This document shows positions 1 to 64,000 of a DNA stretch of 64,000 nt, piece by piece. Under the pieces are notes generated by a model. The model had not been told where the DNA came from. It did not search any database and saw only the letters and a program-made list of their open reading frames with translations. Positions within the stretch are counted from its first letter, which is position 1, and each line of letters opens with the position of its first letter. The position numbers and the translations under genes are program-made. Origin of the DNA: Patescibacteria group bacterium (lineage in GTDB: Bacteria > Patescibacteriota > Minisyncoccia > Minisyncoccales > RBG-13-36-15); contig JACZRI010000002.1 in the NCBI GenBank assembly GCA_022574775.1, forward strand, positions 10,303-74,302, read 5' to 3'.

Positions 1-14
1 CCGCGACTAAACAG

Positions 15-311
15 TTAACCATGTTTAAGTATCGATTTAACTTTTACAAATCCTTTCTCCATTTCCGGCGTTTGCTCAATCATCCTTTTTCGTACTTCGT
101 GCTTCGTACTTCGTACTTCGTCTTCCCTTACCACATTCTCAATGAAAACTGAACGAAAGGTAGGCCTAACATCAGATATATTAACTTTTTTTAACTGGTC
201 AATATAATCAAAAATCGAGGACAACTCCTCTCTCATTTTTTCTATTTCTTTGGGAATCAGCCCCAACCTTGCTAACTTGGCAATATGTTGAACTTCTTGT
301 TTTGTAAGCAT
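15..311 (-). CDS. gatC: Glu/Asp-tRNA amidotransferase subunit C
   Basis: 98-aa ORF with a GatC-like N-terminus (LTKQEVQHIAKLARLGL...). The C-terminal EVRSTKHEVRKR is encoded by a CTTCGTA word-repeat arm (91-126). Confidence 0.85.
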   Translation of the reverse strand: MLTKQEVQHIAKLARLGLIPKEIEKMREELSSIFDYIDQLKKVNISDVRPTFRSVFIENVVREDEVRSTKHEVRKRMIEQTPEMEKGFVKVKSILKHG

Positions 312-364
312 ATTTTCATTTTAACACCTAAGTATCACGGATTTTGTTTATATGTTCATATGGT

Positions 365-1417
365 TTAGCGGGGTGGTTCTAGATATTCAGTTTCCACCAA
401 AACTTCTTCCAATGCATCAAGATTTTCTAAAACCTGACCAGCTCCCCTTACTACAGCAGTCAAAGGGTCGTCAACAATTTTTGCAGGTATCTTTGTTTCT
501 CTAGTAATCAAAGTATCTAGCCCGCGCAAAAGACCTCCTCCTCCAGCCAAGTTTATTCCTCGTACCATTATATCCGCTAAAAGTTCAGGAGGGGTTGCTT
601 CAATGGTCATCTTTATCTCGTTGACAATCTGTCTCACTGATTTTTCCAAAGCCCTTCTCACATCCTCATCAGAAATTATCACCTCTTCTGGCAGACCGGT
701 TACCAAATTCCTCCCTCTCATCGGAAACTGCTTTCTCTCTTTTAGAGGAAATGCAGAACCCAAACCAATTTTTATTTCCTCTGCCATTCTCTCGCCAACC
801 AAAAGCTTGTACTCTTCCTGCGCAAACTGGATAATGTCTTCATTTAGTTTGTCTCCAGCAATCCGAAGGCTTTTTGCCAAAACTATTCCTCCCAAAGATA
901 TAACTGCCACCTCTGTCGTCCCTCCTCCAATGTCAACAATAAAATTCCCTCCTGCTTCTTGAACTAAAAGCTTAGCTCCGATGGCGGCTGCCATCGGCTG
1001 CTCAATTAAAAAAACATCTTTTGCCCCAGCGTTTTTTGCTGCATCAGCCACTGCTTTTCTTTCAACTTCGGTCACTCCGCAAGGAACTCCTATAATCACC
1101 CTCGGCCCTAGAGAGAATATAAATTTTCTCTGGCGAACTCGCTCAATAAAATATTTCAACATTTGCTCGGTAGTCTCAAAATCGGAAATCACTCCTTTGA
1201 CAAGCGGGCGAGTAGCTACAATATAGGAAGGGGTTCTCCCTACCATCTTTTTAGCCTCCTCTCCTATTGCTAAAATCTGACCGGTTTTTTTATTGATGGC
1301 CACCACCGAAGGTTCAGAAATAACAATTCCACGACCCTTCACATAAACTAAAGAATTTGCCGTTCCCAAATCAATAGCAATATCTTCTGAAAAATTCGAT
1401 AAAATTTTTTTAAACAT
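365..1417 (-). CDS. mreB: rod-shape protein MreB (actin-like ATPase)
   Basis: 350-aa ORF with actin-fold motifs DLGTANS, DIGGGTTEVAV and LAGGGGLLRGL. Confidence 0.93.
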   Translation of the reverse strand: MFKKILSNFSEDIAIDLGTANSLVYVKGRGIVISEPSVVAINKKTGQILAIGEEAKKMVGRTPSYIVATRPLVKGVISDFETTEQMLKYFIERVRQRKFIFSLGPRVIIGVPCGVTEVERKAVADAAKNAGAKDVFLIEQPMAAAIGAKLLVQEAGGNFIVDIGGGTTEVAVISLGGIVLAKSLRIAGDKLNEDIIQFAQEEYKLLVGERMAEEIKIGLGSAFPLKERKQFPMRGRNLVTGLPEEVIISDEDVRRALEKSVRQIVNEIKMTIEATPPELLADIMVRGINLAGGGGLLRGLDTLITRETKIPAKIVDDPLTAVVRGAGQVLENLDALEEVLVETEYLEPPR

Positions 1418-1476
1418 AAAACAAAATATCTAATTTCTAATTACTAATTTCTAATTACTAAAATTTTACCATTTAG

Positions 1477-2721
1477 TCATTTTAAAAATCGTGACAATTG
1501 TTTTATCTCAACCAATTTGGCTTTCTTTTCATTTCTTTTCTTTATCTCTACACTCTTTTTAGCCAGAGTTCTTTCACTCACCACAATTCTCATAGGGATA
1601 CCAATCAAGTCACAATCTGCAAATTTTTCTCCAATAGTTTTATTTGCCCTATCATCATATAATACCTCGCAATTTCCTTTCCACAAATTCTCATATAATC
1701 TTTCAGATGTTTTTTTAACTCTTCCAGTATTCTCAACCTGAATGAAATGAACCTGGAAAGGAGCTATTTCTTCGGGCCAGATAATTCCTTTTTCGTCATG
1801 GTGAACTTCAACCACAGCCCCCATCGTTCTACTAATTCCTATCCCATAGCTTCCCATAATGATTAACTTCTTTTTTCCGTCTCTATCAATAAAGTAAGCG
1901 TTCATGTCTTTAGAATATCTAACACCTAGAGGAAAAATATTGCCAACTTCAATTGACCTTGCTTTATTTAAAATATTTTTACAGGATGGGCAGCGGTTAC
2001 CAGCTTTTGTATTGGCAATCTCTTGATTTTGCGCAAAGTCCCTTTTTGGGCAACAGATAATAACGTCTTCTCCTTCGGGAGCCAAGACTTGAAATTCATG
2101 AGTATACTCTTTTGTAAATCCGGATCCAGATGCTTCGGTAATGATAGCGGAAAGACCGCATCTTTCAAAGATTTTGGAATAGGCTTTCTTCATAATCTCA
2201 TAATATCTTTTAAAATCTTTTTCAGATGAATGAAAGCTATAAAGGTCCTTCATTAAAAATTCTCTCCCCCGAAGAAGGCCGGATCTTGCCCTGGGCTCTT
2301 TTCGAAATTTGGTCTGGATTTGATATATATACAAAGGAAGTTCTGTATATGATTTTACATGGTGTCTAATAATATCTGTTAGCATCTCCTCGTGTGTTGG
2401 TCCCAATCCTATCTCTTTATTTCCCTCTCTACATTTATACATCACCTCCCCTACTGTTTTTGACCAACGACCAGTCTCTTCCCAAAGATGTTTTGGCTGA
2501 AAAACTGTCATTGCAATCTCCTGCCCACCAATATTATCCATCTCTTCCCTAATAATATTTCCGATATTTTTTAAGACTTTGAGGCCAAGCGGTAGATAGG
2601 AATAAACTCCAGCCATTTCTTTATGGATAAAACCTCCACGGATTAAAAGCTGCGAATTTATACTTTTTTCGTCTTTGGGAGCTTCTTTTAATGTTTTAGT
2701 AAAAAGTTGTGATTGCCGCAT
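1477..2721 (-). CDS. proS: proline--tRNA ligase, short form
   Basis: 414-aa ORF with a ProRS-like N-terminus (MRQSQLF.KTLKEAPKDE...SxQLLIRGGF) and class II core. No editing insertion. Confidence 0.88.
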   Translation of the reverse strand: MRQSQLFTKTLKEAPKDEKSINSQLLIRGGFIHKEMAGVYSYLPLGLKVLKNIGNIIREEMDNIGGQEIAMTVFQPKHLWEETGRWSKTVGEVMYKCREGNKEIGLGPTHEEMLTDIIRHHVKSYTELPLYIYQIQTKFRKEPRARSGLLRGREFLMKDLYSFHSSEKDFKRYYEIMKKAYSKIFERCGLSAIITEASGSGFTKEYTHEFQVLAPEGEDVIICCPKRDFAQNQEIANTKAGNRCPSCKNILNKARSIEVGNIFPLGVRYSKDMNAYFIDRDGKKKLIIMGSYGIGISRTMGAVVEVHHDEKGIIWPEEIAPFQVHFIQVENTGRVKKTSERLYENLWKGNCEVLYDDRANKTIGEKFADCDLIGIPMRIVVSERTLAKKSVEIKKRNEKKAKLVEIKQLSRFLK

Positions 2722-2805
2722 AACGGAATTACGAAGTCTGAAGTCTGAAGATTAGAAAATTTTATAAAATCGTTCTTCGTTTCTTCGTATTTCCTACTTC
2801 GTACT
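2722..2805. repeat. GAAGTCT / CTTCGTA word hairpin (proS-rseP spacer)
   Basis: ACGAAGTCTGAAGTCTGAAG ... CTTCGTTTCTTCGTATTTCCTACTTCGTACTTC. Confidence 0.85.
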
Positions 2806-3885
2806 TCAAAAAAGTCTCTGGACATCTCTTAAAGTAATGAAAATTACCAAAGCAATCAATAGAATAAAGAAAAAGATCGTAATTGGCTGTTCAATTTTTT
2901 CAGAGATAGGCTTTCCCCTGATTTTCTCTATTCCCAGAAAAAGCAGTTTTCCTCCATCTAAACCAGGGATTGGCAAGATATTTAATAAAGCAAGATTAAT
3001 TGAAATTACAGCAATGAATTGTAAAAAATATACTATTCCCAGCTGGCTAACTTGAGCAACCAATCCAACAACGCCTACCGGCCCCATTATCGAAACCCCA
3101 ATAGGAACACCACGTATAAGATTTGTTAAGATTGAAATCCACCCCTTAATAGTCAGATAAGTCAAATTGAAAGTAGCTTCTATCCCCTTCCAAATAGCAA
3201 AATACCATGGATAACTAATTGCGGATGTCCTAACTAAAGCTATTCCAATTGCTCCTTCTCCATCAGGAGGAGAGACTCGAGGAACCAATTTTGTTTCAAA
3301 TATTTCCTTCCCCCGCTCAATAGTCAAAATGACTTCCTGACCTTTATATTGTTCAGTAAATTCCTGAAGTTCTTTAACTTTCGTAATCTCAAATTTCTCG
3401 TTTCCTATTTTGATTGTTCCAATGATATCTCCTGCCCTAAAACCTGCCTCTTCTGCCGGCGAATCTTTAGCCACAGCGATAATTTGTACCTTAGGATCAA
3501 TTAAAACGCCTTCTTCTTCATCTGATATCGCTTGAGATGTACCTAACCAAAGAGTAAAGCTTAATAAAATTACTGATATTATCCAAAAAACAACAACTCC
3601 CGCAATAACAATCAAAGCTCTCTGCCAAATCGGCCTTGAACTAAAACTTCTAGGGTCTTTGATATCTTTTTCTTCTCCGTAGATCTTCACAAATCCTCCA
3701 AACGGTAAAAGATTAAAAGAATAAGTAGTTTCCCCGATTTTTTTTGCGAAAAGCCGCGGTGGAAAAAATATTCCAAATTCCTCAACTTTAACTCCGAAAC
3801 GTTTAGCCGTTATAAAATGGCCAAATTCGTGCAGCACTATTAAACTAATGAGGCTGCTAAAAGCAATGATAATGGTAAAAAACAT
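2806..3885 (-). CDS. rseP: RIP metalloprotease RseP (M50 site-2 protease with PDZ)
   Basis: 359-aa ORF with an HEFGH zinc motif, a central PDZ-like segment and NLLPIPGLDGG near the C-terminus. Polytopic. Confidence 0.88.
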   Translation of the reverse strand: MFFTIIIAFSSLISLIVLHEFGHFITAKRFGVKVEEFGIFFPPRLFAKKIGETTYSFNLLPFGGFVKIYGEEKDIKDPRSFSSRPIWQRALIVIAGVVVFWIISVILLSFTLWLGTSQAISDEEEGVLIDPKVQIIAVAKDSPAEEAGFRAGDIIGTIKIGNEKFEITKVKELQEFTEQYKGQEVILTIERGKEIFETKLVPRVSPPDGEGAIGIALVRTSAISYPWYFAIWKGIEATFNLTYLTIKGWISILTNLIRGVPIGVSIMGPVGVVGLVAQVSQLGIVYFLQFIAVISINLALLNILPIPGLDGGKLLFLGIEKIRGKPISEKIEQPITIFFFILLIALVIFITLRDVQRLF

Positions 3886-3898
3886 ATCTTCCTACGAA

Positions 3899-3937
3899 TC
3901 CTTCGACTAGGTTCAGGATGGTGAGCCTGTCGAACCA
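3899..3937. repeat. REP-like element copy (inverted orientation)
   Basis: CCTTCGACTAGGTTCAGGATGGTGAGCCTGTCGAACC. Confidence 0.85.
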
Positions 3938-3974
3938 TTACAAATCTTTACGAATATACGAATGATGATAATAA

Positions 3975-4129
3975 GCGAGGAAATGTAACTTTTTGGACCA
4001 TCCAGAGGCGAGCTCGCACGGTTCGAGCGAAACCAAGTCCGACTTGGCAAAGCGAGAGAGCAAGCCAAGGTTTGAGCTCGCATTCTCGCTGAAAATGCGA
4101 AGCGTGTCCAAAAAGTTACATTTCCTCGC
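3975..4129. repeat. 155-bp element bounded by 24-bp perfect inverted repeats
   Basis: GCGAGGAAATGTAACTTTTTGGAC (3975-3998) is the exact reverse complement of 4106-4129. The GC-rich interior holds sub-hairpins (CCAAGT/ACTTGG, GCGAGCTCGC). Confidence 0.9.
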
Positions 4130-4158
4130 GCCCACTTTGAGGCTTCGTTGCCGAACGG

Positions 4159-4716
4159 TCACTCTGAAATTTCTTTCTTTTTACTCTCCCCTATTCCCTC
4201 AATTTTTTCATTATATTCATCAATCAATTCTTGAAGTTTATCTTTTCCTTTAAACTTATCATCCTCCCTGATTATCCCTTCTCTGAATTCTTCCTGGATT
4301 TCATTCCACGCACCTTCCCTCCACCTCCGAATTGTTCTCTTTGCCTCTTCTTGTTTAACAGATAAAAGCTTTAACAAATCCTTCCTGTATTCCCCGCTTA
4401 ATTGAGGTAGAGAAATCCGAATAAGGTCTTTATCAACAACTGGATTTATCCCTGATCCAGAACGGAAAATTGCCTTTTCAATTGATTCTAAATAAGATCT
4501 ATCCCAAGGATGAATCGTAAGCTGCCTTGGACCTGCAACAGATATAGATGCTAATTGTTTTAAAGAAAACACATTCCCAAAACACTCAACTTCAAGATCT
4601 TCAACCAAAGAAGGATTCGCCCTGCTTGTGCGGATTTTCTGAACCTCTCCCTCCAAGAAACTAATCGTTTTATCTAACTCTGGCTTAATTTTATCAATAA
4701 TTTCTTGATACGTCAT
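4159..4716 (-). CDS. frr: ribosome recycling factor
   Basis: RRF-like over full length. ORF-track start 4761 trimmed to ATG 4716 (MTYQEIIDKIK...). TCGACA-17nt-TATATT lies just upstream. Confidence 0.9.
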   Translation of the reverse strand: MTYQEIIDKIKPELDKTISFLEGEVQKIRTSRANPSLVEDLEVECFGNVFSLKQLASISVAGPRQLTIHPWDRSYLESIEKAIFRSGSGINPVVDKDLIRISLPQLSGEYRKDLLKLLSVKQEEAKRTIRRWREGAWNEIQEEFREGIIREDDKFKGKDKLQELIDEYNEKIEGIGESKKKEISE

Positions 4717-4765
4717 TTCTATTTTTGAATATAGCAAAATTTGACCCTTCTGTCGACCCAATATG

Positions 4766-4797
4766 TAAGAGTACAGGATTCGAACCCTGTACTCTTA
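4766..4797 (-). other. 12-bp hairpin with a tRNA T-loop-like apex (GUUCGAAU)
   Basis: TAAGAGTACAGG / CCTGTACTCTTA perfect stem. The loop reads GGTTCGAATCC-like on the minus strand. Lies between the holB terminator and the frr promoter. Confidence 0.7.
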
Positions 4798-4827
4798 AAA
4801 AGACTCCGGAAAAAGGACCCGAAGTCT
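4794..4827 (-). terminator. intrinsic terminator after holB
   Basis: Minus strand AGACUUCGGGU...ACCGGAGUCU imperfect stem followed by UUUUUAA. Confidence 0.6.
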
Positions 4828-4893
4828 TCTTGTTGTATCTCTTATTCGTTAGTCAGATGCAAATATTCCCGAGCTATCACCTCAGCATCTACA

Positions 4894-5916
4894 TTACAAC
4901 TCAAGCATTATCTGCTCCAAAGCCAATCTTTGATTAATATTGGTTCTATCTATTAAAACTTTTACTCTTTCAATAGTTTGAATAATTTTTCTCAACTGAT
5001 TAAAAGAATAATGGCTGCCGCCTTTGGCGAGCCTCCCCCCCGCTTGAAGCGACGCCTCTGGCAAGAAGTTAGATGACTTTTTTATTTTTTTCAGCAAAAT
5101 ACCACGAAAATACCGCAGCCAGATCTCTAGAGTTTCTTTTATGTCCTTTTTTTTAGAAACTAAATCTTTAACGTACAGGAAGCGAGAAACAAGATCTGTT
5201 TTGCTAAATTGTGTTATCTCCATTATTTCCTGTTCCTGGTCTTTCATTATTTGAGGATGTTTAGCTAAACTAACAGCCATCCCTGGTTTTCCAAAAGAAA
5301 TTAAAGCGATTTCTTGAGCTTTCTTAAGAGAATAACCGTTTTCCTTAAGATAATTTTCAATCGCAGATTTTGAAACGGGAAAAAATTTAATTTGCTGAAC
5401 TCGAGACAAAATAGTCTGGAAAAGAATTTGAGGATAATCAGTAATTAAAATTAAAATAGTTTTCCCTTTTGGCTCCTCAAGAGTCTTTAAAAGACAATTT
5501 TGAGCATCAGGGTTTAAGGTATGGGCATCGTTAATTATTGCTGCTTTAAAAGAAGCTAAGGAAGGACGGAGAGATAATTTCCAAACAAGATCTCTTATTT
5601 GAGAAATCTTAATTTCCGCCCTGCTAATTGAACCTAAATCCTTCTCCGGTTTCTGTGGTTCAACAAAAAAAAAGTCTGGATGAATGCCTTTTTCTAGGTC
5701 CTTACAGAACCGACAATCCTGACAAGGTTTTTTCCCTGCCTGCCCCTCACCGAACTTGTTCTGGCGCTGGGAACAGTAAAGTAATTTAATAAACTCCAGG
5801 GCTATTTTTTTTTTACCTAATTGAGACTGGCCAGAAAATAAATAAGCATGAGAAATTTTTTGCATATCTGCTGATTTTCTCAAAAATTCCCGCTGCTTTT
5901 GATGACCAACAATCAT
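4894..5916 (-). CDS. holB: DNA polymerase III delta-prime subunit
   Basis: 340-aa ORF with a clamp-loader AAA+-like N-terminus (HAYLFSG..GKKKIA), a CQDCRFC Zn module and an SRVQ motif. Confidence 0.85.
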   Translation of the reverse strand: MIVGHQKQREFLRKSADMQKISHAYLFSGQSQLGKKKIALEFIKLLYCSQRQNKFGEGQAGKKPCQDCRFCKDLEKGIHPDFFFVEPQKPEKDLGSISRAEIKISQIRDLVWKLSLRPSLASFKAAIINDAHTLNPDAQNCLLKTLEEPKGKTILILITDYPQILFQTILSRVQQIKFFPVSKSAIENYLKENGYSLKKAQEIALISFGKPGMAVSLAKHPQIMKDQEQEIMEITQFSKTDLVSRFLYVKDLVSKKKDIKETLEIWLRYFRGILLKKIKKSSNFLPEASLQAGGRLAKGGSHYSFNQLRKIIQTIERVKVLIDRTNINQRLALEQIMLEL

Positions 5917-5918
5917 TT

Positions 5919-6926
5919 TTATTTCTTATCAATTATACTCTTCTTATAAATATCCAGGGTTTCAAGTACAACTCCAGTTCCTTTCACAACGCAAAACAAT
6001 GGATCGTCTGCAACAAAACATGGAACACCAGTGGAGTCAGCAATAAGTTCATCAATATTCCTCATTAAAGCTCCTCCCCCAGAAAGAATCATCCCCTTGT
6101 CCATAATATCCGCAGAAAGCTCCGGAGGAGTATCTCTTAAAACATGTTTTATCATCTGAATAATATCTGTTAAAACATCGGAAACTGCTTCACAGACTTC
6201 GTTGGAAGAAATTTTAATTGTTCGTGGCAACCCTAAGATTAAATCCCTACCTCTAATCTCAAAAAATCTTTCCTCTTTTTCCGGAACAGCGGTTCCAATT
6301 CTTATTTTAATTTCCTCAGCAGACTGTTCTCCAACAGCTAAATTATATTTTTTCTTAATGTAGTCTGAAATAGCAAAGTCCATCGCATCTCCTGCCACTC
6401 TGATTGAATTCCAAGTGACTATTCCTCCTAAAGAAATTACTGCTACTTCAGATGTCCCACCTCCGATATCAACAATTAAATGACCAGAGCAGGCATTAAT
6501 AGGAATCCCTGCTCCAATCGCTGCTAAAATTGGTTCTTTGACAACATAGACAGATCTAGCGCCGGCTGCCATTCCAGCTCCGATCACTGCCCTTTTTTCC
6601 GTAGACGTGATGCCCACTGGAACCGCTATCATTAATTCTGGCTTGAAAAAACGAAAAGATCCACCGGTTCTTTCAATAAAATATCTAAGCATAGCTTGAG
6701 CCACTCGGTAATCAGCAATCACACCATCACGTAAAGGCCTGTACACTCTGATGGTATCTGGAGTCCTGCCTACCATTTCTTTAGCTTCTGTACCTACTGC
6801 TAAAATTTTATTCTCCACAACAGAGACTGCTACCACAGAAGGTTCATTCAAAACCACCCCTTTCTTAGGAATAAACACCAGGGAATTACGGGTTCCAAGA
6901 TCAATTCCAATTTTAGAAGAAAACAC
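5919..6926 (-). CDS. mreB: second MreB-family actin-like protein
   Basis: 335-aa ORF with DLGTRNS, DIGGGTSEVAV and LSGGGALMRN motifs. Paralog of 365-1417. Confidence 0.9.
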   Translation of the reverse strand: MFSSKIGIDLGTRNSLVFIPKKGVVLNEPSVVAVSVVENKILAVGTEAKEMVGRTPDTIRVYRPLRDGVIADYRVAQAMLRYFIERTGGSFRFFKPELMIAVPVGITSTEKRAVIGAGMAAGARSVYVVKEPILAAIGAGIPINACSGHLIVDIGGGTSEVAVISLGGIVTWNSIRVAGDAMDFAISDYIKKKYNLAVGEQSAEEIKIRIGTAVPEKEERFFEIRGRDLILGLPRTIKISSNEVCEAVSDVLTDIIQMIKHVLRDTPPELSADIMDKGMILSGGGALMRNIDELIADSTGVPCFVADDPLFCVVKGTGVVLETLDIYKKSIIDKK

Positions 6927-6997
6927 TTTTGAAGTGCGAAGTAGGAAGTACGAAGAAATGAAGAAAAAGAAATCTTCAAATCTTCAGACTTCAAACT
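6927..6997. repeat. same word family in inverted orientation (mreB2-murA spacer)
   Basis: GAAGTGCGAAGTAGGAAGTACGAAG ... CTTCAAATCTTCAGACTTCAAACTTC. Confidence 0.85.
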
Positions 6998-8263
6998 TCA
7001 AACTTTAACCCTTCTAATATCCGCCCCAAGCTTCTGAAACTTTTCTTCAATTTTCTCATAGCCTCGGTCAATCTGATAAATATTTTCAATAATACTTTGT
7101 CCATTGGCAATCAAGGCTGCAATAATCAAAGAAGCTCCTGCTCTGATATCCCAGCTTTCAATCTTTACACCCTTTAAGGAAGTGGGACCGAAAACAAAAG
7201 CGCGGTGCGGATCAACTACTTCAATATCGGCCCCCATTTTCCTTAATTCCTGCGTAAAACTCAATCTATTTTCATACAAAGGATCGTGAATCAAGCTTTT
7301 CCCTTTAGCCTGAGTTAAAAGTGGTAAAATTATGGGAATCAGGTCAGTCTGAAAACCAGGATAAGGCAAGGCTTGAACTCTTGTTGCTATAAAATCTTTA
7401 GAAGGGCCTAACTTAATGAAATCTGAACCTTTATTGAAGTTTACACCAATACCTTCTAGTTTTGCCAGAAAAATATCCAAATGCGAGGTGGTACATTTTC
7501 TAACTTCAATTTCGCCATGAGATACGGCTCCTGCTATTAAAAATGTTGCTGTTTCTAATGGATCTGGAGAAATTTCATGAGATACGCCATCAAGCTCTTT
7601 TACTCCTTCAATGATAATATCATGCGTTCCCAGGCCTTCTATTTTAGCTCCCATTTTCTTTAACATCCCTCCCAAATCCTGAACCTGTGGCTCTGCTGCA
7701 GCTCCCTTAATTATAGTCTTTCCTGCACCTGTAACAGATGCCATCATCAAATTCTCAGTAGCTGTCACGCTAAATTCTTCAAGAATAATTTCTGAACCCT
7801 GGACATTTTTTGCCCTAAAGTAATAAAAATTGTTCTCTTTGGAAATTTCTATGCCCAATTTTTCCAACGATTTTAAATGCGTTGTAATTGGACGAAGGCC
7901 GATCCGATCTCCTCCGGGATGAGAAATTTTAAATTCCTGAAATCTGGAAAGCAGACTCCCTATAAGCAGAACAGAAATGCGAGATTTTCCTATTAAATTA
8001 GAATCTATTCTTTCAGGATTTATATTTCGATTGGCTTTAATCTTGACTTTTCTATCACCTTCCCAGGAAATTTCCACTCCCATACTCTCTAAAATTTTCA
8101 AAAGATTTAAAACATCTTCAACTAAGGGTAAATTGTCAATAATGCATTCTTTTTCTGTTAATAAGGTCGCGGCTAAAATAGCACCTGCCGCATTTTTTGA
8201 ACCATTTATTTCCACTATTCCATTTAAAGGTTTTCCCCCGTTGATTATAAAACGATCTGCCAT
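6998..8263 (-). CDS. murA: UDP-N-acetylglucosamine 1-carboxyvinyltransferase
   Basis: 421-aa ORF with an enolpyruvyl-transferase pattern (INGGKPLNG.V...GSKNAA; tandem EPT repeats). Confidence 0.92.
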   Translation of the reverse strand: MADRFIINGGKPLNGIVEINGSKNAAGAILAATLLTEKECIIDNLPLVEDVLNLLKILESMGVEISWEGDRKVKIKANRNINPERIDSNLIGKSRISVLLIGSLLSRFQEFKISHPGGDRIGLRPITTHLKSLEKLGIEISKENNFYYFRAKNVQGSEIILEEFSVTATENLMMASVTGAGKTIIKGAAAEPQVQDLGGMLKKMGAKIEGLGTHDIIIEGVKELDGVSHEISPDPLETATFLIAGAVSHGEIEVRKCTTSHLDIFLAKLEGIGVNFNKGSDFIKLGPSKDFIATRVQALPYPGFQTDLIPIILPLLTQAKGKSLIHDPLYENRLSFTQELRKMGADIEVVDPHRAFVFGPTSLKGVKIESWDIRAGASLIIAALIANGQSIIENIYQIDRGYEKIEEKFQKLGADIRRVKV

Positions 8264-8318
8264 ATACTATGAATTATACCTTTTAATCTTATCGCAAAAC
8301 CAATGAATTAACAACCTT

Positions 8319-8355
8319 CAAAAAGAACCCTGCCTTACTTTAATTTCAGGCAGGG
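8319..8355 (-). terminator. intrinsic terminator after the 8346-8540 unit
   Basis: CCCTGCCT / AGGCAGGG 8-bp stem (8328-8335 / 8348-8355) followed on the minus strand by TTCTTTTTG. Confidence 0.7.
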
Positions 8356-8540
8356 ATTGCCATCTTGGTTCTTCTCTGCCACTGGCAACAAGCGTAGCGT
8401 TCACCCAAAACTTGAATAATTTTCTCTTCATCAAACTTTTGGAAGATAACAACTTTTTCTTGACGATAACAGACCTCACAAAGTGGTCTATCATCTCTGC
8501 GTACCTTCACTTGCCTAATCTGGCCGCAGAGAAAGAGCAC
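8346..8540 (-). CDS. hypothetical small Cys-containing protein (coding status uncertain)
   Basis: 64-codon GTG-start ORF, GC-richer than its flanks. Its stop codon sits in an 8-bp GC hairpin followed by a T-run. Confidence 0.35.
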   Translation of the reverse strand: MLFLCGQIRQVKVRRDDRPLCEVCYRQEKVVIFQKFDEEKIIQVLGERYACCQWQRRTKMAIPA

Positions 8541-8772
8541 TTCTCTTTTAGTTAAAACTCTTATGCTAACACCTATTACAAATTAACTGACCGGTTTTTC
8601 GGTTCTTGCGCGCCTTTTTTGATTTACAACAGATCTTATGTATATCTTCTACCGCTTCTTCTCATCTTTTTTTACGAGATATAAAGCCAAAATAGCTCGC
8701 TAACCAGAGTATAGCAGTTTTATCTAAAATGTAAAGATGGCTGATAACGGGTATATTTGCTAAAATATAAAT

Positions 8773-10146
8773 ATGACAAAAAAAACAAGATTTATTTTAT
8801 TTTCCTTTTTAGTAATTTTGTTTCTTTTGATTGCGCCAACAATTATTTTTTATTCCCAAGGCTATCGTTTTAACTTTGATGAAAAAAAAATTGTTCGCAC
8901 TGGCGGGGTTTATCTCAAAGTCCAGCCCAGAGGAGCTCAGATTTATATTGATGGCAAATTGGTAAAAAAAACTGATTTTCTATTCGGGCAAGCCCTCATT
9001 GACAATCTTCTGCCAAATAAACATAAGATAGAGGTCAAAAAAAGCGGATATTTTCCCTGGATGAAAAATTTGGCAGTTCAGGAACAATGGGTTACTGAAA
9101 CGAAAAATATTTTTTTAGTATTGCAAAATCCAAAGTTTAATATCTTAAATAACGAGGTAAAAGATTTTTTCTTCTCACCTGATCTCAAAAAAATACTCCT
9201 CAAAAAAGAGAGTAAAAAAGGCTGGTCTTTAAATTTGCTAAATTTAGAAAAAAATACTGAAGCCGTACTTCTTAACGAAAAAGAGGCTGGGGAAAATCTT
9301 GAGTTTTATACCATACAATGGTCGGATGATTCAAAAAAAATTCTATTAAATTTAACAAACGAAGAGTACGTTATCTTTGACGCAGATGAAGAAAAACTAA
9401 CTTCCTTGGATTTCTTGGGAAGGATTAATCAAGTTTTTTTTGATCCAAAAAATTCCCAAAAAATATTTTTTGTTCAGGATATAGCAAAAAAAAATAATCT
9501 CTTTTCAACGAACTACCTTAAAAGGGAAACCTTAAGACCTATCTTAAAAGATTTCGTTACATATCAAGTCGCAAATAATAATTTTTTCTGGCTGGAAAAA
9601 AGTGGGATTTTTTACATATCAAATTCAGCCGGAGAAAAAATTGACACTCTTAACTTGGATCCAATTCATATTAAACCAGAATCCCAATATCAATTAATTG
9701 TAATTTCTCCTGGAAAGATTTTTTTGAAAGAAGGAAATATTCTTTATTACCTTAACCAAGATAAAAAAATTCTTGAAAAGATTTCAGAGGGAATTAAGGA
9801 AACGAAAACTTCTCCTGATTTTAAAAAAATGGCCTATTTTACAGATTATGAAATTTGGATTATATTTTTGGAAAAGATTACCAGTCAGCCGCAAAAAGAA
9901 AAAGGAGAAAAATTATTTTTAACCCGTTTTTCAGAAAAAATCGGAGATGTCTTCTGGTGGACCTCTCACTATTTAGTTTTTAATGTAGGTAATAGTATAA
10001 ATATTATAGAGATTGACGAAAGAGACAATATAAATATGTACACATTAGCTGAATTCCCCACTCCTAAAATCTTCTGGAACAAAGATAACAAAATCTTATA
10101 TATTCTTAGTAATGGAAACTTATATTTCTCCCAAAAACTCTATTAA
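8773..10146 (+). CDS. membrane-anchored PEGA-domain protein
   Basis: 457-aa ORF with an N-terminal TM helix and a PEGA-like segment (GAQIYIDGKLV...HKIEVKKSGYFPW). The rest is repetitive and beta-rich. Confidence 0.7.
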   Translation: MTKKTRFILFSFLVILFLLIAPTIIFYSQGYRFNFDEKKIVRTGGVYLKVQPRGAQIYIDGKLVKKTDFLFGQALIDNLLPNKHKIEVKKSGYFPWMKNLAVQEQWVTETKNIFLVLQNPKFNILNNEVKDFFFSPDLKKILLKKESKKGWSLNLLNLEKNTEAVLLNEKEAGENLEFYTIQWSDDSKKILLNLTNEEYVIFDADEEKLTSLDFLGRINQVFFDPKNSQKIFFVQDIAKKNNLFSTNYLKRETLRPILKDFVTYQVANNNFFWLEKSGIFYISNSAGEKIDTLNLDPIHIKPESQYQLIVISPGKIFLKEGNILYYLNQDKKILEKISEGIKETKTSPDFKKMAYFTDYEIWIIFLEKITSQPQKEKGEKLFLTRFSEKIGDVFWWTSHYLVFNVGNSINIIEIDERDNINMYTLAEFPTPKIFWNKDNKILYILSNGNLYFSQKLY

Positions 10147-10215
10147 CTAGCAAATTTTACGAGGCTACAAATACTTACTAGGCACAACCTCGTAAGATTT
10201 ACGTTTTTATCTCTC

Positions 10216-10252
10216 AAAAAAAAACAGCTGTGTAATCTAGCTGCTTTTCTTT
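10216..10252. terminator. possible bidirectional terminator between convergent genes
   Basis: A-run, short CAGCT/AGCTG stem, then T-run. Lies between the PEGA gene (+) and rpsI (-). Confidence 0.45.
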
Positions 10253-10288
10253 AACGTTGTTACCCCAATTTCAGAAAAGATAATTTCA

Positions 10289-10807
10289 TTATCTTTTCTT
10301 CCACTGAGGGGCACGGCGGGCGCGTTTTAAACCAAATTTTTTCCTTTCCCGCATCCTGGGATCCCGGGTTAAATAGCCTGATTTTTTTAATCTGACTCTG
10401 AAATCAGGATTGAATTTCACAAGAGCTCTTGCTATTCCATGGCGCAAAGCTTCAGCCTGGGCGCTTAGTCCTCCTCCCTTCACTTTAGATACCACTCGAA
10501 AGCGTTCTAAAGAATTCATTTTCTTTAAAGAAGCTACAACCGTTTGCCAAAACTTAATATCTGAAAAATACTTCTGATAAGGCTTCTCATTAACCAAAAC
10601 TTCTTTTTCTCCTTGGGTAAAAAGACGAACCCGAGCTACAGCAGTCTTTCTTCTTCCAACTGCCTCCCAGTATCTATCTGGCTTATATTTAAGCTTCTCA
10701 ACCTTCGGCTTGACTTTTGTTGTCTTTATCTTCTCCAATCTTTTTTCCTTTTTCGGCTTCTTTTCCTTCGCCTTTTTTTTAGTTTTTTTAGTTGCTGTTT
10801 TTTTCAT
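10289..10807 (-). CDS. rpsI: 30S ribosomal protein S9 with Lys-rich N-terminal extension
   Basis: S9-like C-terminal two thirds (...GGGLSAQAEALRHGIARAL...RDPRMRERKKFG..KARRAPQWKKR). Start trimmed to ATG 10807. Confidence 0.93.
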   Translation of the reverse strand: MKKTATKKTKKKAKEKKPKKEKRLEKIKTTKVKPKVEKLKYKPDRYWEAVGRRKTAVARVRLFTQGEKEVLVNEKPYQKYFSDIKFWQTVVASLKKMNSLERFRVVSKVKGGGLSAQAEALRHGIARALVKFNPDFRVRLKKSGYLTRDPRMRERKKFGLKRARRAPQWKKR

Positions 10808-10991
10808 AGACGCGACACAAATATACGACGTAAAGTCGCGTGGCGACCACGTCGCTTTACGCAAATTACACACGAATGACATGAATACCCCTTGGGAATC
10901 ACACTAATAGGCTAATTTCATGAACGAGTCTGACTCGACAAATATATTATTAGTGAAATTGGTGTTCTATTACTAGTGAATCAGTGTTTGG

Positions 10992-11339
10992 TTACTTAAA
11001 TATAAGTTTTTTTATTATTTTTGCTCTTAATTTATTCTTAGGAAGCATTCCGTAAACCGCCATTCTTAATAAATCTCCCGGTTCCTTATCAAAAATCTTT
11101 TTCATAGGAATTGCCTTCAATCCTCCTAAATAACCAGAGTGATGATAATAAATTTTCTTCTCCATTTTTTTACCAGTAAATTTTATCTTTTCAGCGTTTT
11201 TTACTACCACAAAATCACCCATATCTTTATACGGGAAAAAATCAGGCCTATGCTTGCCGCGTAAAAGAACCGCTATTTCAACGGCTAGCCTCCCAAGCAC
11301 CTTATCAGTAGCATCAATTGTATGAGTCTCCCTTTTCAT
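10992..11339 (-). CDS. rplM: 50S ribosomal protein L13
   Basis: 115-aa ORF with L13 pattern (VLGRLAVEIA..LRGKH...VVV.NAEKI..TGKK...K.YY.HSGY.GG). Confidence 0.93.
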   Translation of the reverse strand: MKRETHTIDATDKVLGRLAVEIAVLLRGKHRPDFFPYKDMGDFVVVKNAEKIKFTGKKMEKKIYYHHSGYLGGLKAIPMKKIFDKEPGDLLRMAVYGMLPKNKLRAKIIKKLIFK

Positions 11340-11412
11340 TCAAACATCTAAACATCTTAACATTTAAACATTTTTATGTTCATATACTTAAATGTTTGTG
11401 TGCTAAAATGAT
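11340..11412. repeat. CATYTAAA / TTTAAATG-type word hairpin (rplM-rplQ spacer)
   Basis: CATCTAAACATCTTAACATTTAAACAT ... CTTAAATGTTTGTGTGCTAAAATG. Confidence 0.85.
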
Positions 11413-11763
11413 TTACTCTATTAATTCTATTATTGCCATTTTTGCTCCGTCACTTTTTCTAGGACCCAACTTAATTATGCGGGTATACCCACCCTTTCTT
11501 CCTTTATATTTTGGAGCCAGGTCTTCAATTAATTTTTTAACTATTTTGGAAGAAAAAAATCTTAATAATAATCTGCGTGAATGCAAATCTCCTTTTTTAG
11601 CCCTCGTGATAGACTTCTCAACAAAACCCTTAACCTCTTTTGCTTTTGCGGTTGTAGTCTTTATCTTCTCTTTTAAAAAAATTTCGCTTGCCAGACTTTT
11701 TAAAAGAGCTCTTCGTTGATCTCGTTCTCTGCCTAATTTTCGCCCTTTCTTGCGTTTACGCAT
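11413..11763 (-). CDS. rplQ: 50S ribosomal protein L17
   Basis: 116-aa ORF with L17 pattern (GRKLGR..DQRRALL..L...I.....I.TT..KAKE...GGYTRI). Confidence 0.93.
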   Translation of the reverse strand: MRKRKKGRKLGRERDQRRALLKSLASEIFLKEKIKTTTAKAKEVKGFVEKSITRAKKGDLHSRRLLLRFFSSKIVKKLIEDLAPKYKGRKGGYTRIIKLGPRKSDGAKMAIIELIE

Positions 11764-11840
11764 ATTATTATTTTAACATCTTAGCATTTAAATATTTTAA
11801 CACTCCGACTGATTCTTATGTTTATATGTTTAGATAAGTT

Positions 11841-12773
11841 TTATTTAAATTCTAGCCCTAATTTTTTCAAGGTTTTTTTAATTTCCTTCATTCCTTTTTC
11901 TCCCATTCCTTCTAATGCTAAAAGACTTTTTTCATCTTTTTTTATGATTCCCCCTACTGTTTTTATATTACTGCTTAATAGTGCTTTTTTGGTTCTGGCA
12001 GAAAACTTTAAATCTTCAACCTTATTTTTTGTTAAGTCATCCGTAGACTTAATTCTTTTTTCTTTTTTGGTATCGGTTTTAGTAATGGAAGGTTTAAAAC
12101 TTTCAGAAAAGATTAAAAAATGGTTGACTAAAATTTCTGATGCCTGGGAAAAAGCTTCTTCTGGAGAAATTGTACCATCTGTCTCAATTTCCATCCTCAG
12201 TCTATCAAAATCAGTTCTATCCCCAACTCGCATATTCTCAACGCGATAGTTGACTTTTTTAATTGGGCCAAAGATACTATCTAAAAGAATTACTCCGATT
12301 CTTGTCTTCTCTTTTTTTCTTCTCTCTACCGGTTCGTACCCTAACCCTTTTTCAATCTGGACCTCCATCTCCAATGAAGCTATCTTTGTTGTCAAAGTAG
12401 CTAAATGCTCATCTTTATTTACTAACTCAACCTGGGAAGATAATTTAAAATCAGAACCTTTAACCTCCTTCTCGCCTTTAATCTTCAGGGTTGCTGTCTG
12501 AGGCTCTGATGCAAAGAATTTGAACCTAAGCTGCTTTAATTTCAGCAAAATGCTAATCACGTCTTCTGAAACTCCTGGAATCGTTGAAAATTCATGTTGA
12601 ACCCCTTTAATCTTAACTTGCGTAATTGCAGCTCCAGGCAACGAAGAAAGTAAAACTCTTCTTAAAGAATTACCGATAGTTACCCCATATCCCAGGTAAA
12701 GAGCTTCTATTTCAAAAACTGCAAAATTGCCTTTTTTTTCAATGATTTTTGGCTTTAATGGCAAGGTTAACAT
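11841..12773 (-). CDS. rpoA: DNA-directed RNA polymerase alpha subunit
   Basis: RpoA NTD pattern (GYGVTIGNSLRRVLLSSLPGAAI) plus an alpha-CTD-like end. Start trimmed to ATG 12773. Confidence 0.93.
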   Translation of the reverse strand: MLTLPLKPKIIEKKGNFAVFEIEALYLGYGVTIGNSLRRVLLSSLPGAAITQVKIKGVQHEFSTIPGVSEDVISILLKLKQLRFKFFASEPQTATLKIKGEKEVKGSDFKLSSQVELVNKDEHLATLTTKIASLEMEVQIEKGLGYEPVERRKKEKTRIGVILLDSIFGPIKKVNYRVENMRVGDRTDFDRLRMEIETDGTISPEEAFSQASEILVNHFLIFSESFKPSITKTDTKKEKRIKSTDDLTKNKVEDLKFSARTKKALLSSNIKTVGGIIKKDEKSLLALEGMGEKGMKEIKKTLKKLGLEFK

Positions 12774-12984
12774 AAAAATCGATGCTAATATGCGAATCAA
12801 TACTAATTATACTGATTTAGAATTCATTCGCATTATTCGTATGTATTAGCCCCAGAACCAATCCTCACTTCGTTCGGATGGTACGGGGCAAGCATAATTA
12901 TAGGTTAACTTGTTTGGAGCTTCCTATGCCCGCCCTGTACTTCCCGACTTGTCGGGATAGTACCGGGGTATATTGGTATCGCGT

Positions 12985-13521
12985 TTATCGTGAATAAAAT
13001 TCGAAGATTGCTGGAATTTCAATTGGTAAAGAGACCTCTTCTACTGAAGGCACGCCAACAACTTTTCCTTCTAATTTCTCTTTATCTAACTCTAACCAAG
13101 AGGGCGGCTCATGTTTTTTAAGAATCATTAAAAGATTCTGAAAAATCTTTTTTTGCAATTTTTTAGGAAGAATAGTAATTTTATCGTCTTTCTTTACTTG
13201 ATAAGACGGAATGTTCACTTTTTCTTCATTCACTAAAAAATGTCCGTGATTGACTAGTTGACGCGCCTGGACGCGAGTTTTTGCAAAACCCAACCGGAAA
13301 ACAACATTGTCCAAACGGTTTTCTAATCTTTTAACCAAAAGCGTGGTAGGATCTTCAACCATTCTTCTTTTTCTTAAAACCTCTTTAACATATTTTCTGA
13401 ACTGGGCTTCTCTCAAATTATACAACTTTTTTAGTTTTTGTTTTTCTTTTAATTCTTTACCGTATTCAGATAAAGGAGCAGGTCTTCTTTTCTGTCCTTG
13501 TGAACTAGTGAATCGTGCCAC
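12985..13521 (-). CDS. rpsD: 30S ribosomal protein S4
   Basis: 178-aa GTG-start ORF with an S4 pattern and an S4 RNA-binding domain (RLDNVVFRLGFA.TR.QARQLV.HGH). Confidence 0.95.
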   Translation of the reverse strand: MARFTSSQGQKRRPAPLSEYGKELKEKQKLKKLYNLREAQFRKYVKEVLRKRRMVEDPTTLLVKRLENRLDNVVFRLGFAKTRVQARQLVNHGHFLVNEEKVNIPSYQVKKDDKITILPKKLQKKIFQNLLMILKKHEPPSWLELDKEKLEGKVVGVPSVEEVSLPIEIPAIFEFYSR

Positions 13522-13607
13522 TTATTGAAGTCTGAAGTATGAAGTCTGAAGATCTGAAGAATTTATAAAATTTCCTTCGTTTCTTCGCACTTTTTACTTC
13601 GTACTTT
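13522..13607. repeat. 86-nt word-hairpin spacer (GAAGTCT / CTTCGTA arms), copy 1 (rpsK-rpsD)
   Basis: Fills the spacer exactly from stop to GTG start. 85/86 identical to 14061-14146. Confidence 0.95.
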
Positions 13608-14060
13608 TTACACTCTTCTAACCTTAGGTGGTCGGCATCCGTTATGTGGAATAGGAGTTATGTCTTTAATAACTAAGATATCTAATCCTCTTGCAGCCAA
13701 AGACCTAATTGCTGACTCTCGGCCAGATCCTATACCTTTTACCAAAACCTCAATTCTTTCCACTCCCAATTTTTTGGCTTTCTGGACAATTCCTTCGGCT
13801 ACCTTTGATGCCGCAAAAGGAGTAGCTTTTTTTGTTCCCCTAAAGCCGATGTTGCCAGCTGAACTCCAAGCCAAAACCCTTCCCTGTAGATCGGTCAAAG
13901 TACAGATAGTGTTATTATAGCTTGTAGAAATATAAACTCTGCCTTCTTTAATCTTTTGCGAAGGCTTTATTTTAGCTTCTTTTTTAAGAGTTTGTTCAAT
14001 TTTCTCTCTTTCTTGAAGCAATTCCTCTTCAGTTTTCTCAACAATGCGTTTTTTACCCAC
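13608..14060 (-). CDS. rpsK: 30S ribosomal protein S11
   Basis: 150-aa GTG-start ORF with S11 core (NNTI.TLTD..G..L.W.S.G..GF.G.KK.TPFAA). Confidence 0.95.
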   Translation of the reverse strand: MGKKRIVEKTEEELLQEREKIEQTLKKEAKIKPSQKIKEGRVYISTSYNNTICTLTDLQGRVLAWSSAGNIGFRGTKKATPFAASKVAEGIVQKAKKLGVERIEVLVKGIGSGRESAIRSLAARGLDILVIKDITPIPHNGCRPPKVRRV

Positions 14061-14146
14061 TTATTGAAGCCTGAAGTATGAAGTCTGAAGATCTGAAGAA
14101 TTTATAAAATTTCCTTCGTTTCTTCGCACTTTTTACTTCGTACTTT
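14061..14146. repeat. 86-nt word-hairpin spacer, copy 2 (rpsM-rpsK)
   Basis: 85/86 identical to 13522-13607, and the flanking stop (TAA) and start (GTG) codons also match. Confidence 0.95.
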
Positions 14147-14536
14147 TTAGGTTGGCGCTGGTGGTAGCTTTCTTCCAGAACCTACGGTTTTGCGAACATT
14201 TCCGCGAACAGTTCTGTTGTTCGTTTTAGTTCTTTGTCCTCTTACTGGCAATCCTTTTATATGGCGAATTCCTCTCCAAGAACCAATATCTTTTAATCTT
14301 TTAATATTCACAATCTGTTCTCTGCGTAATTCTCCTTCAATTTTATAATTTTTTTCAATAACCTCTTTAAGTTGATTGACTTCAGCTGGAGTAAGCTGAA
14401 AAGCCCTTTTTGCGCGGTCAATTTTCGCTATAGTCAAAATCTTCCTACTCAAAGGTAAACCTACTCCGTAAATATAGGTTAAGGCAACTTCTATTTGTTT
14501 TTTTTCAGGGATATTAACCCCAGCAATTCTCGGCAC
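14147..14536 (-). CDS. rpsM: 30S ribosomal protein S13
   Basis: 129-aa GTG-start ORF beginning PRIAGVNIP..K....ALTYIYG.G. Confidence 0.95.
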   Translation of the reverse strand: MPRIAGVNIPEKKQIEVALTYIYGVGLPLSRKILTIAKIDRAKRAFQLTPAEVNQLKEVIEKNYKIEGELRREQIVNIKRLKDIGSWRGIRHIKGLPVRGQRTKTNNRTVRGNVRKTVGSGRKLPPAPT

Positions 14537-14619
14537 TTTAAACTATAGTTAGTAGCTAGTATTTGGTAGCTTGAGAAATCTTAATCCCAAGATACAATCT
14601 ACAAAATACAAGCTGCAAG

Positions 14620-14733
14620 TTAACCTTGCCGCTGTTTATGTTTAGGGTGCTTGCATATCACGTATACCCTTCTTTTCCTTCTAACGATTTTGCAGTCTTT
14701 GCAAATCTTCTTTGTTGATGATCGAACCTTCAC
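14620..14733 (-). CDS. rpmJ: 50S ribosomal protein L36
   Basis: 37-aa ORF absent from the ORF track (GTG start): [36 protein letters not shown]. Zn-binding C/C/C/H form. Confidence 0.9.
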
Positions 14734-14815
14734 AAAACATATAAACATCTTAACATTTAAACACAAAATTCAACTCGGCTGTTTAGATGTTTAAATGCTT
14801 AAATATTAAAATAGG
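14734..14815. repeat. same family (rpmJ-infA spacer)
   Basis: AACATCTTAACATTTAAACAC ... GTTTAGATGTTTAAATGCTTAAATATT. Confidence 0.85.
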
Positions 14816-15040
14816 TTATTTGCTTCTATAAACTATTCTTCCTTTACTTTCATCGTACGGTGAAAATTCCACAGTAACCTTGTCTCCGGGTAAAATTCTA
14901 ATTCTGTAAATTCTTAGTTTTCCAGCAAGATGGGCTAAAATTTCACTGCCATCATCTAATCTTACTTTAAAACGAATACTGGGTAAGGACTCAATAACTA
15001 TCCCCTCTTTCCTCAAAACGCTTTTATTTGTATTTTTCAT
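14816..15040 (-). CDS. infA: translation initiation factor IF-1
   Basis: 74-aa ORF with an S1-like fold pattern (G.V.E.LP...F.V.L..G...LAH..GK.R...IRILPGD.V.VE.SPYD..KGRI.YR). Confidence 0.95.
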
Positions 15041-15226
15041 CTCTATCTAATTATATAAGATAACAAATTGCTTTAATTTAGTCAACCCCGTAGAAGAATT
15101 TCTACAAAAGGTTTTCTAAAAAACCTTAAATCGCAAAGCGAGTCGAAGGGCCAACCCACTTTAATAAATCAACTACGCTTAAAGTAAAAAATGTTAATAA
15201 GTTTATGGAATTTCGAGTGAGCCTCA

Positions 15227-16522
15227 TTAAAACTCTGAGCCTGTCAAACCATCAAGGTTTAACTTAATGTATATTTTTTGAAGATCTTTTGGAATTCTGG
15301 TCAGCCATAATGGAAATAGCTGAACTTCAGCTCTGACAATGTTCGGGTTTCCGTCTAAATTCATTTTACTCTCTCTTAGTGATTTACCAGCAATCTCTTT
15401 CTTTAACAGGTCAGTATCAATCCTGGAATAAATTGTCGCTGAGAAATCTGAATTTAAGGTCATTCTGCCTTCTTCTACATCCACTAACAATGGCTCGTAG
15501 TTGATTGTCAGACTATCTGGCTTTAATGCCATATCTTGAGGAATTTCAGACATAATAAATTCTTTAATAATATCTTCCAAATCCTGTTTTTTAAAAACCA
15601 AGGCATTAAATAAAATCCCGATCTCCACAGTAAAAGACTCTTTCGTCTCCCCTGCTTTTGCTGAAAATATTAGCGATCGCTCTTTTTTTTGAAAAGCCTC
15701 GTCTATAAAAATAAATTCTTCAGAAATTGTATTTTTAAACATATTTTCGGTTTCTCTTTCTATCTTTCCTTTCAAGACTTTAACAGCTGCGTCTAAATCT
15801 TGCTGTGTAACTTGAAGAACTTCTCCTTTGAGGCCCCCTTTCATTTGTTGAAAAGACTTTCCATAAAAAGCAGTATACCTCACAGTGCCTGCGAATCCTG
15901 GAATGGAAAAAGTGGAGGGCCCAATATTATATTCTTTACCAGCCTCTGCAGCTACAACTTCAATATCTAAAAACCCAGGTTGCAGCTTTCCTTTCTCATA
16001 CTTCCCCCCAGGAATAGTTACTTTTTTTATAGATCTAAACAATTTCCCTTCAGCAGAAACAAAACGAGTGTGAATAATTAAGGTTTGTGAATAAGTAGAA
16101 TAGGTATTATAAACTCGGATAACTCCTTCGGATTTTGCTTCTTCTAAACCCTTGCCCGAAGACTGGAATTGTTGAAAAACCACTTTTTCTGAAGAAAATA
16201 TTTTCCCCGGCAGCGTTTTACTTGCAATATCAGGCAGGTCTATTTTAGAAGAAACTTTGAAGCTGGTTTCGAAAACTGTTTCTTGTGTCACCGGCCAGAT
16301 TACAATTACGGTTTTCTGAAAGATAAAGTGAAGCGAAATCCCTCCCAAGAATACGAGTAAAAGAATAAATAAAAAGCTCTTTTTTACTGGAAATCTACCC
16401 GAAGGAGCAATTTCATAAGTTTGTTGAGATTTTTCTTTATACGAAACTCTTGGTTTTTTGGCTAAAACCTCTTTTTGGTATTTTTTAGGAGGAATAATAT
16501 CGAAAAATTTTTGGTTATTCAT
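15227..16522 (-). CDS. hypothetical membrane-anchored protein
   Basis: 431-aa ORF with one N-terminal TM helix. It overlaps the upstream FtsA/PilM-like gene by 8 nt. The last codons (GLTGSEF) lie in a REP-like element. Confidence 0.6.
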   Translation of the reverse strand: MNNQKFFDIIPPKKYQKEVLAKKPRVSYKEKSQQTYEIAPSGRFPVKKSFLFILLLVFLGGISLHFIFQKTVIVIWPVTQETVFETSFKVSSKIDLPDIASKTLPGKIFSSEKVVFQQFQSSGKGLEEAKSEGVIRVYNTYSTYSQTLIIHTRFVSAEGKLFRSIKKVTIPGGKYEKGKLQPGFLDIEVVAAEAGKEYNIGPSTFSIPGFAGTVRYTAFYGKSFQQMKGGLKGEVLQVTQQDLDAAVKVLKGKIERETENMFKNTISEEFIFIDEAFQKKERSLIFSAKAGETKESFTVEIGILFNALVFKKQDLEDIIKEFIMSEIPQDMALKPDSLTINYEPLLVDVEEGRMTLNSDFSATIYSRIDTDLLKKEIAGKSLRESKMNLDGNPNIVRAEVQLFPLWLTRIPKDLQKIYIKLNLDGLTGSEF

Positions 16523-17723
16523 AACAAATTAAAAGGGAAGGGATATTTTGAGGGCTTGTTAGAAGTTTTGCGCTGTCTTCAATGTTTTTTAAATCATTTG
16601 GCAAAAGAAATTTAACTGTTGGTCTTTCTAAAAATGGCAACTCTTCCCAATCCCCTGTACTTAAGATTTCCTGAATTTCTGGCAATAAACTTCCTCCTCC
16701 AAAAATGAAAATACTTGGAGGAAGTATTTCTAAATTTTCTTGAACTTTTCTAAACATAAACTTCAAATCGTTAAACCATTTTTGAGTAGGCTTAGAAAGA
16801 ATCTCTTTTATTCTTTCTCTCACCTGTTCGCTTAAAACTTTCTTTGCATATTTTATTTTGAAATTTTCAGCTTCATTTCTGCTCATTCCAAGAGCCAAAG
16901 AAAGAGTTTTGGAAAAATTATCTCCTCCTCCGTCAAATCCAGAAATCCATTGAGTTTTTCCATTGATAATAATAACTATTTTAGAAATTTCTCCCCCTAC
17001 ATCCAAAAAAATGCCGGATAAATTTTTGTCTCCAATGGCTGAAACTAAATTCTCGGCAGGATCTATTATCCTTAAAATTTCAAAGTCCAAACCTTGAATA
17101 ATTTGTTTAACCTTTTCTAATTCGTATTTTATCAAAAAAGTTGCAATTAATCTAAAGTTCAGATGCCCTCCGGCAAAGCCTACGAGACGAAACACCTCAT
17201 AACCATCAATCTTTATCTCTAAAACCTCAAGATTAAGGAAATGGATATCTTTTGCCAAAATGCCCGTTTTTTGCGTAAACTCTTGAGAAATTGTTTTCTT
17301 GGCTTGAGTTAAAATATTATTTGTTATCGACTCTGCCTCTTTTTTTTGAATTTTTTCTTTTGAATTTTTTCTTTTTAAACTTTTGAAAAAAATCTGGCTT
17401 TTTAAAATATTCGCCGAGAAACTCAAAACTGCATATTTTGGATTTATTTCAGATTCACTTGGAGATACAACTCCTTTTATTGCTTTTAAAAAAGCCTTTT
17501 TTAACACCTCTGTCTCAAAAAAACTGCTATCAAATATACCAAAGGGTTCAAGACGCTGTATGAAAGATTTTAAAATAACAATATTTCCATTAATCAGCCC
17601 TAGTTTTTTATCCAAAAATTTAGGCGGGTTTTTCCTTTCAAAAAGTAAAATTTTAATTGTTGTTGTTCCTAAGTCTATGGCTAAAAAATATTTTTCGCTT
17701 TTTTTAAACTTAAAAATACCCAT
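16515..17723 (-). CDS. FtsA/PilM-like actin-fold ATPase
   Basis: Motifs LAIDLGTTTIK and FLDVGGEISKIV...GGGDNFSK. Start trimmed to ATG 17723 (MGIFKFKK), just after the alaS stop. Confidence 0.7.
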   Translation of the reverse strand: MGIFKFKKSEKYFLAIDLGTTTIKILLFERKNPPKFLDKKLGLINGNIVILKSFIQRLEPFGIFDSSFFETEVLKKAFLKAIKGVVSPSESEINPKYAVLSFSANILKSQIFFKSLKRKNSKEKIQKKEAESITNNILTQAKKTISQEFTQKTGILAKDIHFLNLEVLEIKIDGYEVFRLVGFAGGHLNFRLIATFLIKYELEKVKQIIQGLDFEILRIIDPAENLVSAIGDKNLSGIFLDVGGEISKIVIIINGKTQWISGFDGGGDNFSKTLSLALGMSRNEAENFKIKYAKKVLSEQVRERIKEILSKPTQKWFNDLKFMFRKVQENLEILPPSIFIFGGGSLLPEIQEILSTGDWEELPFLERPTVKFLLPNDLKNIEDSAKLLTSPQNIPSLLICYE

Positions 17724-17728
17724 TGTTT

Positions 17729-19534
17729 CTACTCCAAAATTGCTTTTATCCTTCTCACCCCGGCGCCGCAAGATTCTTCTTTGTTTATTTTAAAGTTGCC
17801 CAACTCAGAAGTTTCTTCAGCATGAGGTCCACCACAAATCTCCCGAGAGAAATATTTATCTGAAGGATTTGAAGGATCACCGATAGAATAAACCGTAACA
17901 ACCTCTGGGTATTTTTCTTTAAAAAAAGCCAGAGCGCCAGATTTGATTGCTTCATCATACTTCATTTCCTTTTTTTCCACTGTTAAATCTTCCTTAATCT
18001 TTTGATTAACTAAATCTTCAACTTTTTTTATTTCCTCAAGAGTCATTTTTTGAGGATGGCTAAAATCAAAGCGCAGTCTTTCTTCAGTTATATTAGACCC
18101 CATTTGTTTCACGTGTTTTCCCAAAACCTCTCGAAGGGCCTGGTGAAATAAATGGGTCGCAGTATGTAATTTCGTTATCTTCTTGATCTCTTCTTCTGAT
18201 TTCTTAATTCGCACTTCGTACTTCGAAATTCCAACTCCTCCAAATTTTTTCTCAACTCCTGCCCTGGAAATTTCCTGGTGTTTTTTAATCGCTTGTTCAA
18301 ATCCTTCTTTATTGCGAAATTCTATTCCGTATTCTTCTGTTAATTCTTCGTCAACAAGAACGCTATGAGTTTCATACAGACGAAAAGCTTCTTCGCCGGT
18401 AATATAACCTTTCTCTGATAGTTTTTTGAATTCTTTCATTCCTTTTTCCAGCGCTTTGCCAAATTTTTCCTCTTCGTTTTGGACTATGGTTAAAATATCT
18501 GTCTGCTTGGATTGTAATTCAGGGTAAATATCTTGGTAAAGCTCAATTACTATCTTAGCTAAGGAAACTAAGGAATGCTTAGGTAAATTGAGTGATTTAC
18601 CGAACCTAATTGCTTTTCTTAACACTCTTCTCAAAACATACCCTTCTGCAACATTAGAAGGCAATACCCCCTCACCTGCTAAAAAAACAGAGCCATTAAT
18701 GTGGTCTGCGATAATACGGTAGGCTCTTTTATTTTGATCATAGGATTTAGATGTATTTTTTTCTATCTCTTTAATAAGCGGCGTGAATAAATCTGTCTCA
18801 AAAATAGAAGGCTTTTTTTGGATAACCATAGCTAACCTTTCCAAACCCATCCCGGTGTCTACACCTTTCTTTTTCAAAAGAGTTAAATTATTTTTTCTGT
18901 CATGATAATATTCATTGAAAACTATGTTCCATAGTTCAATAAATCTTCCACAGCCACAATTGGGAATACAATTTTTTCCTTTTTCGCAAGGCTTATCTCT
19001 CAGCTCATAATGGATCTCAGTGGTTGGCCCGCAAGGCCCCTCGTCGCCAGTTGGCCCCCAGAAATTTTCCTCTTTACCAAACCCATAAATTTTTTCTTTA
19101 GGAATGCCTAATCTCTGCCAAATTTCCCTCGATTCTTTGTCTTCGGATATCTCCTTCTCGCCCTTGAAAACAGTAATCCATAATTTTGAATTTGGGATCT
19201 GGAATTCGGAATTTAAGAGTTCTCTTGCGAATTCTATTGCCCTTTCCTTAAAGTAATCGTTAAAGCTAAAATTTCCGAGCATCTCCAAAAAAGTTAAGTG
19301 CTGCTCATCTCCAACATCTTCAATATCAGAAGTTCTGAAACATTTCTGAACTGATACTACTCTCTTTCCATAAGGTGAGATTTTTCCCAGATAATAATCC
19401 TTGAACTGCTGCATACCAGCCGTGGTAAACAAAACTGTAGAATCCTCAGATAAAAGCGAACTTGAGGGAACAATAGTATGTCTATGTTTTATAAAAAAAT
19501 CTAAGAATTTTTTTCTTATCGTGTATGAATCCAT
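17729..19534 (-). CDS. alaS: alanine--tRNA ligase (short, ~601 aa)
   Basis: AlaRS core (FF..H.H..V.SSSL...D.T.LFT.AGM..FK) and editing-domain HxxxH/CGG motifs. The ORF-track N-terminal 34 aa were rejected (start ATG 19534). Confidence 0.92.
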   Translation of the reverse strand: MDSYTIRKKFLDFFIKHRHTIVPSSSLLSEDSTVLFTTAGMQQFKDYYLGKISPYGKRVVSVQKCFRTSDIEDVGDEQHLTFLEMLGNFSFNDYFKERAIEFARELLNSEFQIPNSKLWITVFKGEKEISEDKESREIWQRLGIPKEKIYGFGKEENFWGPTGDEGPCGPTTEIHYELRDKPCEKGKNCIPNCGCGRFIELWNIVFNEYYHDRKNNLTLLKKKGVDTGMGLERLAMVIQKKPSIFETDLFTPLIKEIEKNTSKSYDQNKRAYRIIADHINGSVFLAGEGVLPSNVAEGYVLRRVLRKAIRFGKSLNLPKHSLVSLAKIVIELYQDIYPELQSKQTDILTIVQNEEEKFGKALEKGMKEFKKLSEKGYITGEEAFRLYETHSVLVDEELTEEYGIEFRNKEGFEQAIKKHQEISRAGVEKKFGGVGISKYEVRIKKSEEEIKKITKLHTATHLFHQALREVLGKHVKQMGSNITEERLRFDFSHPQKMTLEEIKKVEDLVNQKIKEDLTVEKKEMKYDEAIKSGALAFFKEKYPEVVTVYSIGDPSNPSDKYFSREICGGPHAEETSELGNFKINKEESCGAGVRRIKAILE

Positions 19535-19554
19535 ATATAGAGCCCTGCATCGAG

Positions 19555-19824
19555 CTAGGAGCGCAGGGTTCGAACCACCAGAATCAATTGAGCGAAGCGA
19601 ATTCAGGCAAGATTCGAGGCGCGAGGAGTGATGCAATGCCGAACGACGAGCAACAAAGAAGCTTGCCTGAATTCACCCGCCCCTAAAGGAAGCTGAAAAA
19701 TGGCTGATTTCTTTGTTGCTCCTCCTTGAAGTAGTTTCCAACTACTCTTTCGTCGTCGCGTCGTGAAATCACCTCATTTTTCAGTTTCTCAAGCTGATTT
19801 TGGTTCAAATCCTGCGCTCCTAAG
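19555..19824. repeat. ~270-nt nested-palindrome element directly upstream of alaS
   Basis: Outer imperfect ~35-bp arms (19555-19592 / 19788-19824) enclose two hairpin domains (13-bp GAATTCAGGCAAG/CTTGCCTGAATTC and 10-bp CTGAAAAATG/CATTTTTCAG). Confidence 0.85.
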
Positions 19825-19977
19825 TTTATTTAGTATAATCGCAAAGTAATCTGTACAAATCCCTGGTATGAAGAAAAAAATGAACAATTTTATCTGCCAC
19901 GTAATGAGATGAAGTGTTTACTTCAAGATATCTTTTTTTTAAAAGATCCAAAAAGCTTTGCCGAGTTTCAGTTAAAA

Positions 19978-20244
19978 TCATTTTTCCTCTTTTTTCAAAA
20001 GGAGTTTTTTCTCTGCAAATTCTTTTCTCTTAGCCTCTAATTGAGCAAGTTTTATATTCAATTTTGCCAATTGAATTCTTGCAGAAAAAATATCTTTTTC
20101 CAATCCCATCACCTCTTTCTCTTTTGATTTAAGTTTCGCTTCCAGCTGATTTTTTTCTTCTAACTTTTGCTCAATTTCTTCCCCCAACTTAATAAGCCTT
20201 CCAGAAAACCCTTCCAATAATTGTTCCTTAGATTTTTCTTCCAT
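19978..20244 (-). CDS. hypothetical coiled-coil protein
   Basis: 88-aa Glu/Lys/Leu-rich heptad-like sequence from ATG 20244. The longer ORF-track start looks non-coding. Confidence 0.5.
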   Translation of the reverse strand: MEEKSKEQLLEGFSGRLIKLGEEIEQKLEEKNQLEAKLKSKEKEVMGLEKDIFSARIQLAKLNIKLAQLEAKRKEFAEKKLLLKKEEK

Positions 20245-20338
20245 ATTTACACAATAACAAAAAAAATAGCGAAGGACAACAGTATTGAAAAATCCTGCCT
20301 TACTATAAACAGGACAAAATGTTTTCAAGAGAAAAACT

Positions 20339-21403
20339 TTAACTTTTAATTATCCCGCCGCCCAAGAGTTTTTTCCCTTGATAAAAAACTACTGACTGGC
20401 CAGGAGCAATTGCTCGCTGAGGCTGATGAAATTGTACTTTGTAGCTGGTATCTTGTAGTTTGTATATTGTTGCTTGAACTGGCTCTTGTCTATAGCGAAT
20501 TTGCACTTTTGTCTTCAAGGACAAGTTTGGTTCTTGAGAAGAAAGCCAATTAATATTATCAGCTACCAGTTCCTTTTTATACAAATCTTTTTCATTGCGG
20601 CTCACAATTAAAAGGTTTTCTTTTACGTTTTTATCTACAACATAAAATGGGCCACCTGCCAATTTTATACCCTTTCGCTGGCCAATTGTATAAAAATGAA
20701 CTCCGCAATGTTCTCCTACAATTTTTCCATCTCTGGCAACAATTTTGCCGGGTTTTGGTTTAATATAGTTTTTTAAAAAATCTATCAACTTAACTTTTCC
20801 TATAAAACAAATTCCCTGACTGTCTTTCCTGTCGGCATTTGGAAGACCAAATGCCTTGGCTATTTTACGAACCTGAGCTTTATGATACTTTCCTACTGGA
20901 AAAATTACTTTCTTGAATCTTGCCGGTCTCACACTGTGAAGAAAATAAGACTGATCTTTTTGGGGATCTTTTCCGCAAAAAATATTTGTACCAACCTTTC
21001 CTGAATTAACTTGGGCGTAATGCCCTGTGGCAACAAAATCAAAGCCAAGAGAAATAGCTTTATCAAAAAACAAGCCAAACTTAATTTCCTTATTGCACAT
21101 TACATCGGGATTTGGGGTCCTGCCTTGAGCGTATTCTTTGACAAAATAGTCAATAACTTTCTTTTTGTATTCTCTGGTAAAATCGAATTTATAAAAAGGG
21201 ATTCCTATCTTGGCTGCAGCTCTTCTTGCTGTATATTCATCATCTGATAAATTTTTGCAGTTATTTTTTGGATTCTCGTCCCAGCACTTCATAAAAACTC
21301 CCACCACATCAAAACCGGCATTTTTTAACAAAGCGGCGGCGACACTTGAATCTACACCCCCCGACATTGCAACAAGAACTTTTTTCTTTTTGATTTTTTT
21401 CAT
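20339..21403 (-). CDS. mnmA: tRNA 2-thiouridine(34) synthase
   Basis: 354-aa ORF with PP-loop VAMSGGVDSSVAA and an MnmA-like pattern throughout. Confidence 0.93.
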   Translation of the reverse strand: MKKIKKKKVLVAMSGGVDSSVAAALLKNAGFDVVGVFMKCWDENPKNNCKNLSDDEYTARRAAAKIGIPFYKFDFTREYKKKVIDYFVKEYAQGRTPNPDVMCNKEIKFGLFFDKAISLGFDFVATGHYAQVNSGKVGTNIFCGKDPQKDQSYFLHSVRPARFKKVIFPVGKYHKAQVRKIAKAFGLPNADRKDSQGICFIGKVKLIDFLKNYIKPKPGKIVARDGKIVGEHCGVHFYTIGQRKGIKLAGGPFYVVDKNVKENLLIVSRNEKDLYKKELVADNINWLSSQEPNLSLKTKVQIRYRQEPVQATIYKLQDTSYKVQFHQPQRAIAPGQSVVFYQGKKLLGGGIIKS

Positions 21404-21450
21404 AATAAAAGTGCTATTTCAATTTAACATAAAAAGAACATTTTTCAAAT

Positions 21451-21492
21451 AAAAACGCCGAGGAGAGAGGGTGGGAATACGCTCTCCTCGGC
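21451..21492 (-). terminator. intrinsic terminator of the repeat-protein gene
   Basis: GCCGAGGAGAG / CTCTCCTCGGC 11-bp stem followed on the minus strand by GTTTTTATTT. Confidence 0.8.
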
Positions 21493-21499
21493 TTAAAGG

Positions 21500-22330
21500 C
21501 TACTTCATTGCTTCAGCTAAGGCTCCAGCAATGGCTGCCAGGGCTTTAGCCCGCAAATAAGGATCGCTGATCTCAGCTGCTGCCTTGCGGGCTTGCTCAA
21601 AGTCTTGAGCTTCCTGAGTAACTCCAGCAATAGCTGCCAGGGCTTTAGCCCGAAAATTAGCTACGCTGATCTCAGCTGCTGCCTTGCGGGCTTGCTCAAA
21701 GTCCTGAGCTTCCTGAGTAACTCCAGCAATGACTGCCAGGGCTTCAGCCCGCCAATAAGGATCGCTGATCTCAGCTGCTGCCTTGCGGGCTTGCTCAAAG
21801 TCCTGAGCTTCCTGAGTAACTCCAGCAATGACTGCCAGGGCTTCAGCCCGAAAATTAGCTACGCTGATCTCAGCTGCTGCCTTGCGGGCTTGCTCAAAGT
21901 CCTGAGCTTCAGCTAAGGCTCCAGCAATGACTGCCAGGGCTTTAGCCCGCAAATAAGGATAGCTGATCTCAGCTGCTGCCTTGCGGGCTTGCTCAAAGTC
22001 CTGAGCTTCAGCTAAGGCTCCAGCAATGACTGCCAGGGCTTCAGCCCGCCAATAAGGATCGCTGATCTCAGCTGCTGCCTTGCGGGCTTGCTCAAAGTCT
22101 TGAGCTTCAGCTAAGGCTCCAGCAATGGCTGCCAGGGCTTCAGCCCGCAAATTAGCTACGCTGATCTCAGCTGCTGCCTTGCGGGTTAAATTCAAGACTT
22201 TATTAAAGATCCGAGGAAAAGCGATTTTCTGAGCATTCTCAATAAGCTCTTGTATCGCCTCTCCTGTGATTTTCCCTTCGGCTATCTGACCGAAAAACTC
22301 GCAGAGTTGCCTTACCGTAACAATTGACAT
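21500..22330 (-). CDS. Ala-rich tandem-repeat protein (7 x 33 aa alpha-solenoid-like), function unknown
   Basis: Start set at ATG 22330, preceded by AAAGGAGGT. A 51-aa unique N-terminus is followed by 7 repeats AAAEIS-xxxx-RA[EK]ALA[AV]IAG[ALAE/VTQE]AQDFEQARK. It has its own promoter-like site and terminator, and is GC-richer than its flanks. Confidence 0.8.
   Translation of the reverse strand: MSIVTVRQLCEFFGQIAEGKITGEAIQELIENAQKIAFPRIFNKVLNLTRKAAAEISVANLRAEALAAIAGALAEAQDFEQARKAAAEISDPYWRAEALAVIAGALAEAQDFEQARKAAAEISYPYLRAKALAVIAGALAEAQDFEQARKAAAEISVANFRAEALAVIAGVTQEAQDFEQARKAAAEISDPYWRAEALAVIAGVTQEAQDFEQARKAAAEISVANFRAKALAAIAGVTQEAQDFEQARKAAAEISDPYLRAKALAAIAGALAEAMK
21503..22180 (-). repeat. 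99-bp tandem repeat array (7 copies, last truncated)
   Basis: Period measured from recurring GCTTGCTCAAAGTC (21591 vs 21690, and onward). Copies differ only in a few discrete blocks. Confidence 0.95.
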
Positions 22331-22422
22331 GGCTGTACCTCCTTTGTACAATTTGACCAAGATTTATTATCCCAATGCACTCCCACCAGCACAATAAGAC
22401 ATTCGAACCCTGGCCTATTTCA

Positions 22423-22451
22423 TAAATAGCATATTTATAATAAAATGTCAA
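22423..22451 (-). promoter_or_regulatory. putative promoter of the repeat-protein gene
   Basis: Minus strand TTGACA (22451-22446), 17 nt, then TATTTA (22428-22423). About 90-nt leader ending in AAAGGAGGT. Confidence 0.5.
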
Positions 22452-22464
22452 GTATTTTTGCGAG

Positions 22465-22490
22465 ATTTAAAACCACCTAAAAGGTGGTTT
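22465..22490 (-). terminator. terminator-like hairpin after the ykuK-family gene
   Basis: AAACCACC / GGTGGTTT stem with U-rich tail on the minus strand. Confidence 0.6.
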
Positions 22491-22519
22491 ATCTGTGCAA
22501 AAATATTTATTCAAAAATC

Positions 22520-23029
22520 TCAAGTATACCTATCAGCCACGGTTGTTGCCACATATGCCTCAGGTTTTATTTTAGGCTCAAAACCATTTCCACGAATAAG
22601 ACCAACCACTTCTTTAATCATATCTTTTGTCTGCCCATTTTCACCAACATCGGCATGTATGTAACGAAACTGGTAATTAAATTTGCTCAAAAGGCTATTT
22701 CCTTTTTTTTCTAGATGTTCCCTAAAAAACAAAGCCAACTGGCAAGAAAGCATAACTTCTTCTAAAATTCGTTCTTTCCAGTTGTAAAATTTTCTATTTT
22801 TGTATGTAACTTTCTTGAGGAAAAATCTTCCTCCTTCGCCTTTTCGCAGAATAACTATAGCTACCGGGAAATTGGGCTCTTTGCCGGAAGATGAATCACA
22901 TCCAACAACAATATCGTAGAATTTTTCAGGACTCTGCGCCATGTAGCCGGTTAACTCGGTAATAACCTGATTGATAGTCAGGTTTCCTCTGCTGGGATTG
23001 TAAAAATAACCTTGTTTAAATTTTTCCAT
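22520..23029 (-). CDS. YkuK/DUF458-family RNase H-like protein (tentative)
   Basis: 169-aa ORF. The VVGCDSSS...FPVAIVILRKGEGGRFF...VADRY pattern resembles my recollection of the YkuK family. Confidence 0.55.
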   Translation of the reverse strand: MEKFKQGYFYNPSRGNLTINQVITELTGYMAQSPEKFYDIVVGCDSSSGKEPNFPVAIVILRKGEGGRFFLKKVTYKNRKFYNWKERILEEVMLSCQLALFFREHLEKKGNSLLSKFNYQFRYIHADVGENGQTKDMIKEVVGLIRGNGFEPKIKPEAYVATTVADRYT

Positions 23030-23069
23030 ATTGATTAAAATATCGTAGCAAATTTAAAGAAGAAGTCAA

Positions 23070-23132
23070 CCCACCCCACCGCAATGGTTCGACAAGCTCA
23101 CCATCCTGAGTTTATCGAAGGAGCGGTGGGGC
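23070..23132. repeat. REP-like palindromic element (GGTTCGACAAGCTCACCATCCTGAG..TCGAAGG family) inside a CCACCGC/GCGGTGG clamp
   Basis: Family copies or half-copies at 3899-3937, 15207-15250, 23086-23122, 28087-28113, 51266-51307 and 62231-62268. Confidence 0.85.
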
Positions 23133-23146
23133 TTGCCGTCGAAGTG

Positions 23147-23917
23147 TCAAGAAACTGATTTAACGATCTTAATAAATTCTTTCGCTTTCAAAGACGCTCC
23201 TCCTATTAATAAGCCCTGGAAATCAGCTTCAAAAATGTAAGGTTTTGCATTTTGGCTGTTTACACTCCCTCCATAGAGAATTGAGAGATTTTCTGCGAAT
23301 TTTTGATTATAGATATTTGAAACAGTACTTCTGATGAAATCGCCCGCTCTCTTTGCTTCAGCTGGAGAACAAGCCTTTCCTGTGCCAATTGCCCAGATTG
23401 GTTCGTAAGCAATGACGAAGTCTGAAGTATGAAGTCTGAAGTCTGAAATTTTCTCCAGAGCGTTCGTAAGTTGTCTTTTTAATATTTCTTTTGTTTTACC
23501 CTTTTTTCTTTCTTGCTGGGTTTCGCCGATACATAAGATAGGATTTAGTTTTGTAGCGAGGGCTGTTTTTAATTTTTTATTTACCACTTCATCTGTTTCA
23601 TTAAAATACCTTCGCCGTTCAGAATGGCCAATGATAACATATTGACAGCCTAAATCTTTGAGCATCTTAGAAGAAATTTCTCCAGTAAAAGCTCCTTTTT
23701 TCTCCCAAAAAACATCTTGCGCCCCCAATTTAATGGAGGTCCGACCTCCATTATTTAATAAAGGTAAATATATAAACGGTGGGCAGATTACTACTTCAGT
23801 ATTCTTAATATCCTTCAATCCCTTACCCACAGAATCAAAAAGCCGCTTGGCTTCAGCCAATGATTGCGGGTTCATCTTCCAGTTTGCGACAACAATTGGT
23901 TTGTTCATAGATTGCAT
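23147..23917 (-). CDS. tpiA: triosephosphate isomerase
   Basis: VANWKMN, IGHSERR and AYEPIWAIGTG motifs. Alternative start at 23908. Carries an in-frame word-repeat insertion at 23414-23448. Confidence 0.93.
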   Translation of the reverse strand: MQSMNKPIVVANWKMNPQSLAEAKRLFDSVGKGLKDIKNTEVVICPPFIYLPLLNNGGRTSIKLGAQDVFWEKKGAFTGEISSKMLKDLGCQYVIIGHSERRRYFNETDEVVNKKLKTALATKLNPILCIGETQQERKKGKTKEILKRQLTNALEKISDFRLHTSDFVIAYEPIWAIGTGKACSPAEAKRAGDFIRSTVSNIYNQKFAENLSILYGGSVNSQNAKPYIFEADFQGLLIGGASLKAKEFIKIVKSVS

Positions 23918-24076
23918 TTCTTTATCCCGTACTATTCTGAATGAAACGAGGAATAGTACGGGGGCAGTTGGCAGTAATAAGTGGTTTCATAAAATATAAT
24001 CCTAATCTACGAATCGATCCGAATGCCACGAATATTCGGAGAATTCGGATATCGTTCGTAGATTGGTATCGCGCAT

Positions 24077-24892
24077 TTAAGGTTCCTGCAAAGCAAGGTT
24101 CTTGCGTTTCTCCAGTCCTTCAGCATAGTGTTTTTGAATTTCAAAAACAGTGAAGCCTCTGCTGTAAATTACAACTTCGTCGATGAAACCACTAAAGAAT
24201 CGAACTGTTTCAGTGCCTCCTATGACAACTACAGCTGTTCCCGCTCTTAATGTTCCAGTGAAATCATTTCTAGAATCTACAAGCTTTCCATTTTTATATA
24301 AACCAATAAAGTTTCCATTGACAACTCCAACGTAATGATACCACCTATCCTGATCTAAGTATGTGCCGCCCGTTTCGCCTACTTGAAAATCAGTTGCTGC
24401 ATTGTAGGGCTTGAATGCTACTGAATCACCCCATCCCTGATATCCAAATTCAAAAGGTTGATCGAATCCTTTATTCGTAAAATAGAACCAATCATTTGGT
24501 TCGTCTCTATAATCTTTACCTGGTCTAATCCAAACTTCAACTGTTAACTGTGTTGAGCCGCCAAAATCGTAATCCATTGTTGTGAGAACATGATCGTCCA
24601 CGCCATCAAAACTCAGCGCATTCCTCAGTATTCCTTGAACACAAATAGCACCAGCTATTGTACCATCGTTGTTGCCCCACGGATCACGGGCTGTACAATC
24701 ATCAAAGCTCCACCAGCCAATAATAGCATCATCTAACCCACCCTTGAGAGAATTGGAAAACATCTGAGCTCTTGCAATGATTGCTCTATCTCTTGCCGCA
24801 CCCAAAGCCACTAAAACAATTCCTCCTAAAACCCCGATTATGCCAATGACTACTAAGAGCTCAATTAAAGTAAAAGCTCTCTGGGTTTTCAT
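24077..24892 (-). CDS. type IV pilin-like protein fused to a LamG/ConA-like lectin domain
   Basis: Prepilin N-terminus MKTQRAFTLIELLVVIGIIGVL. The C-terminal part has a LamG-like pattern (NALSFDG.DDHV...WYH.VGV..G....LY.NG.LV...F.G.IDEV.IY). Confidence 0.8.
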   Translation of the reverse strand: MKTQRAFTLIELLVVIGIIGVLGGIVLVALGAARDRAIIARAQMFSNSLKGGLDDAIIGWWSFDDCTARDPWGNNDGTIAGAICVQGILRNALSFDGVDDHVLTTMDYDFGGSTQLTVEVWIRPGKDYRDEPNDWFYFTNKGFDQPFEFGYQGWGDSVAFKPYNAATDFQVGETGGTYLDQDRWYHYVGVVNGNFIGLYKNGKLVDSRNDFTGTLRAGTAVVVIGGTETVRFFSGFIDEVVIYSRGFTVFEIQKHYAEGLEKRKNLALQEP

Positions 24893-25350
24893 AATAACTT
24901 AGATATTCCTAAAGTTAAAATGGTAACAATTATTCCAGCTATCGCAGATCCAATTATTACCAAAGGCAAAGCTTTTTTAAATGAGATTCCGAAAACAAAC
25001 GCGGCAATAGCCCCTGTCCAGCCGCCAACAAAAGGAATTGGAGTAGCTACTAAAATTATAACTGTTAAACCCTTTCCCCATTTTTCAAATTTTGATCGAT
25101 GGACCCTTCTGGTGTGGGCAAAAAGCCAAATAAAAAATTGGCGAAAGAAAAAAAAACGACTGCTTAGAAGTTTTGAAAATGGGTCTAATAGCCAAATTAT
25201 CAAAATTAAAGGGACTAAATTTCCAAGAACAGAAAAAAAATAAGCTGACCAGACTGGCAAATTATAAACCTTTAAAGCAATAGGGATTGATCCTCGCAGT
25301 TCAATCACAGGCGACATCGCAATTAGAAATGTTTGGAGTTCAAGAAACAA
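24889..25350 (-). CDS. small membrane protein, COG2426 / small multidrug-export-like
   Basis: 153-aa ORF with 4 TM helices and an IELRGSIPIAL...GNL motif. It overlaps the pilin gene start by 4 nt. Confidence 0.6.
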   Translation of the reverse strand: MFLELQTFLIAMSPVIELRGSIPIALKVYNLPVWSAYFFSVLGNLVPLILIIWLLDPFSKLLSSRFFFFRQFFIWLFAHTRRVHRSKFEKWGKGLTVIILVATPIPFVGGWTGAIAAFVFGISFKKALPLVIIGSAIAGIIVTILTLGISKLL

Positions 25351-25429
25351 AGTTAGCTTCTAGGTTTTAGGGGCTAGATGTTTAGCAAAATAACTAAAAA
25401 CCCAGACGCTAAACGCTAAAACCTATATT

Positions 25430-26503
25430 TTATTGTTTTTTCAGATATGCTGCGGCTTTCTCTGGTTCAATGGTTGATATCTCCATTCCTGTTCCCAGTT
25501 CAAACCCAGCCCAGACTCCTGTCTTGGGAAGTATCTCAAAGTGCCAGTGGTAGTGGTCATAATGCTTGCCATCGCAGGGAGCTGTATGTAAGAAAAAATT
25601 GTAGTCAGGATTATTCAAACCTTTATATATTCTTTTTAATGCCTCTTGAAATGCTTCAGCTAAAGCCCATTTTTGATCTTCTTTAATTCTCTCAAAATAA
25701 GCATAGTGTTTGCGCGGAAAAATCCTAACCTCAAAGGCTACCCTTGAAGCAAAAGGACACACTGCAATAAAATCTTTGTTCTTAAAAACAATCCTCCTCC
25801 CGTCTTTGATATCCCATTTATTCATTACGCAATGAACGCATTTTTTATTTTCGTGAAAAAAACGTTCAGCCCCCCGTATACTTGACTGAATATCAGGGTC
25901 GGTAAGAGGCATTGCGATAATTTGCGAGTGAGGGTGGGAAATGGAGGCTCCAGCTGTTGCTCCCTGGTTATGGAAAATGGAAATATAATGGACAAACTTT
26001 TCATCCATAAAATCTAAATATCTGTCTTGATAAACATCAATCACTTCTTTAATTTGCTCTACTGAAAACTGTGCCATCTGCTTTGTATGGCTTCTCGTTA
26101 TCACAACTTCGTGAAAACCCATAGCATCCATGCGCCGATATATCCCCTCGGTATTTTTATTTAAGCTTTTACAGGGGGCAAATGCCGGAAATTTATTAGG
26201 AATAACAACAGTTGTCCAGTTTCTAGGGATGTCCTTTTGCGAATAATCTTTTTTGCCTTTAACAAAAATTAAGGTTGGTTTTTCTTGAGTTTCCAAATTC
26301 TCTGGTTCAAAAGGACAGATTTTTTTGGAAGAAACAAAAGATTTTCTTTCTTCTTTCTTGAATGTTTCAGGGCGCCTTGCACGGCCTGTAGCAATGACAA
26401 TCCAGTCTTTGGAAACAAGGTCAAAACGGAGTTCAGAAGGAGCTATTCCTGGTGGGCAAATTTTTAATTCTTTTTCTACGAGGCGGATATTTTTTTTAAC
26501 CAT
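25430..26503 (-). CDS. galT: galactose-1-phosphate uridylyltransferase family (HIT-like)
   Basis: 357-aa ORF with the active-site HPHSQI motif and a duplicated HIT-like half-domain pattern. Confidence 0.8.
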   Translation of the reverse strand: MVKKNIRLVEKELKICPPGIAPSELRFDLVSKDWIVIATGRARRPETFKKEERKSFVSSKKICPFEPENLETQEKPTLIFVKGKKDYSQKDIPRNWTTVVIPNKFPAFAPCKSLNKNTEGIYRRMDAMGFHEVVITRSHTKQMAQFSVEQIKEVIDVYQDRYLDFMDEKFVHYISIFHNQGATAGASISHPHSQIIAMPLTDPDIQSSIRGAERFFHENKKCVHCVMNKWDIKDGRRIVFKNKDFIAVCPFASRVAFEVRIFPRKHYAYFERIKEDQKWALAEAFQEALKRIYKGLNNPDYNFFLHTAPCDGKHYDHYHWHFEILPKTGVWAGFELGTGMEISTIEPEKAAAYLKKQ

Positions 26504-27227
26504 ACCTTTTTGTGATTACATTCCACCTTATTTGGAAAACCTCAAAAAGCATCTCAATCATTCCCTTTAATTTTACTTTACTTTCAGGATCATTCACCCA
26601 GGTTACTGGAATTTCTTTGATTTTATAACCTAATTTCTTAGATATAACTAAAATCTCAACGTCGAAAGCCCATCTGTCAATTTTACATTTCGGGAAAATA
26701 TCTTCTACTGCCTTTGATGTAAAACCTTTAAATCCGCACTGAGTATCCCAAATTCCCCACAATCCCGAAATTATCTGAACAATTAAATTAAAAATATCTC
26801 CAAGTCTTCTCCTTATCCATGATTGAGGAGTAGCAATTACAGCACCCTTAATGTCCCGAGAGCCGATAACAACTTTAAAATCTTTTTCAAATTCCGGCCA
26901 CATTTTCTCAATCTGATCAACACTTGTTGAATTATCAGCATCGGTAAACAATCTATACTCCCCTTTAGCCTCCAGCATTCCCTGCCTTACGACATACCCT
27001 TTCCCGTGATTTTCTTTATTGTCAATTAATATTAAATTTTTAATTATAGGTTTCAGATCCCTGACAACTTCCGCAGTTTTATCTTTCGAGCCATCGCTAA
27101 CTACAATAATTTCATATTTATAATCTTGCCTTTTTAAATATTTATCAATTTCAGCCAAAGTTTTAGGCAAACGCCTTTCTTCATTATAAGCAGGAATGAT
27201 AATAGAGAAATAAATTTCGTTTGGCAT
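26496..27227 (-). CDS. family 2 glycosyltransferase (dolichyl-phosphate glucosyltransferase-like)
   Basis: 243-aa ORF with SIIIPAYNEE...VSDGS.D.T and TDAD motifs. Confidence 0.8.
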   Translation of the reverse strand: MPNEIYFSIIIPAYNEERRLPKTLAEIDKYLKRQDYKYEIIVVSDGSKDKTAEVVRDLKPIIKNLILIDNKENHGKGYVVRQGMLEAKGEYRLFTDADNSTSVDQIEKMWPEFEKDFKVVIGSRDIKGAVIATPQSWIRRRLGDIFNLIVQIISGLWGIWDTQCGFKGFTSKAVEDIFPKCKIDRWAFDVEILVISKKLGYKIKEIPVTWVNDPESKVKLKGMIEMLFEVFQIRWNVITKRYG

Positions 27228-27316
27228 TATTTCATTTTACCTGATTTTTTGAGAAACAAAAAGAGGCGCTCAGTTGAGCACCAATTAGATAAATCGAAGT
27301 CTTTACGACTCAGTAC

Positions 27317-28072
27317 CTATTCATATTCAAAATCTGTCAAGATTTTACAGCCCTCTTTTGTTATAGCTATCGTTTGCTCAAAATGACAAGACAAAGAACC
27401 ATCTTTCGTTTCATAGCCAAATCCGTCTTTAGCGCTCTTCAATTTGTAGTCTCCCACTGTTATCATAGGTTCAATGCAAATTACCATGCCTTCTTTAAGC
27501 TCTTCTCCTTTATGTCTTTTACCATAATTTAAAATTTTTGGATCCTCGTGAAGCTCTCTTCCAATTCCGTGTCCGCAAAGGTCCCGTACTACATTGTATC
27601 TTTGAGATTCTACGTACCTCTGAATAGTATTTCCAATATCCCCAGCTGTATTTCCCGGTCTTACTTTTTTAATTCCTCTTTTTAAGGCCTTCTTTGTTAT
27701 TCTGATAAGCCTTGCAGCTTCCGGAGAAACTTCACCCACAGGCAAAGTGACTGCCATATCATTATGGAAACCATTCCACAGAATTCCCAAGTCCAAAGTG
27801 ATAATATCCCCTTCTTTTAAAACTCGGTTTGAAGGGACGGAATGGACAATCTCTTCGTTTATTGAGGAACACAATACTGCGGGGAAATTTTCATAACCCT
27901 TAAAAGAAGGTTTTCCTCCGGATTCTAAAATCAGGCTCTCTGCGAGCCTGTCTAATTCTTTAGTGGTGATTCCAGGCCTTACTTTTTTTATTAATTCTTT
28001 CATGATTCTGGCCAGAATTTTTCCGCCTTCGGACATAATTTGAATTTCTTCCTGAGATTTGATTGTAATCAT
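27317..28072 (-). CDS. map: type I methionine aminopeptidase
   Basis: MetAP-I pattern (MITIKS..EI..M...G.I...; metal ligands D..D..H..E..E). Start trimmed to ATG 28072, because the upstream in-frame codons lie in a REP-like element. Confidence 0.9.
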   Translation of the reverse strand: MITIKSQEEIQIMSEGGKILARIMKELIKKVRPGITTKELDRLAESLILESGGKPSFKGYENFPAVLCSSINEEIVHSVPSNRVLKEGDIITLDLGILWNGFHNDMAVTLPVGEVSPEAARLIRITKKALKRGIKKVRPGNTAGDIGNTIQRYVESQRYNVVRDLCGHGIGRELHEDPKILNYGKRHKGEELKEGMVICIEPMITVGDYKLKSAKDGFGYETKDGSLSCHFEQTIAITKEGCKILTDFEYE

Positions 28073-28086
28073 TTTATGATTCGGCA

Positions 28087-28113
28087 TGCTCACCATCCTG
28101 AGTTTACCGAAGG
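28087..28113. repeat. REP-like half element spanning the adk stop / map upstream junction
   Basis: GCTCACCATCCTGAGTTTACCGAAGGA. It supplies the adk stop codon context. Confidence 0.8.
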
Positions 28114-28805
28114 ATTACTTTTAAAATATCTTTAAAAACTCCCTCTACTGACTGCTTCCCCTCAATTTCTTTTACTTTTAATCCTTGTTTTCTAAATAAC
28201 CCAATCAGAGGAAAAGTTCTCTCTTTGTATTCTTTCAGTCTTATTTTAATAATTTCCGCATTATCATCCCTGCGCACTACTAATTTTGAGCCGTCCAAAG
28301 GGCATTTTTTTAATTTAGTGGTTTCTTTTGTGTATAAAACTGGGTGGCGCATTAATTCGCAACTTCTTCTATGAGAATTCCTCAAAATTGAGTCTTTACC
28401 GCTTAATTTAATCAGGATTACTTTAATGTTTTTTGCTCCGTACAATTTTTTTAAAAGCGGGATTAATTCTTTCCCTTCATAGAGTGTCCTTGGAGATCCT
28501 GAAGTCACTATTCCATTTTCCTCTTTTGCCAGCTCTCTGATTTTATTTTTTGTCCAAAATGTAATTAACGGCGGGCTCATCAATACTCCTGATTCTCTCA
28601 ATCGTTTTTCTTTTGAAAGAAAATATTTTTTATTATTTGCCGTTACAAAGTCGTTTTTTTTTGCTTTTGCTAAATTTTTCTCAATTATCTCGCTTGTCTC
28701 TAAATGATAAGAGTCTAATTTCTCTGACAAAAGCTCTGCCTGTGTTCCTTTTCCAGATCCCGGCGGACCCAAAAGAATTATTACTAATTTTTTGCTTTCT
28801 GGCAT
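28104..28805 (-). CDS. adk: adenylate kinase
   Basis: P-loop LLGPPGSGKGTQA and canonical position after secY. The last codons (ILR-stop) are encoded by a REP-like half element. Confidence 0.88.
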   Translation of the reverse strand: MPESKKLVIILLGPPGSGKGTQAELLSEKLDSYHLETSEIIEKNLAKAKKNDFVTANNKKYFLSKEKRLRESGVLMSPPLITFWTKNKIRELAKEENGIVTSGSPRTLYEGKELIPLLKKLYGAKNIKVILIKLSGKDSILRNSHRRSCELMRHPVLYTKETTKLKKCPLDGSKLVVRRDDNAEIIKIRLKEYKERTFPLIGLFRKQGLKVKEIEGKQSVEGVFKDILKVILR

Positions 28806-28942
28806 TTTGGAGAGCTTGAGAACCTTTTTGTAAAAGGGACTCGAATATCAATCAGTAAAATTTTTACGGGTTATAAGGTCCCGAGAAATTTTACACCTTA
28901 TGTTTTTGGAGATTGGACACCTTTTTCTGGAAAAGGGGTCCA

Positions 28943-30229
28943 CTAAAAGGTTTCATATTCCCTCGTCTGCAATTGAGCTCTGATTTGGCGCATCAATTCT
29001 AAAACAACTGAAACCACAATTAGTAATGCTGTGCCACCCACTAAGAATTGGAAAACAACCACACCAGTTATACCTTGGACAATAGACGGCAAAACAGCAA
29101 TTGTTCCTAAAAACAAAGCTCCAATTAACAAAATTCGGTTGAGAACATAATACAAAAAGTTTGTGGTTGAAGATCCTGGTCTGATTCCGGGAATAAAACC
29201 TCCCATTTTTTGCAAATTGGAAGAAATAGCTTTTGGATCAAAAGTAACTGCAGTATAAAAATAGGTAAAAATACCGACTAACAGAAAATAGATAATCCCG
29301 TAGCCCCAAGGATTAATAGCAGGATTCAAGAAATTCCCTATAGACTGAATTACTCTTGGAATTACTCCTTCTCCTCCTGCAAAAAAGTTTGCAACCATTC
29401 CTGGAAAAAGCAACATAGATAAAGCGAAAATTATTGGAATAACACCTGCTGGATTGACATTTAAAGGCAAGTAAGTGGAAACGCCGCCGTACATCTTCAT
29501 ACCCCTCACCCTTTTAGCATAAGATACCGGAATATTTCTTCTCGCTTCCGATACTAAAACAACTCCGGCAATAATAATTACGGAACCTGCAAAAAAAAGT
29601 AAATAAGCCGGGAGTCTTGAAGGATCGTAGGTAACTACCAGTTGCCGGATATTAGTCGGAAAATCAGCAACAATTCCAGCAAAAATCATAAGAGAAATGC
29701 CATTACCAATCCCTTTTTCTGAAATTAATTCCCCTAACCACATCAAAAAAACAGCCCCGGCAGTGACGGTCAAAATAGAGGTCAGAAAGAAAACTTGGGG
29801 AAGATCCCCTATAATGCCTTGACGTTGGAGTAAAATAAGCAATCCATAGCTTTGCAGTATGGCCAAGGGAATAGTTAAAATTCTACCGTATTGATTAAAT
29901 TTCTGTCGCCCCGCCTCTCCCTCCTCTTTGTAAAGTCGTTCTAGTTGCGGGAAAATCATAGTAAGCAGCTGCAGAATAATTACCGAAGTAATGTAGGGAC
30001 CCAATCCAAGCATAACAATAGAAAGATTGTCCAAAGCTCCTCCGGTGAAAAGGTTCAATAGTCCAAAAAGTTGATTCGCTTCAAAAAATTCCTTCATTCT
30101 TTGTGAATCAATTCCAGGAATAGGAAGATTGGCCATTATTCTAAAAATGACAAAAATCCCTAAAATAAAAAATATTTTATTACGAAGATCTCTAATTTTG
30201 AATATTTGAATGATTCTTTGCCACCACAT
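28943..30229 (-). CDS. secY: preprotein translocase subunit SecY
   Basis: 428-aa polytopic ORF with a SecY pattern, in the canonical position after rplO. Confidence 0.95.
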   Translation of the reverse strand: MWWQRIIQIFKIRDLRNKIFFILGIFVIFRIMANLPIPGIDSQRMKEFFEANQLFGLLNLFTGGALDNLSIVMLGLGPYITSVIILQLLTMIFPQLERLYKEEGEAGRQKFNQYGRILTIPLAILQSYGLLILLQRQGIIGDLPQVFFLTSILTVTAGAVFLMWLGELISEKGIGNGISLMIFAGIVADFPTNIRQLVVTYDPSRLPAYLLFFAGSVIIIAGVVLVSEARRNIPVSYAKRVRGMKMYGGVSTYLPLNVNPAGVIPIIFALSMLLFPGMVANFFAGGEGVIPRVIQSIGNFLNPAINPWGYGIIYFLLVGIFTYFYTAVTFDPKAISSNLQKMGGFIPGIRPGSSTTNFLYYVLNRILLIGALFLGTIAVLPSIVQGITGVVVFQFLVGGTALLIVVSVVLELMRQIRAQLQTREYETF

Positions 30230-30295
30230 TGAAGTTTATATGCTATATATTGTATCTCGCATTTTGTATCAGTCCTACATACAAAATACCATATA

Positions 30296-30730
30296 TTAAA
30301 TACGAATGACACCGCCGGCTTTCTCAATCTTTTCTTTCGCTTTGCTAGAAACTAAACAATTCCTGACAGTCAAGGATTTCTCCAGCTTCCCTTTTCCTAA
30401 AATTTTGACTTGAGGCAATCTCCCTTTTATTTTACTAATTATTCTTTTCTCAATCAAGGTATAAGGAGTAATTGTATCTCCAGTCTTAAATTTCATCTCT
30501 AAAGCATCGAGGTTAATTATAGTTGGTTTTAATCTAAAACTCTTAAACCTATATCCTCTTAACTTTGGGTATCTTTTTATCAATTCTCGAATAACGGGCT
30601 GGAATTTCTTGCCAGCTCTTGATCTTTGACCCTTTACCCCTTTGCCAGAATAAGTACCGCGCTTTCCACCGCGACCTACCCTTTTCCTTTTCTTTTTTTT
30701 ATGAATTGGTTTTAATTGATGTAGCTGCAT
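30296..30730 (-). CDS. rplO: 50S ribosomal protein L15
   Basis: L15 pattern (L..L.P....K.RKRVGRG...G.T.GKG.KGQ..R.G). Start trimmed to ATG 30730 (MQLHQLKP). Confidence 0.93.
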   Translation of the reverse strand: MQLHQLKPIHKKKKRKRVGRGGKRGTYSGKGVKGQRSRAGKKFQPVIRELIKRYPKLRGYRFKSFRLKPTIINLDALEMKFKTGDTITPYTLIEKRIISKIKGRLPQVKILGKGKLEKSLTVRNCLVSSKAKEKIEKAGGVIRI

Positions 30731-30824
30731 ATCTTGGTATATTGCTGTGCCTCGCACCATCGAGTCAGACTCGACTGACGCCGGGGTATTTTGTATCTTG
30801 GTAATAAAAATCTCGAACTACTAA

Positions 30825-31301
30825 CTACAAATTGCTTTTAGTTTTCAGTTGCTTCAAAGCTTCAATTGTTGCTCTCGCATTATTCAATTTATTCCTTGTC
30901 CTTCCTAAGATTTTTGAAGAAATATTTTTGATTCCAGCTAAAGTACAAATTACCCTGACAGTTCCTCCTGCTACCAATCCTCTTCCTTTCCTTTGAGGCT
31001 TCAATAGAATTTTAGCTGATCCAAATTTCACATAAACTTCGTGAGGAATAGTATCATTTATAATAGGAACCGTAATCAAATTTTTCTTAGCTAACCTAAT
31101 AGCTTTTTCTATTGCTTGGGCAACATCTAAACCTTTATCTACCCCTACTCCTACTTTTCCTTTTTTGTCGCCAATAACCATCACTGCTCGAAACCGAAAA
31201 CGCCGGCCGCCAGCCGTCACACGAACAACTCTCGCCAAATCTAAAAGCTTTGACTCAAATTCATCTTTTTTCTGTTCTCTCGGTGGTCTTTCTCTTCGCA
31301 T
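30825..31301 (-). CDS. rpsE: 30S ribosomal protein S5
   Basis: 158-aa ORF with S5 pattern (V.RV.KV.KGGR.F.F.A.VV.GD..G.VG.G.GKA..V..AI.KA). Confidence 0.95.
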   Translation of the reverse strand: MRRERPPREQKKDEFESKLLDLARVVRVTAGGRRFRFRAVMVIGDKKGKVGVGVDKGLDVAQAIEKAIRLAKKNLITVPIINDTIPHEVYVKFGSAKILLKPQRKGRGLVAGGTVRVICTLAGIKNISSKILGRTRNKLNNARATIEALKQLKTKSNL

Positions 31302-31356
31302 AATTTTCTACTAATTGTTGTTTTTTTGAATTATGAATATTTGTAATTCGTAGGGT

Positions 31357-31740
31357 TTAAAATTTTAATCCAGTGCTTCTTGCTCCTTCGGCAAGAGCTC
31401 TCACTCTCCCATGGTATTTGTGACCTCCCCTATCAAACATAACTTTTTCAATTTTCTTTTTTAAAGCTTTCTCGGCCACTAATTTTCCTACTTCATAGGC
31501 TATAGCTCTTTTACCCGAAAGCGGTCTTTGATCTTTTTCCATTTTTCCTTTTTTATCTTTTATTTTTAAATCCTGGTCTCTTGCAGCAACAAGGGTTCTG
31601 CTTTTTTCATCATCGATTAACTGAGCATATATATGCTTTGCTGAACGAGAAACACAAAGCCGAGGAACTTCTGCTGTACCAAATATTTTTGCTCTTACTC
31701 GTTTATGACGTCTGTATCTTTTTTGTTTTTTTTCTAACAT
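31357..31740 (-). CDS. rplR: 50S ribosomal protein L18
   Basis: 127-aa ORF with L18 pattern (R..RHKRVR.KI.GT...PRL.V.RS.KHIYAQ.IDD). Confidence 0.95.
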
Positions 31741-31802
31741 ACATCAATTTCCAATGACTCACTGACTAAAATTTTAGAAATTACTAATTAGAAATAGAAA
31801 TT

Positions 31803-32345
31803 TTATTCAGCGGTTACCACCTTTTTTCCCGCTTTCTTCCTAACCACCTCTCCCATGTACCTTATTCCTTTCCCTTTATAAGGTTCAGGCTTGCGAACTT
31901 TTCTTATTCTCGCTGCAATCTGTCCAACTAATTCTTTATTAATACCTGAAATAATAATAACATTTTTTTCTACTAAAAACTGTATTCCCTCTGGCGCTTC
32001 TATTTTTACAGGATGAGTGAATCCGACCTGCAGAGTAAGTTCCTTTCCTTCAACTGAACCTTTATACCCTAAACCTTTAATCTCCAGTTTTTTTTCATAG
32101 CCATCGTTGACTCCTTTAATAAGGTTTGCGAGAATGGCCCTTGTTGTTCCCCATAATGCTTTAGTTTTTTTGATTTCAATTTGTGGTGAAACAAAAATTT
32201 TTTCATCCTTTAGTTCAGCTTTAACTTCAGGACAAATCTCATAAAAAAGCTCTCCTTTGGGCCCCTTTACTTTTACCTTGTTTCCGTCAATCTTAACCTC
32301 AACTCCTTGAGGTATCTCAATTGGTTTTTTACCTACGCGACTCAT
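31803..32345 (-). CDS. rplF: 50S ribosomal protein L6
   Basis: 180-aa ORF starting MSRVGKKPI.IP.GV.V. Confidence 0.95.
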   Translation of the reverse strand: MSRVGKKPIEIPQGVEVKIDGNKVKVKGPKGELFYEICPEVKAELKDEKIFVSPQIEIKKTKALWGTTRAILANLIKGVNDGYEKKLEIKGLGYKGSVEGKELTLQVGFTHPVKIEAPEGIQFLVEKNVIIISGINKELVGQIAARIRKVRKPEPYKGKGIRYMGEVVRKKAGKKVVTAE

Positions 32346-32412
32346 AAATCATTTAAGCATTTAAGCATTTTAACATTAAACATGTTTAGATGTTTGTATG
32401 TTTAGATGAAAT
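32346..32412. repeat. same family (rplF-rpsH spacer)
   Basis: CATTTAAGCATTTAAGCATTTTAACATTAAACATGTTTAGATGTTTGTATGTTTAGATG. Confidence 0.9.
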
Positions 32413-32802
32413 TTACCAGATTTCAGCGAGTACTTCTCCTCCAATTTTCCGTCTCCTGGCTTCTTTATTAGTCATTAATCCCTTTGGAGTAGAAATGATA
32501 GCTATTCCATAACCGCCCCTAACCCTTCTTAATTCCTTCGAGCCTTTATAAATTCTCTGGCCAGGTTTTGAAATTCTTTTTAGGCCAGATATAACAGGGG
32601 TTTTTCCGTCATATTTTAAAATAATTTCAATAGTTTTATTTATCTTTTTCCCTTTCTTTTCCACTTTCTCTACAAAACCATGCTTTTTTAGAACCTCGGC
32701 GATTTCATATTTCAGATTAGAAAAAGGGATATTAACCGTTTGATGTGAAACGGCTTGAGCATTACGGATTCGATTTAACATATCGGCAATAGGATCAGTC
32801 AT
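32413..32802 (-). CDS. rpsH: 30S ribosomal protein S8
   Basis: 129-aa ORF starting MTDPIADMLNRIRNA. Confidence 0.95.
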   Translation of the reverse strand: MTDPIADMLNRIRNAQAVSHQTVNIPFSNLKYEIAEVLKKHGFVEKVEKKGKKINKTIEIILKYDGKTPVISGLKRISKPGQRIYKGSKELRRVRGGYGIAIISTPKGLMTNKEARRRKIGGEVLAEIW

Positions 32803-32882
32803 TTGAAGTCTGAAGTCTGAAGTCTGAAGACCTGAAGATTTTTATTCTTTGTTTCTTCGTACTTCGTACTTCGTATTTAATT
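32803..32882. repeat. GAAGTCT / CTTCGTA word hairpin (rpsH-rpsN spacer)
   Basis: (GAAGTCT)x3 GAAGACCTGAAG ... (CTTCGTA)x3. Confidence 0.9.
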
Positions 32883-33068
32883 TTACCAGCTACTTTTCTT
32901 AATTCCTGGTATCTCAGCTTTATTTGCCATTTCTCTAAAACATATACGGCATAATCTAAATTTTCTCATGTATCCTCTTTTTCTTCCACATCTAAAGCAC
33001 CTACGGACAATCCGAGTTGAAAATTTTGGTTTTCCAAGCGACTTTAAAATTTGTGATTTCTTCGCCAT
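32883..33068 (-). CDS. rpsN: 30S ribosomal protein S14, Zn-ribbon (type Z)
   Basis: 61-aa ORF with [20 protein letters not shown]. Confidence 0.95.
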
Positions 33069-33072
33069 ATTT

Positions 33073-33627
33073 CTATGATTTTATAGGAAATCCTAACAAT
33101 TTTAACAATTCCATTCCTTCTTTTCTACTGTCTGTTTTAATAACCACAGTTATCTCTAGGCCGAAATTGAATCTTGTCACCTCAGGGGAAACCTCTGGAA
33201 AAACAATATGCTCTTTAATACCGATTGTTAAATTTCCTTCTTTATCAATTGAATTAGGGTTAATTCCTCGAAAATCCCTGGTTCTCGGCAAAACAATATT
33301 GATTAATCTTTCTAAAAAATCATACATAACTTTTTTTCTCAAAGTAACTTTAACTCCAACTGGCTGGCCTTCTCTAATTTTAAAACCGGCGATTGACTTT
33401 TTTGCTTTAGTTAAAACAGGCCTTTGTCCGCAAATCTGCGCCAAATCGGTTAAAATACTATCTGCAATTTTCTTCCGTTCATCCGAAGTTTTACCGGATA
33501 TAAACTTGCCAAAGCCAACATTAACTATCACTTTCCCAATTTTAGGAACAATCATATTGCTTTTATAACCAAACTTTTCCTTCATCGCAGGAATCACTTC
33601 TTTTCTATACTTTTCTAGTAATCGCAC
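33073..33627 (-). CDS. rplE: 50S ribosomal protein L5
   Basis: 184-aa ORF with an L5 pattern (P.I.KVV.N.G.G......D.......L..I.GQ.P..T.AKKSIA.FK.R.G). Confidence 0.95.
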
Positions 33628-33715
33628 TACAGTCTTGTAGTTTGTATTTCGTAGCTTATATTCTGGGTTTAACTCTATTCTCCCTAATACTAACTACTAG
33701 CTACTAACTACTATT

Positions 33716-34021
33716 TTATGTTTCTTGCCCGCATTTTTTACACACTCTGTACTTTTTATTCTCAGTCGTTTTATATCCCATTCTTGAGGGCTTGCCGCAC
33801 TTTGAACAAATGTATTTAACATTGGAGACATGAATCGGAGCTGCAAGCTCAATAATCTGACCTTTTTCTCCTCCTCGACGAGCTTTAATGTGTTTTTTCC
33901 TCAAATTCATTCCCTCAACCACGACACGCTCTTGCTTGGGAAAAGCTTTTAAAATCTTGCCACGTCTCCCTCGATCTTTTCCTGAAATTATTAGGACTGT
34001 ATCACCTTTATGCACTTTCAT
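33716..34021 (-). CDS. rplX: 50S ribosomal protein L24 with C-terminal Cys4 zinc-ribbon
   Basis: KOW N-terminus (MKVHKGDTVLIISGKDRGRRGKI). C-terminus CSKCGKP...RVCKKCGQ. Confidence 0.93.
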   Translation of the reverse strand: MKVHKGDTVLIISGKDRGRRGKILKAFPKQERVVVEGMNLRKKHIKARRGGEKGQIIELAAPIHVSNVKYICSKCGKPSRMGYKTTENKKYRVCKKCGQET

Positions 34022-34100
34022 TTTTAGTTTTTTCGCGTCTAGCGCCTAGTTTTTGATTATCATTTTTCTAAACACCTAGTCCTTAGAAGCTAGAAGCTAA

Positions 34101-34469
34101 TTACACAAGTTCCTCCGCTAATGCTGCTATTTTCTCAAATCCTTTCTCTTTTATTTCATAAGGCACTGGTCCAAAAATTCTTCCTCCTTTAGGATCTTTC
34201 TTCACATCCAAAATAACAACTGCGTTATCGTCAAAACGTATATAAGTGCCGTCCTTCCTCCGATAAGGCTTTTTCTGACGGACAATAACCGCCCTGACTA
34301 TGTCATGCGTTTTTACCGGCCTTCTTGGATCTGCTTTTTTGACTGCTGCCACAATCATATCTCCAATCTGCGCATACTTTTTTCGCGTTCCGCCCAAAAC
34401 CTTAAAACACTGGATAATTTTTGCCCCAGTGTTATCGGCTACTTTTAACATTGTTCTAGGCTGTATCAT
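34101..34469 (-). CDS. rplN: 50S ribosomal protein L14
   Basis: 122-aa ORF starting MIQPRTMLKVADNTGAK. Confidence 0.96.
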   Translation of the reverse strand: MIQPRTMLKVADNTGAKIIQCFKVLGGTRKKYAQIGDMIVAAVKKADPRRPVKTHDIVRAVIVRQKKPYRRKDGTYIRFDDNAVVILDVKKDPKGGRIFGPVPYEIKEKGFEKIAALAEELV

Positions 34470-34557
34470 AGACTAGCTTGTAGCTTATAGCTTGTAGCTT
34501 GTAGGTAATTAGATATCCAAACAATAATTTCAGTTAAAAACCTAAAAAGCTAATAAG
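34470..34557. repeat. TAGCTTG-word hairpin (rplN-rpsQ spacer)
   Basis: TAGCTTGTAGCTTATAGCTTGTAGCTTGTAGG ... CCTAAAAAGCTAATAAGCTA. Confidence 0.85.
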
Positions 34558-34806
34558 CTAAATCCTAGATATTACCCTCCACCTCTTATCCCTGCTTATT
34601 GGCCTGCATTCTTCAATAACAACCTTATCTCCCATTTTATATTCTTCTTTTTCATCATGTGCTTTATATTTCTTATGGACTTTATACCTTCTTTTATACC
34701 TCGGGTGTTGCCGGATGATTTCAATCTTAACAATTACTGTTTTTTGCATTTTGTCAGAAACAACAATTCCTGTTAATTTACGCTTTGGCATAATTAATTT
34801 AGACAT
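34558..34806 (-). CDS. rpsQ: 30S ribosomal protein S17
   Basis: 82-aa ORF with S17 pattern (L.G.VVSDKM.KT..V......HP.Y.K......K..AHD). Confidence 0.94.
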   Translation of the reverse strand: MSKLIMPKRKLTGIVVSDKMQKTVIVKIEIIRQHPRYKRRYKVHKKYKAHDEKEEYKMGDKVVIEECRPISRDKRWRVISRI

Positions 34807-34868
34807 TTAAGCATTTTTATATTTTAACAAAATTGATTTCTGTGCTTAAATGTTTAGATGTTTAAATG
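34807..34868. repeat. same family (rpsQ-rpmC spacer)
   Basis: CATTTAAGCATTTTTATATTTTAAC ... GCTTAAATGTTTAGATGTTTAAATG. Confidence 0.85.
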
Positions 34869-35051
34869 TTAAGATGATTTAAATACGGTAAGGATTCTTG
34901 CAATGTCCTTTCTTATTTTTCTTGCCTCTCTCACATTTTTTACTTTTCCTGCAGCCGAAGCAAATCTAAGCTGACGCAATTTTTCTCGACTTTCAGTTAA
35001 AGTCTTTTGTAATTCAACTTGAGATTTTTGTCGTAGCTCACTGGCTTTCAT
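34869..35051 (-). CDS. rpmC: 50S ribosomal protein L29
   Basis: 60-aa ORF MKASELRQKS..EL...L.E....L..LRF. Confidence 0.92.
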   Translation of the reverse strand: MKASELRQKSQVELQKTLTESREKLRQLRFASAAGKVKNVREARKIRKDIARILTVFKSS

Positions 35052-35125
35052 TATTAAACAGTTATATGGCTATATGATGAATGAAATAAAACGGCTACTA
35101 TTTAACCATTTAGCCATTGAAACAT

Positions 35126-35530
35126 TTATCGTTGCACAAATTTAGTTTTGATTGGCAATTTATCTCCTGCCCTCTTTAGAGCCTCCTTCGCTTGCTCCAT
35201 CTTTATTCCCTCCAACTCAAAGATTATTCTGCCTGGCCTTATAGGAAACACATAATGATCAACCGATCCCTTGCCTCCTCCCATAGGAACTTCTGTTCCT
35301 TTATGGGTAATTGGTTTTTGAGGAAAAATTCTAATCCAAAGTTTTCCTCCTTTTTTCAGATACCTGATAATCGCTCTTCTCCCTGCTTCAATCTGACGGG
35401 AAGTAATCCACTTTGACTCAAGACTCTTTAATCCAAAACTACCAAAAGTTAATTTTGTTCCCCGACGGTCAATACCCTTAGAACGACCCTTATGCCATTT
35501 TCTATGTTTTACTTTCTTTGGATAGAGCAT
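35126..35530 (-). CDS. rplP: 50S ribosomal protein L16
   Basis: 134-aa ORF starting [15 protein letters not shown]. Confidence 0.95.
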
Positions 35531-35602
35531 GACTCATTTAAACATCTAAGCATTTTAACCTTTTAACAAAATTGGAATCCACGATGTTCAGATGTTTACA
35601 CG
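35531..35602. repeat. same family (rplP-rpsC spacer)
   Basis: CATTTAAACATCTAAGCATTTTAACC ... GATGTTCAGATGTTTACACG. Confidence 0.85.
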
Positions 35603-36283
35603 TTAAGAAGAGAACTTCTCTCCTTTATAAATCCATACTTTCACACCTACCACTCCATAACTACAATAGGCTTCCGAACTCGCGTAGTCAATATCTGCCC
35701 TTATGGTCTGACGCGGCAACCTCCCTTTTTTTAACCACGCCTTTCTTGCATACTCTGCTCCCCCCAACCTTCCTGCGATTTCTACCCTTGCGCCCTGAAC
35801 TTGTTTTGAATACATTATCCTTCCCAAAGCCTGTTTTAATACTCTTCTGTAAGGAAACCTTCTTTCTATTTGCTGTGCCATCCACTGACTAACCAATTGC
35901 GCATGTACCCAAGGATCTTTGATCTCCTTGATTTCCAACCTCATCTCTGGCGGCTTATCATTTTTTCTTCTCTTCCTGTCCACTAAAATCTTCTTAGGAC
36001 GAAGCTCCTTCTCTAAATTTCTCTTTAATTCCTCAATTCCTGATCCGCCGCGACCAATAATTAAACCAGGCCTTGCAGAAGTCATAATAATCGTTAATTT
36101 CCCAGGAGAACGTTCAATTTCGATCTTCTCTAAACTCATTTGTTTTAATCTCTCTTTTAGAAATTCTCTAATTCTAAAATCCTCCTCTAAAAATTGAGAG
36201 AAATCTTTTTTGCTTAACCAGCGAGAATTCCAATCAGCTGTTTCTTTTGTTCTAAAAATTTTAGGATGAACTCTATGACTCAT
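35603..36283 (-). CDS. rpsC: 30S ribosomal protein S3
   Basis: 226-aa ORF with KH domain and S3-C pattern (IIGRGGSGIEELK...GRLGGAEYAR). Confidence 0.95.
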   Translation of the reverse strand: MSHRVHPKIFRTKETADWNSRWLSKKDFSQFLEEDFRIREFLKERLKQMSLEKIEIERSPGKLTIIMTSARPGLIIGRGGSGIEELKRNLEKELRPKKILVDRKRRKNDKPPEMRLEIKEIKDPWVHAQLVSQWMAQQIERRFPYRRVLKQALGRIMYSKQVQGARVEIAGRLGGAEYARKAWLKKGRLPRQTIRADIDYASSEAYCSYGVVGVKVWIYKGEKFSS

Positions 36284-36366
36284 GTTGAATTACAAAATAT
36301 GAAGCATGAAGATCAAAGGATTTTTAAATATCTTTCTCTTTTTTTCGTACTTCGTACTTCAGACTA
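36284..36366. repeat. GAAG-word hairpin (rpsC-rplV spacer)
   Basis: ATGAAGCATGAAGATC ... TTCGTACTTCGTACTTCAGAC. Confidence 0.8.
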
Positions 36367-36885
36367 CTAAAATGCTTTTCGTTTAAAAAATCTTTTTGTT
36401 CCTTTTTCTACTTTCGGCTTAAGAAAACGAATTTCCGGTCTTAATTTAGGCTTTTCCGCCCGGCGCTCTTCGCCTTTTTGGAGTCCAACTTCCTTCTTTT
36501 GAATTTTCTCCTCCTTTGCTTTCTTTAACTTCTTAACTATTTTTTGCTTTGTTGCAATCTCATCCAATACTAAAATGATATGAGAGGTCTTTTTCTGAAT
36601 CTCTGAAACCTGACCTCGTGCTCTTGGCATCCATCTTTTTAATTTTGGCCCTTCATCAACTGTTATTTTTGAAATATAAAGATTGCCTTCTTCTATCTGG
36701 GAACTCTGTTTAATATTAGCTATAGCCTGCTTTAAAAGCTTAAGCACTGGAAGAGCTGCTTTCTTGGTAGTAAAATTTAAAAGAGCTTGGGCTTCCCTAA
36801 TAGATTTCCCTCTAATTAAGTCAGATATTAATCTCACTTTCCGAGGGGCAATTCGTAGATATCGAAGTTTAGCAGTTGAAGACAT
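36367..36885 (-). CDS. rplV: 50S ribosomal protein L22 with Lys/Glu-rich C-terminal extension
   Basis: L22 core (A.LRYLRIAPRKVRL..DLIRGK....A...L.F) followed by a charged tail of about 60 aa. Confidence 0.93.
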   Translation of the reverse strand: MSSTAKLRYLRIAPRKVRLISDLIRGKSIREAQALLNFTTKKAALPVLKLLKQAIANIKQSSQIEEGNLYISKITVDEGPKLKRWMPRARGQVSEIQKKTSHIILVLDEIATKQKIVKKLKKAKEEKIQKKEVGLQKGEERRAEKPKLRPEIRFLKPKVEKGTKRFFKRKAF

Positions 36886-36929
36886 AAAATAAATTTACTA
36901 CACGGCTCATTGTTAAACCATTAAGCCGT

Positions 36930-37256
36930 TTAAGTGCCTTCGGCACTTTTTAGTTTTTCTGCTTCGGATTCTTTAGTTTTTTCCTCTAACTCTCTTTGTA
37001 TTTTCCCGCCGTGCCTAAAAAACTTTGTGGTCGGAGAAAATTCTCCTAATTTGTGACCGACCATCTCTTCTGTCGCATTAACCGGGACATGTTCTTTACC
37101 ATTGTGAACTCCAAACGTAAATCCAACCATTTCCGGAGTAATAGTACAAGCTCTGCACCAAGTTTTAATAATCTCATTTGTGCCAGGTTTAAGTTTTTTG
37201 ACTTTCTTTAATAATTTTGGGTCCACGTAAGGACCTTTTTTTAAGCTACGAGCCAT
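36930..37256 (-). CDS. rpsS: 30S ribosomal protein S19
   Basis: [17 protein letters not shown]...HNGK.HVPV......MVGHKLGEF. Confidence 0.95.
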
Positions 37257-37314
37257 GATTTAGTGTTTAGTAGTTAGTATTTTTGGGTTTTTCTCCCAAG
37301 CTACAAGCTACAAA

Positions 37315-38109
37315 TTATTTCTTGTGTCTTCTTTTTATTATATATCTATCTGTCCATCTCCGCCTTCTTGTCCTCACACCCAGTGCTGGTTTTCCCCAAG
37401 GCGTCTTTGGATGTTTTAAACCAATAGGTGCCTTCCCCTCTCCTCCACCATGTGGATGGTCAGCAGGAACCATTGCTGATCCTCGAACAGTCGGTCTTAT
37501 TCCCCTCAATCTTGATCTCCCTGCTTTAGGAATTTTCTCATAAATTTTCTCAGGATTGGAAACCATTCCAACTGAAGCGAAGCATTCTCGGAAAACTTTT
37601 CTTATTTCCCTAGAAGGCATTTCTAAATGGGTAAACTTATCTTCTTGAGCTAAAATTCGAGCCCCAGTTCCCGCACCTCTTGCTAATTTTCCTCCTCTAC
37701 CTGGCTCAATTTCAATATTATAGACCATAGTTCCCAAAGGAATATTTTTTAACTTCATCCGATTTCCGGCAGATATTGGGGCTTTCTCTGAAATCTGAAT
37801 TTCATCGCCAACTTTTAGGTTTTGTGGAGCTAAAGTATATCTTTTTTCCTTATCTTCATATTCTAAAAGCGCCAAAAAACCAGACCTGTAAGGATCATAT
37901 TCAAGAGCAATTACCTTAGCTTTTATCCCAATTTTTTTCTGGCCAAAATCAACAATCCGGTATAACCTCTTTACTCCCCCCCCTTGGTGACGAACAGTGA
38001 TCCTACCGCTAGACCCTCTCCCCGCTTTACTCTTTAAATATATGAGCAACCTTTTTTCAGGCTCTTTTTTGGTCAATATTCTTGTTGATGATGTTCTTTT
38101 AGATTTCAT
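37315..38109 (-). CDS. rplB: 50S ribosomal protein L2
   Basis: 264-aa ORF with L2 pattern (GRN..G.IT.RH.GGG.KR.YR.IDF...; HPHGGGEGK). Confidence 0.96.
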   Translation of the reverse strand: MKSKRTSSTRILTKKEPEKRLLIYLKSKAGRGSSGRITVRHQGGGVKRLYRIVDFGQKKIGIKAKVIALEYDPYRSGFLALLEYEDKEKRYTLAPQNLKVGDEIQISEKAPISAGNRMKLKNIPLGTMVYNIEIEPGRGGKLARGAGTGARILAQEDKFTHLEMPSREIRKVFRECFASVGMVSNPEKIYEKIPKAGRSRLRGIRPTVRGSAMVPADHPHGGGEGKAPIGLKHPKTPWGKPALGVRTRRRRWTDRYIIKRRHKK

Positions 38110-38128
38110 ACAAATCTCAAGGTAATTC

Positions 38129-38563
38129 TTACTGGGGCAGTATCTCTATTTTCTGTCCTTTTTTTATTTTCACTATTGCTTTTTTATATCCTTTCCTCCA
38201 ACCAGTTATTTTTCCTAATCTTCTTTTTTTGGAAGATATATTTATAATATTAACATTTAACACATTCACCCCATAAACATCCTCAATTGCTTTTTTAATA
38301 TCAATCTTATTAGCTGTAGTATAAACTTTAAAAGCGTATTGATTTTTCTTGGTCAAATCAGTAGTTTTCTCTGTAATATGTGGAGATTTTAATATCCTGT
38401 ATGCCTCGCCTACAACTACCTTCTTCTTGGAGACCGCTTTTATTTCTCCCTTAACCTCTTTTGGCTCCTCAGCAGGCTTAACTTTTTCTACAACAGATTT
38501 AACTTTCTCTGTTGGTTTCTCTTTTGGTTTTCTTTTGAATATATCGCGTAGAGCCATATACAA
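38129..38563 (-). CDS. rplW: 50S ribosomal protein L23 with charged N-terminal extension
   Basis: L23 core (ILK.PHITEK...L....N.Y.FKV...ANK..IK.AIE..Y.V.V..VN) preceded by about 45 aa rich in Lys/Glu/Pro/Val. Confidence 0.92.
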   Translation of the reverse strand: MYMALRDIFKRKPKEKPTEKVKSVVEKVKPAEEPKEVKGEIKAVSKKKVVVGEAYRILKSPHITEKTTDLTKKNQYAFKVYTTANKIDIKKAIEDVYGVNVLNVNIINISSKKRRLGKITGWRKGYKKAIVKIKKGQKIEILPQ

Positions 38564-38639
38564 TAAATTTCTAATAGTTAACTTCTAATGTCTAATTATT
38601 TTAGATATTTGATATTGGGATTTAATTAGTTATTAGTAA
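38564..38639. repeat. CTAATTT / ATTAGTA-word hairpin (rplW-rplD spacer)
   Basis: TTCTAATAGTTAACTTCTAATGTCTAATTA ... TTAATTAGTTATTAGTAATT. Relatives at 1418-1476, 31741-31802 and 49221-49318. Confidence 0.8.
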
Positions 38640-39281
38640 TTAAGAATTAGCATTTTTTAGGAATGTTTCTTTTATAACTTTAATTGACTCTTTTGGCAAA
38701 AGTAAATATTTAAAAGATAGCAAATCCAGAGTATTTAAATCTCTCGCCTGAATAATTTCTACTTTCGGAATATTTTTTGCAGCCCTGATGATTGATTCTT
38801 CTTTTTTGGGAAGAGCGATCAAGCAAGATATATTTTTTATTGGTAATTTATTCAAAATTCCAGTCATCAATTTTGTCTTAGGTTTATCAATTTTCAAAGA
38901 ATCTAAGATAATTATTAAATTTTCTTTGGCCTTGGCGCTTATTGCCATAAATAACGCTTTTTTTCTCATTTTTTTCGGAATTTTCTTTTTGTAAGCTCTC
39001 GTCTTTCTTGGACCAAAAGTAACTCCACCTCCTCTCCAAATTGGGGATCTTATGGAACCAGCCCTTGCTCTTCCCGTCCCTTTCTGTCTCCAAGGTTTTT
39101 TTCCACCACCTCGGACTTCAGCTCTCGTTTTGGTATGGGCAATAGGAATTCTCCTATTTGCCATCTGGCTCACAACCACCTGATGAATTAAATCAGTATT
39201 AACTGGAATTCCGAAAATCTCTTTTGGTAATACTACATCTTTAGCCTTTTTTCCTTGTTGATTATAAACTGGGTATTTCAT
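38640..39281 (-). CDS. rplD: 50S ribosomal protein L4
   Basis: 213-aa ORF with L4 pattern (TKTRAEVRGGGKKPWRQKGTGRAR.GS.RSP.W.GGG..FGP). Confidence 0.95.
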   Translation of the reverse strand: MKYPVYNQQGKKAKDVVLPKEIFGIPVNTDLIHQVVVSQMANRRIPIAHTKTRAEVRGGGKKPWRQKGTGRARAGSIRSPIWRGGGVTFGPRKTRAYKKKIPKKMRKKALFMAISAKAKENLIIILDSLKIDKPKTKLMTGILNKLPIKNISCLIALPKKEESIIRAAKNIPKVEIIQARDLNTLDLLSFKYLLLPKESIKVIKETFLKNANS

Positions 39282-39487
39282 GTTTTGTAGAAGCGGGTTT
39301 ACGCGGATCTAAAGGAAGTCAGACTCCCCTCTAAAGACTTTCTTGAAGCAAGGGTAAGCTCCTCAAAGAGCATCTCGGAGCCCCAGACAGCATGGTCCCG
39401 CCCAGGGCGGGTGTCGGGGTGAGAGTTGAACAGCAATTTCTCGCTGGGAAATTGACTGTGTCTCTTTGATGGGGCTTACCCGAGCGC
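39282..39487. repeat. GC-rich structured element filling the rplC-rplD spacer
   Basis: 206-nt spacer with hairpins CCCGCC/GGCGGG, GCTCC/GGAGC and CAATTTC-TCGCTGG-GAAATTG. The last is homologous to 45317-45341. Confidence 0.8.
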
Positions 39488-40126
39488 TTATCCTCTAATC
39501 TCAAGAAGTGTACCTCTCCTGCCAGGAATAGCACCTTTCATTGCAATCAAATTGTTTTTAGCATCAATTTTAACTATTTCCAAATTTTTAACTGTTATTC
39601 TTTCAAACCCCATTCTCCCCGGCATTTTTTTTCCTTTAATCACTCTTTCTGGAAAAGAGGATCCAACAGAACCGAGAGTTCTCGCTTCATGTTTTACTCC
39701 ATGAGAAGCTCCTCTTCCCGCGAATCCCCATCTTTTCACAGCTCCTTGAAAACCTTTTCCTTTTGAAATCCCAGACACCTTAACCATATCCCCAGCTTGA
39801 AATATAGAAATATCTATTTTATCGCCAACTTTATATTTGCTATTTTGCCCGTCTGCAGCAGATCCCTGCTCGTCGGCAAGCAAGACGCCTTTGGCAGAAA
39901 ATTCTCTTAAATACCTGAAAGGTTTTTGCGTCTGTGGTTTCTTAATTTTTTTTTTCTTCTCTATTCTTTCAAAACCGATCTGAGTAGCTTCGTAACCATC
40001 TTTCTTTTTGTTTTTTATTTGCGTAACAAAACAGGGACCAGCTTCAATCACTGTCACTGGAACAACATTGCCTCTTTCATCAAATAGTTGGGACATTTCT
40101 AATTTTTTACCTAAGATAAATTTCAT
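39488..40126 (-). CDS. rplC: 50S ribosomal protein L3
   Basis: 212-aa ORF with L3 pattern (GKK..M.Q.F...G..VPVTVIEAGPC.V.Q.K...; KGKGFQG..KR). Confidence 0.95.
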   Translation of the reverse strand: MKFILGKKLEMSQLFDERGNVVPVTVIEAGPCFVTQIKNKKKDGYEATQIGFERIEKKKKIKKPQTQKPFRYLREFSAKGVLLADEQGSAADGQNSKYKVGDKIDISIFQAGDMVKVSGISKGKGFQGAVKRWGFAGRGASHGVKHEARTLGSVGSSFPERVIKGKKMPGRMGFERITVKNLEIVKIDAKNNLIAMKGAIPGRRGTLLEIRG

Positions 40127-40179
40127 ATTTTGTAAAAATGTGTGAATACGGATAACTACGCGGATTTATACGGACAATA

Positions 40180-40205
40180 GAAAACCGGGCAATAACCCGG
40201 TTTTC
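40180..40205 (-). terminator. strong hairpin (attenuator/terminator-like) between rpsJ and rplC
   Basis: GAAAACCGGG / CCCGGTTTTC 10-bp stem, with minus-strand tail UUUUCUAUU. Confidence 0.5.
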
Positions 40206-40373
40206 CACCATGGTTATTTAATATGAAAATTAGATTTTAAAATTCGTTGATTTTGAACACATTAATTATGTATCAAAAATTTATTTTTGTAAACTCTTTT
40301 CTGCATCTTTCCGTGTTTGGATAAGCGTGATGCAAAGTTATGCTTAACTTGATGAAACGATCCGCTTCTATGG

Positions 40374-40718
40374 TCACATTTTTATTTCGATATCAACTCC
40401 AGCAGGTAAATTCAAATTCATTAAAGCATCAATTACTTTTGGGTTAGGGTTTAAAATATCAATCAACCTTTTGTGAATCCTCATTTCAAACTGCTCTCTC
40501 GCATCTTTATGCACAAAAGAAGATCTATTAACCGTATATTTGTGAATTTCGGTTGGTAATGGAACAGGGCCAGACACTTCTGCCCCATGCCTTAAAGCTA
40601 CCTCAACAATCTGTCGAGCGCTGCTGTCAATGACCTTATGGTCATAAGCCTTAATCTTTATCCGAACCTTCGGTTTAACTTCTTCCTCAACTCCTTTTGT
40701 TTTTTCTTTAGCTGCCAT
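40374..40718 (-). CDS. rpsJ: 30S ribosomal protein S10
   Basis: 114-aa ORF with S10 pattern (IRIK.KAYDH..ID.S...IV......GA.V.GP.PLPT). Confidence 0.95.
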
Positions 40719-40791
40719 TTCTTAAAAAGAACAAAAATTTTAAGTTTCTAATCTTTAGTGTTCGGGGGTTACATATTTAATATTAAACTTC

Positions 40792-40822
40792 AAAAAAAAC
40801 TAGCGCCAAAGCCGGACGCTAG
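40792..40822 (-). terminator. terminator-like hairpin after tuf
   Basis: CTAGCG / CGCTAG stem followed on the minus strand by a T8 run. Confidence 0.65.
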
Positions 40823-40829
40823 TATTCTA

Positions 40830-42029
40830 CTATTTAGTTATCTTTATCACTACTCCTGCTCCTACCGTTTTTCCTCCTTCTCGAAGGGCAAATCTTTGCT
40901 TTTCCTCTAATGCAATGGGGGAAATTAATTTGATTTTCAGATTAACCGTATCTCCCGGCATCACCATTTCAGTTCCTTCAGGCAAAGCGACGTCTCCTGT
41001 AACATCCGTAGTTCGGAAATAAAATTGGGGTTTATAGCCGGAAAAGAAAGGTGTATGCCTTCCTCCTTCTTCCTTGGCAAGGATATAAACTTCTCCCTCA
41101 AACTCAGTGTGTGGAGTTATAGAACCTGGCTTTGCAAGCACTTGCCCCCTCTCTATTTCTTCTTTTTTTATTCCCCTCAGTAAAATTCCGACATTATCTC
41201 CCGCTCTTCCGTCATCTAATATTTTATTGAACATTTCAATGCTCACAACAGCAGTCTTAGTGGTAGGTTTAATGCCTACAAGCTCAACTTCTTCGTTAGC
41301 TTTCACTATTCCACGCTCCACTCTACCCGTAGCCACAGTCCCCCGTCCTGCAATAGAAAAAACATCTTCAACAGCCATCAGAAATGGTTTATCAATCTCT
41401 CGTACTGGCTCTGGAATAAAATCATCTAAGGCTTTCACTAAATCCAGAATGGGTTTTGCCGCCTCGTCATCAGCTGAATCAACCTTCAATGCTTTCAATG
41501 CAGATCCCTTGATTATTGGAGTTTCATCTCCTGGAAAATCATATTTTTTCAAAAGCTCTCTAATCTCAGATTCGACTAAAACAATCATTTCCTGATCTTC
41601 AACCATATCGCATTTATTCAAAAACACTATAACAGAAGGCAGGCCAACCTGTCTGGCTAATAAAATATGTTCTCTGGTCTGGGGCATAGGGCCATCTGGA
41701 GCAGAAACTACTAAAATTGCTCCGTCCATCTGGGCAGCCCCTGTAATCATGTTTTTGATATAGTCTGCGTGACCTGGACAATCAATATGCGCATAGTGTC
41801 TCTTTTCGGTCTCATACTCAACATGGCAAATATTGATAGTTAATCCCCGAGCTCTTTCTTCTGGAGCCGAATCAATCTCATCAATACTCTTCTTTGAGGC
41901 TCTGAACCCCTTCAACCCCAAAACTTTCAAAATAGCCGCGGTCAAGGTAGTCTTTCCATGGTCAACGTGACCAATTGTCCCCACATTTAAGTGAGGTTTT
42001 ACTCTTTCAAATTTTTCTTTTCCTGCCAT
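40830..42029 (-). CDS. tuf: elongation factor Tu
   Basis: 399-aa ORF with [15 protein letters not shown] and NKCD motifs. Confidence 0.98.
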
Positions 42030-42242
42030 AAAAATATAATCCTAATCTACTGATTTATCCGAATGCTACAAATTAATTATTAGGATAATTCGGATGTAAT
42101 TCGTTGATTGGAATTACTTTAAGTTATATTATTATTCTACTCAACTAAAAAAAATAGTCAACCTTTTGATAGACTCAAGGTTAACATTGAATCTGGGCTT
42201 TGACTGAACTCAGTTAAAGCCTCGAAACGTCAAGTAACTTAA

Positions 42243-42271
42243 ATCATAGCAAATATTCTTTATTGAGTCAA
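42243..42271 (-). promoter_or_regulatory. putative tuf promoter
   Basis: Minus strand TTGACT (42271-42266), 17 nt, then TATGAT (42248-42243). Confidence 0.5.
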
Positions 42272-42341
42272 CATTCCTTTTGTATCAAACCTTTTGTATC
42301 AAAAATATCGAATGAAGTCAAAGAATTTGTAGTGGATTATT

Positions 42342-42420
42342 CTATCTCCTTTTCCCTTCTATAATCTCTTGTGCGATATTCTGAGGGACCTCCTCATATT
42401 TGTCGAATTCCATTGTAAAG
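42342..42420 (-). pseudogene. orphan duplicate of the fusA 3' end (last ~26 codons plus stop)
   Basis: 42358-42420 is identical to 42577-42639. It continues GAA GGG AAA AGG AGA TAG, which also encodes EGKRR-stop. No upstream reading frame is attached. Confidence 0.85.
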
Positions 42421-42576
42421 TCGCTCGCTCAGCTCGCTCTTTAGACACCTCTCGGTTTCTAACGTTTCCGCCTCAGCGGCGGAAGCCTGTTTTCCTACAC
42501 GGGAAAACACCCAGTTTTCCCGACCCCTTTCTGCTTTACGATGGAATTATTCTGAAAAAATCAACGCCTCTTGCCC
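42421..42576. repeat. GC-rich structured element inserted behind the fusA stop
   Basis: Hairpins GGGAAAAC/GTTTTCCC and TTCCGCC/GGCGGAA. Shares the ACACGG...CCCGACCCCTTTCTG and GGTTTCT(A/T)ACGT blocks with 45395-45542. Confidence 0.8.
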
Positions 42577-44666
42577 TCTATAATCTCTTGTGCGATATTC
42601 TGAGGGACCTCCTCATATTTGTCGAATTCCATTGTAAAGGTTCCTCTGCCTTCTGTCATTGATCTTAAAGATGTTGCATAGCCAAACATTTGAGCTAAAG
42701 GAACTTTTGCATCAATTACTTTAAGATTCAATCTGTCTTTTGTTTCCTCTATCTTTCCTCTTCTCGTTGCCAAATCCCCAATAGTATCTCCAAAAAATTC
42801 AGAAGGAATGGTCACTTCCAGACGCATTATCGGTTCAAGCAAAACGGGCTTTGCTCTTTTAGAGGCTGTTTGCAAAGCCATGGATGCTGCTATCTTAAAA
42901 GCAATCTCCGAAGAATCAACGTCGTGGTAAGAACCATCATATAAAATTGCCTCAATGTCAACCATAGGGTAACCCGCAACAACACCTCTTTCCATAGCCT
43001 CTATCACCCCTTTTTTCACGGCAGGAATGAACTCTTGAGGGATAGTTCCTCCCTTAATTTCATTAGTAAACTCAAACCCGTCTCCTCTTTCCTTAGGTTT
43101 CAAACGCAAGAACACATGACCATACTGACCCCTCCCCCCTGTCTGTTTGATGTATTTTCCTTCAGCAAAAGATTCTCCTTTGATTGTTTCTTTATAGGCA
43201 ACTTGCGGCCTTCCAACTGCAACTGAAACCTTAAACTCCCTGCGCATTCTATCATTGATTATCTCTAAATGCAGCTCTCCCATTCCAGAAATAATAGTTT
43301 CTCCAGTCTCCAAATCACTTTTAACTTTAAAAGTTGGATCCTCTTCAGCTAATTTTTTTAATGCCATGCCCATCTTCTCTTGGTCTGCTCTCGTTTTTGG
43401 CTCAATGCGAATTGAAATAACTGGTTCCGGGAATGAGATTTTTTCCAAAACAATCGGAGAATTCAAATCGCAAAGAGTATGACCAGTAATGGTTTTTTTC
43501 AGCCCAAGGGTCGCAGCAATATCTCCAGCAAAAAGCTCTTCTACTTCTTCACGTTCTGCAGCATGCATTCTTAAAATCCTCCCAATTCTTTCCTTCTCAC
43601 CAGTGGTTGGATTTAATAAATAAGATCCTTTTTGCAAAAAGCCTGAATAAACACGGAAATAATTCAAAGTTCCAACATAAGGGTCAGAAGCTGTTTTGAA
43701 AACTAAAGCTGAAAAAGGCTCTGAATCTACGGCCTTCCTCTCAATTTCCTGACCAGTTTTCGGATCAGTTCCTTTCACTGGAGGCAAATCAATTGGGCTT
43801 GGCAGAAAATCCACGACTCCATCCAAAAGAAGTTGAACTCCTTTATTTTTCAACGCTGATCCACAAAATACCGGAATGATCTTATAGTCAACGGTGGCAG
43901 ATCTCAACACATCCCTTAATTCATCAACTGAAATTTCTTTTTGAGCTAAGTATTTTTCCAAAAGCTTTTCGTCTTCAGCTGCGATTTTTTCCACTAATTT
44001 CTCTCGCCATTCTTCTGCCTGTTCTTTTAAATTTTTAGGTATCTCTTCTTCAACGATATTCTGACCGAAATCGCCATCAAATTTTATTGCTTTTTGCGTT
44101 AAAAGATCAATCACTCCTTCAAAATTTTCTTCAGCTCCAATCGGTATTTGAACAGCCACTGCATTAGGAGATAATTTTTCCAAAATTGATTGCAGGCTCT
44201 TTTCAAAAGAAGCTCCCATTCTATCAAGTTTATTAATAAAACAAATTCTCGGCACCTCAAACTTATCTGCTTGATGCCAAACAGTTTCTGACTGGGGTTC
44301 CACTCCCGCAACTCCGTCAAAAATTACTACTGCCCCGTCTAAAACCCGCAAGGATCTCTGAACTTCAGCGGTAAAATCAATGTGGCCAGGAGTATCAATA
44401 ATGTTAATCCTATGCTCATTTGCTTTTTTTCTTTCCAAATCCCGAGGGGTCCAAAAACAAGTGGTGGCTGCCGCCGTAATGGTAATTCCCCTTTCTCTTT
44501 CCTGTTCCATCCAATCCATAATAGCTGTGCCCTCATGAACCTCTCCAATTTTATGAGAAATCCCGGTATAAAAAAGCACCCGTTCCGTAACGGTTGTTTT
44601 TCCAGCGTCTATGTGAGCAATGATGCCAATATTACGAGTCTTTTCAACAGGATATTGCCTTGGCAT
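42561..44666 (-). CDS. fusA: elongation factor G
   Basis: 701-aa ORF with AHIDAGKTT and DTPGH motifs and EF-G domains II-V pattern. Confidence 0.98.
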
Positions 44667-44712
44667 GATTTTTGTATCTTGTATTTTGTATTTCTTTAAT
44701 GAGCTTTTGCTC

Positions 44713-44741
44713 TTGACAAATTTGAAGTATGGGTTTATAAT
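44713..44741 (+). promoter_or_regulatory. consensus sigma70-type promoter of cassette A
   Basis: TTGACA (44713-18), 17 nt, TATAAT (44736-41). The 23-nt block CTTGACAAATTTGAAGTATGGGT is identical to 50230-50252. Confidence 0.75.
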
Positions 44742-44782
44742 GGAAACAGCTATTTCAATATTCGAAAAGGAAGGAGGAAACA

Positions 44783-45118
44783 GTGGTTACTAAAACAAGG
44801 CTAGATCCGGCAAGAGCTAAGAGATACATTCTTGCTGGCCAGTCCATGCACAATATGATCATCGAGGGGAACCTGGATCTCTCTGGTGAAATCTTCGAAA
44901 AAGATATATACCTCTTTGACGTAACCATCAAAGGAGATCTGGATCTCAGAGATGCAATCATCCTGGGGAGTTTGCAACTCCAACGTGCGACCATCAAGGG
45001 AGATATGAACCTCGCCACCAAGTCTGGACCAACGAAGATCATCGTGAGTCCTGCAATGGCTGAACAGGTCCGCCAGCTGGCACCTCCCCACGTCCATATT
45101 GAAGTTCAAGCGGAATAG
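44783..45118 (+). CDS. cassette A: 111-aa hypothetical protein with short beta-solenoid-like repeats
   Basis: GTG start 5 nt after GGAAGGAGG. Repeats [10 protein letters not shown] / [10 protein letters not shown] / [10 protein letters not shown] / [12 protein letters not shown]-richer than neighbours, opposite strand to all flanking genes, with a terminator right after the stop. Confidence 0.6.
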
Positions 45119-45133
45119 CTAACCAAAGTCCCT

Positions 45134-45168
45134 AGCAGGCGGACTCTAAATGCCTGCTTTTTTATTTT
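45134..45168 (+). terminator. intrinsic terminator of cassette A
   Basis: AGCAGGC / GCCTGCT stem followed by TTTTTTATTTT. No T-run in the opposite direction. Confidence 0.8.
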
Positions 45169-45169
45169 C

Positions 45170-45542
45170 AATCTACCACGCCAAATTACGAGTAAACTCT
45201 ACACGAGTCCGGAACTCGTAATAATAAACCCTTAGAGCGAGGCAACTGCTAAAAAGGACATCCGCAGGCTCGCGGCCATGGTATCGCTGAAGGCGACGAG
45301 CGAGTCGAGGACTAAGCAGAATTTCTCGGTGGGAAATTCTGTGGTCCTTTGAAGCACGTTGCCGAGCGTTTTATCAGGCCAAATGGTCGCTTCGCCAGAT
45401 ACCGTACGGTACCTGGCTTCGCCACGCTGACGTGGCTCCGCTTCTAAAACACCTTCGGTTTCTTACGTCACTCTTCGGGCTCCTATTTTTCCAACACGGA
45501 GAGATATTCAATCTCCCCGACCCCTTTCTGTGCCATTTTGCC
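45170..45542. repeat. composite GC-rich structured intergenic element abutting the rpsG stop
   Basis: Several hairpins (e.g. CAGAATTTC/GAAATTCTG at 45317-45341 and CCAGATACC/GGTACCTGG). Modules are shared with 39282-39487 and 42421-42576. Confidence 0.8.
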
Positions 45543-46010
45543 TTACCAGGCAAAATGGGCAAAAGCCCTATTAGCTTCTGCCATTCGGTGGATATTTTCT
45601 TTCTTTCTAACTGCCCAGCCAGTATTGCTTGCCGCATCAATCATTTCCTCGGCTAATTTTGCTCGCATTGGTTTTCCTTTTTTCGCTTTAGCCCCTTGAA
45701 TAATCCAACGCATCGCCAAAGTCAATTTTCTCTCCCCTCTTACTTCTCTCGGCACTTGATAGGTTGCTCCTCCAATTCTTTTTGATTTTACCTCAAGCAA
45801 AGGGGATGCATTCTTAAGGGCTTTATCAAAAATATCCAAGGGTTCCTTTTTTGTTTTTTCTTTAATAATATCTAACGCCTGATAAACGATTCTCCTCGCC
45901 AGTATCTTTTTCCCTTGACGCATCACCTGATTAATAAATTTTGACACAACAATATTATTATAAACAGGATCTGGCGATATTACTCTTTTTGCTATTTTTT
46001 TCCTACCCAT
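45543..46010 (-). CDS. rpsG: 30S ribosomal protein S7
   Basis: 155-aa ORF with S7 pattern (PD..Y.......F.N..M..GKK..A..I.Y.A...I). Confidence 0.96.
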   Translation of the reverse strand: MGRKKIAKRVISPDPVYNNIVVSKFINQVMRQGKKILARRIVYQALDIIKEKTKKEPLDIFDKALKNASPLLEVKSKRIGGATYQVPREVRGERKLTLAMRWIIQGAKAKKGKPMRAKLAEEMIDAASNTGWAVRKKENIHRMAEANRAFAHFAW

Positions 46011-46079
46011 AAAATTAGCTTTTGGGACTAGCTTCTAGGTTTTTAATTAGCGGTATTCTTAACTAGACGCTACTAGAAA
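46011..46079. repeat. CTAGC / GCTAG-word hairpin (rpsG-rpsL spacer)
   Basis: GGGACTAGCTTCTAGG ... CTAGACGCTACTAGAAAC. Relatives at 25351-25429, 34022-34100 and 51091-51185. Confidence 0.8.
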
Positions 46080-46490
46080 CTATGCTTGTTTCTTGGTTCC
46101 ATACCTTGATCTTCTTCGCTTTCTTCCCTCAACTCCTCCAGTATCCAAAACCCCCCTTACAATATGGTATCTTACTCCTGGCAAATCCTTCACCCTTCCT
46201 CCTCGAATCAAAACTACTGAATGTTCCTGTAAGTTATGACCTTCTCCAGGAATATAAGCTGTCACCTCTATACCATTAGTCAACCTAACCCTCGCTACTT
46301 TCCGCAAAGCAGAGTTTGGTTTTCTTGGAGTTGCAGTGAATACCTTTATGCAAACCCCTCTTTTAAAAGAAGATGGATAGAACTTTGGTTTATTCTTCAA
46401 CACATTAAAACCAAATTCTAAGGCCGCCCTTGCTCCGGGTTTCTTTGTTCTCTTTCTCCTTTTTTTCATTAGTTGATGAATGGTTGGCAT
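46080..46490 (-). CDS. rpsL: 30S ribosomal protein S12
   Basis: 136-aa ORF with MPTI.QL and the [16 protein letters not shown] pattern. Confidence 0.96.
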
Positions 46491-46557
46491 AAAAAATAAT
46501 CCGAATCTACGAATAATCTATTCGGATGCATTCTGATAATATTCGGATAACGTTATT

Positions 46558-46586
46558 AATTTACCAAATAAATTTGAAAATGTCAA
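46558..46586 (-). promoter_or_regulatory. putative str-operon promoter
   Basis: Minus strand TTGACA (46586-81), 17 nt, then TAAATT (46563-58). The leader contains an ATTCGGAT-type word hairpin. Confidence 0.55.
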
Positions 46587-46597
46587 TATTAATAATT

Positions 46598-47212
46598 TTA
46601 AAAGAGTGGGACGCCAACGATTAGTTGGAAAACCAGATTAACAATGTGGATTACCCATCTGAAAAAAAAGAAAAAAATAAAAAGTAGTATAAAAAGGCCG
46701 AATTGGTTTAAAAATATTTTTATTTTTTGTAAAGAATAAGGCAAAAAAGTAAATAGAATATGGGATCCATCCAAAGGCGGAACTGGCAACAAATTAAATA
46801 CAGCCAACAGGATGTTTATAAAAACAATATAACTGAACATTAGATAAATCCCAGGATTATCGGCTAATACCGGGATAAAACGAAGAGTCAAGCCGAAAAC
46901 TAAAGCCAATGCTAAATTCGCAGCAGGTCCGGCTAATGCTACTTTAGCTGAACCGTACTTCTGATCTCGTAAATTATGCGGGTTAATGGGAACTGGCTTT
47001 GCCCAGCCAAATAATATTGGGCTCTTTAAAAGAAGCAGAAACAACGGAACAATAACAGAACCAAATGGATCCAAGTGTTTTATCGGATTTAAGGTAAGTC
47101 TGCCTGCATATCTCGCAGTCGGATCACCCAAATAATCAGCCATCAATCCATGGGACACTTCATGAATAACAACGGAAAATAAAAGGATTGCCAATAAAAA
47201 AATATACTCCAT
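46598..47212 (-). CDS. M50 site-2 protease family membrane metalloprotease
   Basis: 204-aa polytopic ORF with HEVSHG and NLLPVPPLDGSH motifs. Confidence 0.82.
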   Translation of the reverse strand: MEYIFLLAILLFSVVIHEVSHGLMADYLGDPTARYAGRLTLNPIKHLDPFGSVIVPLFLLLLKSPILFGWAKPVPINPHNLRDQKYGSAKVALAGPAANLALALVFGLTLRFIPVLADNPGIYLMFSYIVFINILLAVFNLLPVPPLDGSHILFTFLPYSLQKIKIFLNQFGLFILLFIFFFFFRWVIHIVNLVFQLIVGVPLF

Positions 47213-47310
47213 AAATTAATTATAGCAAAAAAGCGACGCTTTAGCCAATAGAAATTAAAAGTTTTAAAACCCTGTTATAAAATATAGATGCTGAAAATTA
47301 TCTGTTATAG

Positions 47311-47338
47311 TTGTAAATTTTTTCTAACGATGTAAAAT
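47311..47338 (+). promoter_or_regulatory. putative rpmB promoter (near-leaderless)
   Basis: TTGTAA, 16 nt, TAAAAT. The ATG is only 9 nt after the -10 box. Confidence 0.45.
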
Positions 47339-47347
47339 AAAGTCGCT

Positions 47348-47575
47348 ATGGCGAAAAAATGCGCAATCTGCGGGAAAGGCTCCATGATGGTTTGGCGAAG
47401 AGTTAAACTCCGAGGAAAATATAACCCGACTATCAAAAGAAGGCAATATCCCAATTTGCAGTGGGTAAAGTTGCTTTCGGGTATAAAAAAGCCTCGCGAG
47501 GACCACACCCCTTTACGGGGAAAAAGAGTTCTTGCCTGCACAAAATGTATTAAGGCAATTGAAAAAAGGAATTAA
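47348..47575 (+). CDS. rpmB: 50S ribosomal protein L28 (Cys-containing form)
   Basis: 75-aa ORF with MAKKCAICGKG....R......N.T.RR..PNLQ and a C-terminal CTKC. Confidence 0.85.
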   Translation: MAKKCAICGKGSMMVWRRVKLRGKYNPTIKRRQYPNLQWVKLLSGIKKPREDHTPLRGKRVLACTKCIKAIEKRN

Positions 47576-47581
47576 TTTCTA

Positions 47582-47653
47582 ACGGGGTGTAGTATAATGG
47601 TTATTATGCAGGGCTGGGGGTCCTGTGATTTGGGTTCAATTCCCAGCACCCCG
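47582..47653 (+). tRNA. tRNA-Pro (anticodon GGG)
   Basis: Hand-folded: acceptor CGGGGTG/CACCCCG, anticodon stem CAGGG/TCCTG with loop CTGGGGG, T-arm TTGGG-TTCAATT-CCCAG, discriminator A. No encoded CCA. Confidence 0.85.
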
Positions 47654-47802
47654 ACTATTATAAATATCTTACTTTTATCTATTGCTGTATAAAATTAAAA
47701 ATGTCAAGTCTTATTGCCAATAAATTTATTATGGAAACTCTAAAAAAATTTACCACGAAAAAAATTAACTTGGTTTTTTAAAATAAATGAATACGACAAA
47801 AC

Positions 47803-47830
47803 GAAAAAAACGCTCATTAAGCGTTTTTTT
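47803..47830. terminator. bidirectional intrinsic terminator
   Basis: A7, AACGC/GCGTT stem, T7. Serves rpmB/tRNA-Pro (+) and the candidate ncRNA (-). Confidence 0.75.
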
Positions 47831-47975
47831 CGTACCCTGCCTCCTTCCAGAAGAACTTCTGGTATGATATTTTAAGTGGGTGTCCGCAGATAGACGCCAC
47901 AGCGGCTACCAATATAGAACTCCCGGGAAAAAACCTTTGTGCCAGAATCTAGCTAGAAAGATCTAGCAGGGCTAT
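47803..47975 (-). ncRNA. candidate ~170-nt structured small RNA, class unknown
   Basis: Bounded by the promoter at 47980-48008 and the terminator at 47803-47830. 5' CCCUGC pairs with 3' GCAGGG, with internal GC hairpins and no plausible ORF. Contains GGAAGGAGG. Confidence 0.45.
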
Positions 47976-47979
47976 TTTT

Positions 47980-48008
47980 ATATTAGCAACTCCAAAAAAC
48001 CCTGTCAA
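47980..48008 (-). promoter_or_regulatory. near-consensus promoter of the candidate ncRNA
   Basis: Minus strand TTGACA (48008-03), 17 nt, then TAATAT (47985-80). Confidence 0.6.
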
Positions 48009-48143
48009 GGTTTAAAATCTTACACAATTATTCGGGATATTCATAGTTTACTAACCATTTTGAAAAATCTTATTAGTTTTCTAACCTTTCCAGCCAAAGC
48101 GCATAAATCGTTATGTGCTCGGGTTTGAGAGAATAAGTTAATT

Positions 48144-49220
48144 TTAAATCTTGAGCGCCTCTGGCAACTGCTTAATCAAAGAAAGCGCCACTGCCTGAGG
48201 CAATAAACTATATGAATCCACACCCCTATCGTCAGGAAAAACCCAAGCCTTCTCAACAATCTCCACCTTTTTAGCACCTTCTATATACTTATAAATATAT
48301 TCCGGAGTAATCTCATAATCATCTACGTATTCTTTTGCAAGATCTATTGGAACTGAATTTCTCAATAGAACCTTAGGGATTCCATGGAGAGAAAAAGCCT
48401 GTTTGATTAATTTTTCATCTACTTCCAAACGATTTTTAACTGCCTCTATCCCTAATTCATCTCCTTCCTTCTTCACCATTCTTATTTCCCCGCATTTCGG
48501 ATTATCACAAATGAGAAAAAATTGTCTGTTCTCTTTATCATATCTTGCTTCTTTTGTTGGGAAAAGTTTTAAATTTCTTGGAGTCTGGCATTGAGGACAA
48601 ACTACCCGAAATTTTATTCTTTCATCAATGACTTTTTCAGGCACATCAATCAAGACAAAAATATCAGGGTCGGCCCGATAACCAATCAGATCTCTGAAAA
48701 ATAATGAATATGACACTTGGTCTAAATCCCTTGGAAAACCATCAATAAAAAGAGTCTTTTTCCCTATTTTATCTATCTCCCGCCTCAATAAAGCTAAAAT
48801 GAATTCTGTTGGCAAAAGAGTCTCCGTACTTCTTCCTAAAAGCGCCTCTATTGCTTTTTCGATAGAAATATACCCCCGATAGTGCTGAGAAAGCCAGTTT
48901 ATTAATTCTTCTTTTTTGGCTGATGTTTCTAAAATTTCTTCATGGACTTTCCGCACAATATCTCCAATGGAAATATGAGCTATTTTATCTTTATCTATTA
49001 TTTCTGCAAATATTTTAGAATAAGTTCCTTTTCCCGAATTTTTTTTTCCTAAAAGATATGCGATGAAGGTATTCCTCTTGAGATAATCCCTCAATTTCTT
49101 AATCTCTTCTCCGCTTTTTGATTCAAAATACTCCCGAGTTTCTTCAGGGTTAATTAAATCAAACTGCTTCGTTAAGCCCTCGACTTTGGTCTTAAAAAGT
49201 GGGAATTCAATATCCTTCAT
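48144..49220 (-). CDS. extended adenylate-kinase-like NMP kinase paralog
   Basis: 358-aa ORF with P-loop GKKNSGKGT, an IDGFPRD motif, a Cys4 LID (CPQC...CDNPKC), an extra N-terminal ~55 aa and an extra C-terminal ~110 aa. Confidence 0.7.
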   Translation of the reverse strand: MKDIEFPLFKTKVEGLTKQFDLINPEETREYFESKSGEEIKKLRDYLKRNTFIAYLLGKKNSGKGTYSKIFAEIIDKDKIAHISIGDIVRKVHEEILETSAKKEELINWLSQHYRGYISIEKAIEALLGRSTETLLPTEFILALLRREIDKIGKKTLFIDGFPRDLDQVSYSLFFRDLIGYRADPDIFVLIDVPEKVIDERIKFRVVCPQCQTPRNLKLFPTKEARYDKENRQFFLICDNPKCGEIRMVKKEGDELGIEAVKNRLEVDEKLIKQAFSLHGIPKVLLRNSVPIDLAKEYVDDYEITPEYIYKYIEGAKKVEIVEKAWVFPDDRGVDSYSLLPQAVALSLIKQLPEALKI

Positions 49221-49318
49221 TTAGAAAATTTCTAATATCTAATTTCTAATGTCTAATAAAATCCCAATGCCTAAATGTCTAAAATTTTCGTCATTAGAAA
49301 TTAGTAATTAATAATTGG

Positions 49319-50176
49319 TTATTTTATTTTAAGGTTTGCTCCATCGGAAATAATTTTTATATCTCCTTCCTCGTCAGTTCTTAGCACCCTTATACCATAT
49401 TCCTTTAAGATTGCCAAAGTTTCTTGATGAGGATGGCCATAACGGTTGCTTTTCCCAACAGAAATAACGGCAATTTTGGGCAAAATTTGTTCAATAAATT
49501 CTTCTGAGGTTGAAGTCTTGCTTCCATGATGACCAACTTTTAAAACATCAGTTTTAAGATTAGCGTCAGCTCCAATAATTTTTTTCTCAACAGATTTGTA
49601 AGCGTCTCCAGTAAATAAAAAAGAGTTTTGATTAAAAACTAAGAGGCTGATAATTGATGTATTGTTGCTGTTTTTAAATTCTTTACCCTCCAAGTTTTCA
49701 AACGGGTTTAAAATATCAAAATAAATCCCTTCTCCCAATCTAATTTCTTGACCGGCTTGAACTATTTTAATTTCTGCTCCTTCTTCTTCAATCAACTTTC
49801 TCCATTCTTTATTCTCATTAGTATCTCTTACTATCCCTGTCCATAAGATATAATCAACTTTATATCTCTCCAAAACCTGAAGCAAACCAGCTAAATGGTC
49901 GTGCTCTGGATGGGTTAAAATAATAAGATCAATTGTTCTGTCCCAAAAAGGCATCTCCTCTGCCAGTTTTTCCAAAATTATAGAGGACGGGCCTCCGTCA
50001 ATTAAAATTTGATGCCCTTGAGGAGTCTCAATAAAAATACTATCCCCCTGGCCTACGTCAAAAAAAGTAACTTCAAGAAATCTTGGTTGGCTCAAATCAT
50101 AAACAGCAATCCAGGCAAGAATGTTGAAGAAGAAAAGAATTCCTAAAACAACTAAGGCATCGTTATTTCTTTGCAT
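49319..50176 (-). CDS. ComEC/Rec2-related metallo-beta-lactamase-fold hydrolase
   Basis: 285-aa ORF with an N-terminal TM helix and DVGQGDS, THPEHDHLAG and GHHGS motifs. Confidence 0.8.
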   Translation of the reverse strand: MQRNNDALVVLGILFFFNILAWIAVYDLSQPRFLEVTFFDVGQGDSIFIETPQGHQILIDGGPSSIILEKLAEEMPFWDRTIDLIILTHPEHDHLAGLLQVLERYKVDYILWTGIVRDTNENKEWRKLIEEEGAEIKIVQAGQEIRLGEGIYFDILNPFENLEGKEFKNSNNTSIISLLVFNQNSFLFTGDAYKSVEKKIIGADANLKTDVLKVGHHGSKTSTSEEFIEQILPKIAVISVGKSNRYGHPHQETLAILKEYGIRVLRTDEEGDIKIISDGANLKIK

Positions 50177-50230
50177 TGGTTTTATTATAATTGAGTTAAG
50201 AATTATTTAAAATAAAAAAATGCCAACTCC

Positions 50231-50259
50231 TTGACAAATTTGAAGTATGGGTGTATGAT
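50231..50259 (+). promoter_or_regulatory. promoter of cassette B (paralog of the cassette A promoter)
   Basis: TTGACA (50231-36), 17 nt, TATGAT (50254-59). The 23-nt block is identical to 44712-44734. Confidence 0.75.
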
Positions 50260-50305
50260 TGAAATAAGTTCGACGGGATTAGTCAAATAGGAAGGAGGAA
50301 CGCAA

Positions 50306-50578
50306 ATGCAAGAAACAGCTGTTATGACCAAAGAAGAAATCACTAAATCGCAGTTCTATGCGGGCGACAATTGGGGAAGAAAACTGAAACAAGAACTGGC
50401 TGCCGTCCAAGAACCTCTACTGGGTAAACGAATCGTAAAGGTGGAGATTACCCCTGGTTTCGAAGATCAACCATTTACGGTCGGGAAATACCCAAGGCTC
50501 ACCATCACCGTGGAGGACGGCACCAAACTATATTTCAACCTTCCTCAAGAACACGAGTTTGGCATCAAGATTCCCTGA
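50306..50578 (+). CDS. cassette B: 90-aa hypothetical protein
   Basis: ATG 7 nt after GGAAGGAGG. GC-richer than its flanks, followed by a terminator. No recognisable family. Confidence 0.6.
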   Translation: MQETAVMTKEEITKSQFYAGDNWGRKLKQELAAVQEPLLGKRIVKVEITPGFEDQPFTVGKYPRLTITVEDGTKLYFNLPQEHEFGIKIP

Positions 50579-50611
50579 CATTTATTCCGCCACAAGGGCT
50601 TCGGCTCAAGA

Positions 50612-50648
50612 AAGTCTCTTAACAACCAGTTAAGAGACTTTTGCATTT
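50612..50648 (+). terminator. intrinsic terminator of cassette B
   Basis: 12-bp stem AAGTCTCTTAAC / GTTAAGAGACTT followed by TTGCATTT. Confidence 0.7.
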
Positions 50649-50733
50649 AACCCCTATCACCTTCTCAAACTCTTCTGTTTTATTACACTTTCGCCTCTAT
50701 ATTAAAAAGAACAGAGGTGCCCCAACCCTGAAC

Positions 50734-50759
50734 TGGTCGTGCTCTGGATGAGTTAAAAT
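50734..50759 (-). pseudogene. 26-nt fragment duplicating the HPEHDH-motif region of the ComEC-like gene
   Basis: 25/26 identical to 49896-49921. Lies upstream of the gene, beyond cassette B. Confidence 0.7.
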
Positions 50760-50871
50760 TTCAAATCAAATCTTACGAGGTCAAACCTCGTAAGATTCTA
50801 ATTCGCCATAATTAAGCCATGGCAAAATTTGTGCGAATGAAATAATAGGTATTCACTTTATATTTGCAATA

Positions 50872-50910
50872 AATAAAACAAAAAGCCCAAAACCCCTAAG
50901 GCCCTGGGCT
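50872..50910 (-). terminator. terminator after the small Zn-ribbon gene
   Basis: AGCCCA / TGGGCT stem followed on the minus strand by TTTTGTTTT. Confidence 0.65.
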
Positions 50911-50934
50911 AAATATAGATTATGTTTTTAAAGT

Positions 50935-51090
50935 TTATTTGTTTCCCAAAATCCGAAACATCTTGGTGCTGCATTTCGGGCATGTCCCGGTCAAAGCCCT
51001 TCTTTTTGTTCCTCCCTTTCCTTTCATTGCCACCTCTTTCTCACCCTGGATTTCTCTTTTTGCTTTACATTTTACACAATAAGCTTCCAT
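50935..51090 (-). CDS. small Zn-ribbon protein (DUF5679-like)
   Basis: 51-aa ORF below the ORF-track cutoff: MEAYCVKCKAKREIQGEKEVAMKGKGGTKRRALTGTCPKCSTKMFRILGNK, with two CxxC pairs. Confidence 0.75.
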   Translation of the reverse strand: MEAYCVKCKAKREIQGEKEVAMKGKGGTKRRALTGTCPKCSTKMFRILGNK

Positions 51091-51265
51091 GATAAAATTA
51101 AGTTTTTAGGTTCTAGGGTTTAGGGTCTAGTTCGAATAATTTTATCTAAGAAGCTAGCCACTAAAAACCTAGACGCTAGTTGGTGATCGACCTTTTTCTC
51201 TTCCTTCGTGGATTTACTTATCCACAAGCTTATTTTACTTTAATTTAAGCAAGAAGTATAGTCAA

Positions 51266-51307
51266 GGCTTCGACAAGCTCAGCCTTGACCCTGAACCTGT
51301 CGAAGGA
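51266..51307. repeat. REP-like element copy
   Basis: GGCTTCGACAAGCTCAGCCTTGACCCTGAACCTGTCGAAGGA. Confidence 0.85.
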
Positions 51308-51324
51308 TCAAGCCCCGAACAAAC

Positions 51325-52080
51325 CTAAACATCTATAAACAATTTCATTAATAACATCACGCCTATCCCAGCCAAAAACATAGAGAAAGAAATTGCTGAT
51401 TTTTTAATACTCTCTTTGTGCTTAATTTCTGGAATTAAGTCAGAGGCCGCAATATAAATAAAGTGTCCTGCGGCAAGGGGTAAAAGAAAAATTATTTTTT
51501 CGCCTATTCTATCTGCAAGCAAAAACCCAAAAATCCCTCCAAAAACTATCGTAATAGATGAAGCAAAATTCAGCAGAAGAGCTTTTGTTTTCTTAAAGCC
51601 TCCATAAACCAAAACTCCGAATTCTCCCATTTCTTGAGGAATCTCATGGGAAGCCACCACCAAAGCTGTAACTATCCCGACTGGAAATCCGATTATAAAA
51701 GAAGCAGCAATTATTATACCGTCAATAAAGTTATGTATGCCGTCTGAAATCAAAATAAGATAAGAAAATGGCATTATTTCAGGATGCTCTTTATTATGAT
51801 GGTGATGCCATCTGATAAAATTCTCCAGAACAAAGAACATACCAAAACCCAAAAGTACATATAAAAATATAATTAAAAGAGATGATTCATCGGTCCCTTT
51901 TTCACTAATTGCCTCTGGTAAAAGATGTAAAAACGCACCACCCATCAAAGTCCCAGCTGAAAAAGCTATCAAAGAACCAATGATTTTCTCTAAAACTTTT
52001 TCTCTAAGAAACAAAGTCAGCCCTCCGACAAAGGCAATTAAGCTGATTAAAAAAGTAACTCCTATTATTAAAAATAGCAT
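51325..52080 (-). CDS. ZIP-family divalent metal transporter
   Basis: 251-aa polytopic ORF with HNFIDG and HEIPQEMGEF motifs and a His-rich loop (HHHHNKEH). Confidence 0.85.
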   Translation of the reverse strand: MLFLIIGVTFLISLIAFVGGLTLFLREKVLEKIIGSLIAFSAGTLMGGAFLHLLPEAISEKGTDESSLLIIFLYVLLGFGMFFVLENFIRWHHHHNKEHPEIMPFSYLILISDGIHNFIDGIIIAASFIIGFPVGIVTALVVASHEIPQEMGEFGVLVYGGFKKTKALLLNFASSITIVFGGIFGFLLADRIGEKIIFLLPLAAGHFIYIAASDLIPEIKHKESIKKSAISFSMFLAGIGVMLLMKLFIDV

Positions 52081-52115
52081 AATAGTGTATTCTGTTTTAT
52101 AATATAATAATTTTT

Positions 52116-53378
52116 TTAAATTATCTTGACAGAAGAATTTTTCACGGCTGTCTTAACTAGTCTTGCAGTATTGAGTTTTTTTTCTGCTTTTTTGATATCT
52201 TCTAATTTGGCCCTCGTTGCAGGATGAGAAGGTAAAAATCTCGTACAACAGTCTTGATGAGGTAAAATGGAAACATTAAAAGTACCGATCTCTCTAGCTT
52301 TTTTTATTATCTCTTCTTTATCTTGAGAAATCAGTGGCCTGAAAATTGGCAAGCGAGCAGCCTCTTCAATGACCTTTATATTCTCCAAGGTCTGGGAAGC
52401 TACCTGCCCAATACTTTCTCCGGTGAAAACTCCCAGGGCATTTTCTTTTTTTGCAATCTCCTCTGCAATTCTTAACATAAATCTGCGATAAAGAATCATT
52501 CTCAATTTAGCTGGGGTTTTCATTAAAATCTCTTTTTGAATATCGGCAAATGGAATTACATAAATCCTGGATTCGCCCTGGAAATCCCTCAAAATCTTTA
52601 CTATTTTCTCTGCTTTTTCAATAGAAGCTCGAGAAACAAAGGGATAGGCATGAAAATGTAAAAAAATAGCCCTCACCCCTCTTTTTATTGCAAAAAAAGC
52701 GGCCACCGGCGAATCAATTCCTCCTGAAAGCAAAACCACGACTTTCCCGCTCACACTAACTGGCAATCCACCTTGTCCTTTGATTTTCTCTAAGTATAAA
52801 AAAGCATATTTCTCAACAATCTCAATAAAACAAGTAACATCCGGGTCTTCTAAATCCACCTTAATTTTTAACTTTTCATTTTTAATTTTTGATTTTTTAA
52901 GTATGTACCACCCCACATTTTCGTTAACTTGTTGAGACGTTAAGTAAAATTCTTTTTTTGACCTTTGAGTGAAAATCCGAAAGGTTTTAAATTTTTTGTT
53001 CTCTAAAACCTTCAATGCGTTCTCTTGAATATTTTTTATTTTCTGTGGAACACTAGTGGCAAAAGCAAAATAAGCAATACCAAAAACTTTCTTGAGATTC
53101 TCTTTCATTCCCTTCTCACCTTCTTCACCTCCCATTCCCTTCTTGCTTAATTTCACAATTATTCTACCTGAAATCCTCTTCACAAACTCAAAAGAAGCGG
53201 GTTTCAAAACCCGCTTAATGTTTTCCACCAACTTTTCTTCAAAAAACTTTCTATTTTTACCTTTCAATCCAATCTCAGAATAATGACAGATAACATAATC
53301 CATAGCTTCTGTCTTTTTCAACCTTGTCTGTTTATCTAAGTAAATTGCTTGGTTTTCTTTTAGTAAGGTTATTTTCAT
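52116..53378 (-). CDS. thiI: tRNA 4-thiouridine synthase ThiI (THUMP + PP-loop)
   Basis: 420-aa ORF with PP-loop LLSGGIDSPVAA and a THUMP-like N-terminal half. Confidence 0.85.
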   Translation of the reverse strand: MKITLLKENQAIYLDKQTRLKKTEAMDYVICHYSEIGLKGKNRKFFEEKLVENIKRVLKPASFEFVKRISGRIIVKLSKKGMGGEEGEKGMKENLKKVFGIAYFAFATSVPQKIKNIQENALKVLENKKFKTFRIFTQRSKKEFYLTSQQVNENVGWYILKKSKIKNEKLKIKVDLEDPDVTCFIEIVEKYAFLYLEKIKGQGGLPVSVSGKVVVLLSGGIDSPVAAFFAIKRGVRAIFLHFHAYPFVSRASIEKAEKIVKILRDFQGESRIYVIPFADIQKEILMKTPAKLRMILYRRFMLRIAEEIAKKENALGVFTGESIGQVASQTLENIKVIEEAARLPIFRPLISQDKEEIIKKAREIGTFNVSILPHQDCCTRFLPSHPATRAKLEDIKKAEKKLNTARLVKTAVKNSSVKII

Positions 53379-53466
53379 TTGGCATCATAACAAAATAAAA
53401 ACAAAAACAAGACCGCTACGCTCCTTTAATAAAACGTAAGAGTTTCAAATAACTTTGTGTCTCTTT

Positions 53467-53541
53467 CTACTTATCCCTTTCTTTTCCTTCTTCTGTTCTC
53501 TCTGGCTCAGCTGTTTGGCCACAGCCGCAAGTATCACACAT
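53467..53541 (-). CDS. candidate 24-aa Cys-rich micro-ORF (MCDTCGCG...)
   Basis: ATG 53541 to TAG 53467: MCDTCGCGQTAEPERTEEGKERDK. Sits between the nuclease stop and the thiI start on the same strand. No independent expression evidence. Confidence 0.3.
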   Translation of the reverse strand: MCDTCGCGQTAEPERTEEGKERDK

Positions 53542-53580
53542 ATTTTTATACTTCTTATTTTAATTATTTGAGTCGGCTTT

Positions 53581-54327
53581 TCAAATACTCAAAGCTCTGT
53601 TGTCTATATGAGCTAAAATTTTGTGGTTCTGCCATTCCCAGACTTTCTTTGCGCCCAAAAAAGCTTCAATGTCTCTGTCTTGGTTATCTAATTCTTTAAA
53701 TTCCCATTCTCCCTGAACCTGACCAAGCTTGTGACTGCAATTCTTCTTCCCGCCTTTTGCCTTTTCATCTATATCTTTTGTTCTTTTTTTTGCCGGGCAG
53801 AATTCACACTTTTGGTATTGATCAATCCTCAAAATCCAACGCGTTTCAGCTTTTGGCAAAGCCATCTCGTTAAAAGCCTGCACATAAGCTGCTATCTGCA
53901 ACGAGTATTCATCCCAGATTCCTTTTGATGTTTTCAAGTCCAAAATACCAAGTTTCCCATTGATTTCAATTAACAAATCAAAGGTACCGGCATATGAATG
54001 ATTTTTACTCATAACCCTTTTTTCGATCTCTAAAACAGAGATGCTGTATTGGTTCCTCCAGTCTTCAAAAGCTGAAATCGAGGGAGAAATTATGGGATCT
54101 ATTTTTATTTCCTTTCCCTGTAAAATTTTCTCCATTGTTTCATGGAGTAATTTTCCCCAATTAGAAGCACGGGTTAAATTTTCTTGAGCTACAGTAAAAT
54201 TCTTTTGATTCGCATAGTATCTTAAGAGACCGGGTTTCGCAATTGTACTGCAAATAGCAGTTATTCTGGGATACCACATGCCTTCAATTTCATACCCATA
54301 TTTTGATTTAAAATATTGAATATTCAT
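53581..54327 (-). CDS. PD-(D/E)xK (Cas4/RecB-like) nuclease family protein
   Basis: 248-aa ORF with GTFDLL...ILDLKTSK and QIAAY motifs and a C-terminal Cys pair (CEFC...C.H). Confidence 0.65.
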   Translation of the reverse strand: MNIQYFKSKYGYEIEGMWYPRITAICSTIAKPGLLRYYANQKNFTVAQENLTRASNWGKLLHETMEKILQGKEIKIDPIISPSISAFEDWRNQYSISVLEIEKRVMSKNHSYAGTFDLLIEINGKLGILDLKTSKGIWDEYSLQIAAYVQAFNEMALPKAETRWILRIDQYQKCEFCPAKKRTKDIDEKAKGGKKNCSHKLGQVQGEWEFKELDNQDRDIEAFLGAKKVWEWQNHKILAHIDNRALSI

Positions 54328-54336
54328 AATTTTATA

Positions 54337-54858
54337 TTAGTATTCAAGTCCTATTCTTGCCCAAATTCCTTTTTTAAAAGGATGTTTAAGTTCTTTAAAC
54401 TCAGTTGCCAAATCAGCAATTTGAATTAACTCTTTTTTAGCTCCCCTGCCAGTAAGAATTAAATCAACCTCTTTGGGGGCTTTTTTGAGGATATTCAACA
54501 CCCCTTTCAATGAAATTAAATCTAAAGCAATAGCAACGTTAACTTCGTCTAAAATCACTATATCAAATTTTCCAGAAAAAATACCCTCTTTTGCTAATTT
54601 GAGGGTTTCTTTTGCAGCTTCCTCATGAACTTCTCGCGGAAGCTTATCTCCCATTATTCCAACAAATCCTTTTCCTCCTTTGATCAGTTGAAATTTAGGG
54701 GTAAGATCCTGGATGGTCTTTTCTTCTCCTGTCGGCCATTTCTCGCTTTTAATAAACTGAATCATTAAGACTTTCTTTCCCTGACCAATTGCCCGAACGC
54801 CTTGTCCAATTGCGGCCGTAGTCTTACCCTTTCCATTGCCAGTGAAAACCAAAATCAT
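54337..54858 (-). CDS. cobO: cob(I)alamin adenosyltransferase (CobO/BtuR type)
   Basis: 173-aa ORF with P-loop-like TGNGKGKTTAA.G and QF.K patterns. Confidence 0.85.
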   Translation of the reverse strand: MILVFTGNGKGKTTAAIGQGVRAIGQGKKVLMIQFIKSEKWPTGEEKTIQDLTPKFQLIKGGKGFVGIMGDKLPREVHEEAAKETLKLAKEGIFSGKFDIVILDEVNVAIALDLISLKGVLNILKKAPKEVDLILTGRGAKKELIQIADLATEFKELKHPFKKGIWARIGLEY

Positions 54859-54861
54859 ATA

Positions 54862-57207
54862 TTATATTTTCGCCTGCGCCCCAACGTCTGTAGGCAGGCT
54901 GTCTTCTTCAAAATCAATCTCGCATACCCCACCTACACAGGCTAACTCTTTGGAACCAGTTGTTTCATCTTCTTTCTCAAAAGCGATAATCTGGGCAAAA
55001 TCAATTTTTGGCAACTGGGCTACAAGTTCTTGGTATTTATCTTCGCTAATTTCCTCATAAGGGGCTAATTGATAGGCATGTTCGGTCCGCGGTAAAAAAG
55101 AGAGTCCGCCCAAAAGATTCCATCTCTCATATAACCAATTTGCAGCTTGAATCCATTCATTCTGACCTACAGAAACGGTAACTGAAGGATTGTGCTCGGT
55201 ATAATTTTCTTTCACCACCTTCCAATGCTCAAGCTGATCAATTGCTTTTAAGTCATTCCGGAAAATAGCTCTTTTAGGAGATTTTACTGGGAATTCAATC
55301 ACATAAGTGGTGGCAGACTGCTCCATTTGTCCGACTTCCGGACTATACGGGAATTTCTGTTCTTTCAACATCTGGAAAAGAGGATCAGTTGCAGATATGC
55401 GAATTCTCCTGATGTAAAAAGAAGAATGACGGGGATGCATTCCCGATGCTGCGTCAACAAGTTGAGACAACGTACCCGAAGGCTTTACGCAAGTGATACA
55501 AACTGAGGGATTAATGCCGAATCGTTTTGCGTATTCACGATTGAACTCCAATGCTTTCTCCCGAAGCTTCTTAAGAGTTGCGGCGTTACGAACTGCTGGA
55601 GAATCCCATTGCCCGGTGATAGAAACCCCTAACAGCCTTTCCTCCTCGCAGTTTTTCTTCCATTCTTTTGAGAGATACTGAAAATTTGTGAGAGTAGATT
55701 GATAAGTTCCAAGCAAGGCTCCAATCCGAATTTTTTTCAAAAGAGACTCTTCGGTGTCTTCTGATCGAGCAACGACTTCAGTCAAATTGCAGAAGGATTT
55801 ATTGCGAAGGATAATTTCTCCGCATGGATTTGTACCAGATGTTGCCCAGTATTTTTTAAATGTGTTCCAGCGCCTCTTTGGCATTTGGTATTTCAACCCT
55901 CCCCTATTGAAAATTCCACGCTCTCCTGTGCCGCTTTTGGCAAGAGCTAACCATTCTTCAAGAAATTGACTTGCTGTTGGTTTTTCATTATAGACTGCAG
56001 AGTTATTAGCCATTGCCCTTTGAGAATCTGTAAGGTAAAACTGACCAACCTTGGCATTTCTCATTTCTTCGTCATCAAGATCAGAAAGACTAATTAAAGC
56101 AGATCTTCTCACGCCTCCCATAACAATAGTCTCGCCAATTTTACAAATAATGTCGTGCACATTAATGTTGCTTAAACGTTTTCCCTGGTGGTTCAAAATT
56201 TTAGCGCGAGTGAACTCTAAAAGTATACGCAAGGGCTCTGGTCCTGCGCTCCTTCCACCCATAGTCTTAAGCTTCGCTCCTGCCGGTCTAACCCTTGAAA
56301 AATCAAAATTAATATCCTTCCCTCTGTACCAAGCCTTCATTCCAATAATCAAGGCATTTCCCCATCCTTCTTTACTGTCTTCAATGGTGTGGGCCGATAA
56401 TACCTTGCCGGTCTGACGCTTCACAATGGGTAAGCGCTGAACCGTTTGACTCTCCACGGAAAAACCAACCCCTGTGCCGCACATTAAAAGATACATAATC
56501 TCTGCAAAATCACGAATCTCTTTTGGAGCAATAAAAGAACAGTTGTACACGGAAACATTAGAGGCCTTGGCAGCCTTACCGGCTGCCCATAAAAGCCTCA
56601 TTGAAGGCATAACTTGCTGGTTTAAAATCGCCTCTTTAACCTCCGCATACTCGTCTTCTCTTAATCGTGCCCCAAGATTCTCTTTCATAAAATTTATGTA
56701 GCGATCCACTGTTTCAACCCAGGTCTCTCTTCTTCCTTCTTCTTCAATCCAACGAGAATAGGTACGATAATAAATAAACTCAGCAAGCTCATTCTTGAAA
56801 TACTTTTTGCTCTTTTGGACCAATTCTTTCACTTTCTCTGGAATAAACCCTTTTCTTTCCCGAACGTTTGCCCGTTCTTGCCTGTAAAGAATGTAAGCCT
56901 TTGCTGTTTTTGGAAAGTCTCTAAGAATTAAGACCTCTTCCGCTACATCTTGAATTTCTTCAATGTTAGGGTTGTGAGTCAAAGGATACAGTTTTCTTAA
57001 CTCCTTTATTACCCAATCCGTGACACGGATCGGGTCACGATCCAATTTTCCCTCACCCGTTGCCTGCATAGCTTTATAGATAGCGCTTGTAATTCGACTC
57101 TGGTCAAAGGGTGTAATTCTTCCGTCTCGTTTTATTACATTTTTAAAAATACTTTTTGCTGTTTGTATGATTGCCATAGATTTAAACTTTATTATTTTCG
57201 TAATCAA
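54862..57207 (-). CDS. nrdJ: adenosylcobalamin-dependent (class II) ribonucleotide reductase with ATP-cone
   Basis: 781-aa ORF with an N-terminal ATP-cone (VIKRDGRITPFD..RI..AI), an RNR core (NPCGEI...C.L) and a cobalamin-operon context. Alternative start at ATG 57177. Confidence 0.88.
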   Translation of the reverse strand: MITKIIKFKSMAIIQTAKSIFKNVIKRDGRITPFDQSRITSAIYKAMQATGEGKLDRDPIRVTDWVIKELRKLYPLTHNPNIEEIQDVAEEVLILRDFPKTAKAYILYRQERANVRERKGFIPEKVKELVQKSKKYFKNELAEFIYYRTYSRWIEEEGRRETWVETVDRYINFMKENLGARLREDEYAEVKEAILNQQVMPSMRLLWAAGKAAKASNVSVYNCSFIAPKEIRDFAEIMYLLMCGTGVGFSVESQTVQRLPIVKRQTGKVLSAHTIEDSKEGWGNALIIGMKAWYRGKDINFDFSRVRPAGAKLKTMGGRSAGPEPLRILLEFTRAKILNHQGKRLSNINVHDIICKIGETIVMGGVRRSALISLSDLDDEEMRNAKVGQFYLTDSQRAMANNSAVYNEKPTASQFLEEWLALAKSGTGERGIFNRGGLKYQMPKRRWNTFKKYWATSGTNPCGEIILRNKSFCNLTEVVARSEDTEESLLKKIRIGALLGTYQSTLTNFQYLSKEWKKNCEEERLLGVSITGQWDSPAVRNAATLKKLREKALEFNREYAKRFGINPSVCITCVKPSGTLSQLVDAASGMHPRHSSFYIRRIRISATDPLFQMLKEQKFPYSPEVGQMEQSATTYVIEFPVKSPKRAIFRNDLKAIDQLEHWKVVKENYTEHNPSVTVSVGQNEWIQAANWLYERWNLLGGLSFLPRTEHAYQLAPYEEISEDKYQELVAQLPKIDFAQIIAFEKEDETTGSKELACVGGVCEIDFEEDSLPTDVGAQAKI

Positions 57208-57210
57208 TAT

Positions 57211-57783
57211 TTATTCCTCTATTTTATCAAATTTTAGAGATACAAACAAGATGGACTTCTTCTTGAAAAAGGAATAGAGGAAAGTTTTGTTCAAAACAAG
57301 CTCATAAACCCCGAAAAATAAGCTCACGTAGAAAAGATCTCCCAGAATTGTATTCTTGAAAAAAGGTAAAGCTAAGGCATAAGAAAACATCAACCCAGAT
57401 ATATCTTTCGGGTACCAAGGGCTGAAGGCCCAGACCGCAAAATTGGTGATGAGATAAAACAATAAAGATCCGACTAAAGCACTGGAAATAATCATCCCTA
57501 GACTTCTATGATTCCGCAGCCAGAGACCTATTAGACTAATTATACCAAAGCTCCCATACACTGCAATCATCAATCTTGTACTATAAGATCCGATAAAATA
57601 ATCCCCTACGAATAATGCTAATAAAGGCACAATCCAAAAATACTTCTTGGTAAGGTAAACGCCGCCAAACAAAGCAATAGCGGCAATGGGAGCGAAATTC
57701 GGAGGATGAGGGATAAGTCTTAAAATTACTCCCAGGAAAATTAAAAACAATATACCAGAAATTTCCAAAATTTTTCCTTTCAT
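57211..57783 (-). CDS. polytopic membrane protein (DUF6580-like; probable corrinoid uptake component)
   Basis: 190-aa ORF with about 6 TM helices and a LIPHPPNFAPIAAIALFGG motif. The function is inferred only from riboswitch-operon context. Confidence 0.55.
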   Translation of the reverse strand: MKGKILEISGILFLIFLGVILRLIPHPPNFAPIAAIALFGGVYLTKKYFWIVPLLALFVGDYFIGSYSTRLMIAVYGSFGIISLIGLWLRNHRSLGMIISSALVGSLLFYLITNFAVWAFSPWYPKDISGLMFSYALALPFFKNTILGDLFYVSLFFGVYELVLNKTFLYSFFKKKSILFVSLKFDKIEE

Positions 57784-57798
57784 ATCATTTATATTGTA

Positions 57799-58266
57799 TT
57801 ATTCAAATTTAGATGCAAAAAATTTCCATTCTACCACGTCTCTGTTTTTCATTTGGTATTGACCAGCTCCTACTTGCGCGTGCTTATTGTTAACCCAGTA
57901 TTGCCAGTACTTTCCGCTTTCCCCGTTTTCCTTATCTCCTATCCTTTTAATAAACACTCCCCATTCCGGATGGACTTCGTACTCTAATTCAAAAGGATTT
58001 TCTGTGTCTTTTGAGCAAGTTTCTAATAAATCAAACGCGGTCTTTTTCTCTACAAGCTCCTGATCGTTGCACGTAATAACATTCCCGTCCTGAAAATCAA
58101 CCATTAAGGAAACATAAATCTTCTCTTGCTGCTCTTGCAGAGATTGCCCAACCTTTTGAGTTGGAAGAGTTGACTCGCTCGGGGAAATAAAAGAGCTGGC
58201 GACTAAACCCAGAGCTAAACCTGCTCCAAAAATGATAATAAATTTTACTGTATGTGAAAATCTCAT
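57799..58266 (-). CDS. DUF4430 (transcobalamin-like) secreted/anchored protein
   Basis: 155-aa ORF with an N-terminal TM/signal segment and a WQYWVN...G...Y....D.V.W.F pattern. First gene after the cobalamin riboswitch. Confidence 0.7.
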   Translation of the reverse strand: MRFSHTVKFIIIFGAGLALGLVASSFISPSESTLPTQKVGQSLQEQQEKIYVSLMVDFQDGNVITCNDQELVEKKTAFDLLETCSKDTENPFELEYEVHPEWGVFIKRIGDKENGESGKYWQYWVNNKHAQVGAGQYQMKNRDVVEWKFFASKFE

Positions 58267-58480
58267 AAAAAAAATCCCACTTCGAGTGGAATAAACCTAT
58301 CCAGACTGTCCAGCCTGGACTAAACTTCTCCTTTGCTCGAAGGTAGAGGTTAAAAATATTGTGCCCACTTCGTAAAACTTCAGAAGGCAAGGATGGTATT
58401 CTGACTTTCACAGTTACGGCATAGTCCCGGATTTTCACCGGCGTTCCCCATCCACTGTTAAGGTTCGTTAGTATAGGATA
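58267..58480 (-). promoter_or_regulatory. cobalamin (B12) riboswitch
   Basis: Minus strand GGAUGGGGAACGCCGGUGAAAAUCCGGGACUAUGCCGUAACUGU core and B12-box-like AGUCAGAAUACCAUCC (58386-58406). A hairpin plus U8 abuts the AUG. Confidence 0.85.
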
Positions 58481-58561
58481 TCAATTCACGCCAAGTAGTG
58501 TCAAGAGAAAATCTGGGGATAATTCCAAAAATTGGCCCATTTTATAGAGGAAACGGCTGCG

Positions 58562-58834
58562 CTACCTCAATATCTTCCCTAAAACTAAGTTTCTATTTAC
58601 TTCACCGAAATTTTTACTTGATTCTGCCCAGGAAACAGTACCCTCTACAAAATAAGAATTATTTTTGATCTCTTTCACTCTTTTTACAAATATTTCTATT
58701 TGGTCCTTTGGATTTTGAAAAACAATAAAATCGCCAATCTTGGGTTTTAATAGATTGGTCGCAAAATAATTCCTCCCAGGAACCAAATGAGGCCAACAGC
58801 TTTCTCCCTCAACTTTTACGGAAAAAATTAACAT
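58562..58834 (-). CDS. sodX: S26-family Ni-SOD maturation peptidase (SodX-like)
   Basis: Start trimmed to ATG 58834, just after the sodN stop. VEGESCWPHL...G..V....P......VKRV pattern. Confidence 0.7.
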   Translation of the reverse strand: MLIFSVKVEGESCWPHLVPGRNYFATNLLKPKIGDFIVFQNPKDQIEIFVKRVKEIKNNSYFVEGTVSWAESSKNFGEVNRNLVLGKILR

Positions 58835-58841
58835 TAAAAGT

Positions 58842-59327
58842 TTAATAAAGTTTGTCAGTAATTTCTTTATAAGCTTTAAATCTCTCTGGTACTCCTTTAA
58901 CCTCATAAAAGACTTTCGCAATTTCATCTACTTTATCCACTAATTTTTGGGCAGCCTCTTCATTTATTTCTTGCTTATTTTGAGAACAAAGCTTTACTGC
59001 CTCCCAGACAAGTTCGTGAAGATTGGGGAACTTCTCTAAATGTTCTGCCTTGAAGAAATCAGACCATAAAATCTCAACTTCCTTCTTGCAAAGCTCAGCA
59101 TGGTCTTCCTTATTCTTAATCCTCCTCGCCAAACTATTGAAATACTGAAAAAGCGAGTCTTTGTCCATGATATTTTTTGGGAGCTCTAACTCCTTCACTT
59201 GTTGAACCATTCGAACTACAGTTTTAGCAGCAATTTTCGCAGGAGTTGGCTCATAGATTTGGCAGGGAATATCACAATGCGCCTGAGCGGAAATTTTTGG
59301 AATAAATTTCATACTAATAAGGTTCAT
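58842..59327 (-). CDS. sodN: nickel-containing superoxide dismutase
   Basis: Ni-hook HCDIPCQIY after a 16-aa propeptide, plus LWSDFFK...H...P.LH.LV.EAVK as in Streptomyces SodN. Confidence 0.88.
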   Translation of the reverse strand: MNLISMKFIPKISAQAHCDIPCQIYEPTPAKIAAKTVVRMVQQVKELELPKNIMDKDSLFQYFNSLARRIKNKEDHAELCKKEVEILWSDFFKAEHLEKFPNLHELVWEAVKLCSQNKQEINEEAAQKLVDKVDEIAKVFYEVKGVPERFKAYKEITDKLY

Positions 59328-59422
59328 TTTTAAGAAAAATACTATCGACCTTTTTTATTTAAATATATCAAAATTTTAATGGAAATAAAAGGACTTTCGA
59401 TTCAAATCAAAAATAATGTAGT

Positions 59423-60487
59423 TCAAAAAATTTCTGCTAAAAGTTTATTTGAAAAATAAATAACTTGCCAGAATTCTTTAGAAAATAAATCTTTGAAAGT
59501 CGGCTTCTCTGGAGAAACATGGCCATACCTATCAGATAATACCATTATTTTTTGACCAGGATACATTTCTGAAAGTAAAATAGAATGGGGAAAAGGAATC
59601 AATTGATCTTTTTTGCCATGGAGAATAAAAAGAGGAGCCTTAACCTCAGAAATCACTGTCTTGGGAGAAATAGATTCAAGGAGTTGAGCAGTGGAAGGCG
59701 GTAAATCTTGAAAAAATTTTTCCAGTTCTGTTCGATTAGTAGTTTCCTTAATTTTTTCAATAAAATCTTTGCCCTCAATAGTTTTTTCTTCTTGAGAAAA
59801 TCTTTCAAGATTTTTTTCCACTACTTCCTGAATCCTTGGTGATGGATCCCAAGGAATTATTTCTTTTTGATAAATAAAACTTTTGGAAAGAACATTTTGA
59901 ATGAGCTCTTTTGCATCAAAATAACCCCCCGTCCATAAAATGTACTTAACCTTATCCTGAATAGCAGGGTCTGCTGCTGCCAAGAAAGCAAGAGAGGAAC
60001 CTACAGATAGCCCAAAGAACCCAATCTTGTTAGAATAGACATAAGGTTGCTTTTCAAGGAGCTGAAAAGCCTCAACAAGATTTTCTATTTCTTTTGGGTC
60101 AATAAGAGATTCTTTTAATAATTGAGAGTCAACCGTAACAACTACAATTTTATTCTGTACCAGTCTCTGAAAAAAATTTTGTAAATTTTCCCCCTCAGCT
60201 CCTTTGGGATGAATGCCAAGGGAAACAACCATGCCTGGGTATTTGCTTTCATCAGCTGGCCCGCCTAGACTCGCGTCTGGCGAGGCTGGCCGAAAAACAT
60301 AAAAAGCTGTCTGCTGATCTTTTTGATGAATTTCTTGAATTACATCTTCCTTAAAATCTACGACCTCGACTGGTAAAACAGAAAGAAGGAAATTGAATGT
60401 CTTGAATGTCATCCTCCAAGGAGTAATGATGAAAAGAAAAATAATTCCTGTTAATAAAATAAATATTACAATAAGGAATTTCTTCAT
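59423..60487 (-). CDS. membrane-anchored alpha/beta hydrolase
   Basis: 354-aa ORF with an N-terminal TM helix, nucleophile elbow GLSVG, and later D and H (LHGKKDQLIP...YGH). Confidence 0.7.
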   Translation of the reverse strand: MKKFLIVIFILLTGIIFLFIITPWRMTFKTFNFLLSVLPVEVVDFKEDVIQEIHQKDQQTAFYVFRPASPDASLGGPADESKYPGMVVSLGIHPKGAEGENLQNFFQRLVQNKIVVVTVDSQLLKESLIDPKEIENLVEAFQLLEKQPYVYSNKIGFFGLSVGSSLAFLAAADPAIQDKVKYILWTGGYFDAKELIQNVLSKSFIYQKEIIPWDPSPRIQEVVEKNLERFSQEEKTIEGKDFIEKIKETTNRTELEKFFQDLPPSTAQLLESISPKTVISEVKAPLFILHGKKDQLIPFPHSILLSEMYPGQKIMVLSDRYGHVSPEKPTFKDLFSKEFWQVIYFSNKLLAEIF

Positions 60488-60495
60488 CTAAAAAT

Positions 60496-61413
60496 ATGCT
60501 TTGGGTTTTATTTGCAGTTTTAGCCTATCTCTTCCTTGCTGTCGGTGTTTTTATTGATCGATTTTTGATGAAAGGCCCTTTGAAAAGTCCTTTCGCCTAC
60601 GCATTTTATGCTGGGATGCTGAATAGCTTGGTAATTCTTTTTTTACTTTTGAATGTATTCTTTGATTTCTTGGAACCGGTATCTGGCATCACGATTATTT
60701 TGGGCATGCTCACAGGTTTTCTTGCAGTATGGACCTTACTGGTTTGGTTTATTTTAGTATCTAAGGAAGAGGTATCAAAAGCAAGTCCAGTAGTGGGGGC
60801 GCTCCAGCCTATTTTAATAGTTGGAGTTTCACTCTTGTTCTTTTTGGAACAAGCCATTCCTTCTCTAAATGAAATCTCTGCTTTTTTATTATTTTTAGTA
60901 GGGAGTGTGATAATAGTGAAAAAACCTGGAGGATTTCCTTTATTAAAAAATCACACGACTCTTTTCATCTTAAGCGCTTTTTATTTCTCCTTGAGCTGGA
61001 TGCTGCTAAAAGTTCTGTTTGTGTTGACGAATTTTTGGACAGTTCTTGTCCTCGTGGGTATAGGTTCTATTATAGGAGCTGCAACTTTGCTTTTCCTGCC
61101 TGAGACTCGCATAGACCTTGCAAAAAAAGGTCTTCCAATTCAAAAAGGGCTTCTTATTCCTTTCTTTATCGGACGGGTTGCAGGAGCTTTCGGGGCGATT
61201 TTTCAACTAGCTGCTATCTTTTTTGCAACAATCCCCCAGGTCCCCCTCATTGGAGCATTGGCAGGAATTCAATTTCTCTTTCTCTACTTTCTTCTTTTCT
61301 TTTTTGCCGGTAAATTACCCGAAATGGAAGAAGAAATGTCAGGTAAAGCCCTTTTGAAAAAAATAGTGGGAATGGTAATTATTGGCCTTGGATTTTTAAC
61401 TCTAACACTCTGA
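60496..61413 (+). CDS. polytopic membrane protein (DMT/EamA-like permease?)
   Basis: 305-aa ORF with about 10 hydrophobic helices. No diagnostic motif recognised. Confidence 0.55.
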   Translation: MLWVLFAVLAYLFLAVGVFIDRFLMKGPLKSPFAYAFYAGMLNSLVILFLLLNVFFDFLEPVSGITIILGMLTGFLAVWTLLVWFILVSKEEVSKASPVVGALQPILIVGVSLLFFLEQAIPSLNEISAFLLFLVGSVIIVKKPGGFPLLKNHTTLFILSAFYFSLSWMLLKVLFVLTNFWTVLVLVGIGSIIGAATLLFLPETRIDLAKKGLPIQKGLLIPFFIGRVAGAFGAIFQLAAIFFATIPQVPLIGALAGIQFLFLYFLLFFFAGKLPEMEEEMSGKALLKKIVGMVIIGLGFLTLTL

Positions 61414-61416
61414 GAA

Positions 61417-62220
61417 CTATTGAACGGTTAACGTTCCTTCCATGCCCTTTACTTGATGTCCCGGGACTGAACAAAAAAAGGTATAAGTTCCAGAAGCAGA
61501 AACTGTGAATTCAATGCTATCTGTCTTTCCAGAAGCAATAGTGTTCGTTCCCACTCCTAATTCAGTAATTTTAAAGTTGTGGATAACATTGCCATCATTC
61601 CTGAAAGTTATTTTCAGTTGCTCGCCTGCTGAAACGGTGATTGAAGCTGGATTAAAGCTGAATTCAGTGCCGCTGACCATAATCTCCCTCACTTCCATCA
61701 CAACACCAGCACTCTTGGTAACAGTTAAAGGTTTTACCACAATCGTATCACCCTCTTTTGCCGGTACATCATCTCCTGGAAATTCATACACTCCATCTCC
61801 ATCATCAATATGGACCATAGCAAAAAGGGAGTTTTCTCCTTCTTGAAGCTCACTTACCTCGACCCCAACATTCGTGTAGGTTCCCGATGCAAAAAGAGCA
61901 GAGTTTCCGATGACCGATCCCGGCTTCCCATCTTGAGAAAGATGAATCACCATATATCCAGCGTCTTTAAAACTCACCTCTTGAATGATTACTTGGTCTT
62001 CTACGGTTTCCTGATCTTGGACAGTAATGACAGTCTGTGTTGCCGGTGGTATAGGCTTAATTTCTAACGGCGCAGGCGTCAATTCCTGGGTTGGAGCCGG
62101 GGTCTCATACCTTCCCTTCAACAGAAAATAACCGCCAATAACAACTATCAAAATAATCACTATCACCCCAATCCAATTATGGCCGCACATCTTCTCTGAT
62201 TTACAAATTAGGCATTTCAT
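61417..62220 (-). CDS. membrane-anchored cupredoxin (type 1 copper) protein
   Basis: C-terminal HNF...FFCSVPGHQVKGMEG (His, Cys, His, Met ligand spacing). N-terminal TM helix and a middle beta-rich domain. Confidence 0.8.
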   Translation of the reverse strand: MKCLICKSEKMCGHNWIGVIVIILIVVIGGYFLLKGRYETPAPTQELTPAPLEIKPIPPATQTVITVQDQETVEDQVIIQEVSFKDAGYMVIHLSQDGKPGSVIGNSALFASGTYTNVGVEVSELQEGENSLFAMVHIDDGDGVYEFPGDDVPAKEGDTIVVKPLTVTKSAGVVMEVREIMVSGTEFSFNPASITVSAGEQLKITFRNDGNVIHNFKITELGVGTNTIASGKTDSIEFTVSASGTYTFFCSVPGHQVKGMEGTLTVQ

Positions 62221-62316
62221 ATTTTTAACACTTCGGCGCAGCTCAGTGCCAATCCTGAGCCTACCGAATAGATTGATTATTAGTTAAGACTGAAGTCGAC
62301 CTTTATTAATATTATC

Positions 62317-62772
62317 TCATTTTTTCTCAATCTTTTCTATTTTTTGAATTCTCCTTTTATGGCGAATCAGTTTACTAAATTTTGTTTTCAAAAAAGTTCT
62401 GACAATCTCCTTGATTATTTTTTCTTTGAGCTCCCAGCCATCAAGACATAAAATATTAATGTCGTCTTCTTTCCTTAAGTGTCTTGTTTGAAAAATAGTA
62501 AAAGCTTGGGCTGCCCTAATACCTTTAATTTTGTTAGCTGTGATACACATCCCTCCTCCCGACCCGCAAATCAAAATTCCCTTAGCTTTTGTTTTAGCAA
62601 CTTTTTTGGCAACAAGAATTGCAAAATCCGGGTAATCGTCTTTTGGATCAAATCTGCTATTCCCTAAATCTTTAAAATCAATCCTCATTTTTTTGAGGTA
62701 TTTTTTTATTTTTTCTTTTAATTTGAATCCGTTGTGGTCTGCTCCTAAAAAAATTTCCATATAAATGGCCAT
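62317..62772 (-). CDS. rpiB: ribose-5-phosphate isomerase B
   Basis: LGADHNGFKLKE and ILICGSGGGMCI.ANK..GIRAA motifs. Alternative start at ATG 62760. Confidence 0.88.
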   Translation of the reverse strand: MAIYMEIFLGADHNGFKLKEKIKKYLKKMRIDFKDLGNSRFDPKDDYPDFAILVAKKVAKTKAKGILICGSGGGMCITANKIKGIRAAQAFTIFQTRHLRKEDDINILCLDGWELKEKIIKEIVRTFLKTKFSKLIRHKRRIQKIEKIEKK

Positions 62773-62805
62773 ATGGTTAAATGATTATATTGCTACGTTA
62801 CTACA

Positions 62806-62834
62806 TTGAAAAAAATTTGATAGTATACTATATA
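62806..62834 (+). promoter_or_regulatory. plus-strand promoter-like site pointing into the gnd 3' end
   Basis: TTGAAA (62806-11), 17 nt, TATATA (62829-34). Followed by AAGGAGGTGA. Confidence 0.45.
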
Positions 62835-62864
62835 GTAATTAGCGCAAATAAAGGAGGTGATAAC

Positions 62865-62918
62865 ATGGCCCGGTACTTTGAAACCTCGTTGCCAAGCGAT
62901 CATTTTGTCACTTCATGA
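62865..62918 (+). CDS. candidate 17-aa micro-ORF with perfect SD, antisense to the gnd 3' end
   Basis: AAGGAGGTGA, 7 nt from GGAGG to the ATG. Encodes MARYFETSLPSDHFVTS-stop. Overlaps the gnd stop region by 19 nt. Confidence 0.3.
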   Translation: MARYFETSLPSDHFVTS

Positions 62919-63811
62919 TGGCCGAATTGTTCTCTCAAGGCAGATAGGATTTTTCCTGTGTAGCTTGGTTTTTTCTGGCTTTGAAGACGAAATTGAAAAG
63001 AATCTTCAATCACTCTCACTTTCATTTTCCATTTTTTAGCTATCTTTATTGTCCACTCCCCTTCTCCAGTATGGGAAACCTTGCCTGACACAGCTTTCAA
63101 GTTTTGCCCATGCCTTTTAAAAGCTCTTTTTAACCAGTAAATTAAGCGAGACTCGACAACACTGCTATGATTATAAATATCAGCAACTTTCTTTAAATCA
63201 AGTTTAAAAGGAGAATTTTTCATCAAATTAAATCCTTCTGCAATAGACTGCATCATTCCATACTCAATACCATTATGAACCATCTTCACAAAATGGCCAG
63301 TTCCTTTCCCTGGAAAAAATTGAAAGCCATTTTTTACTGCTAAATCTTTAAAAAGAGGCTTTAACTTTTCAAAGTTTTTCTTCTTACCCCCAATCATCAA
63401 ACAAGCGCCTGTTCTGGCTCCTCCTGGCCCTCCAGATACTCCTACATCTAAAAACTCAATTCCCGTATTACCAAGTTTTTTTGCTCTTTTGATTGAATCT
63501 AAATAAAAAGAATTACCGCCATCAATAATAATATCTCCTTTTTTCAAAAATTTAATTAGCCCTTTTTTACTAAAAATCACCTCATCAACAGGTTTGCCAT
63601 CTGGCACCATTACCCAAATGACTCGAGGAAAAGTTAGTTTCCCGACCAAATCTTCCAGAGAGTCTGCAGGAATTGCTCCCTTTTTAGCCAATTCTCTTTT
63701 TACTCTTGAATTTTTATCATATACGACAGCTCTCCACTTTCTCTGCCTCAATCTCAAAACCATATTCTTTCCCATCTTTCCCAAACCAATAAAACCTATT
63801 TCTTTCTTCAT
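62900..63811 (-). CDS. gnd: 6-phosphogluconate dehydrogenase, decarboxylating (short YqeC/Gnd-like form)
   Basis: 303-aa ORF with a Rossmann N-terminus IGFIGLGKMGKNM and a HNGIEYG.MQ..AEG motif. Confidence 0.85.
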   Translation of the reverse strand: MKKEIGFIGLGKMGKNMVLRLRQRKWRAVVYDKNSRVKRELAKKGAIPADSLEDLVGKLTFPRVIWVMVPDGKPVDEVIFSKKGLIKFLKKGDIIIDGGNSFYLDSIKRAKKLGNTGIEFLDVGVSGGPGGARTGACLMIGGKKKNFEKLKPLFKDLAVKNGFQFFPGKGTGHFVKMVHNGIEYGMMQSIAEGFNLMKNSPFKLDLKKVADIYNHSSVVESRLIYWLKRAFKRHGQNLKAVSGKVSHTGEGEWTIKIAKKWKMKVRVIEDSFQFRLQSQKKPSYTGKILSALREQFGHHEVTK

Positions 63812-64000
63812 GTTTTTAATAAAATAACTCTCGCCGGAGAACCATCAAGGTTTGTAAATTTTAATGGCAATCCAATAAAGAAATATTTTCCAGCTTTCGC
63901 TTTTGACAAGTCCAAACCTTCAAAGATAACTATACCATTTTTTAAAAGTTCTGTGTGGGGTCTCGTATCTTTTCCGCCCCGTTTTTTCACAGAGAAATAA
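63808..64000 (-). CDS. cyclase-family (kynurenine formamidase-like) protein, C-terminal part only
   Basis: The frame is open to the window edge. C-terminus ...GKYFFIGLPLKFTNLDGSPARVILL resembles the cyclase-family end. Overlaps the gnd start by 4 nt. Confidence 0.5.
   Translation of the reverse strand, partial: YFSVKKRGGKDTRPHTELLKNGIVIFEGLDLSKAKAGKYFFIGLPLKFTNLDGSPARVILLKT

Follow-up and report, generated by a model that had tools for sequence, protein, structure and literature searches.

Why should the two spacers on either side of a ribosomal protein gene be almost the same sequence? The locus in question lies in a 64-kb stretch of a Patescibacteria (Parcubacteria-type) genome (hereafter, the window), where the gene order around rpsK is that of the conserved alpha operon and rpsM, rpsK and rpsD are all encoded on the minus strand. 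An earlier note had described rpsK as bracketed by a duplicated 86-nt spacer, and we confirmed this description. The two copies are identical at 85/86 positions (13522-13607 versus 14061-14146), the sole mismatch being T at 13531 versus C at 14070 on the plus strand. The identity reaches 93 nt when it is extended in both directions (13518-13610 versus 14057-14149, 92/93), and beyond these limits similarity falls to background at once on both sides. On the mRNA strand, each copy is laid out as the TAA stop codon of the upstream gene, 86 nt, the GTG start codon of the next gene and a G; the predicted N-termini of S11 (MGKK..) and S4 (MAR..) agree with the GTG starts. The copies are direct repeats 539 bp apart. 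No other pair of 93-nt sequences matched with up to 25 mismatches in the 64 kb, and chance is therefore ruled out as the source of the duplication. We refer to the 86-nt sequence, which begins with AAAGTACG and ends with CTTCAATAA, as module A.

Table 1. Genes, codons and hairpin modules of the window (positions in the window; genomes with L numbers are introduced in the text).
Feature	Position	Strand	Remarks
rpsM	14147-14536	-	upstream of rpsK in the operon
rpsM TAA stop	14147-14149	-	opening 3 nt of the repeated unit
Module A, rpsM-rpsK spacer	14061-14146	-	derived, recent copy; 85/86 identity to 13522-13607
rpsK GTG start	14058-14060	-	within the repeated unit; ATG in L001, L163, L164, L165, L166 and L167
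rpsK (S11) CDS	13608-14060	-	flanked by both module A copies; Pfam Ribosomal_S11
rpsK TAA stop	13608-13610	-	opens the second repeat
Module A, rpsK-rpsD spacer	13522-13607	-	older, orthologous copy; orthologues occupy this junction in L164, L166 and L167
rpsD GTG start	13519-13521	-	closes the second repeat
rpsD	12985-13521	-	
Module A paralogue, rpsN-rpsH spacer	32803-32886	-	nhmmer E = 9e-19; 81% to focal copy excluding gaps
Module A paralogue, between M50 peptidase and class II tRNA synthetase genes	2722-2805	-	nhmmer E = 8e-21
Module A paralogue, diverged	36284-36366	-	nhmmer E = 4e-9
Module A paralogue, reversed relative to its operon	6927-6997	+	nhmmer E = 1e-14
Module A 3' arm fragment within the tpiA CDS	23416-23454	-	25-nt exact match CTTCAGACTTCATACTTCAGACTTC
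Module B cassette (TAA-ACG...TTTTT-ATG), rpsD-rpoA spacer	12774-12984	-	~118-nt GC-rich element nested inside
Module C hairpin, rpmJ-rpsM spacer	14537-14619	-	older; common to outgroup L001

The window is a metagenome-assembled contig, assemblers can be misled by repeats, and the contig of one related strain (L162) begins within a hairpin module; one of the two copies might thus be a product of misassembly. However, a second ENA assembly of this strain, L081 (99.94% identity over 8 kb), was made separately and likewise contains both copies. L081 retains the A/G difference by which the two copies are one base apart, and it has lost three nucleotides by slippage (TTC, window 13559-13561), a private change confined to the rpsK-rpsD copy. 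Further, the name of the L081 contig (k141_1232429) suggests a 141-nt k-mer, which would be longer than the 93-nt repeat, and an additional assembly, produced in a different project, matches the adjacent 11.4 kb at 99.99% identity. An assembly artefact is therefore unlikely to lie behind the duplication, and that either copy was itself created by misassembly seems extremely improbable.

Module A forms a long imperfect hairpin that spans ~79 of its 86 nt. The arms are runs of ~7-nt words (ACGAAGU, four times, against CUUCAGA, five times), and in the hairpins the words pair with regularly spaced internal mismatches. The units are degenerate, with a 4-5-nt core and a variable linker, and many different words occur within one genome. 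The folding energy of the RNA was -23.6 kcal/mol for the rpsM-rpsK copy (z = -3.9; ssDNA z = -3.3) and -22.3 kcal/mol for the rpsK-rpsD copy (z = -3.1). RNA of the antisense strand of module A folded with a z of -4.4, and as ssDNA the module gave a z of about -3.4. The 3-nt deletion in L081 removes the apical helix.

The other modules extend over 60-140 nt. A single hairpin covered at least 60% of the spacer in 24 of 26 cases, beginning a median of 3 nt past the stop codon and ending 6 nt ahead of the start codon. The median unpaired flank was 11 nt, versus 29±5 nt in shuffles, and the summed ΔG of the spacers was -358 versus -202±13. A periodicity of 7/8 nt was confined to the spacers (0.381/0.354 versus a baseline of ~0.28 and 0.27 in coding sequence), and autocorrelation peaks at lags 7 and 14 were likewise detected in spacers only. 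The pattern is clade-wide, as indicated by 235 spacers with a lag-7 autocorrelation of 0.331 and a median z of -2.6, compared with 0.299 and -1.2 in non-CPR controls. Shine-Dalgarno-like motifs preceded only 7 of 76 genes.

As a test for selection at the RNA level, folding of the sense and antisense strands was compared over 23 spacers; there was no strand asymmetry (-335 versus -343 kcal/mol), which fits a palindrome at the DNA level. Paired positions of module A were almost invariant, with one double change, and their covariation was no better than that of shuffles. Across the A family, variable columns numbered 13 of 50 in the paired word cores versus 25 of 36 in the linkers (P = 8e-5). The greater conservation of the cores could reflect functional constraint, and anchoring of the alignment on the repeated cores could equally yield this difference.

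We then compared the junctions with those of related strains. GTDB and JGI scans with S11 gave relatives of at most 85% identity, and closer strains were obtained through protein searches and contig look-ups; each is represented by a single short metagenomic contig, that of L162 starting within a module, as mentioned above, and that of L164 being chimeric downstream. In the nearest outgroups (rpsK 78% identical at the nucleotide level), both junctions are merely 2-5 nt long, namely TAA-TT-ATG and TAA-AATT-ATG in L001 and 3 and 5 nt in L165. In the species complex, in which rpsK is 91-96% identical to that of the window, the rpsK-rpsD junction contains module A in the window, L164, L166 and L167, module B in L162 and module F in L163. 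Module A was found at rpsM-rpsK in the window only; the same junction contains module B in L166 and L167, a C-like module in L162, module E in L163 and module D in L164. Four or five unrelated hairpin modules occupy rpsM-rpsK across the species complex. The start codon of rpsK is GTG solely where module A or C precedes it.

Because module A occurs at rpsM-rpsK in the window strain only and at rpsK-rpsD in four lineages, the upstream copy is derived and very recent. Its single differing base (G) is also derived relative to all rpsK-rpsD orthologues. The rpsK-rpsD cassette is the older copy, common to four lineages of the species complex, and on these sequence comparisons the rpsM-rpsK copy is a very recent copy of it. 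The two focal copies differ at 1 of 86 positions, as against 10-14% (86-90% identity) for the orthologues of module A at rpsK-rpsD in L164, L166 and L167, which bears out the earlier proposal of a recent duplication; identity at third codon positions of rpsK among the strains was 79-91%. The earlier note had also raised the possibility that the two spacers co-evolve as a pair, an idea to be abandoned if sister genomes had unrelated sequences there. The sister strains do carry unrelated sequences at rpsM-rpsK (B, C, D and E, not A), and two of six differ at rpsK-rpsD too; co-evolution as a pair is therefore not supported.

The window contains six full copies of module A, all of them intergenic, together with fragments; beyond the window, the family was found in the species complex only. 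As a side observation, the fragment in tpiA costs the protein just 2 additional amino acids compared with solved TIMs. Module B begins with ACGCGATACC and ends with GCATCGATTTTT, the ends of its core being CGATAC...GCATCG. L162 has it with the same flanks at rpsK-rpsD, as do L166 and L167 at rpsM-rpsK, so that the flanks TAA-A(C/G)G...TTTTT-ATG are alike at three different junctions. The corresponding rpsD-rpoA site is empty in L162 and L163 (TAAACG directly followed by TTTTTATG), and nested insertions are present inside module B. Across divergent lineages, family B sits at different junctions and retains ~75-85% identity among lineages whose S11 proteins are just 50-77% identical, a conservation that is hard to explain without a sequence-reading trans factor (transposase or recombinase) or selection. 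Module C gave a sub-threshold match to Alpha_RBS, and the C-like module upstream of rpsK in L162 resembles it at 83% over 65 nt. L097, an independent genome, has a pair of its own at rpmJ-rpsM and rpsD-rpoA, with 84/88 identity that is bounded precisely by TAA and ATG and with unrelated flanking coding sequences; in L015, a repeat begins at the stop codon. These comparisons show that a cassette moves together with its flanks, as far as the stop codon on one side and the start codon on the other.

Searches for known elements returned little. No consensus terminator or promoter site was detected in the modules, and scanning for rho-independent terminators gave none in either focal copy; their AU-rich stem is interrupted by internal loops, and AAUAAGUG forms the tail. 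Module A had no Rfam match at the gathering score, at which the matches in the window were one tRNA and an AdoCbl-II riboswitch only; in permissive mode it obtained just a chance-level miRNA match (E = 0.79). The survey of mobilising genes covered the 64 kb and ~15 kb of genome in extensions. Pfam identified no transposase, RAYT or integrase among the 40 non-ribosomal ORFs of the window. The extensions also had no RAYT, and their sole recombinase was a tyrosine recombinase of the Phage_integrase family, possibly Xer-type, ~13 kb past the window. A 20-mer of module A was absent from viral contigs. Phage carriage was considered and rejected, the 20 matches to a 17-mer of module B not extending to the module and being due to chance. 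Integron attC sites were likewise rejected, given that GTTRRRY occurs on neither strand of module A, the genes follow the alpha operon order and the window has no integrase. Target-site duplication was dismissed as a general signature, since TAA...TAA surrounds only the two focal copies and is lacking from the remaining copies of A, from module B and from the L097 pair. In the searchable literature, which is incomplete, we found no prior description of such elements in CPR/Patescibacteria.

We conclude, with a probability of roughly 0.6, that the focal spacers are copies of module A, which would belong to a larger set of REP/MITE-like hairpin cassettes that lie between genes and are copied whole from junction to junction. 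These cassettes appear to be widespread in the densely packed operons of same-strand genes in this genome, spanning the gap from stop to next start, and the focal pair would reflect rapid gain and loss of DNA that is selfish or driven by mutation, as opposed to a conserved regulatory signal. At the DNA level, the entire stop-to-start spacer would have been copied non-reciprocally into the neighbouring junction. DNA that readily forms hairpins makes forks stall and favours the use of an ectopic or intrastrand template. A replication fork stalled at the hairpin may have given rise to the copy, either by template switching or by an event akin to gene conversion. The only sequences common to both junctions, a left-hand TAA and a right-hand TGG, could have acted as microhomologies, and with TGG at that end the GTG start would have been carried along. 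Subsequently, slippage would alter the number of words, as in the TTC deletion of L081, and modules may lose their hairpin cores, leaving flanks behind, or receive nested insertions. Note that template switching is read from the boundaries only, that neither copying machinery nor an intermediate was seen and that a microhomology of 3 nt is very short.

At the RNA level, the insert would fold on itself in the polycistronic mRNA and keep stop and start spatially close, which may be why insertion is tolerated in an organism largely without Shine-Dalgarno sites. A positive role of the RNA (mRNA stabilisation, processing or coupling) is unproven. A more far-reaching proposal is that the operons of Patescibacteria contain a class of stop-to-start cassettes of heptad words not described before, that these are copy-pasted by their stop and start bounds and are more than tolerated, that folding brings the stop codon next to the start codon and could let terminating ribosomes re-initiate across the hairpin without a Shine-Dalgarno site, and that the module together with the choice of ATG or GTG tunes ribosomal-protein stoichiometry. 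Such re-initiation would be a bacterial counterpart of ribosome shunting in caulimoviruses; we consider the proposal as a whole unlikely and offer it as speculation.

Module A may instead be a MITE that was moved in trans by classical non-autonomous transposition, entering both junctions independently from a recently active master. The filled and empty sites, the nested insertions, the multi-copy families, the inverted A copy and the conservation of family B over divergent lineages at differing junctions all speak for this. However, there is no consistent target-site duplication, and the copies have their flanks in common as far as the stop and start codons, in spite of ancestral gaps that were not the same (TT versus AATT). 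Neither transposase, RAYT nor integrase was found among the 40 non-ribosomal ORFs, with only the Phage_integrase-family recombinase in the extensions. Further, the same gap of 2-5 nt would have been struck four or five times over within a single species complex, which requires extreme target specificity. Classical transposition is thus unlikely. A different possibility is that selection holds the copies identical as a cis-regulatory RNA needed before both rpsK and rpsD, to which RNase III, a ribosomal protein or a translation factor, for example, would bind. This agrees with a significant hairpin that directly follows the stop codon and leaves 6 nt to the start codon, with paired cores conserved above linkers and with the weak likeness of the neighbouring rpmJ-rpsM hairpin to the S4-binding Alpha_RBS.

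Nevertheless, a regulatory RNA appears quite improbable, since the outgroups L001 and L165 lack the element at both junctions, strains with 95-96% identical rpsK have unrelated hairpins instead, the orthologues have diverged by 10-14% where third-codon-position identity is 79-91%, a deletion abolishing the apical helix is tolerated, and there is no covariation beyond that of shuffles, no folding advantage of the sense strand and no Rfam family. The earlier suggestion of strong selection on an exact sequence fails on the same evidence, namely spacers missing from the nearest outgroups, orthologues at 86-90% identity versus 79-91% at rpsK third positions, and the L081 deletion. Concerted evolution, in which continuing gene conversion maintains the likeness of two A spacers that are long-standing paralogues at the two junctions, would suit near-identical direct repeats just 539 bp apart. 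Yet no sister strain has module A at rpsM-rpsK, and in the two assemblies of the same strain neither the A/G difference nor the private 3-nt deletion has been homogenised, making this account very improbable. Of the earlier view that the hairpins are functional or homogenised units and not filler, active copying is upheld by the families, the filled and empty sites, the nested insertions and the moves between junctions, and homogenisation is not.

The cassettes have several implications. CPR/Patescibacteria genomes are assumed to have little non-coding room, yet the most conserved operon is here broken at nearly every junction by hairpin cassettes, whose turnover between strains outpaces that of synonymous sites. 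This turnover would amount to a natural archive of DNA copying driven by hairpins, with whole spacers moving together with their start codons. The cassettes provide a high-resolution strain marker, and annotators and assemblers should be aware that contigs break in the modules and that start codons change with them. Further, they offer a testable system for translation coupling across structured spacers in polycistronic mRNAs without Shine-Dalgarno sites.

Among known systems, the REP/BIME elements of enterobacteria and pseudomonads are short imperfect palindromes, present in many copies and co-transcribed within or after operons, with proposed roles in mRNA stabilisation and in the translation of neighbouring genes; REPs are 20-40 bp long and associated with RAYT (IS200/IS605-like Y1) transposases. 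The modules are similar in being intergenic-only imperfect palindromes with many dispersed copies (six full copies of A in 64 kb) and with occupancy that differs between related strains; like REP/BIME elements, the cassettes are co-transcribed with adjoining genes, and the proposed roles are similar. Unlike REPs, the modules are ~60-90 nt long (~79/86 nt paired in module A, not 20-40 bp), consist of ~7-nt words, and belong to several unrelated families, and no RAYT was seen in the window. A conserved GTAG or CGTC tetranucleotide at one end serves as the REP tag (PMC3733652), and modules A and B have no such terminal tag.

MITEs (Correia, ERIC/IRU, RUP and BOX) resemble the modules in being non-coding, hairpin-forming and multi-copy between genes, in their nested insertions and in their filled and empty sites among relatives, here the empty rpsK junctions of L001 and L165 and the empty rpsD-rpoA site of L162 and L163. 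Correia elements of Neisseria and ERIC elements are co-transcribed and are known RNase targets. In contrast to MITEs, the modules have no evident target-site duplication or cognate IS and bring donor flanks with them as far as the stop and start codons. The inverted repeat expected at the termini of a MITE extends over the whole of module A, which is one hairpin of tandem words, not two terminal inverted repeats and a core.

Tandem heptanucleotide repeats are known as STRR in cyanobacteria, and long simple-sequence repeats (LSSR) are of a comparable type. The TAACTGA heptamer repeats of Beggiatoaceae are intergenic and often lie directly before start codons, and their role is not known (PMC4679880). 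The modules share with heptanucleotide repeats the 7-nt unit in head-to-tail arrays (CUUCAGA-type, five; ACGAAGU-type, four), the intergenic position and the quick change of copy number by slippage. However, heptanucleotide repeats are one-stranded direct arrays of a single unit, lacking a complementary partner, whereas the modules pair one array with a complementary array of degenerate units into a hairpin. Quasipalindrome template-switch events are known to involve a few to tens of bases inside one quasipalindrome. Such switching at quasipalindromes or microhomologies would resemble the movement of the modules in its non-reciprocal, sharply bounded replacement and would differ from it in scale, as here an 86-nt cassette appears to have moved from one junction to another.

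Every gene of the rpsM-rpsK-rpsD-rpoA region lies on the minus strand, and the sequences at 13518-13610 and 14057-14149 were identical at 92/93 positions. On the mRNA strand, each repeat comprised a TAA stop codon, 86 nt, a GTG start codon and one G; the two 86-nt spacers proper were 85/86 identical, and similarity fell to background at once beyond the ends of the 93-nt repeat. When up to 25 mismatches were allowed, no further match to the 93-mer was detected in the window. Both copies, distinguished by the same A/G difference, were also present in L081, a second ENA assembly of this strain that is 99.94% identical to the window over 8 kb. Further, L081 lacks one TTC of TTCTTC (window 13559-13561), a private 3-nt deletion confined to its rpsK-rpsD copy. 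The bracketing of rpsK by near-identical spacers, as claimed in the earlier note, was thus confirmed, and given both copies and the private deletion in L081, it is very unlikely that either copy arose as an assembly artefact.

Genes, full-length family A copies and GC-rich structured elements in the window
Feature	Position	Strand	Remark
rpsM	14147-14536	minus	
rpsK	13608-14060	minus	
rpsD	12985-13521	minus	
rpoA	11841-12800	minus	
Family A copy	13522-13607		rpsK-rpsD spacer
Family A copy	14061-14146		rpsM-rpsK spacer
Family A copy	2722-2805		
Family A copy	32803-32886		
Family A copy	36284-36366		
Family A copy	6927-6997		inverted orientation
GC-rich structured element	4762-4893		
GC-rich structured element	23030-23146		
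GC-rich structured element	39282-39487		
GC-rich structured element	42030-42560		
GC-rich structured element	45043-45542		
GC-rich structured element	~12850-12965		nested

The source organism is a Parcubacteria-type Patescibacteria bacterium. The outgroup contigs had practically no spacer at rpsM-rpsK or rpsK-rpsD: the junctions were TAA-TT-ATG and TAA-AATT-ATG in L001 (the GTDB representative; rpsK 78% identical in nucleotides and 85% in amino acids) and 3 and 5 nt long in L165 (rpsK 78% identical in nucleotides). In more distant Patescibacteria, these spacers ranged from 1 to ~210 nt, with hairpins of words quite unlike those of the window. S4 (rpsD) of the window, L001 and L165 has 178 aa, begins MARFTSSQ... 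and lacks the N-terminal zinc-finger-like segment CKICRRLG, which is present in the ~205-aa S4 of most other Patescibacteria relatives. For closer relatives, five S11 variants were obtained by protein search and their contigs were then fetched.

Spacer modules at the two rpsK junctions in the window and closer relatives
Contig	rpsK nucleotide identity	rpsM-rpsK	rpsK-rpsD
Window		module A	module A, GTG start
L166 / L167	96%	module B + nested 47-nt insert, same sequence in both assemblies	module A, start GTG / ATG
L162	95%	C-like module	module B, TACTAAT/ATTAGTA words
L163	95%	module E, A-rich	module F, GC-rich GATCCGCG words
L164	91%	module D, CTAG words	module A, GTG start

The module A orthologues at rpsK-rpsD were 86-90% identical to the window copy. 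The C-like module of L162, at which that contig begins, was 83% identical to the window rpmJ-rpsM spacer, and module D of L164 was 82% identical to window 34022-34100. Since the relatives carry other modules at rpsM-rpsK, the module A pair is confined to the window strain among the relatives compared. Further, the sole distinguishing base of the rpsM-rpsK copy, a G, was derived with respect to every rpsK-rpsD orthologue. Together, these observations indicate that the rpsK-rpsD copy served as the template for the rpsM-rpsK copy, long after the strains split.

Several other features of this locus were noted. The rpmJ-rpsM hairpin is older, as L001 also has it, and a similar module lies upstream of rpsK in L162. 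GTG is the start codon of rpmJ, rpsM, rpsK and rpsD in the window; in L001, rpsM, rpsK and rpsD have ATG instead. Alpha_RBS is the S4 autoregulatory site; window 14504-14612 (minus; rpmJ-rpsM spacer and rpsM start) gave a sub-threshold Rfam match to it (25.2 bits, gathering score 38; E 0.004 in a 2.6-kb scan), a score owed in part to conserved rpsM 5' coding sequence. Contig L164, a probable chimera, turns to unrelated high-GC sequence at ~position 1690, ~45 nt into rpsD, and contig L162 starts (position 1) within a hairpin module. This suggests that hairpin repeats break or mis-join metagenome assemblies.

Either strand of the module A spacer folded into a single long imperfect hairpin. The folding energies were -22.3 and -23.6 kcal/mol for the sense RNA of the two copies (z -3.1 and -3.9) and -26.5 kcal/mol for the antisense RNA (z -4.4), and ssDNA folding gave z of about -3.4. 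The arms are arrays of ~7-nt words, ACGAAGU/AAAAAGU/GCGAAGA/AACGAAGG facing UUCUUCAGA/UCUUCAGA/CUUCAUA/CUUCAGA/CUUCAA, with 2-3-nt internal loops between helices of 4-6 bp. Such spacers are not peculiar to rpsK. Of the window's 26 same-strand spacers of 44-98 nt, 24 had a single hairpin spanning at least 60% of their length, which started at a median of 3 nt past the stop codon and ended 6 nt before the start codon. Total folding energy was -358 kcal/mol (shuffles, -202+-13), and the median unpaired flank was 11 nt (shuffles, 29+-5). Base autocorrelation in the spacers peaked at lags 7, 8 and 14 (0.381, 0.354 and 0.347 vs ~0.28), peaks not detected in the coding sequence of the window. Word families coexisting in the window include GAAG/CTTC, TAGC/GCTA, AAACAT/ATGTTT and TTAGAAA. 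Across 121 Patescibacteria-type loci (235 spacers), lag-7 autocorrelation was 0.331 and median folding z was -2.6, compared with 0.299 and -1.2 in spacers of other phyla; heptad-word hairpin spacers are thus a clade-wide phenomenon.

The window holds six full-length copies of family A, and family A fragments also occur in coding sequences. Heptamer word arrays of family A were observed within tpiA (23416-23454, with a 25-nt exact match to the 3' arm of module A), gatC (88-127) and ORF 17729-19636 (18200-18239; the homologue matches tRNA-synt_2c); these arrays fall in variable loops of the proteins, where they lengthen the chain by only ~2 residues compared with solved structures. A 286-aa ORF (21500-22360, minus), with no significant Pfam domain, contains six tandem copies (85-96% identical) of a 99-nt (33-aa) repeat at 21523-22207.

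Module B occupied three junctions: rpsD-rpoA in the window, where a ~118-nt GC-rich element is nested within it, rpsK-rpsD in L162, and rpsM-rpsK in L166/L167. Its flanks were constant at all three, TAA-A(C/G)G...TTTTT-ATG, amid unrelated adjoining coding sequences, and L162 and L163 had an empty rpsD-rpoA site, TAAACG|TTTTTATG. The shared flanks and the empty site show that the mobile unit is the entire stop-to-start spacer, whose hairpin core can apparently also be lost while the flanks stay. The module A pair, in which the match extends from TAA to GTGG, agrees with this pattern, and rpsK starts with GTG only in the window (after A) and L162 (after C), with ATG in all other relatives. The cassette pattern recurs in an independent genome, L097 (S11 73% identical): its rpmJ-rpsM and rpsD-rpoA spacers match at 84/88 positions, and the match runs precisely from TAA to ATG. 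A repeat in L015 likewise started at the stop codon, and L163 had module F at two junctions. Family A was found solely within the species complex, and family B in several divergent lineages at differing junctions.

GC-rich, very stable structures form a second element class in the 37% GC window. One motif, CCCGACCCC, recurs at 42490-42533 and 45487-45530 and in the rpsM-rpsK spacers of L090/L091; another, TTCGACAGGCTCACCATCCTGA, recurs at 3886-3937, 23084-23122 and 28076-28114. At 42348-42639 (minus), where fusA (EF-G) ends and its downstream spacer begins, a ~146-nt GC-rich structured element is flanked by a pair of 73-nt direct repeats (96% identical) of the gene's 3' end. Both encode ...IIEGKRR-stop with synonymous differences, and it looks as if the original gene end was displaced by insertion and then restored by a copy. 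The window also contains a promoter-like 35-nt sequence (TTGACA...TATAAT type) twice, 5.5 kb apart (44712-44746 and 50230-50264; 91% identical), two MreB/Mbl paralogues 4.5 kb apart (365-1417 and 5919-6926) in this small CPR genome, and an AdoCbl-II riboswitch (58392-58452, minus) upstream of a DUF4430/DUF6580/B12-dependent ribonucleotide reductase/corrinoid adenosyltransferase cluster. One tRNA (47583-47654) lies on the opposite, plus strand.

The comparisons indicate that a stop-to-start hairpin cassette was recently copied, non-reciprocally, into the adjacent junction, and that cassettes are quickly replaced, lost, hit by nested insertion and changed internally by slippage. We infer that the copying is a DNA-level process and favour, at forks stalled by the hairpin, either template switching or an event resembling gene conversion. 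The sole sequences common to donor and recipient junctions, TAA and TGG or ATG, would then be used as microhomologies, and selection would keep only copy events with both reading frames intact. The main rival is classical MITE transposition of the modules, which would account for the empty sites, the nested insertions and the conservation of module B across lineages. However, target-site duplication was not consistent, donor flanks were shared between copies, and a scan of 40 non-ribosomal window ORFs found no transposase, RAYT or integrase, while in ~15 kb outside the window the sole recombinase was a tyrosine recombinase of the Phage_integrase family, possibly Xer-type.

These results support the interpretation in the earlier note in part: recent duplication and units under active copying were upheld, whereas neither selection for one exact sequence nor co-evolution of the two copies was. 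RNA-level selection on the hairpins was not demonstrated: family A showed no covariation because paired positions are almost invariant, sense and antisense strands folded roughly equally, A orthologues were 86-90% identical vs 79-91% at rpsK third codon positions, and the helix-destroying deletion in L081 is tolerated. Against pure neutrality, word cores were better conserved than linkers over family A (P=8e-5), and hairpins fill spacers more tightly than chance. Between tightly coupled genes, self-folding inserts alone may be tolerated, as folding would hold stop and start near each other. SD-like motifs (GGAG/GAGG/AGGA/AAGG at -18..-4) preceded only 7/76 window genes.

Neither A copy contained a promoter or terminator consensus, and terminator identity was rejected on the latter ground; attC identity was also rejected, as was Rfam family identity, no family matching module A. 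An incomplete literature search, which leaves novelty unproven, turned up no earlier account of hairpins of this type from Patescibacteria. Unlike REP elements, the cassettes are of the wrong size and without the GTAG/CGTC tag; unlike MITEs, they have no target-site duplication; and they are paired arrays, whereas STRR-type repeats are single direct arrays. The cassettes nevertheless behave as REP/BIME elements and bacterial MITEs do, and they share a 7-nt unit with heptanucleotide repeats (PMC4679880).

Follow-up and report, generated by a model that had tools for sequence, protein, structure and literature searches.

The stretch of DNA analysed here (64 kb, hereafter the window) belongs to a metagenome scaffold of an uncultured organism of the Patescibacteria (CPR). 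It carries an S10/spc block, and most gaps between its ribosomal-protein genes are occupied by palindromic repeat elements of 60-90 bases, whose arms consist of tandem 7-8-base words. From secY to rpsJ the stop-to-start spacers measured 66, 64, 55, 62, 67, 80, 4, 88, 79, 88, 62, 74, 72, 83, 44, 58, 19, 76, 206 and 247 nt; an earlier note on this DNA had given 19 of these 20 values correctly, and its second value, 94, should read 64. The spacer median of the block was 74 nt, compared with medians of mostly 11-33 nt in non-CPR loci retrieved by an identical rpsC query, so that the spacers are indeed longer than those of a typical bacterial S10/spc block. In compact Patescibacteria the medians were 1-10 nt. 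The word elements, assigned to families F1 to F5 where possible, and the spacers of other kinds are as follows.

32803..32882 (-): F1 element (words GAAGTAC / CTTCAGA, period 7), rpsN-rpsH junction; four 5-bp helices with 2x2 loops between them
36284..36366 (-): F1 element, rplV-rpsC junction, decayed copy
13522..13607 (-): F1 element, rpsK-rpsD junction
14061..14146 (-): F1 element, rpsM-rpsK junction, twin of 13522-13607
2722..2805 (-): F1 element, junction of M50 peptidase and class II aminoacyl-tRNA synthetase genes
6927..6997 (+): F1 element, opposite to transcription, junction of EPSP-synthase-family gene and mreB
89..125 (-): lone F1 arm, GAAGTAC x5, within the gatC reading frame
23417..23447 (-): lone F1 arm, CTTCAGA x4.4, within tpiA, encoding ISDFRLHTSDF immediately ahead of the VIAYEP motif
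32346..32412 (-): F2 element (words CATYTAAA / ATGYTTAR, period 8), rpsH-rplF junction
34807..34884 (-): F2 element, rpmC-rpsQ junction; array extends into the final codons and stop codon of rpmC
35531..35602 (-): F2 element, rpsC-rplP junction; a different family there in the relative L083
11340..11412 (+): F2 element, flipped, rplQ-rplM junction
11764..11840 (-): F2 element, rpoA-rplQ junction
14734..14815 (-): F2 element, first part of the infA-rpsM spacer
14537..14619 (+): F3 element (words TAGCTTG / CTACAAG), flipped, last part of the infA-rpsM spacer
33628..33715 (-): F3 element, rplX-rplE junction
34470..34557 (-): F3 element, rpsQ-rplN junction, weak hairpin
37257..37314 (-): F3 element, rplB-rpsS junction
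31741..31802 (-): F4 element (words CTAATTT / AAATTAG), rplF-rplR junction, weak hairpin
38564..38650 (-): F4 element, rplD-rplW junction; array overlaps the rplD end
1418..1476 (-): F4 element, aminoacyl-tRNA synthetase to mreB junction
49221..49318 (-): F4 element, strongest inverted repeat of the whole window
34022..34100 (-): F5 element (words TAGCGTC / CTAGAAG), rplN-rplX junction
25351..25429 (-): F5 element, downstream of galT
46011..46079 (-): F5 element, rpsL-rpsG junction
51091..51185 (-): F5 element, immediately upstream of a 51-codon zinc-ribbon-like ORF (50935-51090)
30230..30295 (-): GTATTTT / ATACAAA hairpin, rplO-secY junction
44670..44693 (-): single ATACAAA array, ending 3 nt ahead of the fusA start codon
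31302..31356 (-): rplR-rpsE spacer, ACGAATT-word element reduced to a remnant; well-formed versions in L089 and L086
35052..35125 (-): rplP-rpmC spacer, GGCTAAA...TAGCC hairpin
36886..36929 (-): rpsS-rplV spacer, short 8-bp hairpin, not word-built
39282..39487 (-): rplC-rplD spacer, different element class, GC-rich structured unit of ~150 nt with covariation; second copy at 45215-45369
40127..40373 (-): rpsJ-rplC spacer, not a word element; promoter-like site 40293-40265, then a GC hairpin with T-run that is kept in relatives

What had been described as word families turned out to be dispersed repeats of the whole element, loop included. There are five main families, and every family has copies in both orientations, which agrees with the earlier observation that orientation relative to transcription is variable. 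BLAST and alignment bore out all family assignments and all listed copies outside the block; the F1 copies at 13522-13607 and 14061-14146 and the single arms within genes at 89-125 and 23417-23447 had been missed. The alignment of seven F1 copies showed 78% mean column identity across ~85 nt, over the whole element, and the twin copies on either side of rpsK were 98.8% identical.

Hexamer recurrence in the non-coding DNA of the window reached 9.15 and 5.15 per kb at lags 7 and 8, respectively, against 0.2-1.05 per kb at the remaining lags within 3-12; in coding DNA it was ~1 per kb. The enrichment at lags 7 and 8 is thus ~10-fold and limited to non-coding DNA, and TRF recovered the period 7/8 arrays at the coordinates given in the earlier note. 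When 34 spacers of 44-100 nt were scored for inverted repeats, the mean was 19.9; dinucleotide shuffles gave 14.0 (Mann-Whitney p = 1.4e-10) and coding segments of matched length 12.7 (p = 2e-14), and 53% of the spacers exceeded the shuffles' 95th percentile. Hairpin potential is therefore real for the spacers as a class. The claim that inverted repeats fill most spacers stands at that level (p ~1e-10), whereas about half are weak individually and the 30761-30824 spacer holds no word hairpin. In the weak hairpins at 34470, 34807, 37257, 31741 and 1418, one good arm faces a decayed or out-of-period partner; both decayed copies and elements with arms of unequal period are present. At 34470..34557 the 3' arm is regular (CTACAAG x4.4), but drift of the 5' arm to period 8 has left the hairpin weak.

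Such periodicity might suggest local low-complexity drift, in which tandem words grew by slippage independently in each spacer, perhaps in lineages with weak mismatch repair, and the hairpins are accidental. The strong 7/8-nt period in non-coding DNA only and the different periods of the two arms at 34470 fit this explanation, as does the statement that heptamers are the commonest of the long simple-sequence repeats in bacteria (PMC4679880). However, it does not account for the homology of whole elements, loops included, between distant junctions and between genomes, for the 98.8% identical pair, for inverted-repeat scores far above dinucleotide-preserving shuffles, or for the persistence of the same families across saturated divergence. 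Local drift is largely refuted by the family homology, and we regard it as very unlikely.

In the stems, helix segments of 3-6 bp alternate with symmetric loops of 1x1 or 2x2, and the regular mismatch reported earlier was thus seen again. The accompanying G-U pattern was not, since the stems in the window contain 464 Watson-Crick pairs, only 8 G-U, 18 A-C and 58 other mismatches. Among 95 hairpins of 15 further loci the mismatches were G-U 45, A-C 73 and other 186, and there was no wobble preference in either set. No compensatory changes were found among the F1 copies, and for some elements the antisense strand gives a much better fold than the mRNA strand; the F2 element at 32346..32412 gives -23.8 kcal/mol on the + strand and -7.0 on the other.

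Stem-loops directly 3' of stop codons could in principle be intrinsic terminators or attenuators of an unusual type lacking a U-tract, but we consider this extremely improbable. The absence of T-runs from the word hairpins was confirmed, the stems are AT-rich and interrupted, and seventeen of them within one ribosomal operon would block expression. Ordinary GC-rich hairpins with T-runs occur in the same genome at operon ends (40823-40799, and in the spacers 10147-10288, 21404-21499 and 27228-27316), so that the word hairpins form a class distinct from terminators.

Comparison with relatives revealed rapid turnover. Between L083 and the window, four-fold sites are 79% identical, and two of four junction elements have been swapped to other families, the swapped tracts reaching 30-70 nt into the upstream gene; the two unswapped elements differ at about the neutral rate. 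At the rplP-rpmC junction of L083, a 30-nt TTCGAA palindrome is nested in the hairpin loop, i.e. one element inside another. Four-fold sites of L085 are saturated relative to the window (35% identical), yet the F2 family is still shared at 73-81% identity, and both F5 and the ATTCGTAGATTAGGATTAT family were found again in L083, L085, L086, L027 and L035. Spacers of L084 are 1-12 nt throughout, and L086-L089 show a mix of filled and compact junctions. In filled junctions the element begins at the stop codon, which it sometimes includes, and stops 1-11 nt short of the start codon, while empty junctions in relatives measure 1-10 nt, the compact form being TAA TATTT ATG. The rplV-rpsC junction holds four different families across different genomes; even in otherwise compact relatives this junction and rpmC-rpsQ are nearly always filled, and rpsQ-rplN is filled in all. 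As to the outcome considered in the earlier note, that relatives would show no conservation of hairpin potential, some indeed lack hairpins and in others the site is taken by a different element. The same architecture, with other words and periods of 7-9, was found at many Patescibacteria loci and at none of the non-CPR loci. Based on these comparisons, duplication, swapping and loss of elements outpace change at silent sites, and the family consensus persists across deeply diverged Patescibacteria.

The cistrons had been described as SD-less, and an SD-like motif was in fact present in only 6 of 76 genes of the window. The elements are enriched in the ribosomal-protein operons of the window genome (16/31 versus 6/44 junctions, p = 6e-4) and were absent from 15 kb of extra flank; in the pooled other loci the enrichment was not significant. 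These properties would suit selected intercistronic RNA modules, an explanation that we hold possible but doubtful. A mismatch-punctuated hairpin of ~-18 kcal/mol would hide the next SD-less start until the upstream ribosome melts its 5' arm, enforcing 1:1 translational coupling along the ~11-kb rplC-secY unit; it might also block 3'-5' exonucleases or serve as an RNase III site, and sequence families would be interchangeable because only the fold matters. Relative to the stop codon the 5' arrays start at -8 to +9 nt, 1-11 nt lie between the end of the 3' arrays and the start codon, the stems are of moderate stability with symmetric internal loops and so easily unwound by a ribosome, the spacers are free of terminator and promoter consensus sites, and some junctions are filled in every relative examined by differing families, the hairpin still being there after a family swap. 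On the contrary, SD motifs are just as scarce in L084, L088 and much of L087, where hairpins are lacking, so that translation without SD does not depend on hairpins. In about half of the spacers no hairpin is significant individually, and the orthologous copy at 36284, better formed in L083, has decayed in the window without compensation. Neither the lack of G-U preference on the mRNA strand nor the better antisense folds would be expected of such modules, the enrichment is not significant in the pooled loci, and the stop/start geometry is trivial if the element is the entire spacer.

The words themselves could instead be the functional unit, with arrays immediately ahead of start codons serving as binding sites for an oligomerising protein that binds single-stranded nucleic acid, such as a cold-shock-domain protein (~7 nt per monomer) or ribosomal protein S1. 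A comparable case is found in the Beggiatoaceae, in which TAACTGA heptamer arrays end 1 nt before start codons and binding of heptamers by CspB has been raised (PMC4679880). Here too the arrays end 1-11 nt before start codons, partnerless ones exist (44670-44693 before fusA), word sequences are kept across saturated divergence, and near-complementary arms mean that the core word of a flipped copy remains similar. However, one genome holds at least five unrelated words and the words at a given junction differ between relatives, both orientations are found, equally regular arrays adjoin stop codons, and no candidate protein was identified. We judge this explanation unlikely.

Taken together, we suggest with moderate confidence that the hairpins represent families of dispersed repeats, miniature palindromes of 55-100 nt that are REP/REPIN- or MITE-like and lie in the stop-to-start junctions of co-transcribed genes. 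REP-like spread of DNA hairpins, one of three candidates among which the earlier note did not choose (the others were RNA punctuation of the RNase III type and insulators of initiation at SD-less cistrons), is favoured by the whole-element families, their two orientations, the near-identical pair, the family swap, the mosaic of filled and empty junctions and the missing wobble signature, all of which is evidence from sequence. The arms may have grown by replication slippage of a 7-8-nt unit, presumably with 3-6 bases paired and 1-2 unpaired. Such growth would account for the identical mismatch to the other arm in every word of an arm, and for period drift in one arm that its partner does not share. 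Spread would occur at the DNA level, by copying or replacement that extends into the 3' end of the gene upstream; the candidate agents are a trans-acting transposase outside the 79 kb, or exchange between copies and strains through gene conversion or recombination. Essential operons may tolerate the elements because Shine-Dalgarno sequences are not used and the palindrome, folding in mRNA, would keep the upstream stop and downstream start codons adjacent, so that translational coupling survives.

Several observations run counter to a reading as mere repeats. First, junction targets are 5-10 nt wide and yet most ribosomal junctions are filled, so that strong targeting or selection is needed. 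Second, a purely selfish element should avoid ribosomal-protein operons, where these are enriched. Third, certain junctions are filled even in otherwise compact relatives. Finally, all seven copies of the L027 family point the same way and their right arm reaches into the ATG, a sign of constraint. An RNA-level role of the hairpins in coupling, stabilising or processing, hinted at by the ribosomal-operon enrichment, is plausible, and a conserved host factor that reads the words could be behind the family sequence kept across saturated divergence.

No prior description of such elements was found in the literature searched. No target-site duplication could be defined, and the 79 kb examined (the window and 15 kb of flanks) contain no transposase or RAYT gene, which likewise tells against the reading as mobile repeats. 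In their behaviour the elements of the window resemble REP/REPIN sequences and MITEs.

The sequence searched comprised the 64-kb window, which is part of the metagenome scaffold ENA ERZ23499143, scaffold_12, and 15 kb of flanks from the same genome (79 kb in total). The window has a GC content of 37% and its minus strand carries nearly all genes, and the S3 protein (the rpsC product) of the nearest reference genomes, which are Patescibacteria MAGs, is only ~60% identical to that of the window. A Bacteroidetes origin, which the GC content and the SD-less spacers might suggest, was rejected, as the relatives and the source record point to Patescibacteria. The gene order at 28943-46490 is rpsL-rpsG-fusA-tuf-rpsJ-rplC...rplO-secY, with rpmD absent, and the alpha operon at 10289-15040 contains infA, rpsM, rpsK, rpsD, rpoA and rplQ, followed by rplM and rpsI.

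Stop-to-start measurement from secY to rpsJ reproduced 19 of the 20 spacer lengths listed in the earlier note, the exception being the second spacer, which was given as 94 nt and measured 64 nt. The spacers are unusually long, as had been claimed: the median of the block is 74 nt, compared with medians of mostly 11-33 nt in the non-CPR loci retrieved with the same query as the Patescibacteria loci, and of 1-10 nt in compact Patescibacteria. The tandem 7-8-nt words described in these spacers were also recovered, since hexamers recurred in non-coding DNA at 9.15 per kb at lag 7 and 5.15 per kb at lag 8, against 0.2-1.05 per kb at the other lags between 3 and 12 and ~1 per kb in coding DNA. The word structure is no reading artefact.

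The statement that the spacers are inverted repeats held for them as a class, but about half are individually weak. The mean hairpin score of 34 spacers of 44-100 nt was 19.9, compared with 14.0 for dinucleotide shuffles (p about 1e-10) and 12.7 for coding segments (p = 2e-14, Mann-Whitney), and 53% of the 34 exceeded the 95th percentile of the shuffles. The final per-spacer scoring used a milder mismatch penalty, because a penalty of -3 under-detects stems with periodic mismatches. In the elements at 34470, 34807, 37257, 31741 and 1418, one arm is regular while the other has decayed or lost the period. Most word arrays face a near-complementary partner array 15-45 nt away, and the arrays stop 1-11 nt upstream of start codons. 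A typical well-formed element spans 66 nt with ~21 pairs and a fold of ~-18 kcal/mol, and the regular mismatch pattern noted earlier consists of 3-6-bp helix segments separated by symmetric 1x1 or 2x2 loops; in family F1, four 5-bp helices form a ladder.

T-runs are absent from all word elements, in agreement with the earlier reading, and the helix segments are AT-rich. Intrinsic (Rho-independent) terminators were therefore rejected, as the stems are interrupted and AT-rich, no T-run is present and the terminator scan found no site in the word spacers; ordinary terminators with a GC-rich hairpin and a T-run do occur at other spacers of the same genome. Between rplC and secY, neither a promoter nor a terminator consensus was detected in the word spacers, which are presumably transcribed within one ~11-kb unit.

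An all-against-all comparison of the spacers revealed homology over whole elements including the loops, and five main families, each defined by its words, were present in 4-8 copies each in 64 kb.

Word families in the window, with their words and the positions of copies
F1, GAAGTAC / CTTCAGA: 2722, 6927, 13522, 14061, 32803, 36284
F2, CATYTAAA, period 8: 11340, 11764, 14734, 32346, 34807, 35531
F3, TAGCTTG / CTACAAG: 14537, 33628, 34470, 37257
F4, CTAATTT: 1418, 31741, 38564, 49221
F5, TAGCGTC / CTAGAAG: 25351, 34022, 46011, 51091
GTATTTT/ATACAAA type: 30230
ACGCGATACC...ATTCGTAGATTAGGATTAT type: 12801, 23918, 42030, 46491

Seven F1 copies aligned with a mean column identity of 78%. The two 86-nt copies on either side of rpsK (13522-13607 and 14061-14146) are identical at 85 of 86 positions, and a GTG start codon follows each of them; this suggests that the pair was duplicated, or homogenised by gene conversion, very recently. 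Both orientations relative to transcription occur within every window family, confirming that orientation is not fixed. Single F1 arms lie in frame inside the essential genes gatC (89-125, encoding EDEVRSTKHEVRK) and tpiA (23417-23447, encoding ISDFRLHTSDF), and therefore the words also enter coding sequence. When E. coli TPI is taken as the reference, the tpiA array presumably takes the place of a variable loop with the length almost unchanged. The final codons of rpmC and rplD are also covered by word arrays. Taken as a whole, the elements are very probably dispersed, copy-and-replace palindromic repeat families, and their DNA-level behaviour is well supported.

Beyond the five main families, a repeat of the ACGCGATACCAATCTAC...ATTCGTAGATTAGGATTAT type lies at 12801-12984, 23918-24076, 42030-42560 and 46491-46597, often stops just before a start codon, and is common to the window and the loci L083, L085, L086, L027 and L035. 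An uncalled 51-codon ORF at 50935-51090 (-), zinc-ribbon-like with two CxxC pairs, is located directly downstream of an F5 hairpin. A 99-nt tandem repeat (6.8 copies, 90% identity) occupies 21510-22185 within the ORF 21500-22360, which has 286 codons and no Pfam domain above threshold.

We then compared the window with loci of relatives (L-numbers), which were retrieved via S3 homologues. First, L083 (S3 88% and four-fold sites 79% identical to the window) carries hairpin spacers at all four junctions covered. Its rplV-rpsC junction contains the same F1 element as the window (65/76 identical), and its rplP-rpmC junction is homologous to that of the window except that a 30-nt TTCGAA palindrome interrupts the loop of the hairpin, while rpsC-rplP and rpmC-rpsQ contain families entirely different from those of the window. 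At these two swapped junctions the sequences already diverge within the final 30-70 nt of the upstream gene, and the encoded C-termini are not the same. Second, the spacers of L084 (S3 73%) are 1-12 nt throughout, and L085-L089 (S3 65-68%) show mosaics of compact and filled junctions, in which rplV-rpsC is filled, depending on the genome, by F1, F2, F5 or an AGTAGTA/CTACAAA family; rpsQ-rplN is filled in five of the five genomes covering it. Empty junctions resemble TAA TATTT ATG, and filled ones span from the stop codon to a few nt from the ATG. Third, four-fold sites between the window and L085 are saturated (35% identical), yet F2 elements at the same junctions are 73-81% identical; L085 contains nine F2 matches. 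F5 and the ATTCGTAG family are also found in L083, L085, L086, L027 and L035, although the S3 of L027 and L035 is only 42-44% identical to that of the window. These mosaics and shared families indicate fast turnover of copies with lasting family sequences, and REPIN populations are described likewise in PMC3116915 and the abstract of the RAREFAN preprint.

Hairpins built from other words, with periods of 7-9, fill ribosomal-operon spacers in L001, L027, L035, L037, L041, L050, L004, L006, L011, L014 and L015, and word hairpins were absent from other Patescibacteria loci and from all non-CPR loci examined. A 9-nt-word family of L027, for which seven copies were found by a conserved loop core, has all seven in one orientation, often with the stop codon inside the first word, and its last word extends into the ATG; one copy runs into a stretch of N. 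Separately, the near-perfect 30-nt palindrome centred on TTCGAA (AAGAGTRCAGGGTTCGAATCCTGTACTCTT), present at 4862-4893 of the window and ~1398-1428 of L083, resembles a tRNA T-arm.

In order to compare RNA- and DNA-level signatures, the spacers were folded without G-U pairing and the opposed bases in symmetric loops were counted. The G-U pattern proposed earlier did not appear: the window gave 464 Watson-Crick, 8 G-U, 18 A-C and 58 other oppositions, and 95 hairpin spacers of 15 other Patescibacteria loci gave 2298, 45, 73 and 186, respectively, with wobble pairs favoured on neither the mRNA strand nor its complement. The better-folding strand depends on the orientation of the copy; the F2 copy at 32346 scored -23.8 on the plus strand and -7.0 on the mRNA strand, and this was reversed in the flipped F2 copy at 11340. 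The F1 copies are too similar for covariation and show no compensatory changes, and older copies gather broken pairs. Stems without wobble and compensation would look like a DNA palindrome copied from a master, unlike a selected RNA helix. A selected RNA role as the primary explanation, in which the hairpin would mediate coupling, block 3'-exonucleases or be cut by RNase III, appears less likely, and it is kept alive because of the enrichment in ribosomal operons and the always-filled junctions.

The elements are concentrated in the ribosomal-protein operons of this genome, at 16 of 31 junctions versus 6 of 44 elsewhere by the periodicity criterion (p = 6e-4) and at 21 of 31 versus 6 of 44 by family assignment (p = 2e-6). 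No element was found in 15 kb of further sequence of the same genome, and the enrichment in ten other pooled loci was a weak trend that was not significant (38% versus 26%, p = 0.12). Searches with Pfam over the non-ribosomal window genes and the called genes in the 15 kb flanks detected no transposase or RAYT and no Y1_Tnp, and no related autonomous IS with the same ends was found within 79 kb; the only recombinase in the window and flanks is a Xer-type tyrosine recombinase. The flanks of 30 copies showed no consistent target-site duplication; some copies are bordered by TAA/TAG on either side, which is no more than suggestive. Phage carriage was examined by scanning viral contigs for the exact words, which gave four stray single arrays and no hairpin elements. 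Swaps that take in gene ends would be explained by recombination or gene conversion, among copies or among strains, at least as well as by transposition.

The arms are internally homogeneous and differ from their partner at fixed positions. In F1, AC stands opposite AG, and the left word GAAGTAC differs at two positions from GAAGTCT, the reverse complement of the right word. The arms of one element can drift to different periods, and seven is the favoured unit of long bacterial simple-sequence repeats (PMC4679880). The simplest account of the periodic mismatch would be that each arm has grown by slippage of a unit containing both paired and unpaired bases.

Near-saturation of targets of 5-10 nt in essential operons needs strong targeting or tolerance/advantage. 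An SD-like motif (4-mer) precedes only 6 of the 76 window genes, and positions -10 to -1 are rich in A/T and poor in G. SD-like motifs are found at 0-29% of genes in both compact and hairpin-rich Patescibacteria loci and at 40-89% in most non-CPR loci. The two kinds of Patescibacteria loci are equally SD-poor, and therefore the hairpins are not needed for SD-less initiation; loss of SD as the cause of the hairpins was rejected on the same ground. We prefer tolerance through geometry, in which a palindrome between stop and start would fold in the mRNA so that the codons stay adjacent, and termination-coupled initiation could then continue in an SD-independent system. We consider it quite improbable that the hairpins are a lineage-specific solution to SD-less operon translation, with mobile palindromes domesticated as modular translational couplers or segment stabilisers for the ribosomal superoperon in part of CPR. 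As couplers, the self-folding spacers would juxtapose the upstream stop and the downstream start codon, the start would be masked until the terminating ribosome melts the 5' arm, and ribosomes would re-initiate across an insert of 60-90 nt. If true, such couplers would be a new mode of operon organisation.

Patescibacteria are regarded as having streamlined, repeat-poor genomes. In the window lineage a repeat is tolerated at the majority of junctions in the operon that is most essential and most highly expressed, and the same architecture with other words in many Patescibacteria lineages, and not in compact sisters, provides a natural comparison of filled and empty junctions. Such a comparison serves the study of the spread of small palindromic DNA where no transposase is obvious, and of the translation and stabilisation of SD-less polycistronic mRNAs. 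The elements inflate intergenic length, reshape protein C-termini and can break assemblies. As their presence, family and copy number vary by junction between the window and L083, they could mark related lineages apart.

Other features were observed in the region. A GC-rich structured element of ~150 nt is located at 39340-39487 (rplC-rplD) and 45215-45369 (rpsG-fusA) of the window, and in L085 (6844-7099, 14656-14774), L086 (6799-7020) and L089 (1944-2166, 6765-6939, 13980-14151), and thus at several ribosomal-operon junctions of four genomes. It shows the conserved motifs GCTCGG, CCCAGCGAG, GACCATGC and CCTCGCTTAA, clear covariation with compensatory changes in 11 of 19 predicted pairs, and no Rfam match; it could be a novel structured RNA, or else a ribosomal-protein leader or structured mobile element. 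It adjoins a 111-codon ORF on the opposite strand (44783-45118, +), which lies in the 876-nt rpsG-fusA gap of the str operon and has a perfect match to a TTGACA-17-TATAAT promoter upstream (44713-44741). In the rpsJ-rplC spacer (40127-40373), a promoter-like TTTACA-17-CATAAT (40293-40265) precedes a GC hairpin with a T-run (AACCGGGTTATTGCCCGGTTTTC); this hairpin is conserved in L085, L086 and L088, and L089 has a less exact version. The spacer has a weak sub-threshold Rfam match to Leu_leader (E = 0.0066), and the hairpin looks like an attenuator or leader ahead of rplC, not rpsJ. An AdoCbl-II riboswitch at 58392-58452 (-) lies upstream of an operon encoding DUF4430, DUF6580, a B12-dependent ribonucleotide reductase and a corrinoid adenosyltransferase. 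In the flanking sequence L096 (13667-14885, ~2.3-3.5 kb beyond window position 1), two apparent tRNA genes, recognised by eye, precede a tyrosine recombinase gene on the other strand, possibly marking the border of an integrated element.

The word elements match no Rfam family; only a tRNA and the AdoCbl-II riboswitch reached the gathering score in the window, and a permissive scan of 39200-45600 gave nothing relevant. A literature search found no description of such elements in Patescibacteria. Integron attC sites were rejected because R''/R' core sites (RYYYAAC...GTTRRRY) are absent except for one chance ATTCAAC, no integrase lies beside the block and the genes follow the universal S10/spc order. 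TIGR-Tas arrays occur in CPR and have box C/D units with two variable spacers beside a Tas (Nop-domain) gene (PMC12045711); they were rejected because the window elements are isolated, one per junction, with identical words and no Tas-like gene. CRISPR-like arrays were rejected on architecture.

Rickettsia palindromic elements (RPE) are small palindromic repeats of 100-150 bp in a reduced genome, which can sit in frame inside genes and are not word-built. Unlike RPE, which are mentioned in PMC1779305 and PMC10969869, the in-gene occurrences in the window are single arms or C-terminal tails, not whole elements. Hairpin repeats of sponge mitochondria, according to the abstract of PMC2800124, likewise invade the spacers between genes of a compact genome, seemingly in several waves; they are organellar, and no word-built arms are evident in that abstract. 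MITEs (Correia/NEMIS of Neisseria, ERIC, RUP, BOX; PMC10969869) are similarly miniature with inverted-repeat ends, co-transcribed with flanking genes and polymorphic in insertion between relatives, and they are known to alter mRNA processing, RNase III cutting Correia hairpins; that review mentions neither Patescibacteria nor tandem-repeat arms. The arms of the window elements are inverted repeats, and no defined target-site duplication was found in the flanks of 30 copies, nor a related full-length IS in 79 kb. Unlike MITEs, the window elements are smaller and have word-built arms.

REP/REPIN elements of Pseudomonas and Enterobacteria resemble the window elements in being short extragenic imperfect palindromes that form long hairpins, in multi-copy sequence families, several per genome, non-autonomous, sited between co-transcribed genes, and persisting long-term as families while single copies come and go (PMC3116915, PMC3337134). 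A REPIN consists of two inverted REP units of ~20-40 nt and a spacer, often with a conserved GTAG head, and the cognate RAYT is a Y1 HUH transposase gene usually flanked by its own REPs (PMC3116915, PMC3337134). This unit structure was rejected for the window elements, whose arms are arrays of 2-5 tandem 7-8-nt words rather than a single 20-40-nt palindrome pair and in which GTAG occurs in F3 and the ATTCGTAG family and not in F1, F2 or F4. Also unlike REP/REPIN, they exactly fill the stop-start junction and intrude into gene ends, occupy ribosomal-operon junctions near saturation and reside in a small-genome Patescibacteria lineage; no RAYT gene was found in the 79 kb searched.

The STRR heptamers of heterocystous cyanobacteria are comparable intergenic direct heptamer repeats. 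The TAACTGA arrays of marine Beggiatoaceae (PMC4679880) likewise consist of tandem 7-nt units, are almost exclusively intergenic, often end a few nt from a start codon and are common to distant lineages without an evident vehicle. The window arrays are tandem direct units, intergenic and near starts, with lags 7 and 8 enriched only in non-coding DNA. However, the Beggiatoa genome arrays are direct and inverted in only 1 of 170 sets (PMC4679880), whereas most window arrays do not stand alone but face a near-complementary partner and form a hairpin, and several unrelated words occur together in the window genome. The elements thus fit neither group, because their arms do not have the REPIN structure, neither a RAYT or IS partner nor a target duplication was found in the sequence searched, and the heptamer arrays described so far are direct. 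By behaviour they are closest to REP/REPIN-RAYT elements and MITEs such as Correia, and by word structure they are closest to the intergenic heptamer arrays of Beggiatoaceae and cyanobacteria.

Follow-up and report, generated by a model that had tools for sequence, protein, structure and literature searches.

A putative miniature mobile element with its own replacement gene end at fusA of a Patescibacteria group bacterium

Mobile elements that bear guides include IS110/IS1111 elements with their bridge and seek RNAs, TnpB/IscB systems with their omega RNAs, and group II introns with their exon-binding sites. Homing introns, inteins and free-standing homing-endonuclease genes hit highly conserved motifs, are patchily distributed and preserve the function of the host gene; in Allomyces atp6, a free-standing homing-endonuclease gene carrying a duplicated gene terminus was reportedly described by Paquin et al. 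in 1994. MITEs, REP/BIME, Correia and RPE elements and IS200/IS605-derived PATEs are small, non-coding, multi-copy and structured, and need a trans-acting enzyme. Tyrosine-integrase islands in tRNA and tmRNA genes regenerate their target and leave a displaced fragment of it (Islander, PMC4383910), the attB of Ms6 lies in a tRNA T-loop (PMC1762012), islands are also described at the 5′ end of dusA (PMC4482086), and duplicated C-termini are mentioned for fungal mtDNA (PMC4019555). The locus analyzed here shares traits with each of these groups.

The window, i.e. the whole stretch of 64,000 nt that was analyzed, carries fusA on the minus strand (42561..44666 in the ORF list), encoding an EF-G of 701 aa and ending in the stop codon TGA at 42561-42563. 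The protein is 100% identical to the Patescibacteria EF-G P0001 and approximately 80% identical to a Nealsonbacteria EF-G; an exact-protein look-up returned no contig on record. The exact 63-bp duplication of the fusA 3′ end that had been noticed in the initial annotation was confirmed by a repeat search, 42358-42420 being identical to 42577-42639 in direct orientation (block D), within a wider repeat of 73 nt with 96% identity and a spacing of 219 (42348-42420 versus 42567-42639). After the block both copies encode EGKRR and a stop codon, and the recoding is purely synonymous, as had also been proposed: there are seven nucleotide differences, all silent, in four sense codons and the stop codon. 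The orphan terminus T (42342..42420, minus strand) consists of D (42358-42420), GAA GGG AAA AGG AGA and TAG (42342-42344), and specifies on the minus strand the same 26 residues as the functional end. The terminus now in use, T′ (42561..42639, minus strand), consists of D (42577-42639), the recoded GAG GGC AAG AGG CGT (42564-42576) and TGA, so that this fusA end reads ...GAGGGCAAGAGGCGTTGATTTTTTCAG. The differences are confined to the last 16 of the 79 nt (P ~1.4e-5 under random scatter). The identity of the 63-nt block goes beyond conservation, since the best of 78 other Patescibacteria fusA 3′ ends matched it at only 53/63 positions (mean identity 66%). Host codon usage makes the orphan's choices ~37-fold likelier than those of the functional copy, which bears out the earlier remark that the orphan uses codons typical of this genome. 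Native downstream sequence (AATAATCCAC...TTGAC) comes after T.

Between the two copies the G+C content is 51%, against ~36% for the window. Of the 156 nt of GC-rich hairpins described here in the initial annotation, the hairpins stand, whereas the length has to be corrected: 16 nt are the recoded codons and stop, and the non-coding insert proper, between the orphan T and the functional stop, measures 140 nt (42421-42560). It starts with a core of 113 nt (42421..42533, minus strand; covariance model R1, 76.6 bits, E 1e-17), in which a P1 hairpin (42441-42462), a variable GC hairpin P2 (42466-42484) and a P3 hairpin (42500-42522) can be distinguished, and which carries the conserved end CCCGACCCCT (42519-42528, given on the plus strand); the minus strand is listed for the core as the better RNA folder across the family. 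Next comes a 19-nt stretch, CTTTACGATGGAATTATTC (42534..42552, plus strand), hereafter g, which repeats the junction target site in inverted form, 14 of 15 bases matching the start of D. An A/T spacer of 8 nt (TTTTTTCA on the gene strand, 42553..42560, minus strand) separates g from the new stop codon, and other copies of the family have an A/T spacer at the equivalent position.

A search for the element beside other gene ends, as the initial annotation had suggested, recovered a second family member (element B) within the window and further ones at many gene ends in metagenomes. Element B (45426..45542, minus strand; R1 66.9 bits, E 3e-15) has a core at 45426-45528 and a g-like part, GTGCCATTTTGCC, at 45530-45542, adjoins the stop codon of rpsG (45543-45545), and can pair through its g-like part with the last rpsG codons; a Pfam search of the opposite-strand ORF beside it gave no match. 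A metagenome scan defined a family of conserved cores of ~75-115 nt at no fewer than 120 loci, the conserved blocks being partly imposed by the search pattern, which the copy in L205 escaped. The family is widespread in metagenomes of Patescibacteria type (candidate phyla radiation, CPR). Its common layout comprises the displaced terminus, the core, a 13-20-nt inverted target copy (g), an A/T spacer, the replacement terminus and the gene body. A direct flanking repeat of at least 14 nt was found in 50 of the 124 copies surveyed (~40%), with a period of 114-323 nt, compared with 2/619 mismatched-flank controls, and the duplication varies in length between 14 and 94 nt (median 20). In the 50 copies analyzed, g has a median length of 13.5 nt and begins ~5 nt after the core, and in 33 of them it reaches at least 3 nt beyond the junction into the gene body. 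No flanking repeat is seen in one sub-family, located in the spacers of ribosomal-protein operons (right flank CTCCGATRTGGGATG), so that not every member shows the insertion signature, and some members may have been domesticated as RNA elements. Rfam scans of the window and of three GC-rich inserts, at gathering and E-value thresholds, gave chance-level matches only and no matching family, the core had no match in a viral contig collection, and a literature search found no published description; the family is apparently new to the literature.

The hairpins at fusA are real, as follows from covariation across the family, where both the P1 and the P3 helix covary. In the core helices 92.5% of cells are paired versus 83.0% in shuffles, with 159 versus 41 double-compensatory cells; none of 500 shuffles reached the observed value, slid-register controls were paired at 33-66%, and the P3 stems included 34 distinct ones. 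Support for the strand assignment of the core is moderate: folding energy is lower on the operon-sense strand in 109/121 copies, and the P3 wobble pairs (10 versus 2) favor the same strand.

The targets are highly conserved motifs near gene ends, most commonly tRNA genes. A complete tRNA or tmRNA gene lies on the opposite strand, no more than 240 nt to the right of the core, in 43 copies, and on the same strand in one. The tRNA fragments in the repeats span the region from the T-loop to the 3′ end, the junction lying in the T-loop, and tmRNA is targeted likewise. A cDNA of mature tRNA stopping at m1A58 was considered as the source of these fragments and rejected, as some repeats run beyond the 3′ end of the tRNA into flanking genomic DNA and some of the genes have no CCA (L101). 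In protein genes, the junction falls after AHID in fusA (twice) and lepA, and within WYDNE|WGY in five GAPDH genes, which carry three core subtypes. Other targets are L11, L28 and ClpP-like genes and more than 40 different tRNA/tmRNA genes, with many tRNA isoacceptors among them; the core was also found in L016 (L28 3′ end), L056 (fusA 5′ end) and L010. Protein genes are entered at either end, 3′ or 5′, with different orientations relative to the host gene. RNA-level targeting by g was dismissed, the strand complementary to the target transcript not being the same for 3′ and 5′ targets. The variable repeat length likewise disposes of a fixed staggered-cut duplication.

The fusA ends of relatives indicate the direction of the event. 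In two further metagenomes (L205 and L206) the site is occupied, in another lineage, at the identical fusA nucleotide (R1 71 bits), whereas three close relatives (L203, L204 and L207) have empty sites. In L203 and L207 the downstream sequence is homologous to that which follows the orphan copy in the window; this shows the orphan to be the ancestral end and the functional end the imported one. Long fusA match spans in relatives, considered as insertions, turned out to be tuf G-domain homology only. In L205 the identity between both copies of the fusA end covers 92 nt, including the stop codon and the 13 nt that come after it. Over eight protein 3′ cases, replacement and displaced termini differ by 37 synonymous and 13 non-synonymous changes (P ~5e-13), and the two EF-G N-termini in L111 and the two GAPDH C-termini in L196 differ as orthologues do. 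Such synonymous divergence implies that, while it diverged, the replacement end was in use as a gene terminus in a different lineage, and fits spread between lineages with the replacement end carried along. Of the two readings offered in the initial annotation, an element that targets gene 3′ ends and brings a replacement end is directly supported, by the same core and layout at many other gene ends as well as by the occupied and empty fusA sites; recombination with a diverged fusA allele carrying the element is probably part of the history, as the ratio of synonymous to non-synonymous changes indicates. Occupied and empty alleles within one species were sought and none were found. The patchy distribution among relatives could also reflect loss of the element, because recombination between the repeats would excise it precisely.

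Taken together, the locus is best explained by a miniature non-autonomous mobile element that probably inserted 79 nt before the end of fusA, a reading to which we give a probability of roughly 80%. The element, of ~200 nt, is structured and protein-less and brings its own replacement gene end; T′ is the end imported with the insert, and fusA is intact since the insert supplies a working end. De novo insertion would duplicate the whole terminal fragment, for which the 92 identical nt in L205 may be an example, and later spread between related lineages would be homology-dependent and homing-like. The imported copy would keep the donor's distal codons, while the junction-proximal stretch may have been made identical by co-conversion or by a template switch onto recipient DNA, which would account for a tail with synonymous divergence behind a block of full identity. 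The same pattern could also have arisen by later allelic recombination into the orphan, or by gene conversion between the copies. An intact target presumably served as the template for g, which would either guide the recognition of the target or be a record of it, and the catalyst is presumably supplied in trans, by the host or from an unlinked locus. Clustering of neighboring ORFs (within 3.5 kb of 124 loci), aimed at a linked enzyme, brought up housekeeping genes only; no recombinase, transposase or reverse transcriptase is linked to these loci, and no candidate site-specific nuclease is encoded in or beside the element. One cluster of neighbors contained GIY-YIG; its members include ORFs that read through tRNA, and the cluster could be artefactual. 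A permuted copy (L010), one with terminal redundancy (L190) and a locus with tandem units (L173) make a circular intermediate possible, yet a search for further permuted or head-to-tail copies yielded these three only, too few to give such an intermediate adequate support.

Among other explanations, a decayed remnant of an integrase-driven genomic island or prophage, whose attP contained the fusA 3′ end and whose interior was later deleted, survives best, although we consider it unlikely. Such islands are characterized by a regenerated target and a displaced fragment (PMC4383910), the T-loop junction is a classical attB sublocation (as for Ms6, PMC1762012), and protein-gene ends are known as island targets (dusA, PMC4482086). 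On the other hand, 50 independent copies have a repeat period of merely 114-323 nt, no integrase occurs in any examined neighborhood, and the viral contig collection was without matches. The repeats enclose a conserved core with covarying helices, unlike random deletion debris. A fixed attP also leaves unexplained that almost all copies differ in target and that each has a g fitted to that target.

Slightly less probable still is a native structured RNA of the str operon, such as a terminator, a processing site or a ribosomal-protein binding site, combined with a local tandem duplication of the fusA end and no mobility at all. The core is indeed conserved, covarying and RNA-like, is transcribed together with fusA and tuf on the strand that folds better, and has a related sub-family in ribosomal-protein operon spacers without flanking repeats. 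This would not account for the same core behind more than 40 tRNA/tmRNA genes and at GAPDH, L11, L28, lepA and ClpP-like genes, each time with a target-specific duplication and g, nor for its occurrence in opposite orientations between the same gene pair (L156 versus L168) or its absence at fusA in close relatives; moreover, a decaying duplicate would not differ synonymously only.

It could also be that the assembly joined the fusA ends of two strain haplotypes, a worry raised in the initial annotation. A de Bruijn graph alone cannot separate a 63-nt repeat from an allele mixture. For the same organism, an independent Logan assembly agrees with 100% identity over 11.8 kb but is interrupted at both edges of the repeat, its contigs ending 30 nt inside the repeat on each side, which is as expected for a true 63-nt repeat. 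An artefact is very unlikely, however, because the three-part architecture, with family core and target-derived g, recurs in more than 50 independent assemblies, from unrelated projects and at other genes; the same fusA position is occupied in L205 and L206, and concatenated haplotypes would not be separated by 140 nt of conserved, structured sequence. Finally, CPR genomes are rich in diversity-generating retroelements, and two near-identical repeats at a gene 3′ end with a structured non-coding segment between them recall their template and variable repeats, or a retron-like unit, but this is hardly credible given that the target is an essential, invariant protein end, that no reverse transcriptase gene lies near any locus, and that the substitution pattern (G/A, C/G, C/A and T/A, not adenine-specific, all silent) effectively refutes it.

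If the locus is thus read as a mobile element, its relation to known systems can be considered. Like the tyrosine-integrase islands, the family splits its target near one end, supplies a replacement end and leaves a displaced fragment that marks the far boundary, and it shares with them the T-loop junctions, the tmRNA target and the use of 3′ and 5′ protein-gene ends. Unlike them, its unit of 114-323 nt has neither an integrase nor any other ORF, nor room for an integrase; a conserved core with secondary structure makes up the interior, every copy contains its own target in inverted form, the targets are extremely diverse instead of corresponding to one fixed attP, and the replacement and displaced ends are homeologous beyond the identical block. 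With homing introns, inteins and free-standing homing-endonuclease genes the family has in common the conserved motifs that are hit, the patchy distribution, the preserved host gene and signs of inter-lineage spread with co-transferred flanking sequence. Relatives with occupied and empty alleles at a conserved motif, as known for homing elements, are seen at the fusA site, and the GAPDH and GTPase motifs are recurrently used. The gene is preserved by replacement of its end, however, and not by RNA or protein splicing, and the family encodes no endonuclease and has a core of only ~100 nt. A group I or group II intron was rejected, as Rfam scans over the element yielded chance-level matches only, with no intron model found, and 3′ and 5′ targets carry the element in different orientations with respect to the host gene; a paper on tRNA introns in Patescibacteria deals with position 35/36 in the anticodon loop and has no relation to this family.

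The family resembles MITEs, REP/BIME, Correia, RPE and PATE elements in being small, non-coding, structured and multi-copy and in needing an enzyme in trans. In contrast to MITEs it lacks inverted repeats at its termini, GTCGCT... and ...CCCGACCCCT, the two ends of the core, not being complementary, and the sole inverted repeat pairs g with the flanking target. Nor does it make a short target-site duplication of fixed length, and its insertions lie inside essential genes, which are rescued by the supplied terminus. The long duplication, and loci to which no TnpA/TnpB or DEDD recombinase is linked, set it apart from IS200/IS605 PATEs and IS110 elements. As in guide-bearing elements, a structured non-coding segment is joined to a target-matching stretch, which suggests that the target may be recognized by base pairing via g. 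Unlike IS110/IS1111 and TnpB/IscB systems, no examined locus has an adjacent recombinase or nuclease gene; the family also departs from guide-bearing elements in that g is a contiguous 13-20-nt inverted copy, often crossing the junction, and in its long target duplications. A tentative extension, which we consider possible but doubtful, is that core and g are the active part of a new programmable insertion system that can be aimed at any conserved site near a gene end. A structured RNA or single-stranded DNA of ~100 nt would then carry a target-templated guide and act through an unlinked or host enzyme, or through a catalytic activity of its own, and the terminal fragment would be copied so that the gene survives.

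If our main interpretation is correct, the candidate phyla radiation harbors a family of selfish elements that apparently has not been described before; the genomes of these organisms are tiny, so that every insertion into an essential gene must be harmless. Regeneration of a target and displacement of its old end would not take a kilobase-sized integrase island, ~100-200 nt of structured DNA or RNA being apparently enough. The hint of base pairing by g would be of interest for programmable insertion tools, and the programmable reading, if true, would place such elements next to introns and inteins, as a third means by which selfish elements reside inside essential genes. At essential genes, short-read assemblies are interrupted by the elements, as is illustrated by the Logan contigs; the elements also leave orphan gene and tRNA fragments that confuse annotation, and would carry pieces of foreign alleles into genes used as phylogenetic markers (fusA, ribosomal-protein genes and GAPDH). 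The family would also make it testable how small non-coding parasites spread between diverged lineages.

The fusA gene of the window (EF-G, 701 aa; 42561..44666, minus strand) lies in a typical str/S10 operon neighbourhood (rpsL, rpsG, fusA, tuf, rpsJ, rplC, rplD and others) of a low-GC Patescibacteria genome, and its product is identical to a protein of a "Patescibacteria group bacterium", the nearest relatives being Nealsonbacteria-type at ~80% identity. The exact 63-bp duplication of the fusA 3′ end reported in the initial annotation was confirmed by a repeat search within the window, in which 42348-42420 aligned with 42567-42639 over 73 nt at 96% identity (spacing 219); within this alignment, 63 nt form an uninterrupted exact match. 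Both copies, on the minus strand, continue with codons for EGKRR and a stop, and the divergence is, as had been claimed, purely synonymous: all 7 nucleotide differences are silent, and all fall within the last 16 of the 79 nt (P ~1.4e-5 under random placement). The EF-G C-terminus is conserved among 120 homologues. Since the best identity to the 63-nt block among 78 other Patescibacteria fusA ends is at most 53/63, the 63/63 identity of the window copies reflects their recent common origin. The 140-nt segment that separates the functional stop codon from the orphan copy is indeed GC-rich (51% G+C vs 36% in the window), and by host codon usage the codons of the orphan are preferred 37-fold over those of the functional end, in keeping with the view that the orphan is the host-typical one.

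A related core, with a hairpin showing compensatory changes, occurs at 45426-45542, directly after the rpsG stop codon. When 80 related fusA loci were searched using BLAST and nhmmer, the fusA-type core was found in three of them: within a duplication of the L28 (rpmB) 3′ end, the tail of which likewise shows synonymous recoding (L016), behind a 66-nt duplication made up of the first 62 nt of fusA and 4 upstream bases (L056), and as a circularly permuted copy (L010). The pattern of conserved blocks is present in at least 120 metagenome loci (groundwater, sediments), as surveyed with a single strict pattern, to which part of the conservation seen is due and which overlooks variants such as the fusA locus L205; the viral contig collection gave no match. 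Because a covariance model built on 83 copies finds only two in the window (76.6 and 66.9 bits) and, in ~1 Mb of related loci, only L016, L056 and part of L010, despite the at least 120 metagenome loci, the family is widespread but sparse. No Rfam family matches the core, and no description of the element was found in the published literature. The search beside other gene ends that had been proposed was fruitful, the core being found at the L28 3′ end, the fusA 5′ end, tRNA/tmRNA, GAPDH, L11 and lepA.

Taking as top the strand with CGGTTT...CCCGACCCCT, copies with a detectable flanking repeat follow one order. A displaced terminal gene fragment (T; 42342..42420 in the window) ends at a sharp junction (J) and is followed by the core (42421..42533), which comprises a variable left part often starting with GTCGCT, a P1 hairpin, an optional GC hairpin (P2), a P3 hairpin and the end CCCGACCCCT; after ~5 nt come g, which repeats the target in inverted orientation over 13-20 nt (42534..42552), an A/T-rich spacer, and the terminal fragment once more (T′; 42561..42639), leading into the remaining gene. 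An exact flanking repeat of at least 14 nt is present in 50/124 copies listed (period 114-323 nt, median 183), vs 2/619 mismatched-flank controls. Among the copies listed, a complete tRNA or tmRNA gene lies just right of the core on the opposite strand in 43 and on the same strand in 1; in tRNA targets the junction is in the T-loop, and the displaced fragment reaches the 3′ end, sometimes past it. In protein-gene targets, at 3′ ends (fusA, L28, GAPDH and a ClpP-like gene) or 5′ ends (fusA, lepA and L11), the fragment measures 24-94 nt and is always borne by the GTCGCT side. Since g crosses J into the gene body by at least 3 nt (typically 6-8) in 33/50 copies, it is copied from an intact site and does not derive from the displaced flank by fold-back. 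The genes neighbouring the cores are housekeeping genes, with no recurrent recombinase, transposase or reverse transcriptase.

The closest EF-G relatives, traced by exact-protein look-up, allowed the fusA 3′ ends to be compared as the initial annotation had suggested. Two metagenome loci (L205 and L206; EF-G 82% identical) are occupied at the identical fusA nucleotide (...GGAAC|CTTTACAATGG; period 201; 71 bits, E 9e-17), and the site is empty in L203, L204 and L207. Downstream of fusA, L203 and L207 have a native sequence (AATAATC[CT]ACA...TTGAC) homologous to the DNA following the orphan copy in the window. The ancestral fusA end is thus the orphan together with the DNA downstream of it, and the functional end is part of the insert, which upholds the earlier suggestion that an element brought a replacement 3′ end. 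In L205 the identity of the terminus copies spans 92 nt and runs 13 nt past the stop codon, as if the entire terminal fragment had been freshly duplicated. A short microhomology (ATTC, TCCA) marks the point where T′ joins the complement of g in both occupied lineages.

Over eight protein 3′ cases, the two termini differ by 37 synonymous vs 13 non-synonymous codons (the L016 share counted by hand; P ~5e-13 if one quarter of random changes are synonymous), which agrees with the initial annotation that both were once real gene ends. Divergence between paired ends is orthologue-like in the EF-G N-termini of L111 and the GAPDH C-termini of L196, whose replacement end resembles ends in L131. From the synonymous excess and these differences it follows that both ends evolved as working gene ends and thus that one of them came from another lineage. 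The first insertion would duplicate the terminal fragment; the element would then pass between related lineages by a homology-dependent route, during which co-conversion or a template switch onto recipient DNA would make the J-proximal part identical in both copies, while the distal part of the imported end would retain donor codons. The identical block and recoded tail could also stem from later allelic recombination or gene conversion, which would yield the same pattern as co-conversion or template switching. An assembly stutter is very unlikely as the source of the duplicated end, because more than 50 unrelated assemblies show the full architecture. The contigs of an independent Logan assembly (SRR12886643) match the window at 100% identity over 4,445 and 7,401 nt and end at 42387 and 42610, 30 nt inside the repeat from either side; a k=31 graph behaves in this way where a repeat is real, but would do so equally if occupied and empty alleles were mixed.

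To judge from the junctions, the insertion targets are conserved motifs. Three copies directly follow the codons for AHID in translational GTPases (two in fusA, one in lepA), each with a gene-specific replacement N-terminus and matching g; five copies, of three core subtypes, fall within 3 nt of each other at WYDNE|WGY of GAPDH; and further junctions are QANPA|PP of L11 and GTF|TMEF of EF-G. In tRNA genes no part is more conserved than the T-loop, and a preference for conserved sites is likewise typical of homing introns and inteins. A Jorgensenbacteria fusA (L042, 3251-3420) has a duplicated, orthologue-like 5′ end split at the AHID junction; since the hairpin-rich insert between its copies is without the core motifs of the window family, gene-end replacement may also be used by other element families.

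With 83 copies aligned in operon sense, 92.5% of P1 and P3 cells are paired vs 83.0% in shuffles, and 159 double-compensatory cells are counted vs 41 in shuffles (159 is reached by 0/500); slid registers give 33-66% pairing. The 121 distinct cores contain 34 different P3 stems. Folding energy is lower on the strand that is sense for 3′-targeted genes in 109/121 copies, and P3 wobble pairs favour the same strand by 10 vs 2, a moderate indication only that this is the RNA-sense strand. The window copy runs against the trend (z-score vs shuffles -3.4 on the opposite strand, -1.3 on the sense strand).

One core sub-family (L084, L085, L099, L106, L120, L135, L150, L156, L159, L168, L171, L174, L180, L188 and L199) is located in ribosomal-protein operon spacers, mostly directly upstream of a start codon (S17, S14, L14, S11 and others). 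It has a conserved right flank, CTCCGATRTGGGATG, and a left arm, GGTCGCGGCACGCG...CTAACACCGCTCC, common to many members; it has no flanking repeat and occurs in either orientation, and may be a domesticated or differently inserted form. In the window, the left part of the post-rpsG insert (45230-45425) is a different GC-rich structured segment, and a displaced rpsG end (...RNLAW-stop) may lie at ~45174-45193, though the candidate is weak. A 206-nt GC-rich insert in the rplC-rplD spacer (39282-39487), with no flanking duplication and no Rfam match, probably represents a second family of structured spacer elements. It has a 35-nt motif (AATTTCTCGSTGGGAAATT...CTTTGA...CCGAGCG; 83% over 35 nt) in common with 45230-45425, so that the post-rpsG element looks composite or nested.

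Between rpsG and fusA, a 111-aa ORF (44783-45118, plus strand, opposite to the whole operon) has three internal 66-nt (22-aa) repeats, no Pfam match and a terminator-like hairpin beside it (45135-45165); the same spacer holds an 89-aa ORF alike in position and strand in L203, and is only 7 nt long in L204. Elsewhere in the window there is an AdoCbl-II (cobalamin) riboswitch aptamer (58392-58452, minus strand; Rfam gathering-level match, 43.8 bits), and a tandem 99-nt unit repeated about seven times (21523-22207; 85-96% identity) within ORF 21500..22360, whose product would contain ~33-aa repeats. Long hairpins of heptamer runs, (CTGAAGT)n ... (ACTTCGT)n, in many intergenic spacers (2724-2806, 6929, 13518-13610, 14057-14149, 23415, 32803-32887 and 36278-36382) may be a genome-specific terminator or repeat family, and a 43-nt motif (AAAATATAATCCTAATCTAC...ATCCGAATGC) found directly upstream of the tuf start codon and in two other places (42031-42073, 23991-24033 and 12774-12816) may be a shared promoter or leader.

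As to its classification, the element is not a MITE, having neither terminal inverted repeats nor a short fixed duplication, nor an intron, as no Rfam model matches and orientation differs between 3′ and 5′ targets, nor a diversity-generating retroelement, the repeat differences being silent and not adenine-specific. The same logic is followed by islands which restore their target, be it a tRNA gene, a tmRNA gene or a gene end, and leave behind a displaced piece of it (PMC4383910, PMC1762012, PMC4482086); the integrase that defines them and a fixed specificity are both absent from the core family. Two tandem core-g-spacer-repeat units occur in L173 (~5700-6300, oriented; period 181), in an array beginning in the last ~9 nt of a core, and L190 has the core-end motif on either side of the core. 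Together with the permuted L010, and with L167 grouped alongside, these hint at a circular or rolling-circle intermediate, in cases too few to count. On its architecture, we place the element among the target-regenerating integrative elements as a new form, miniature, structured, without a protein gene and with a target-derived inverted copy, and its insertion may be guide-directed, with a catalyst that acts in trans or is an RNA.
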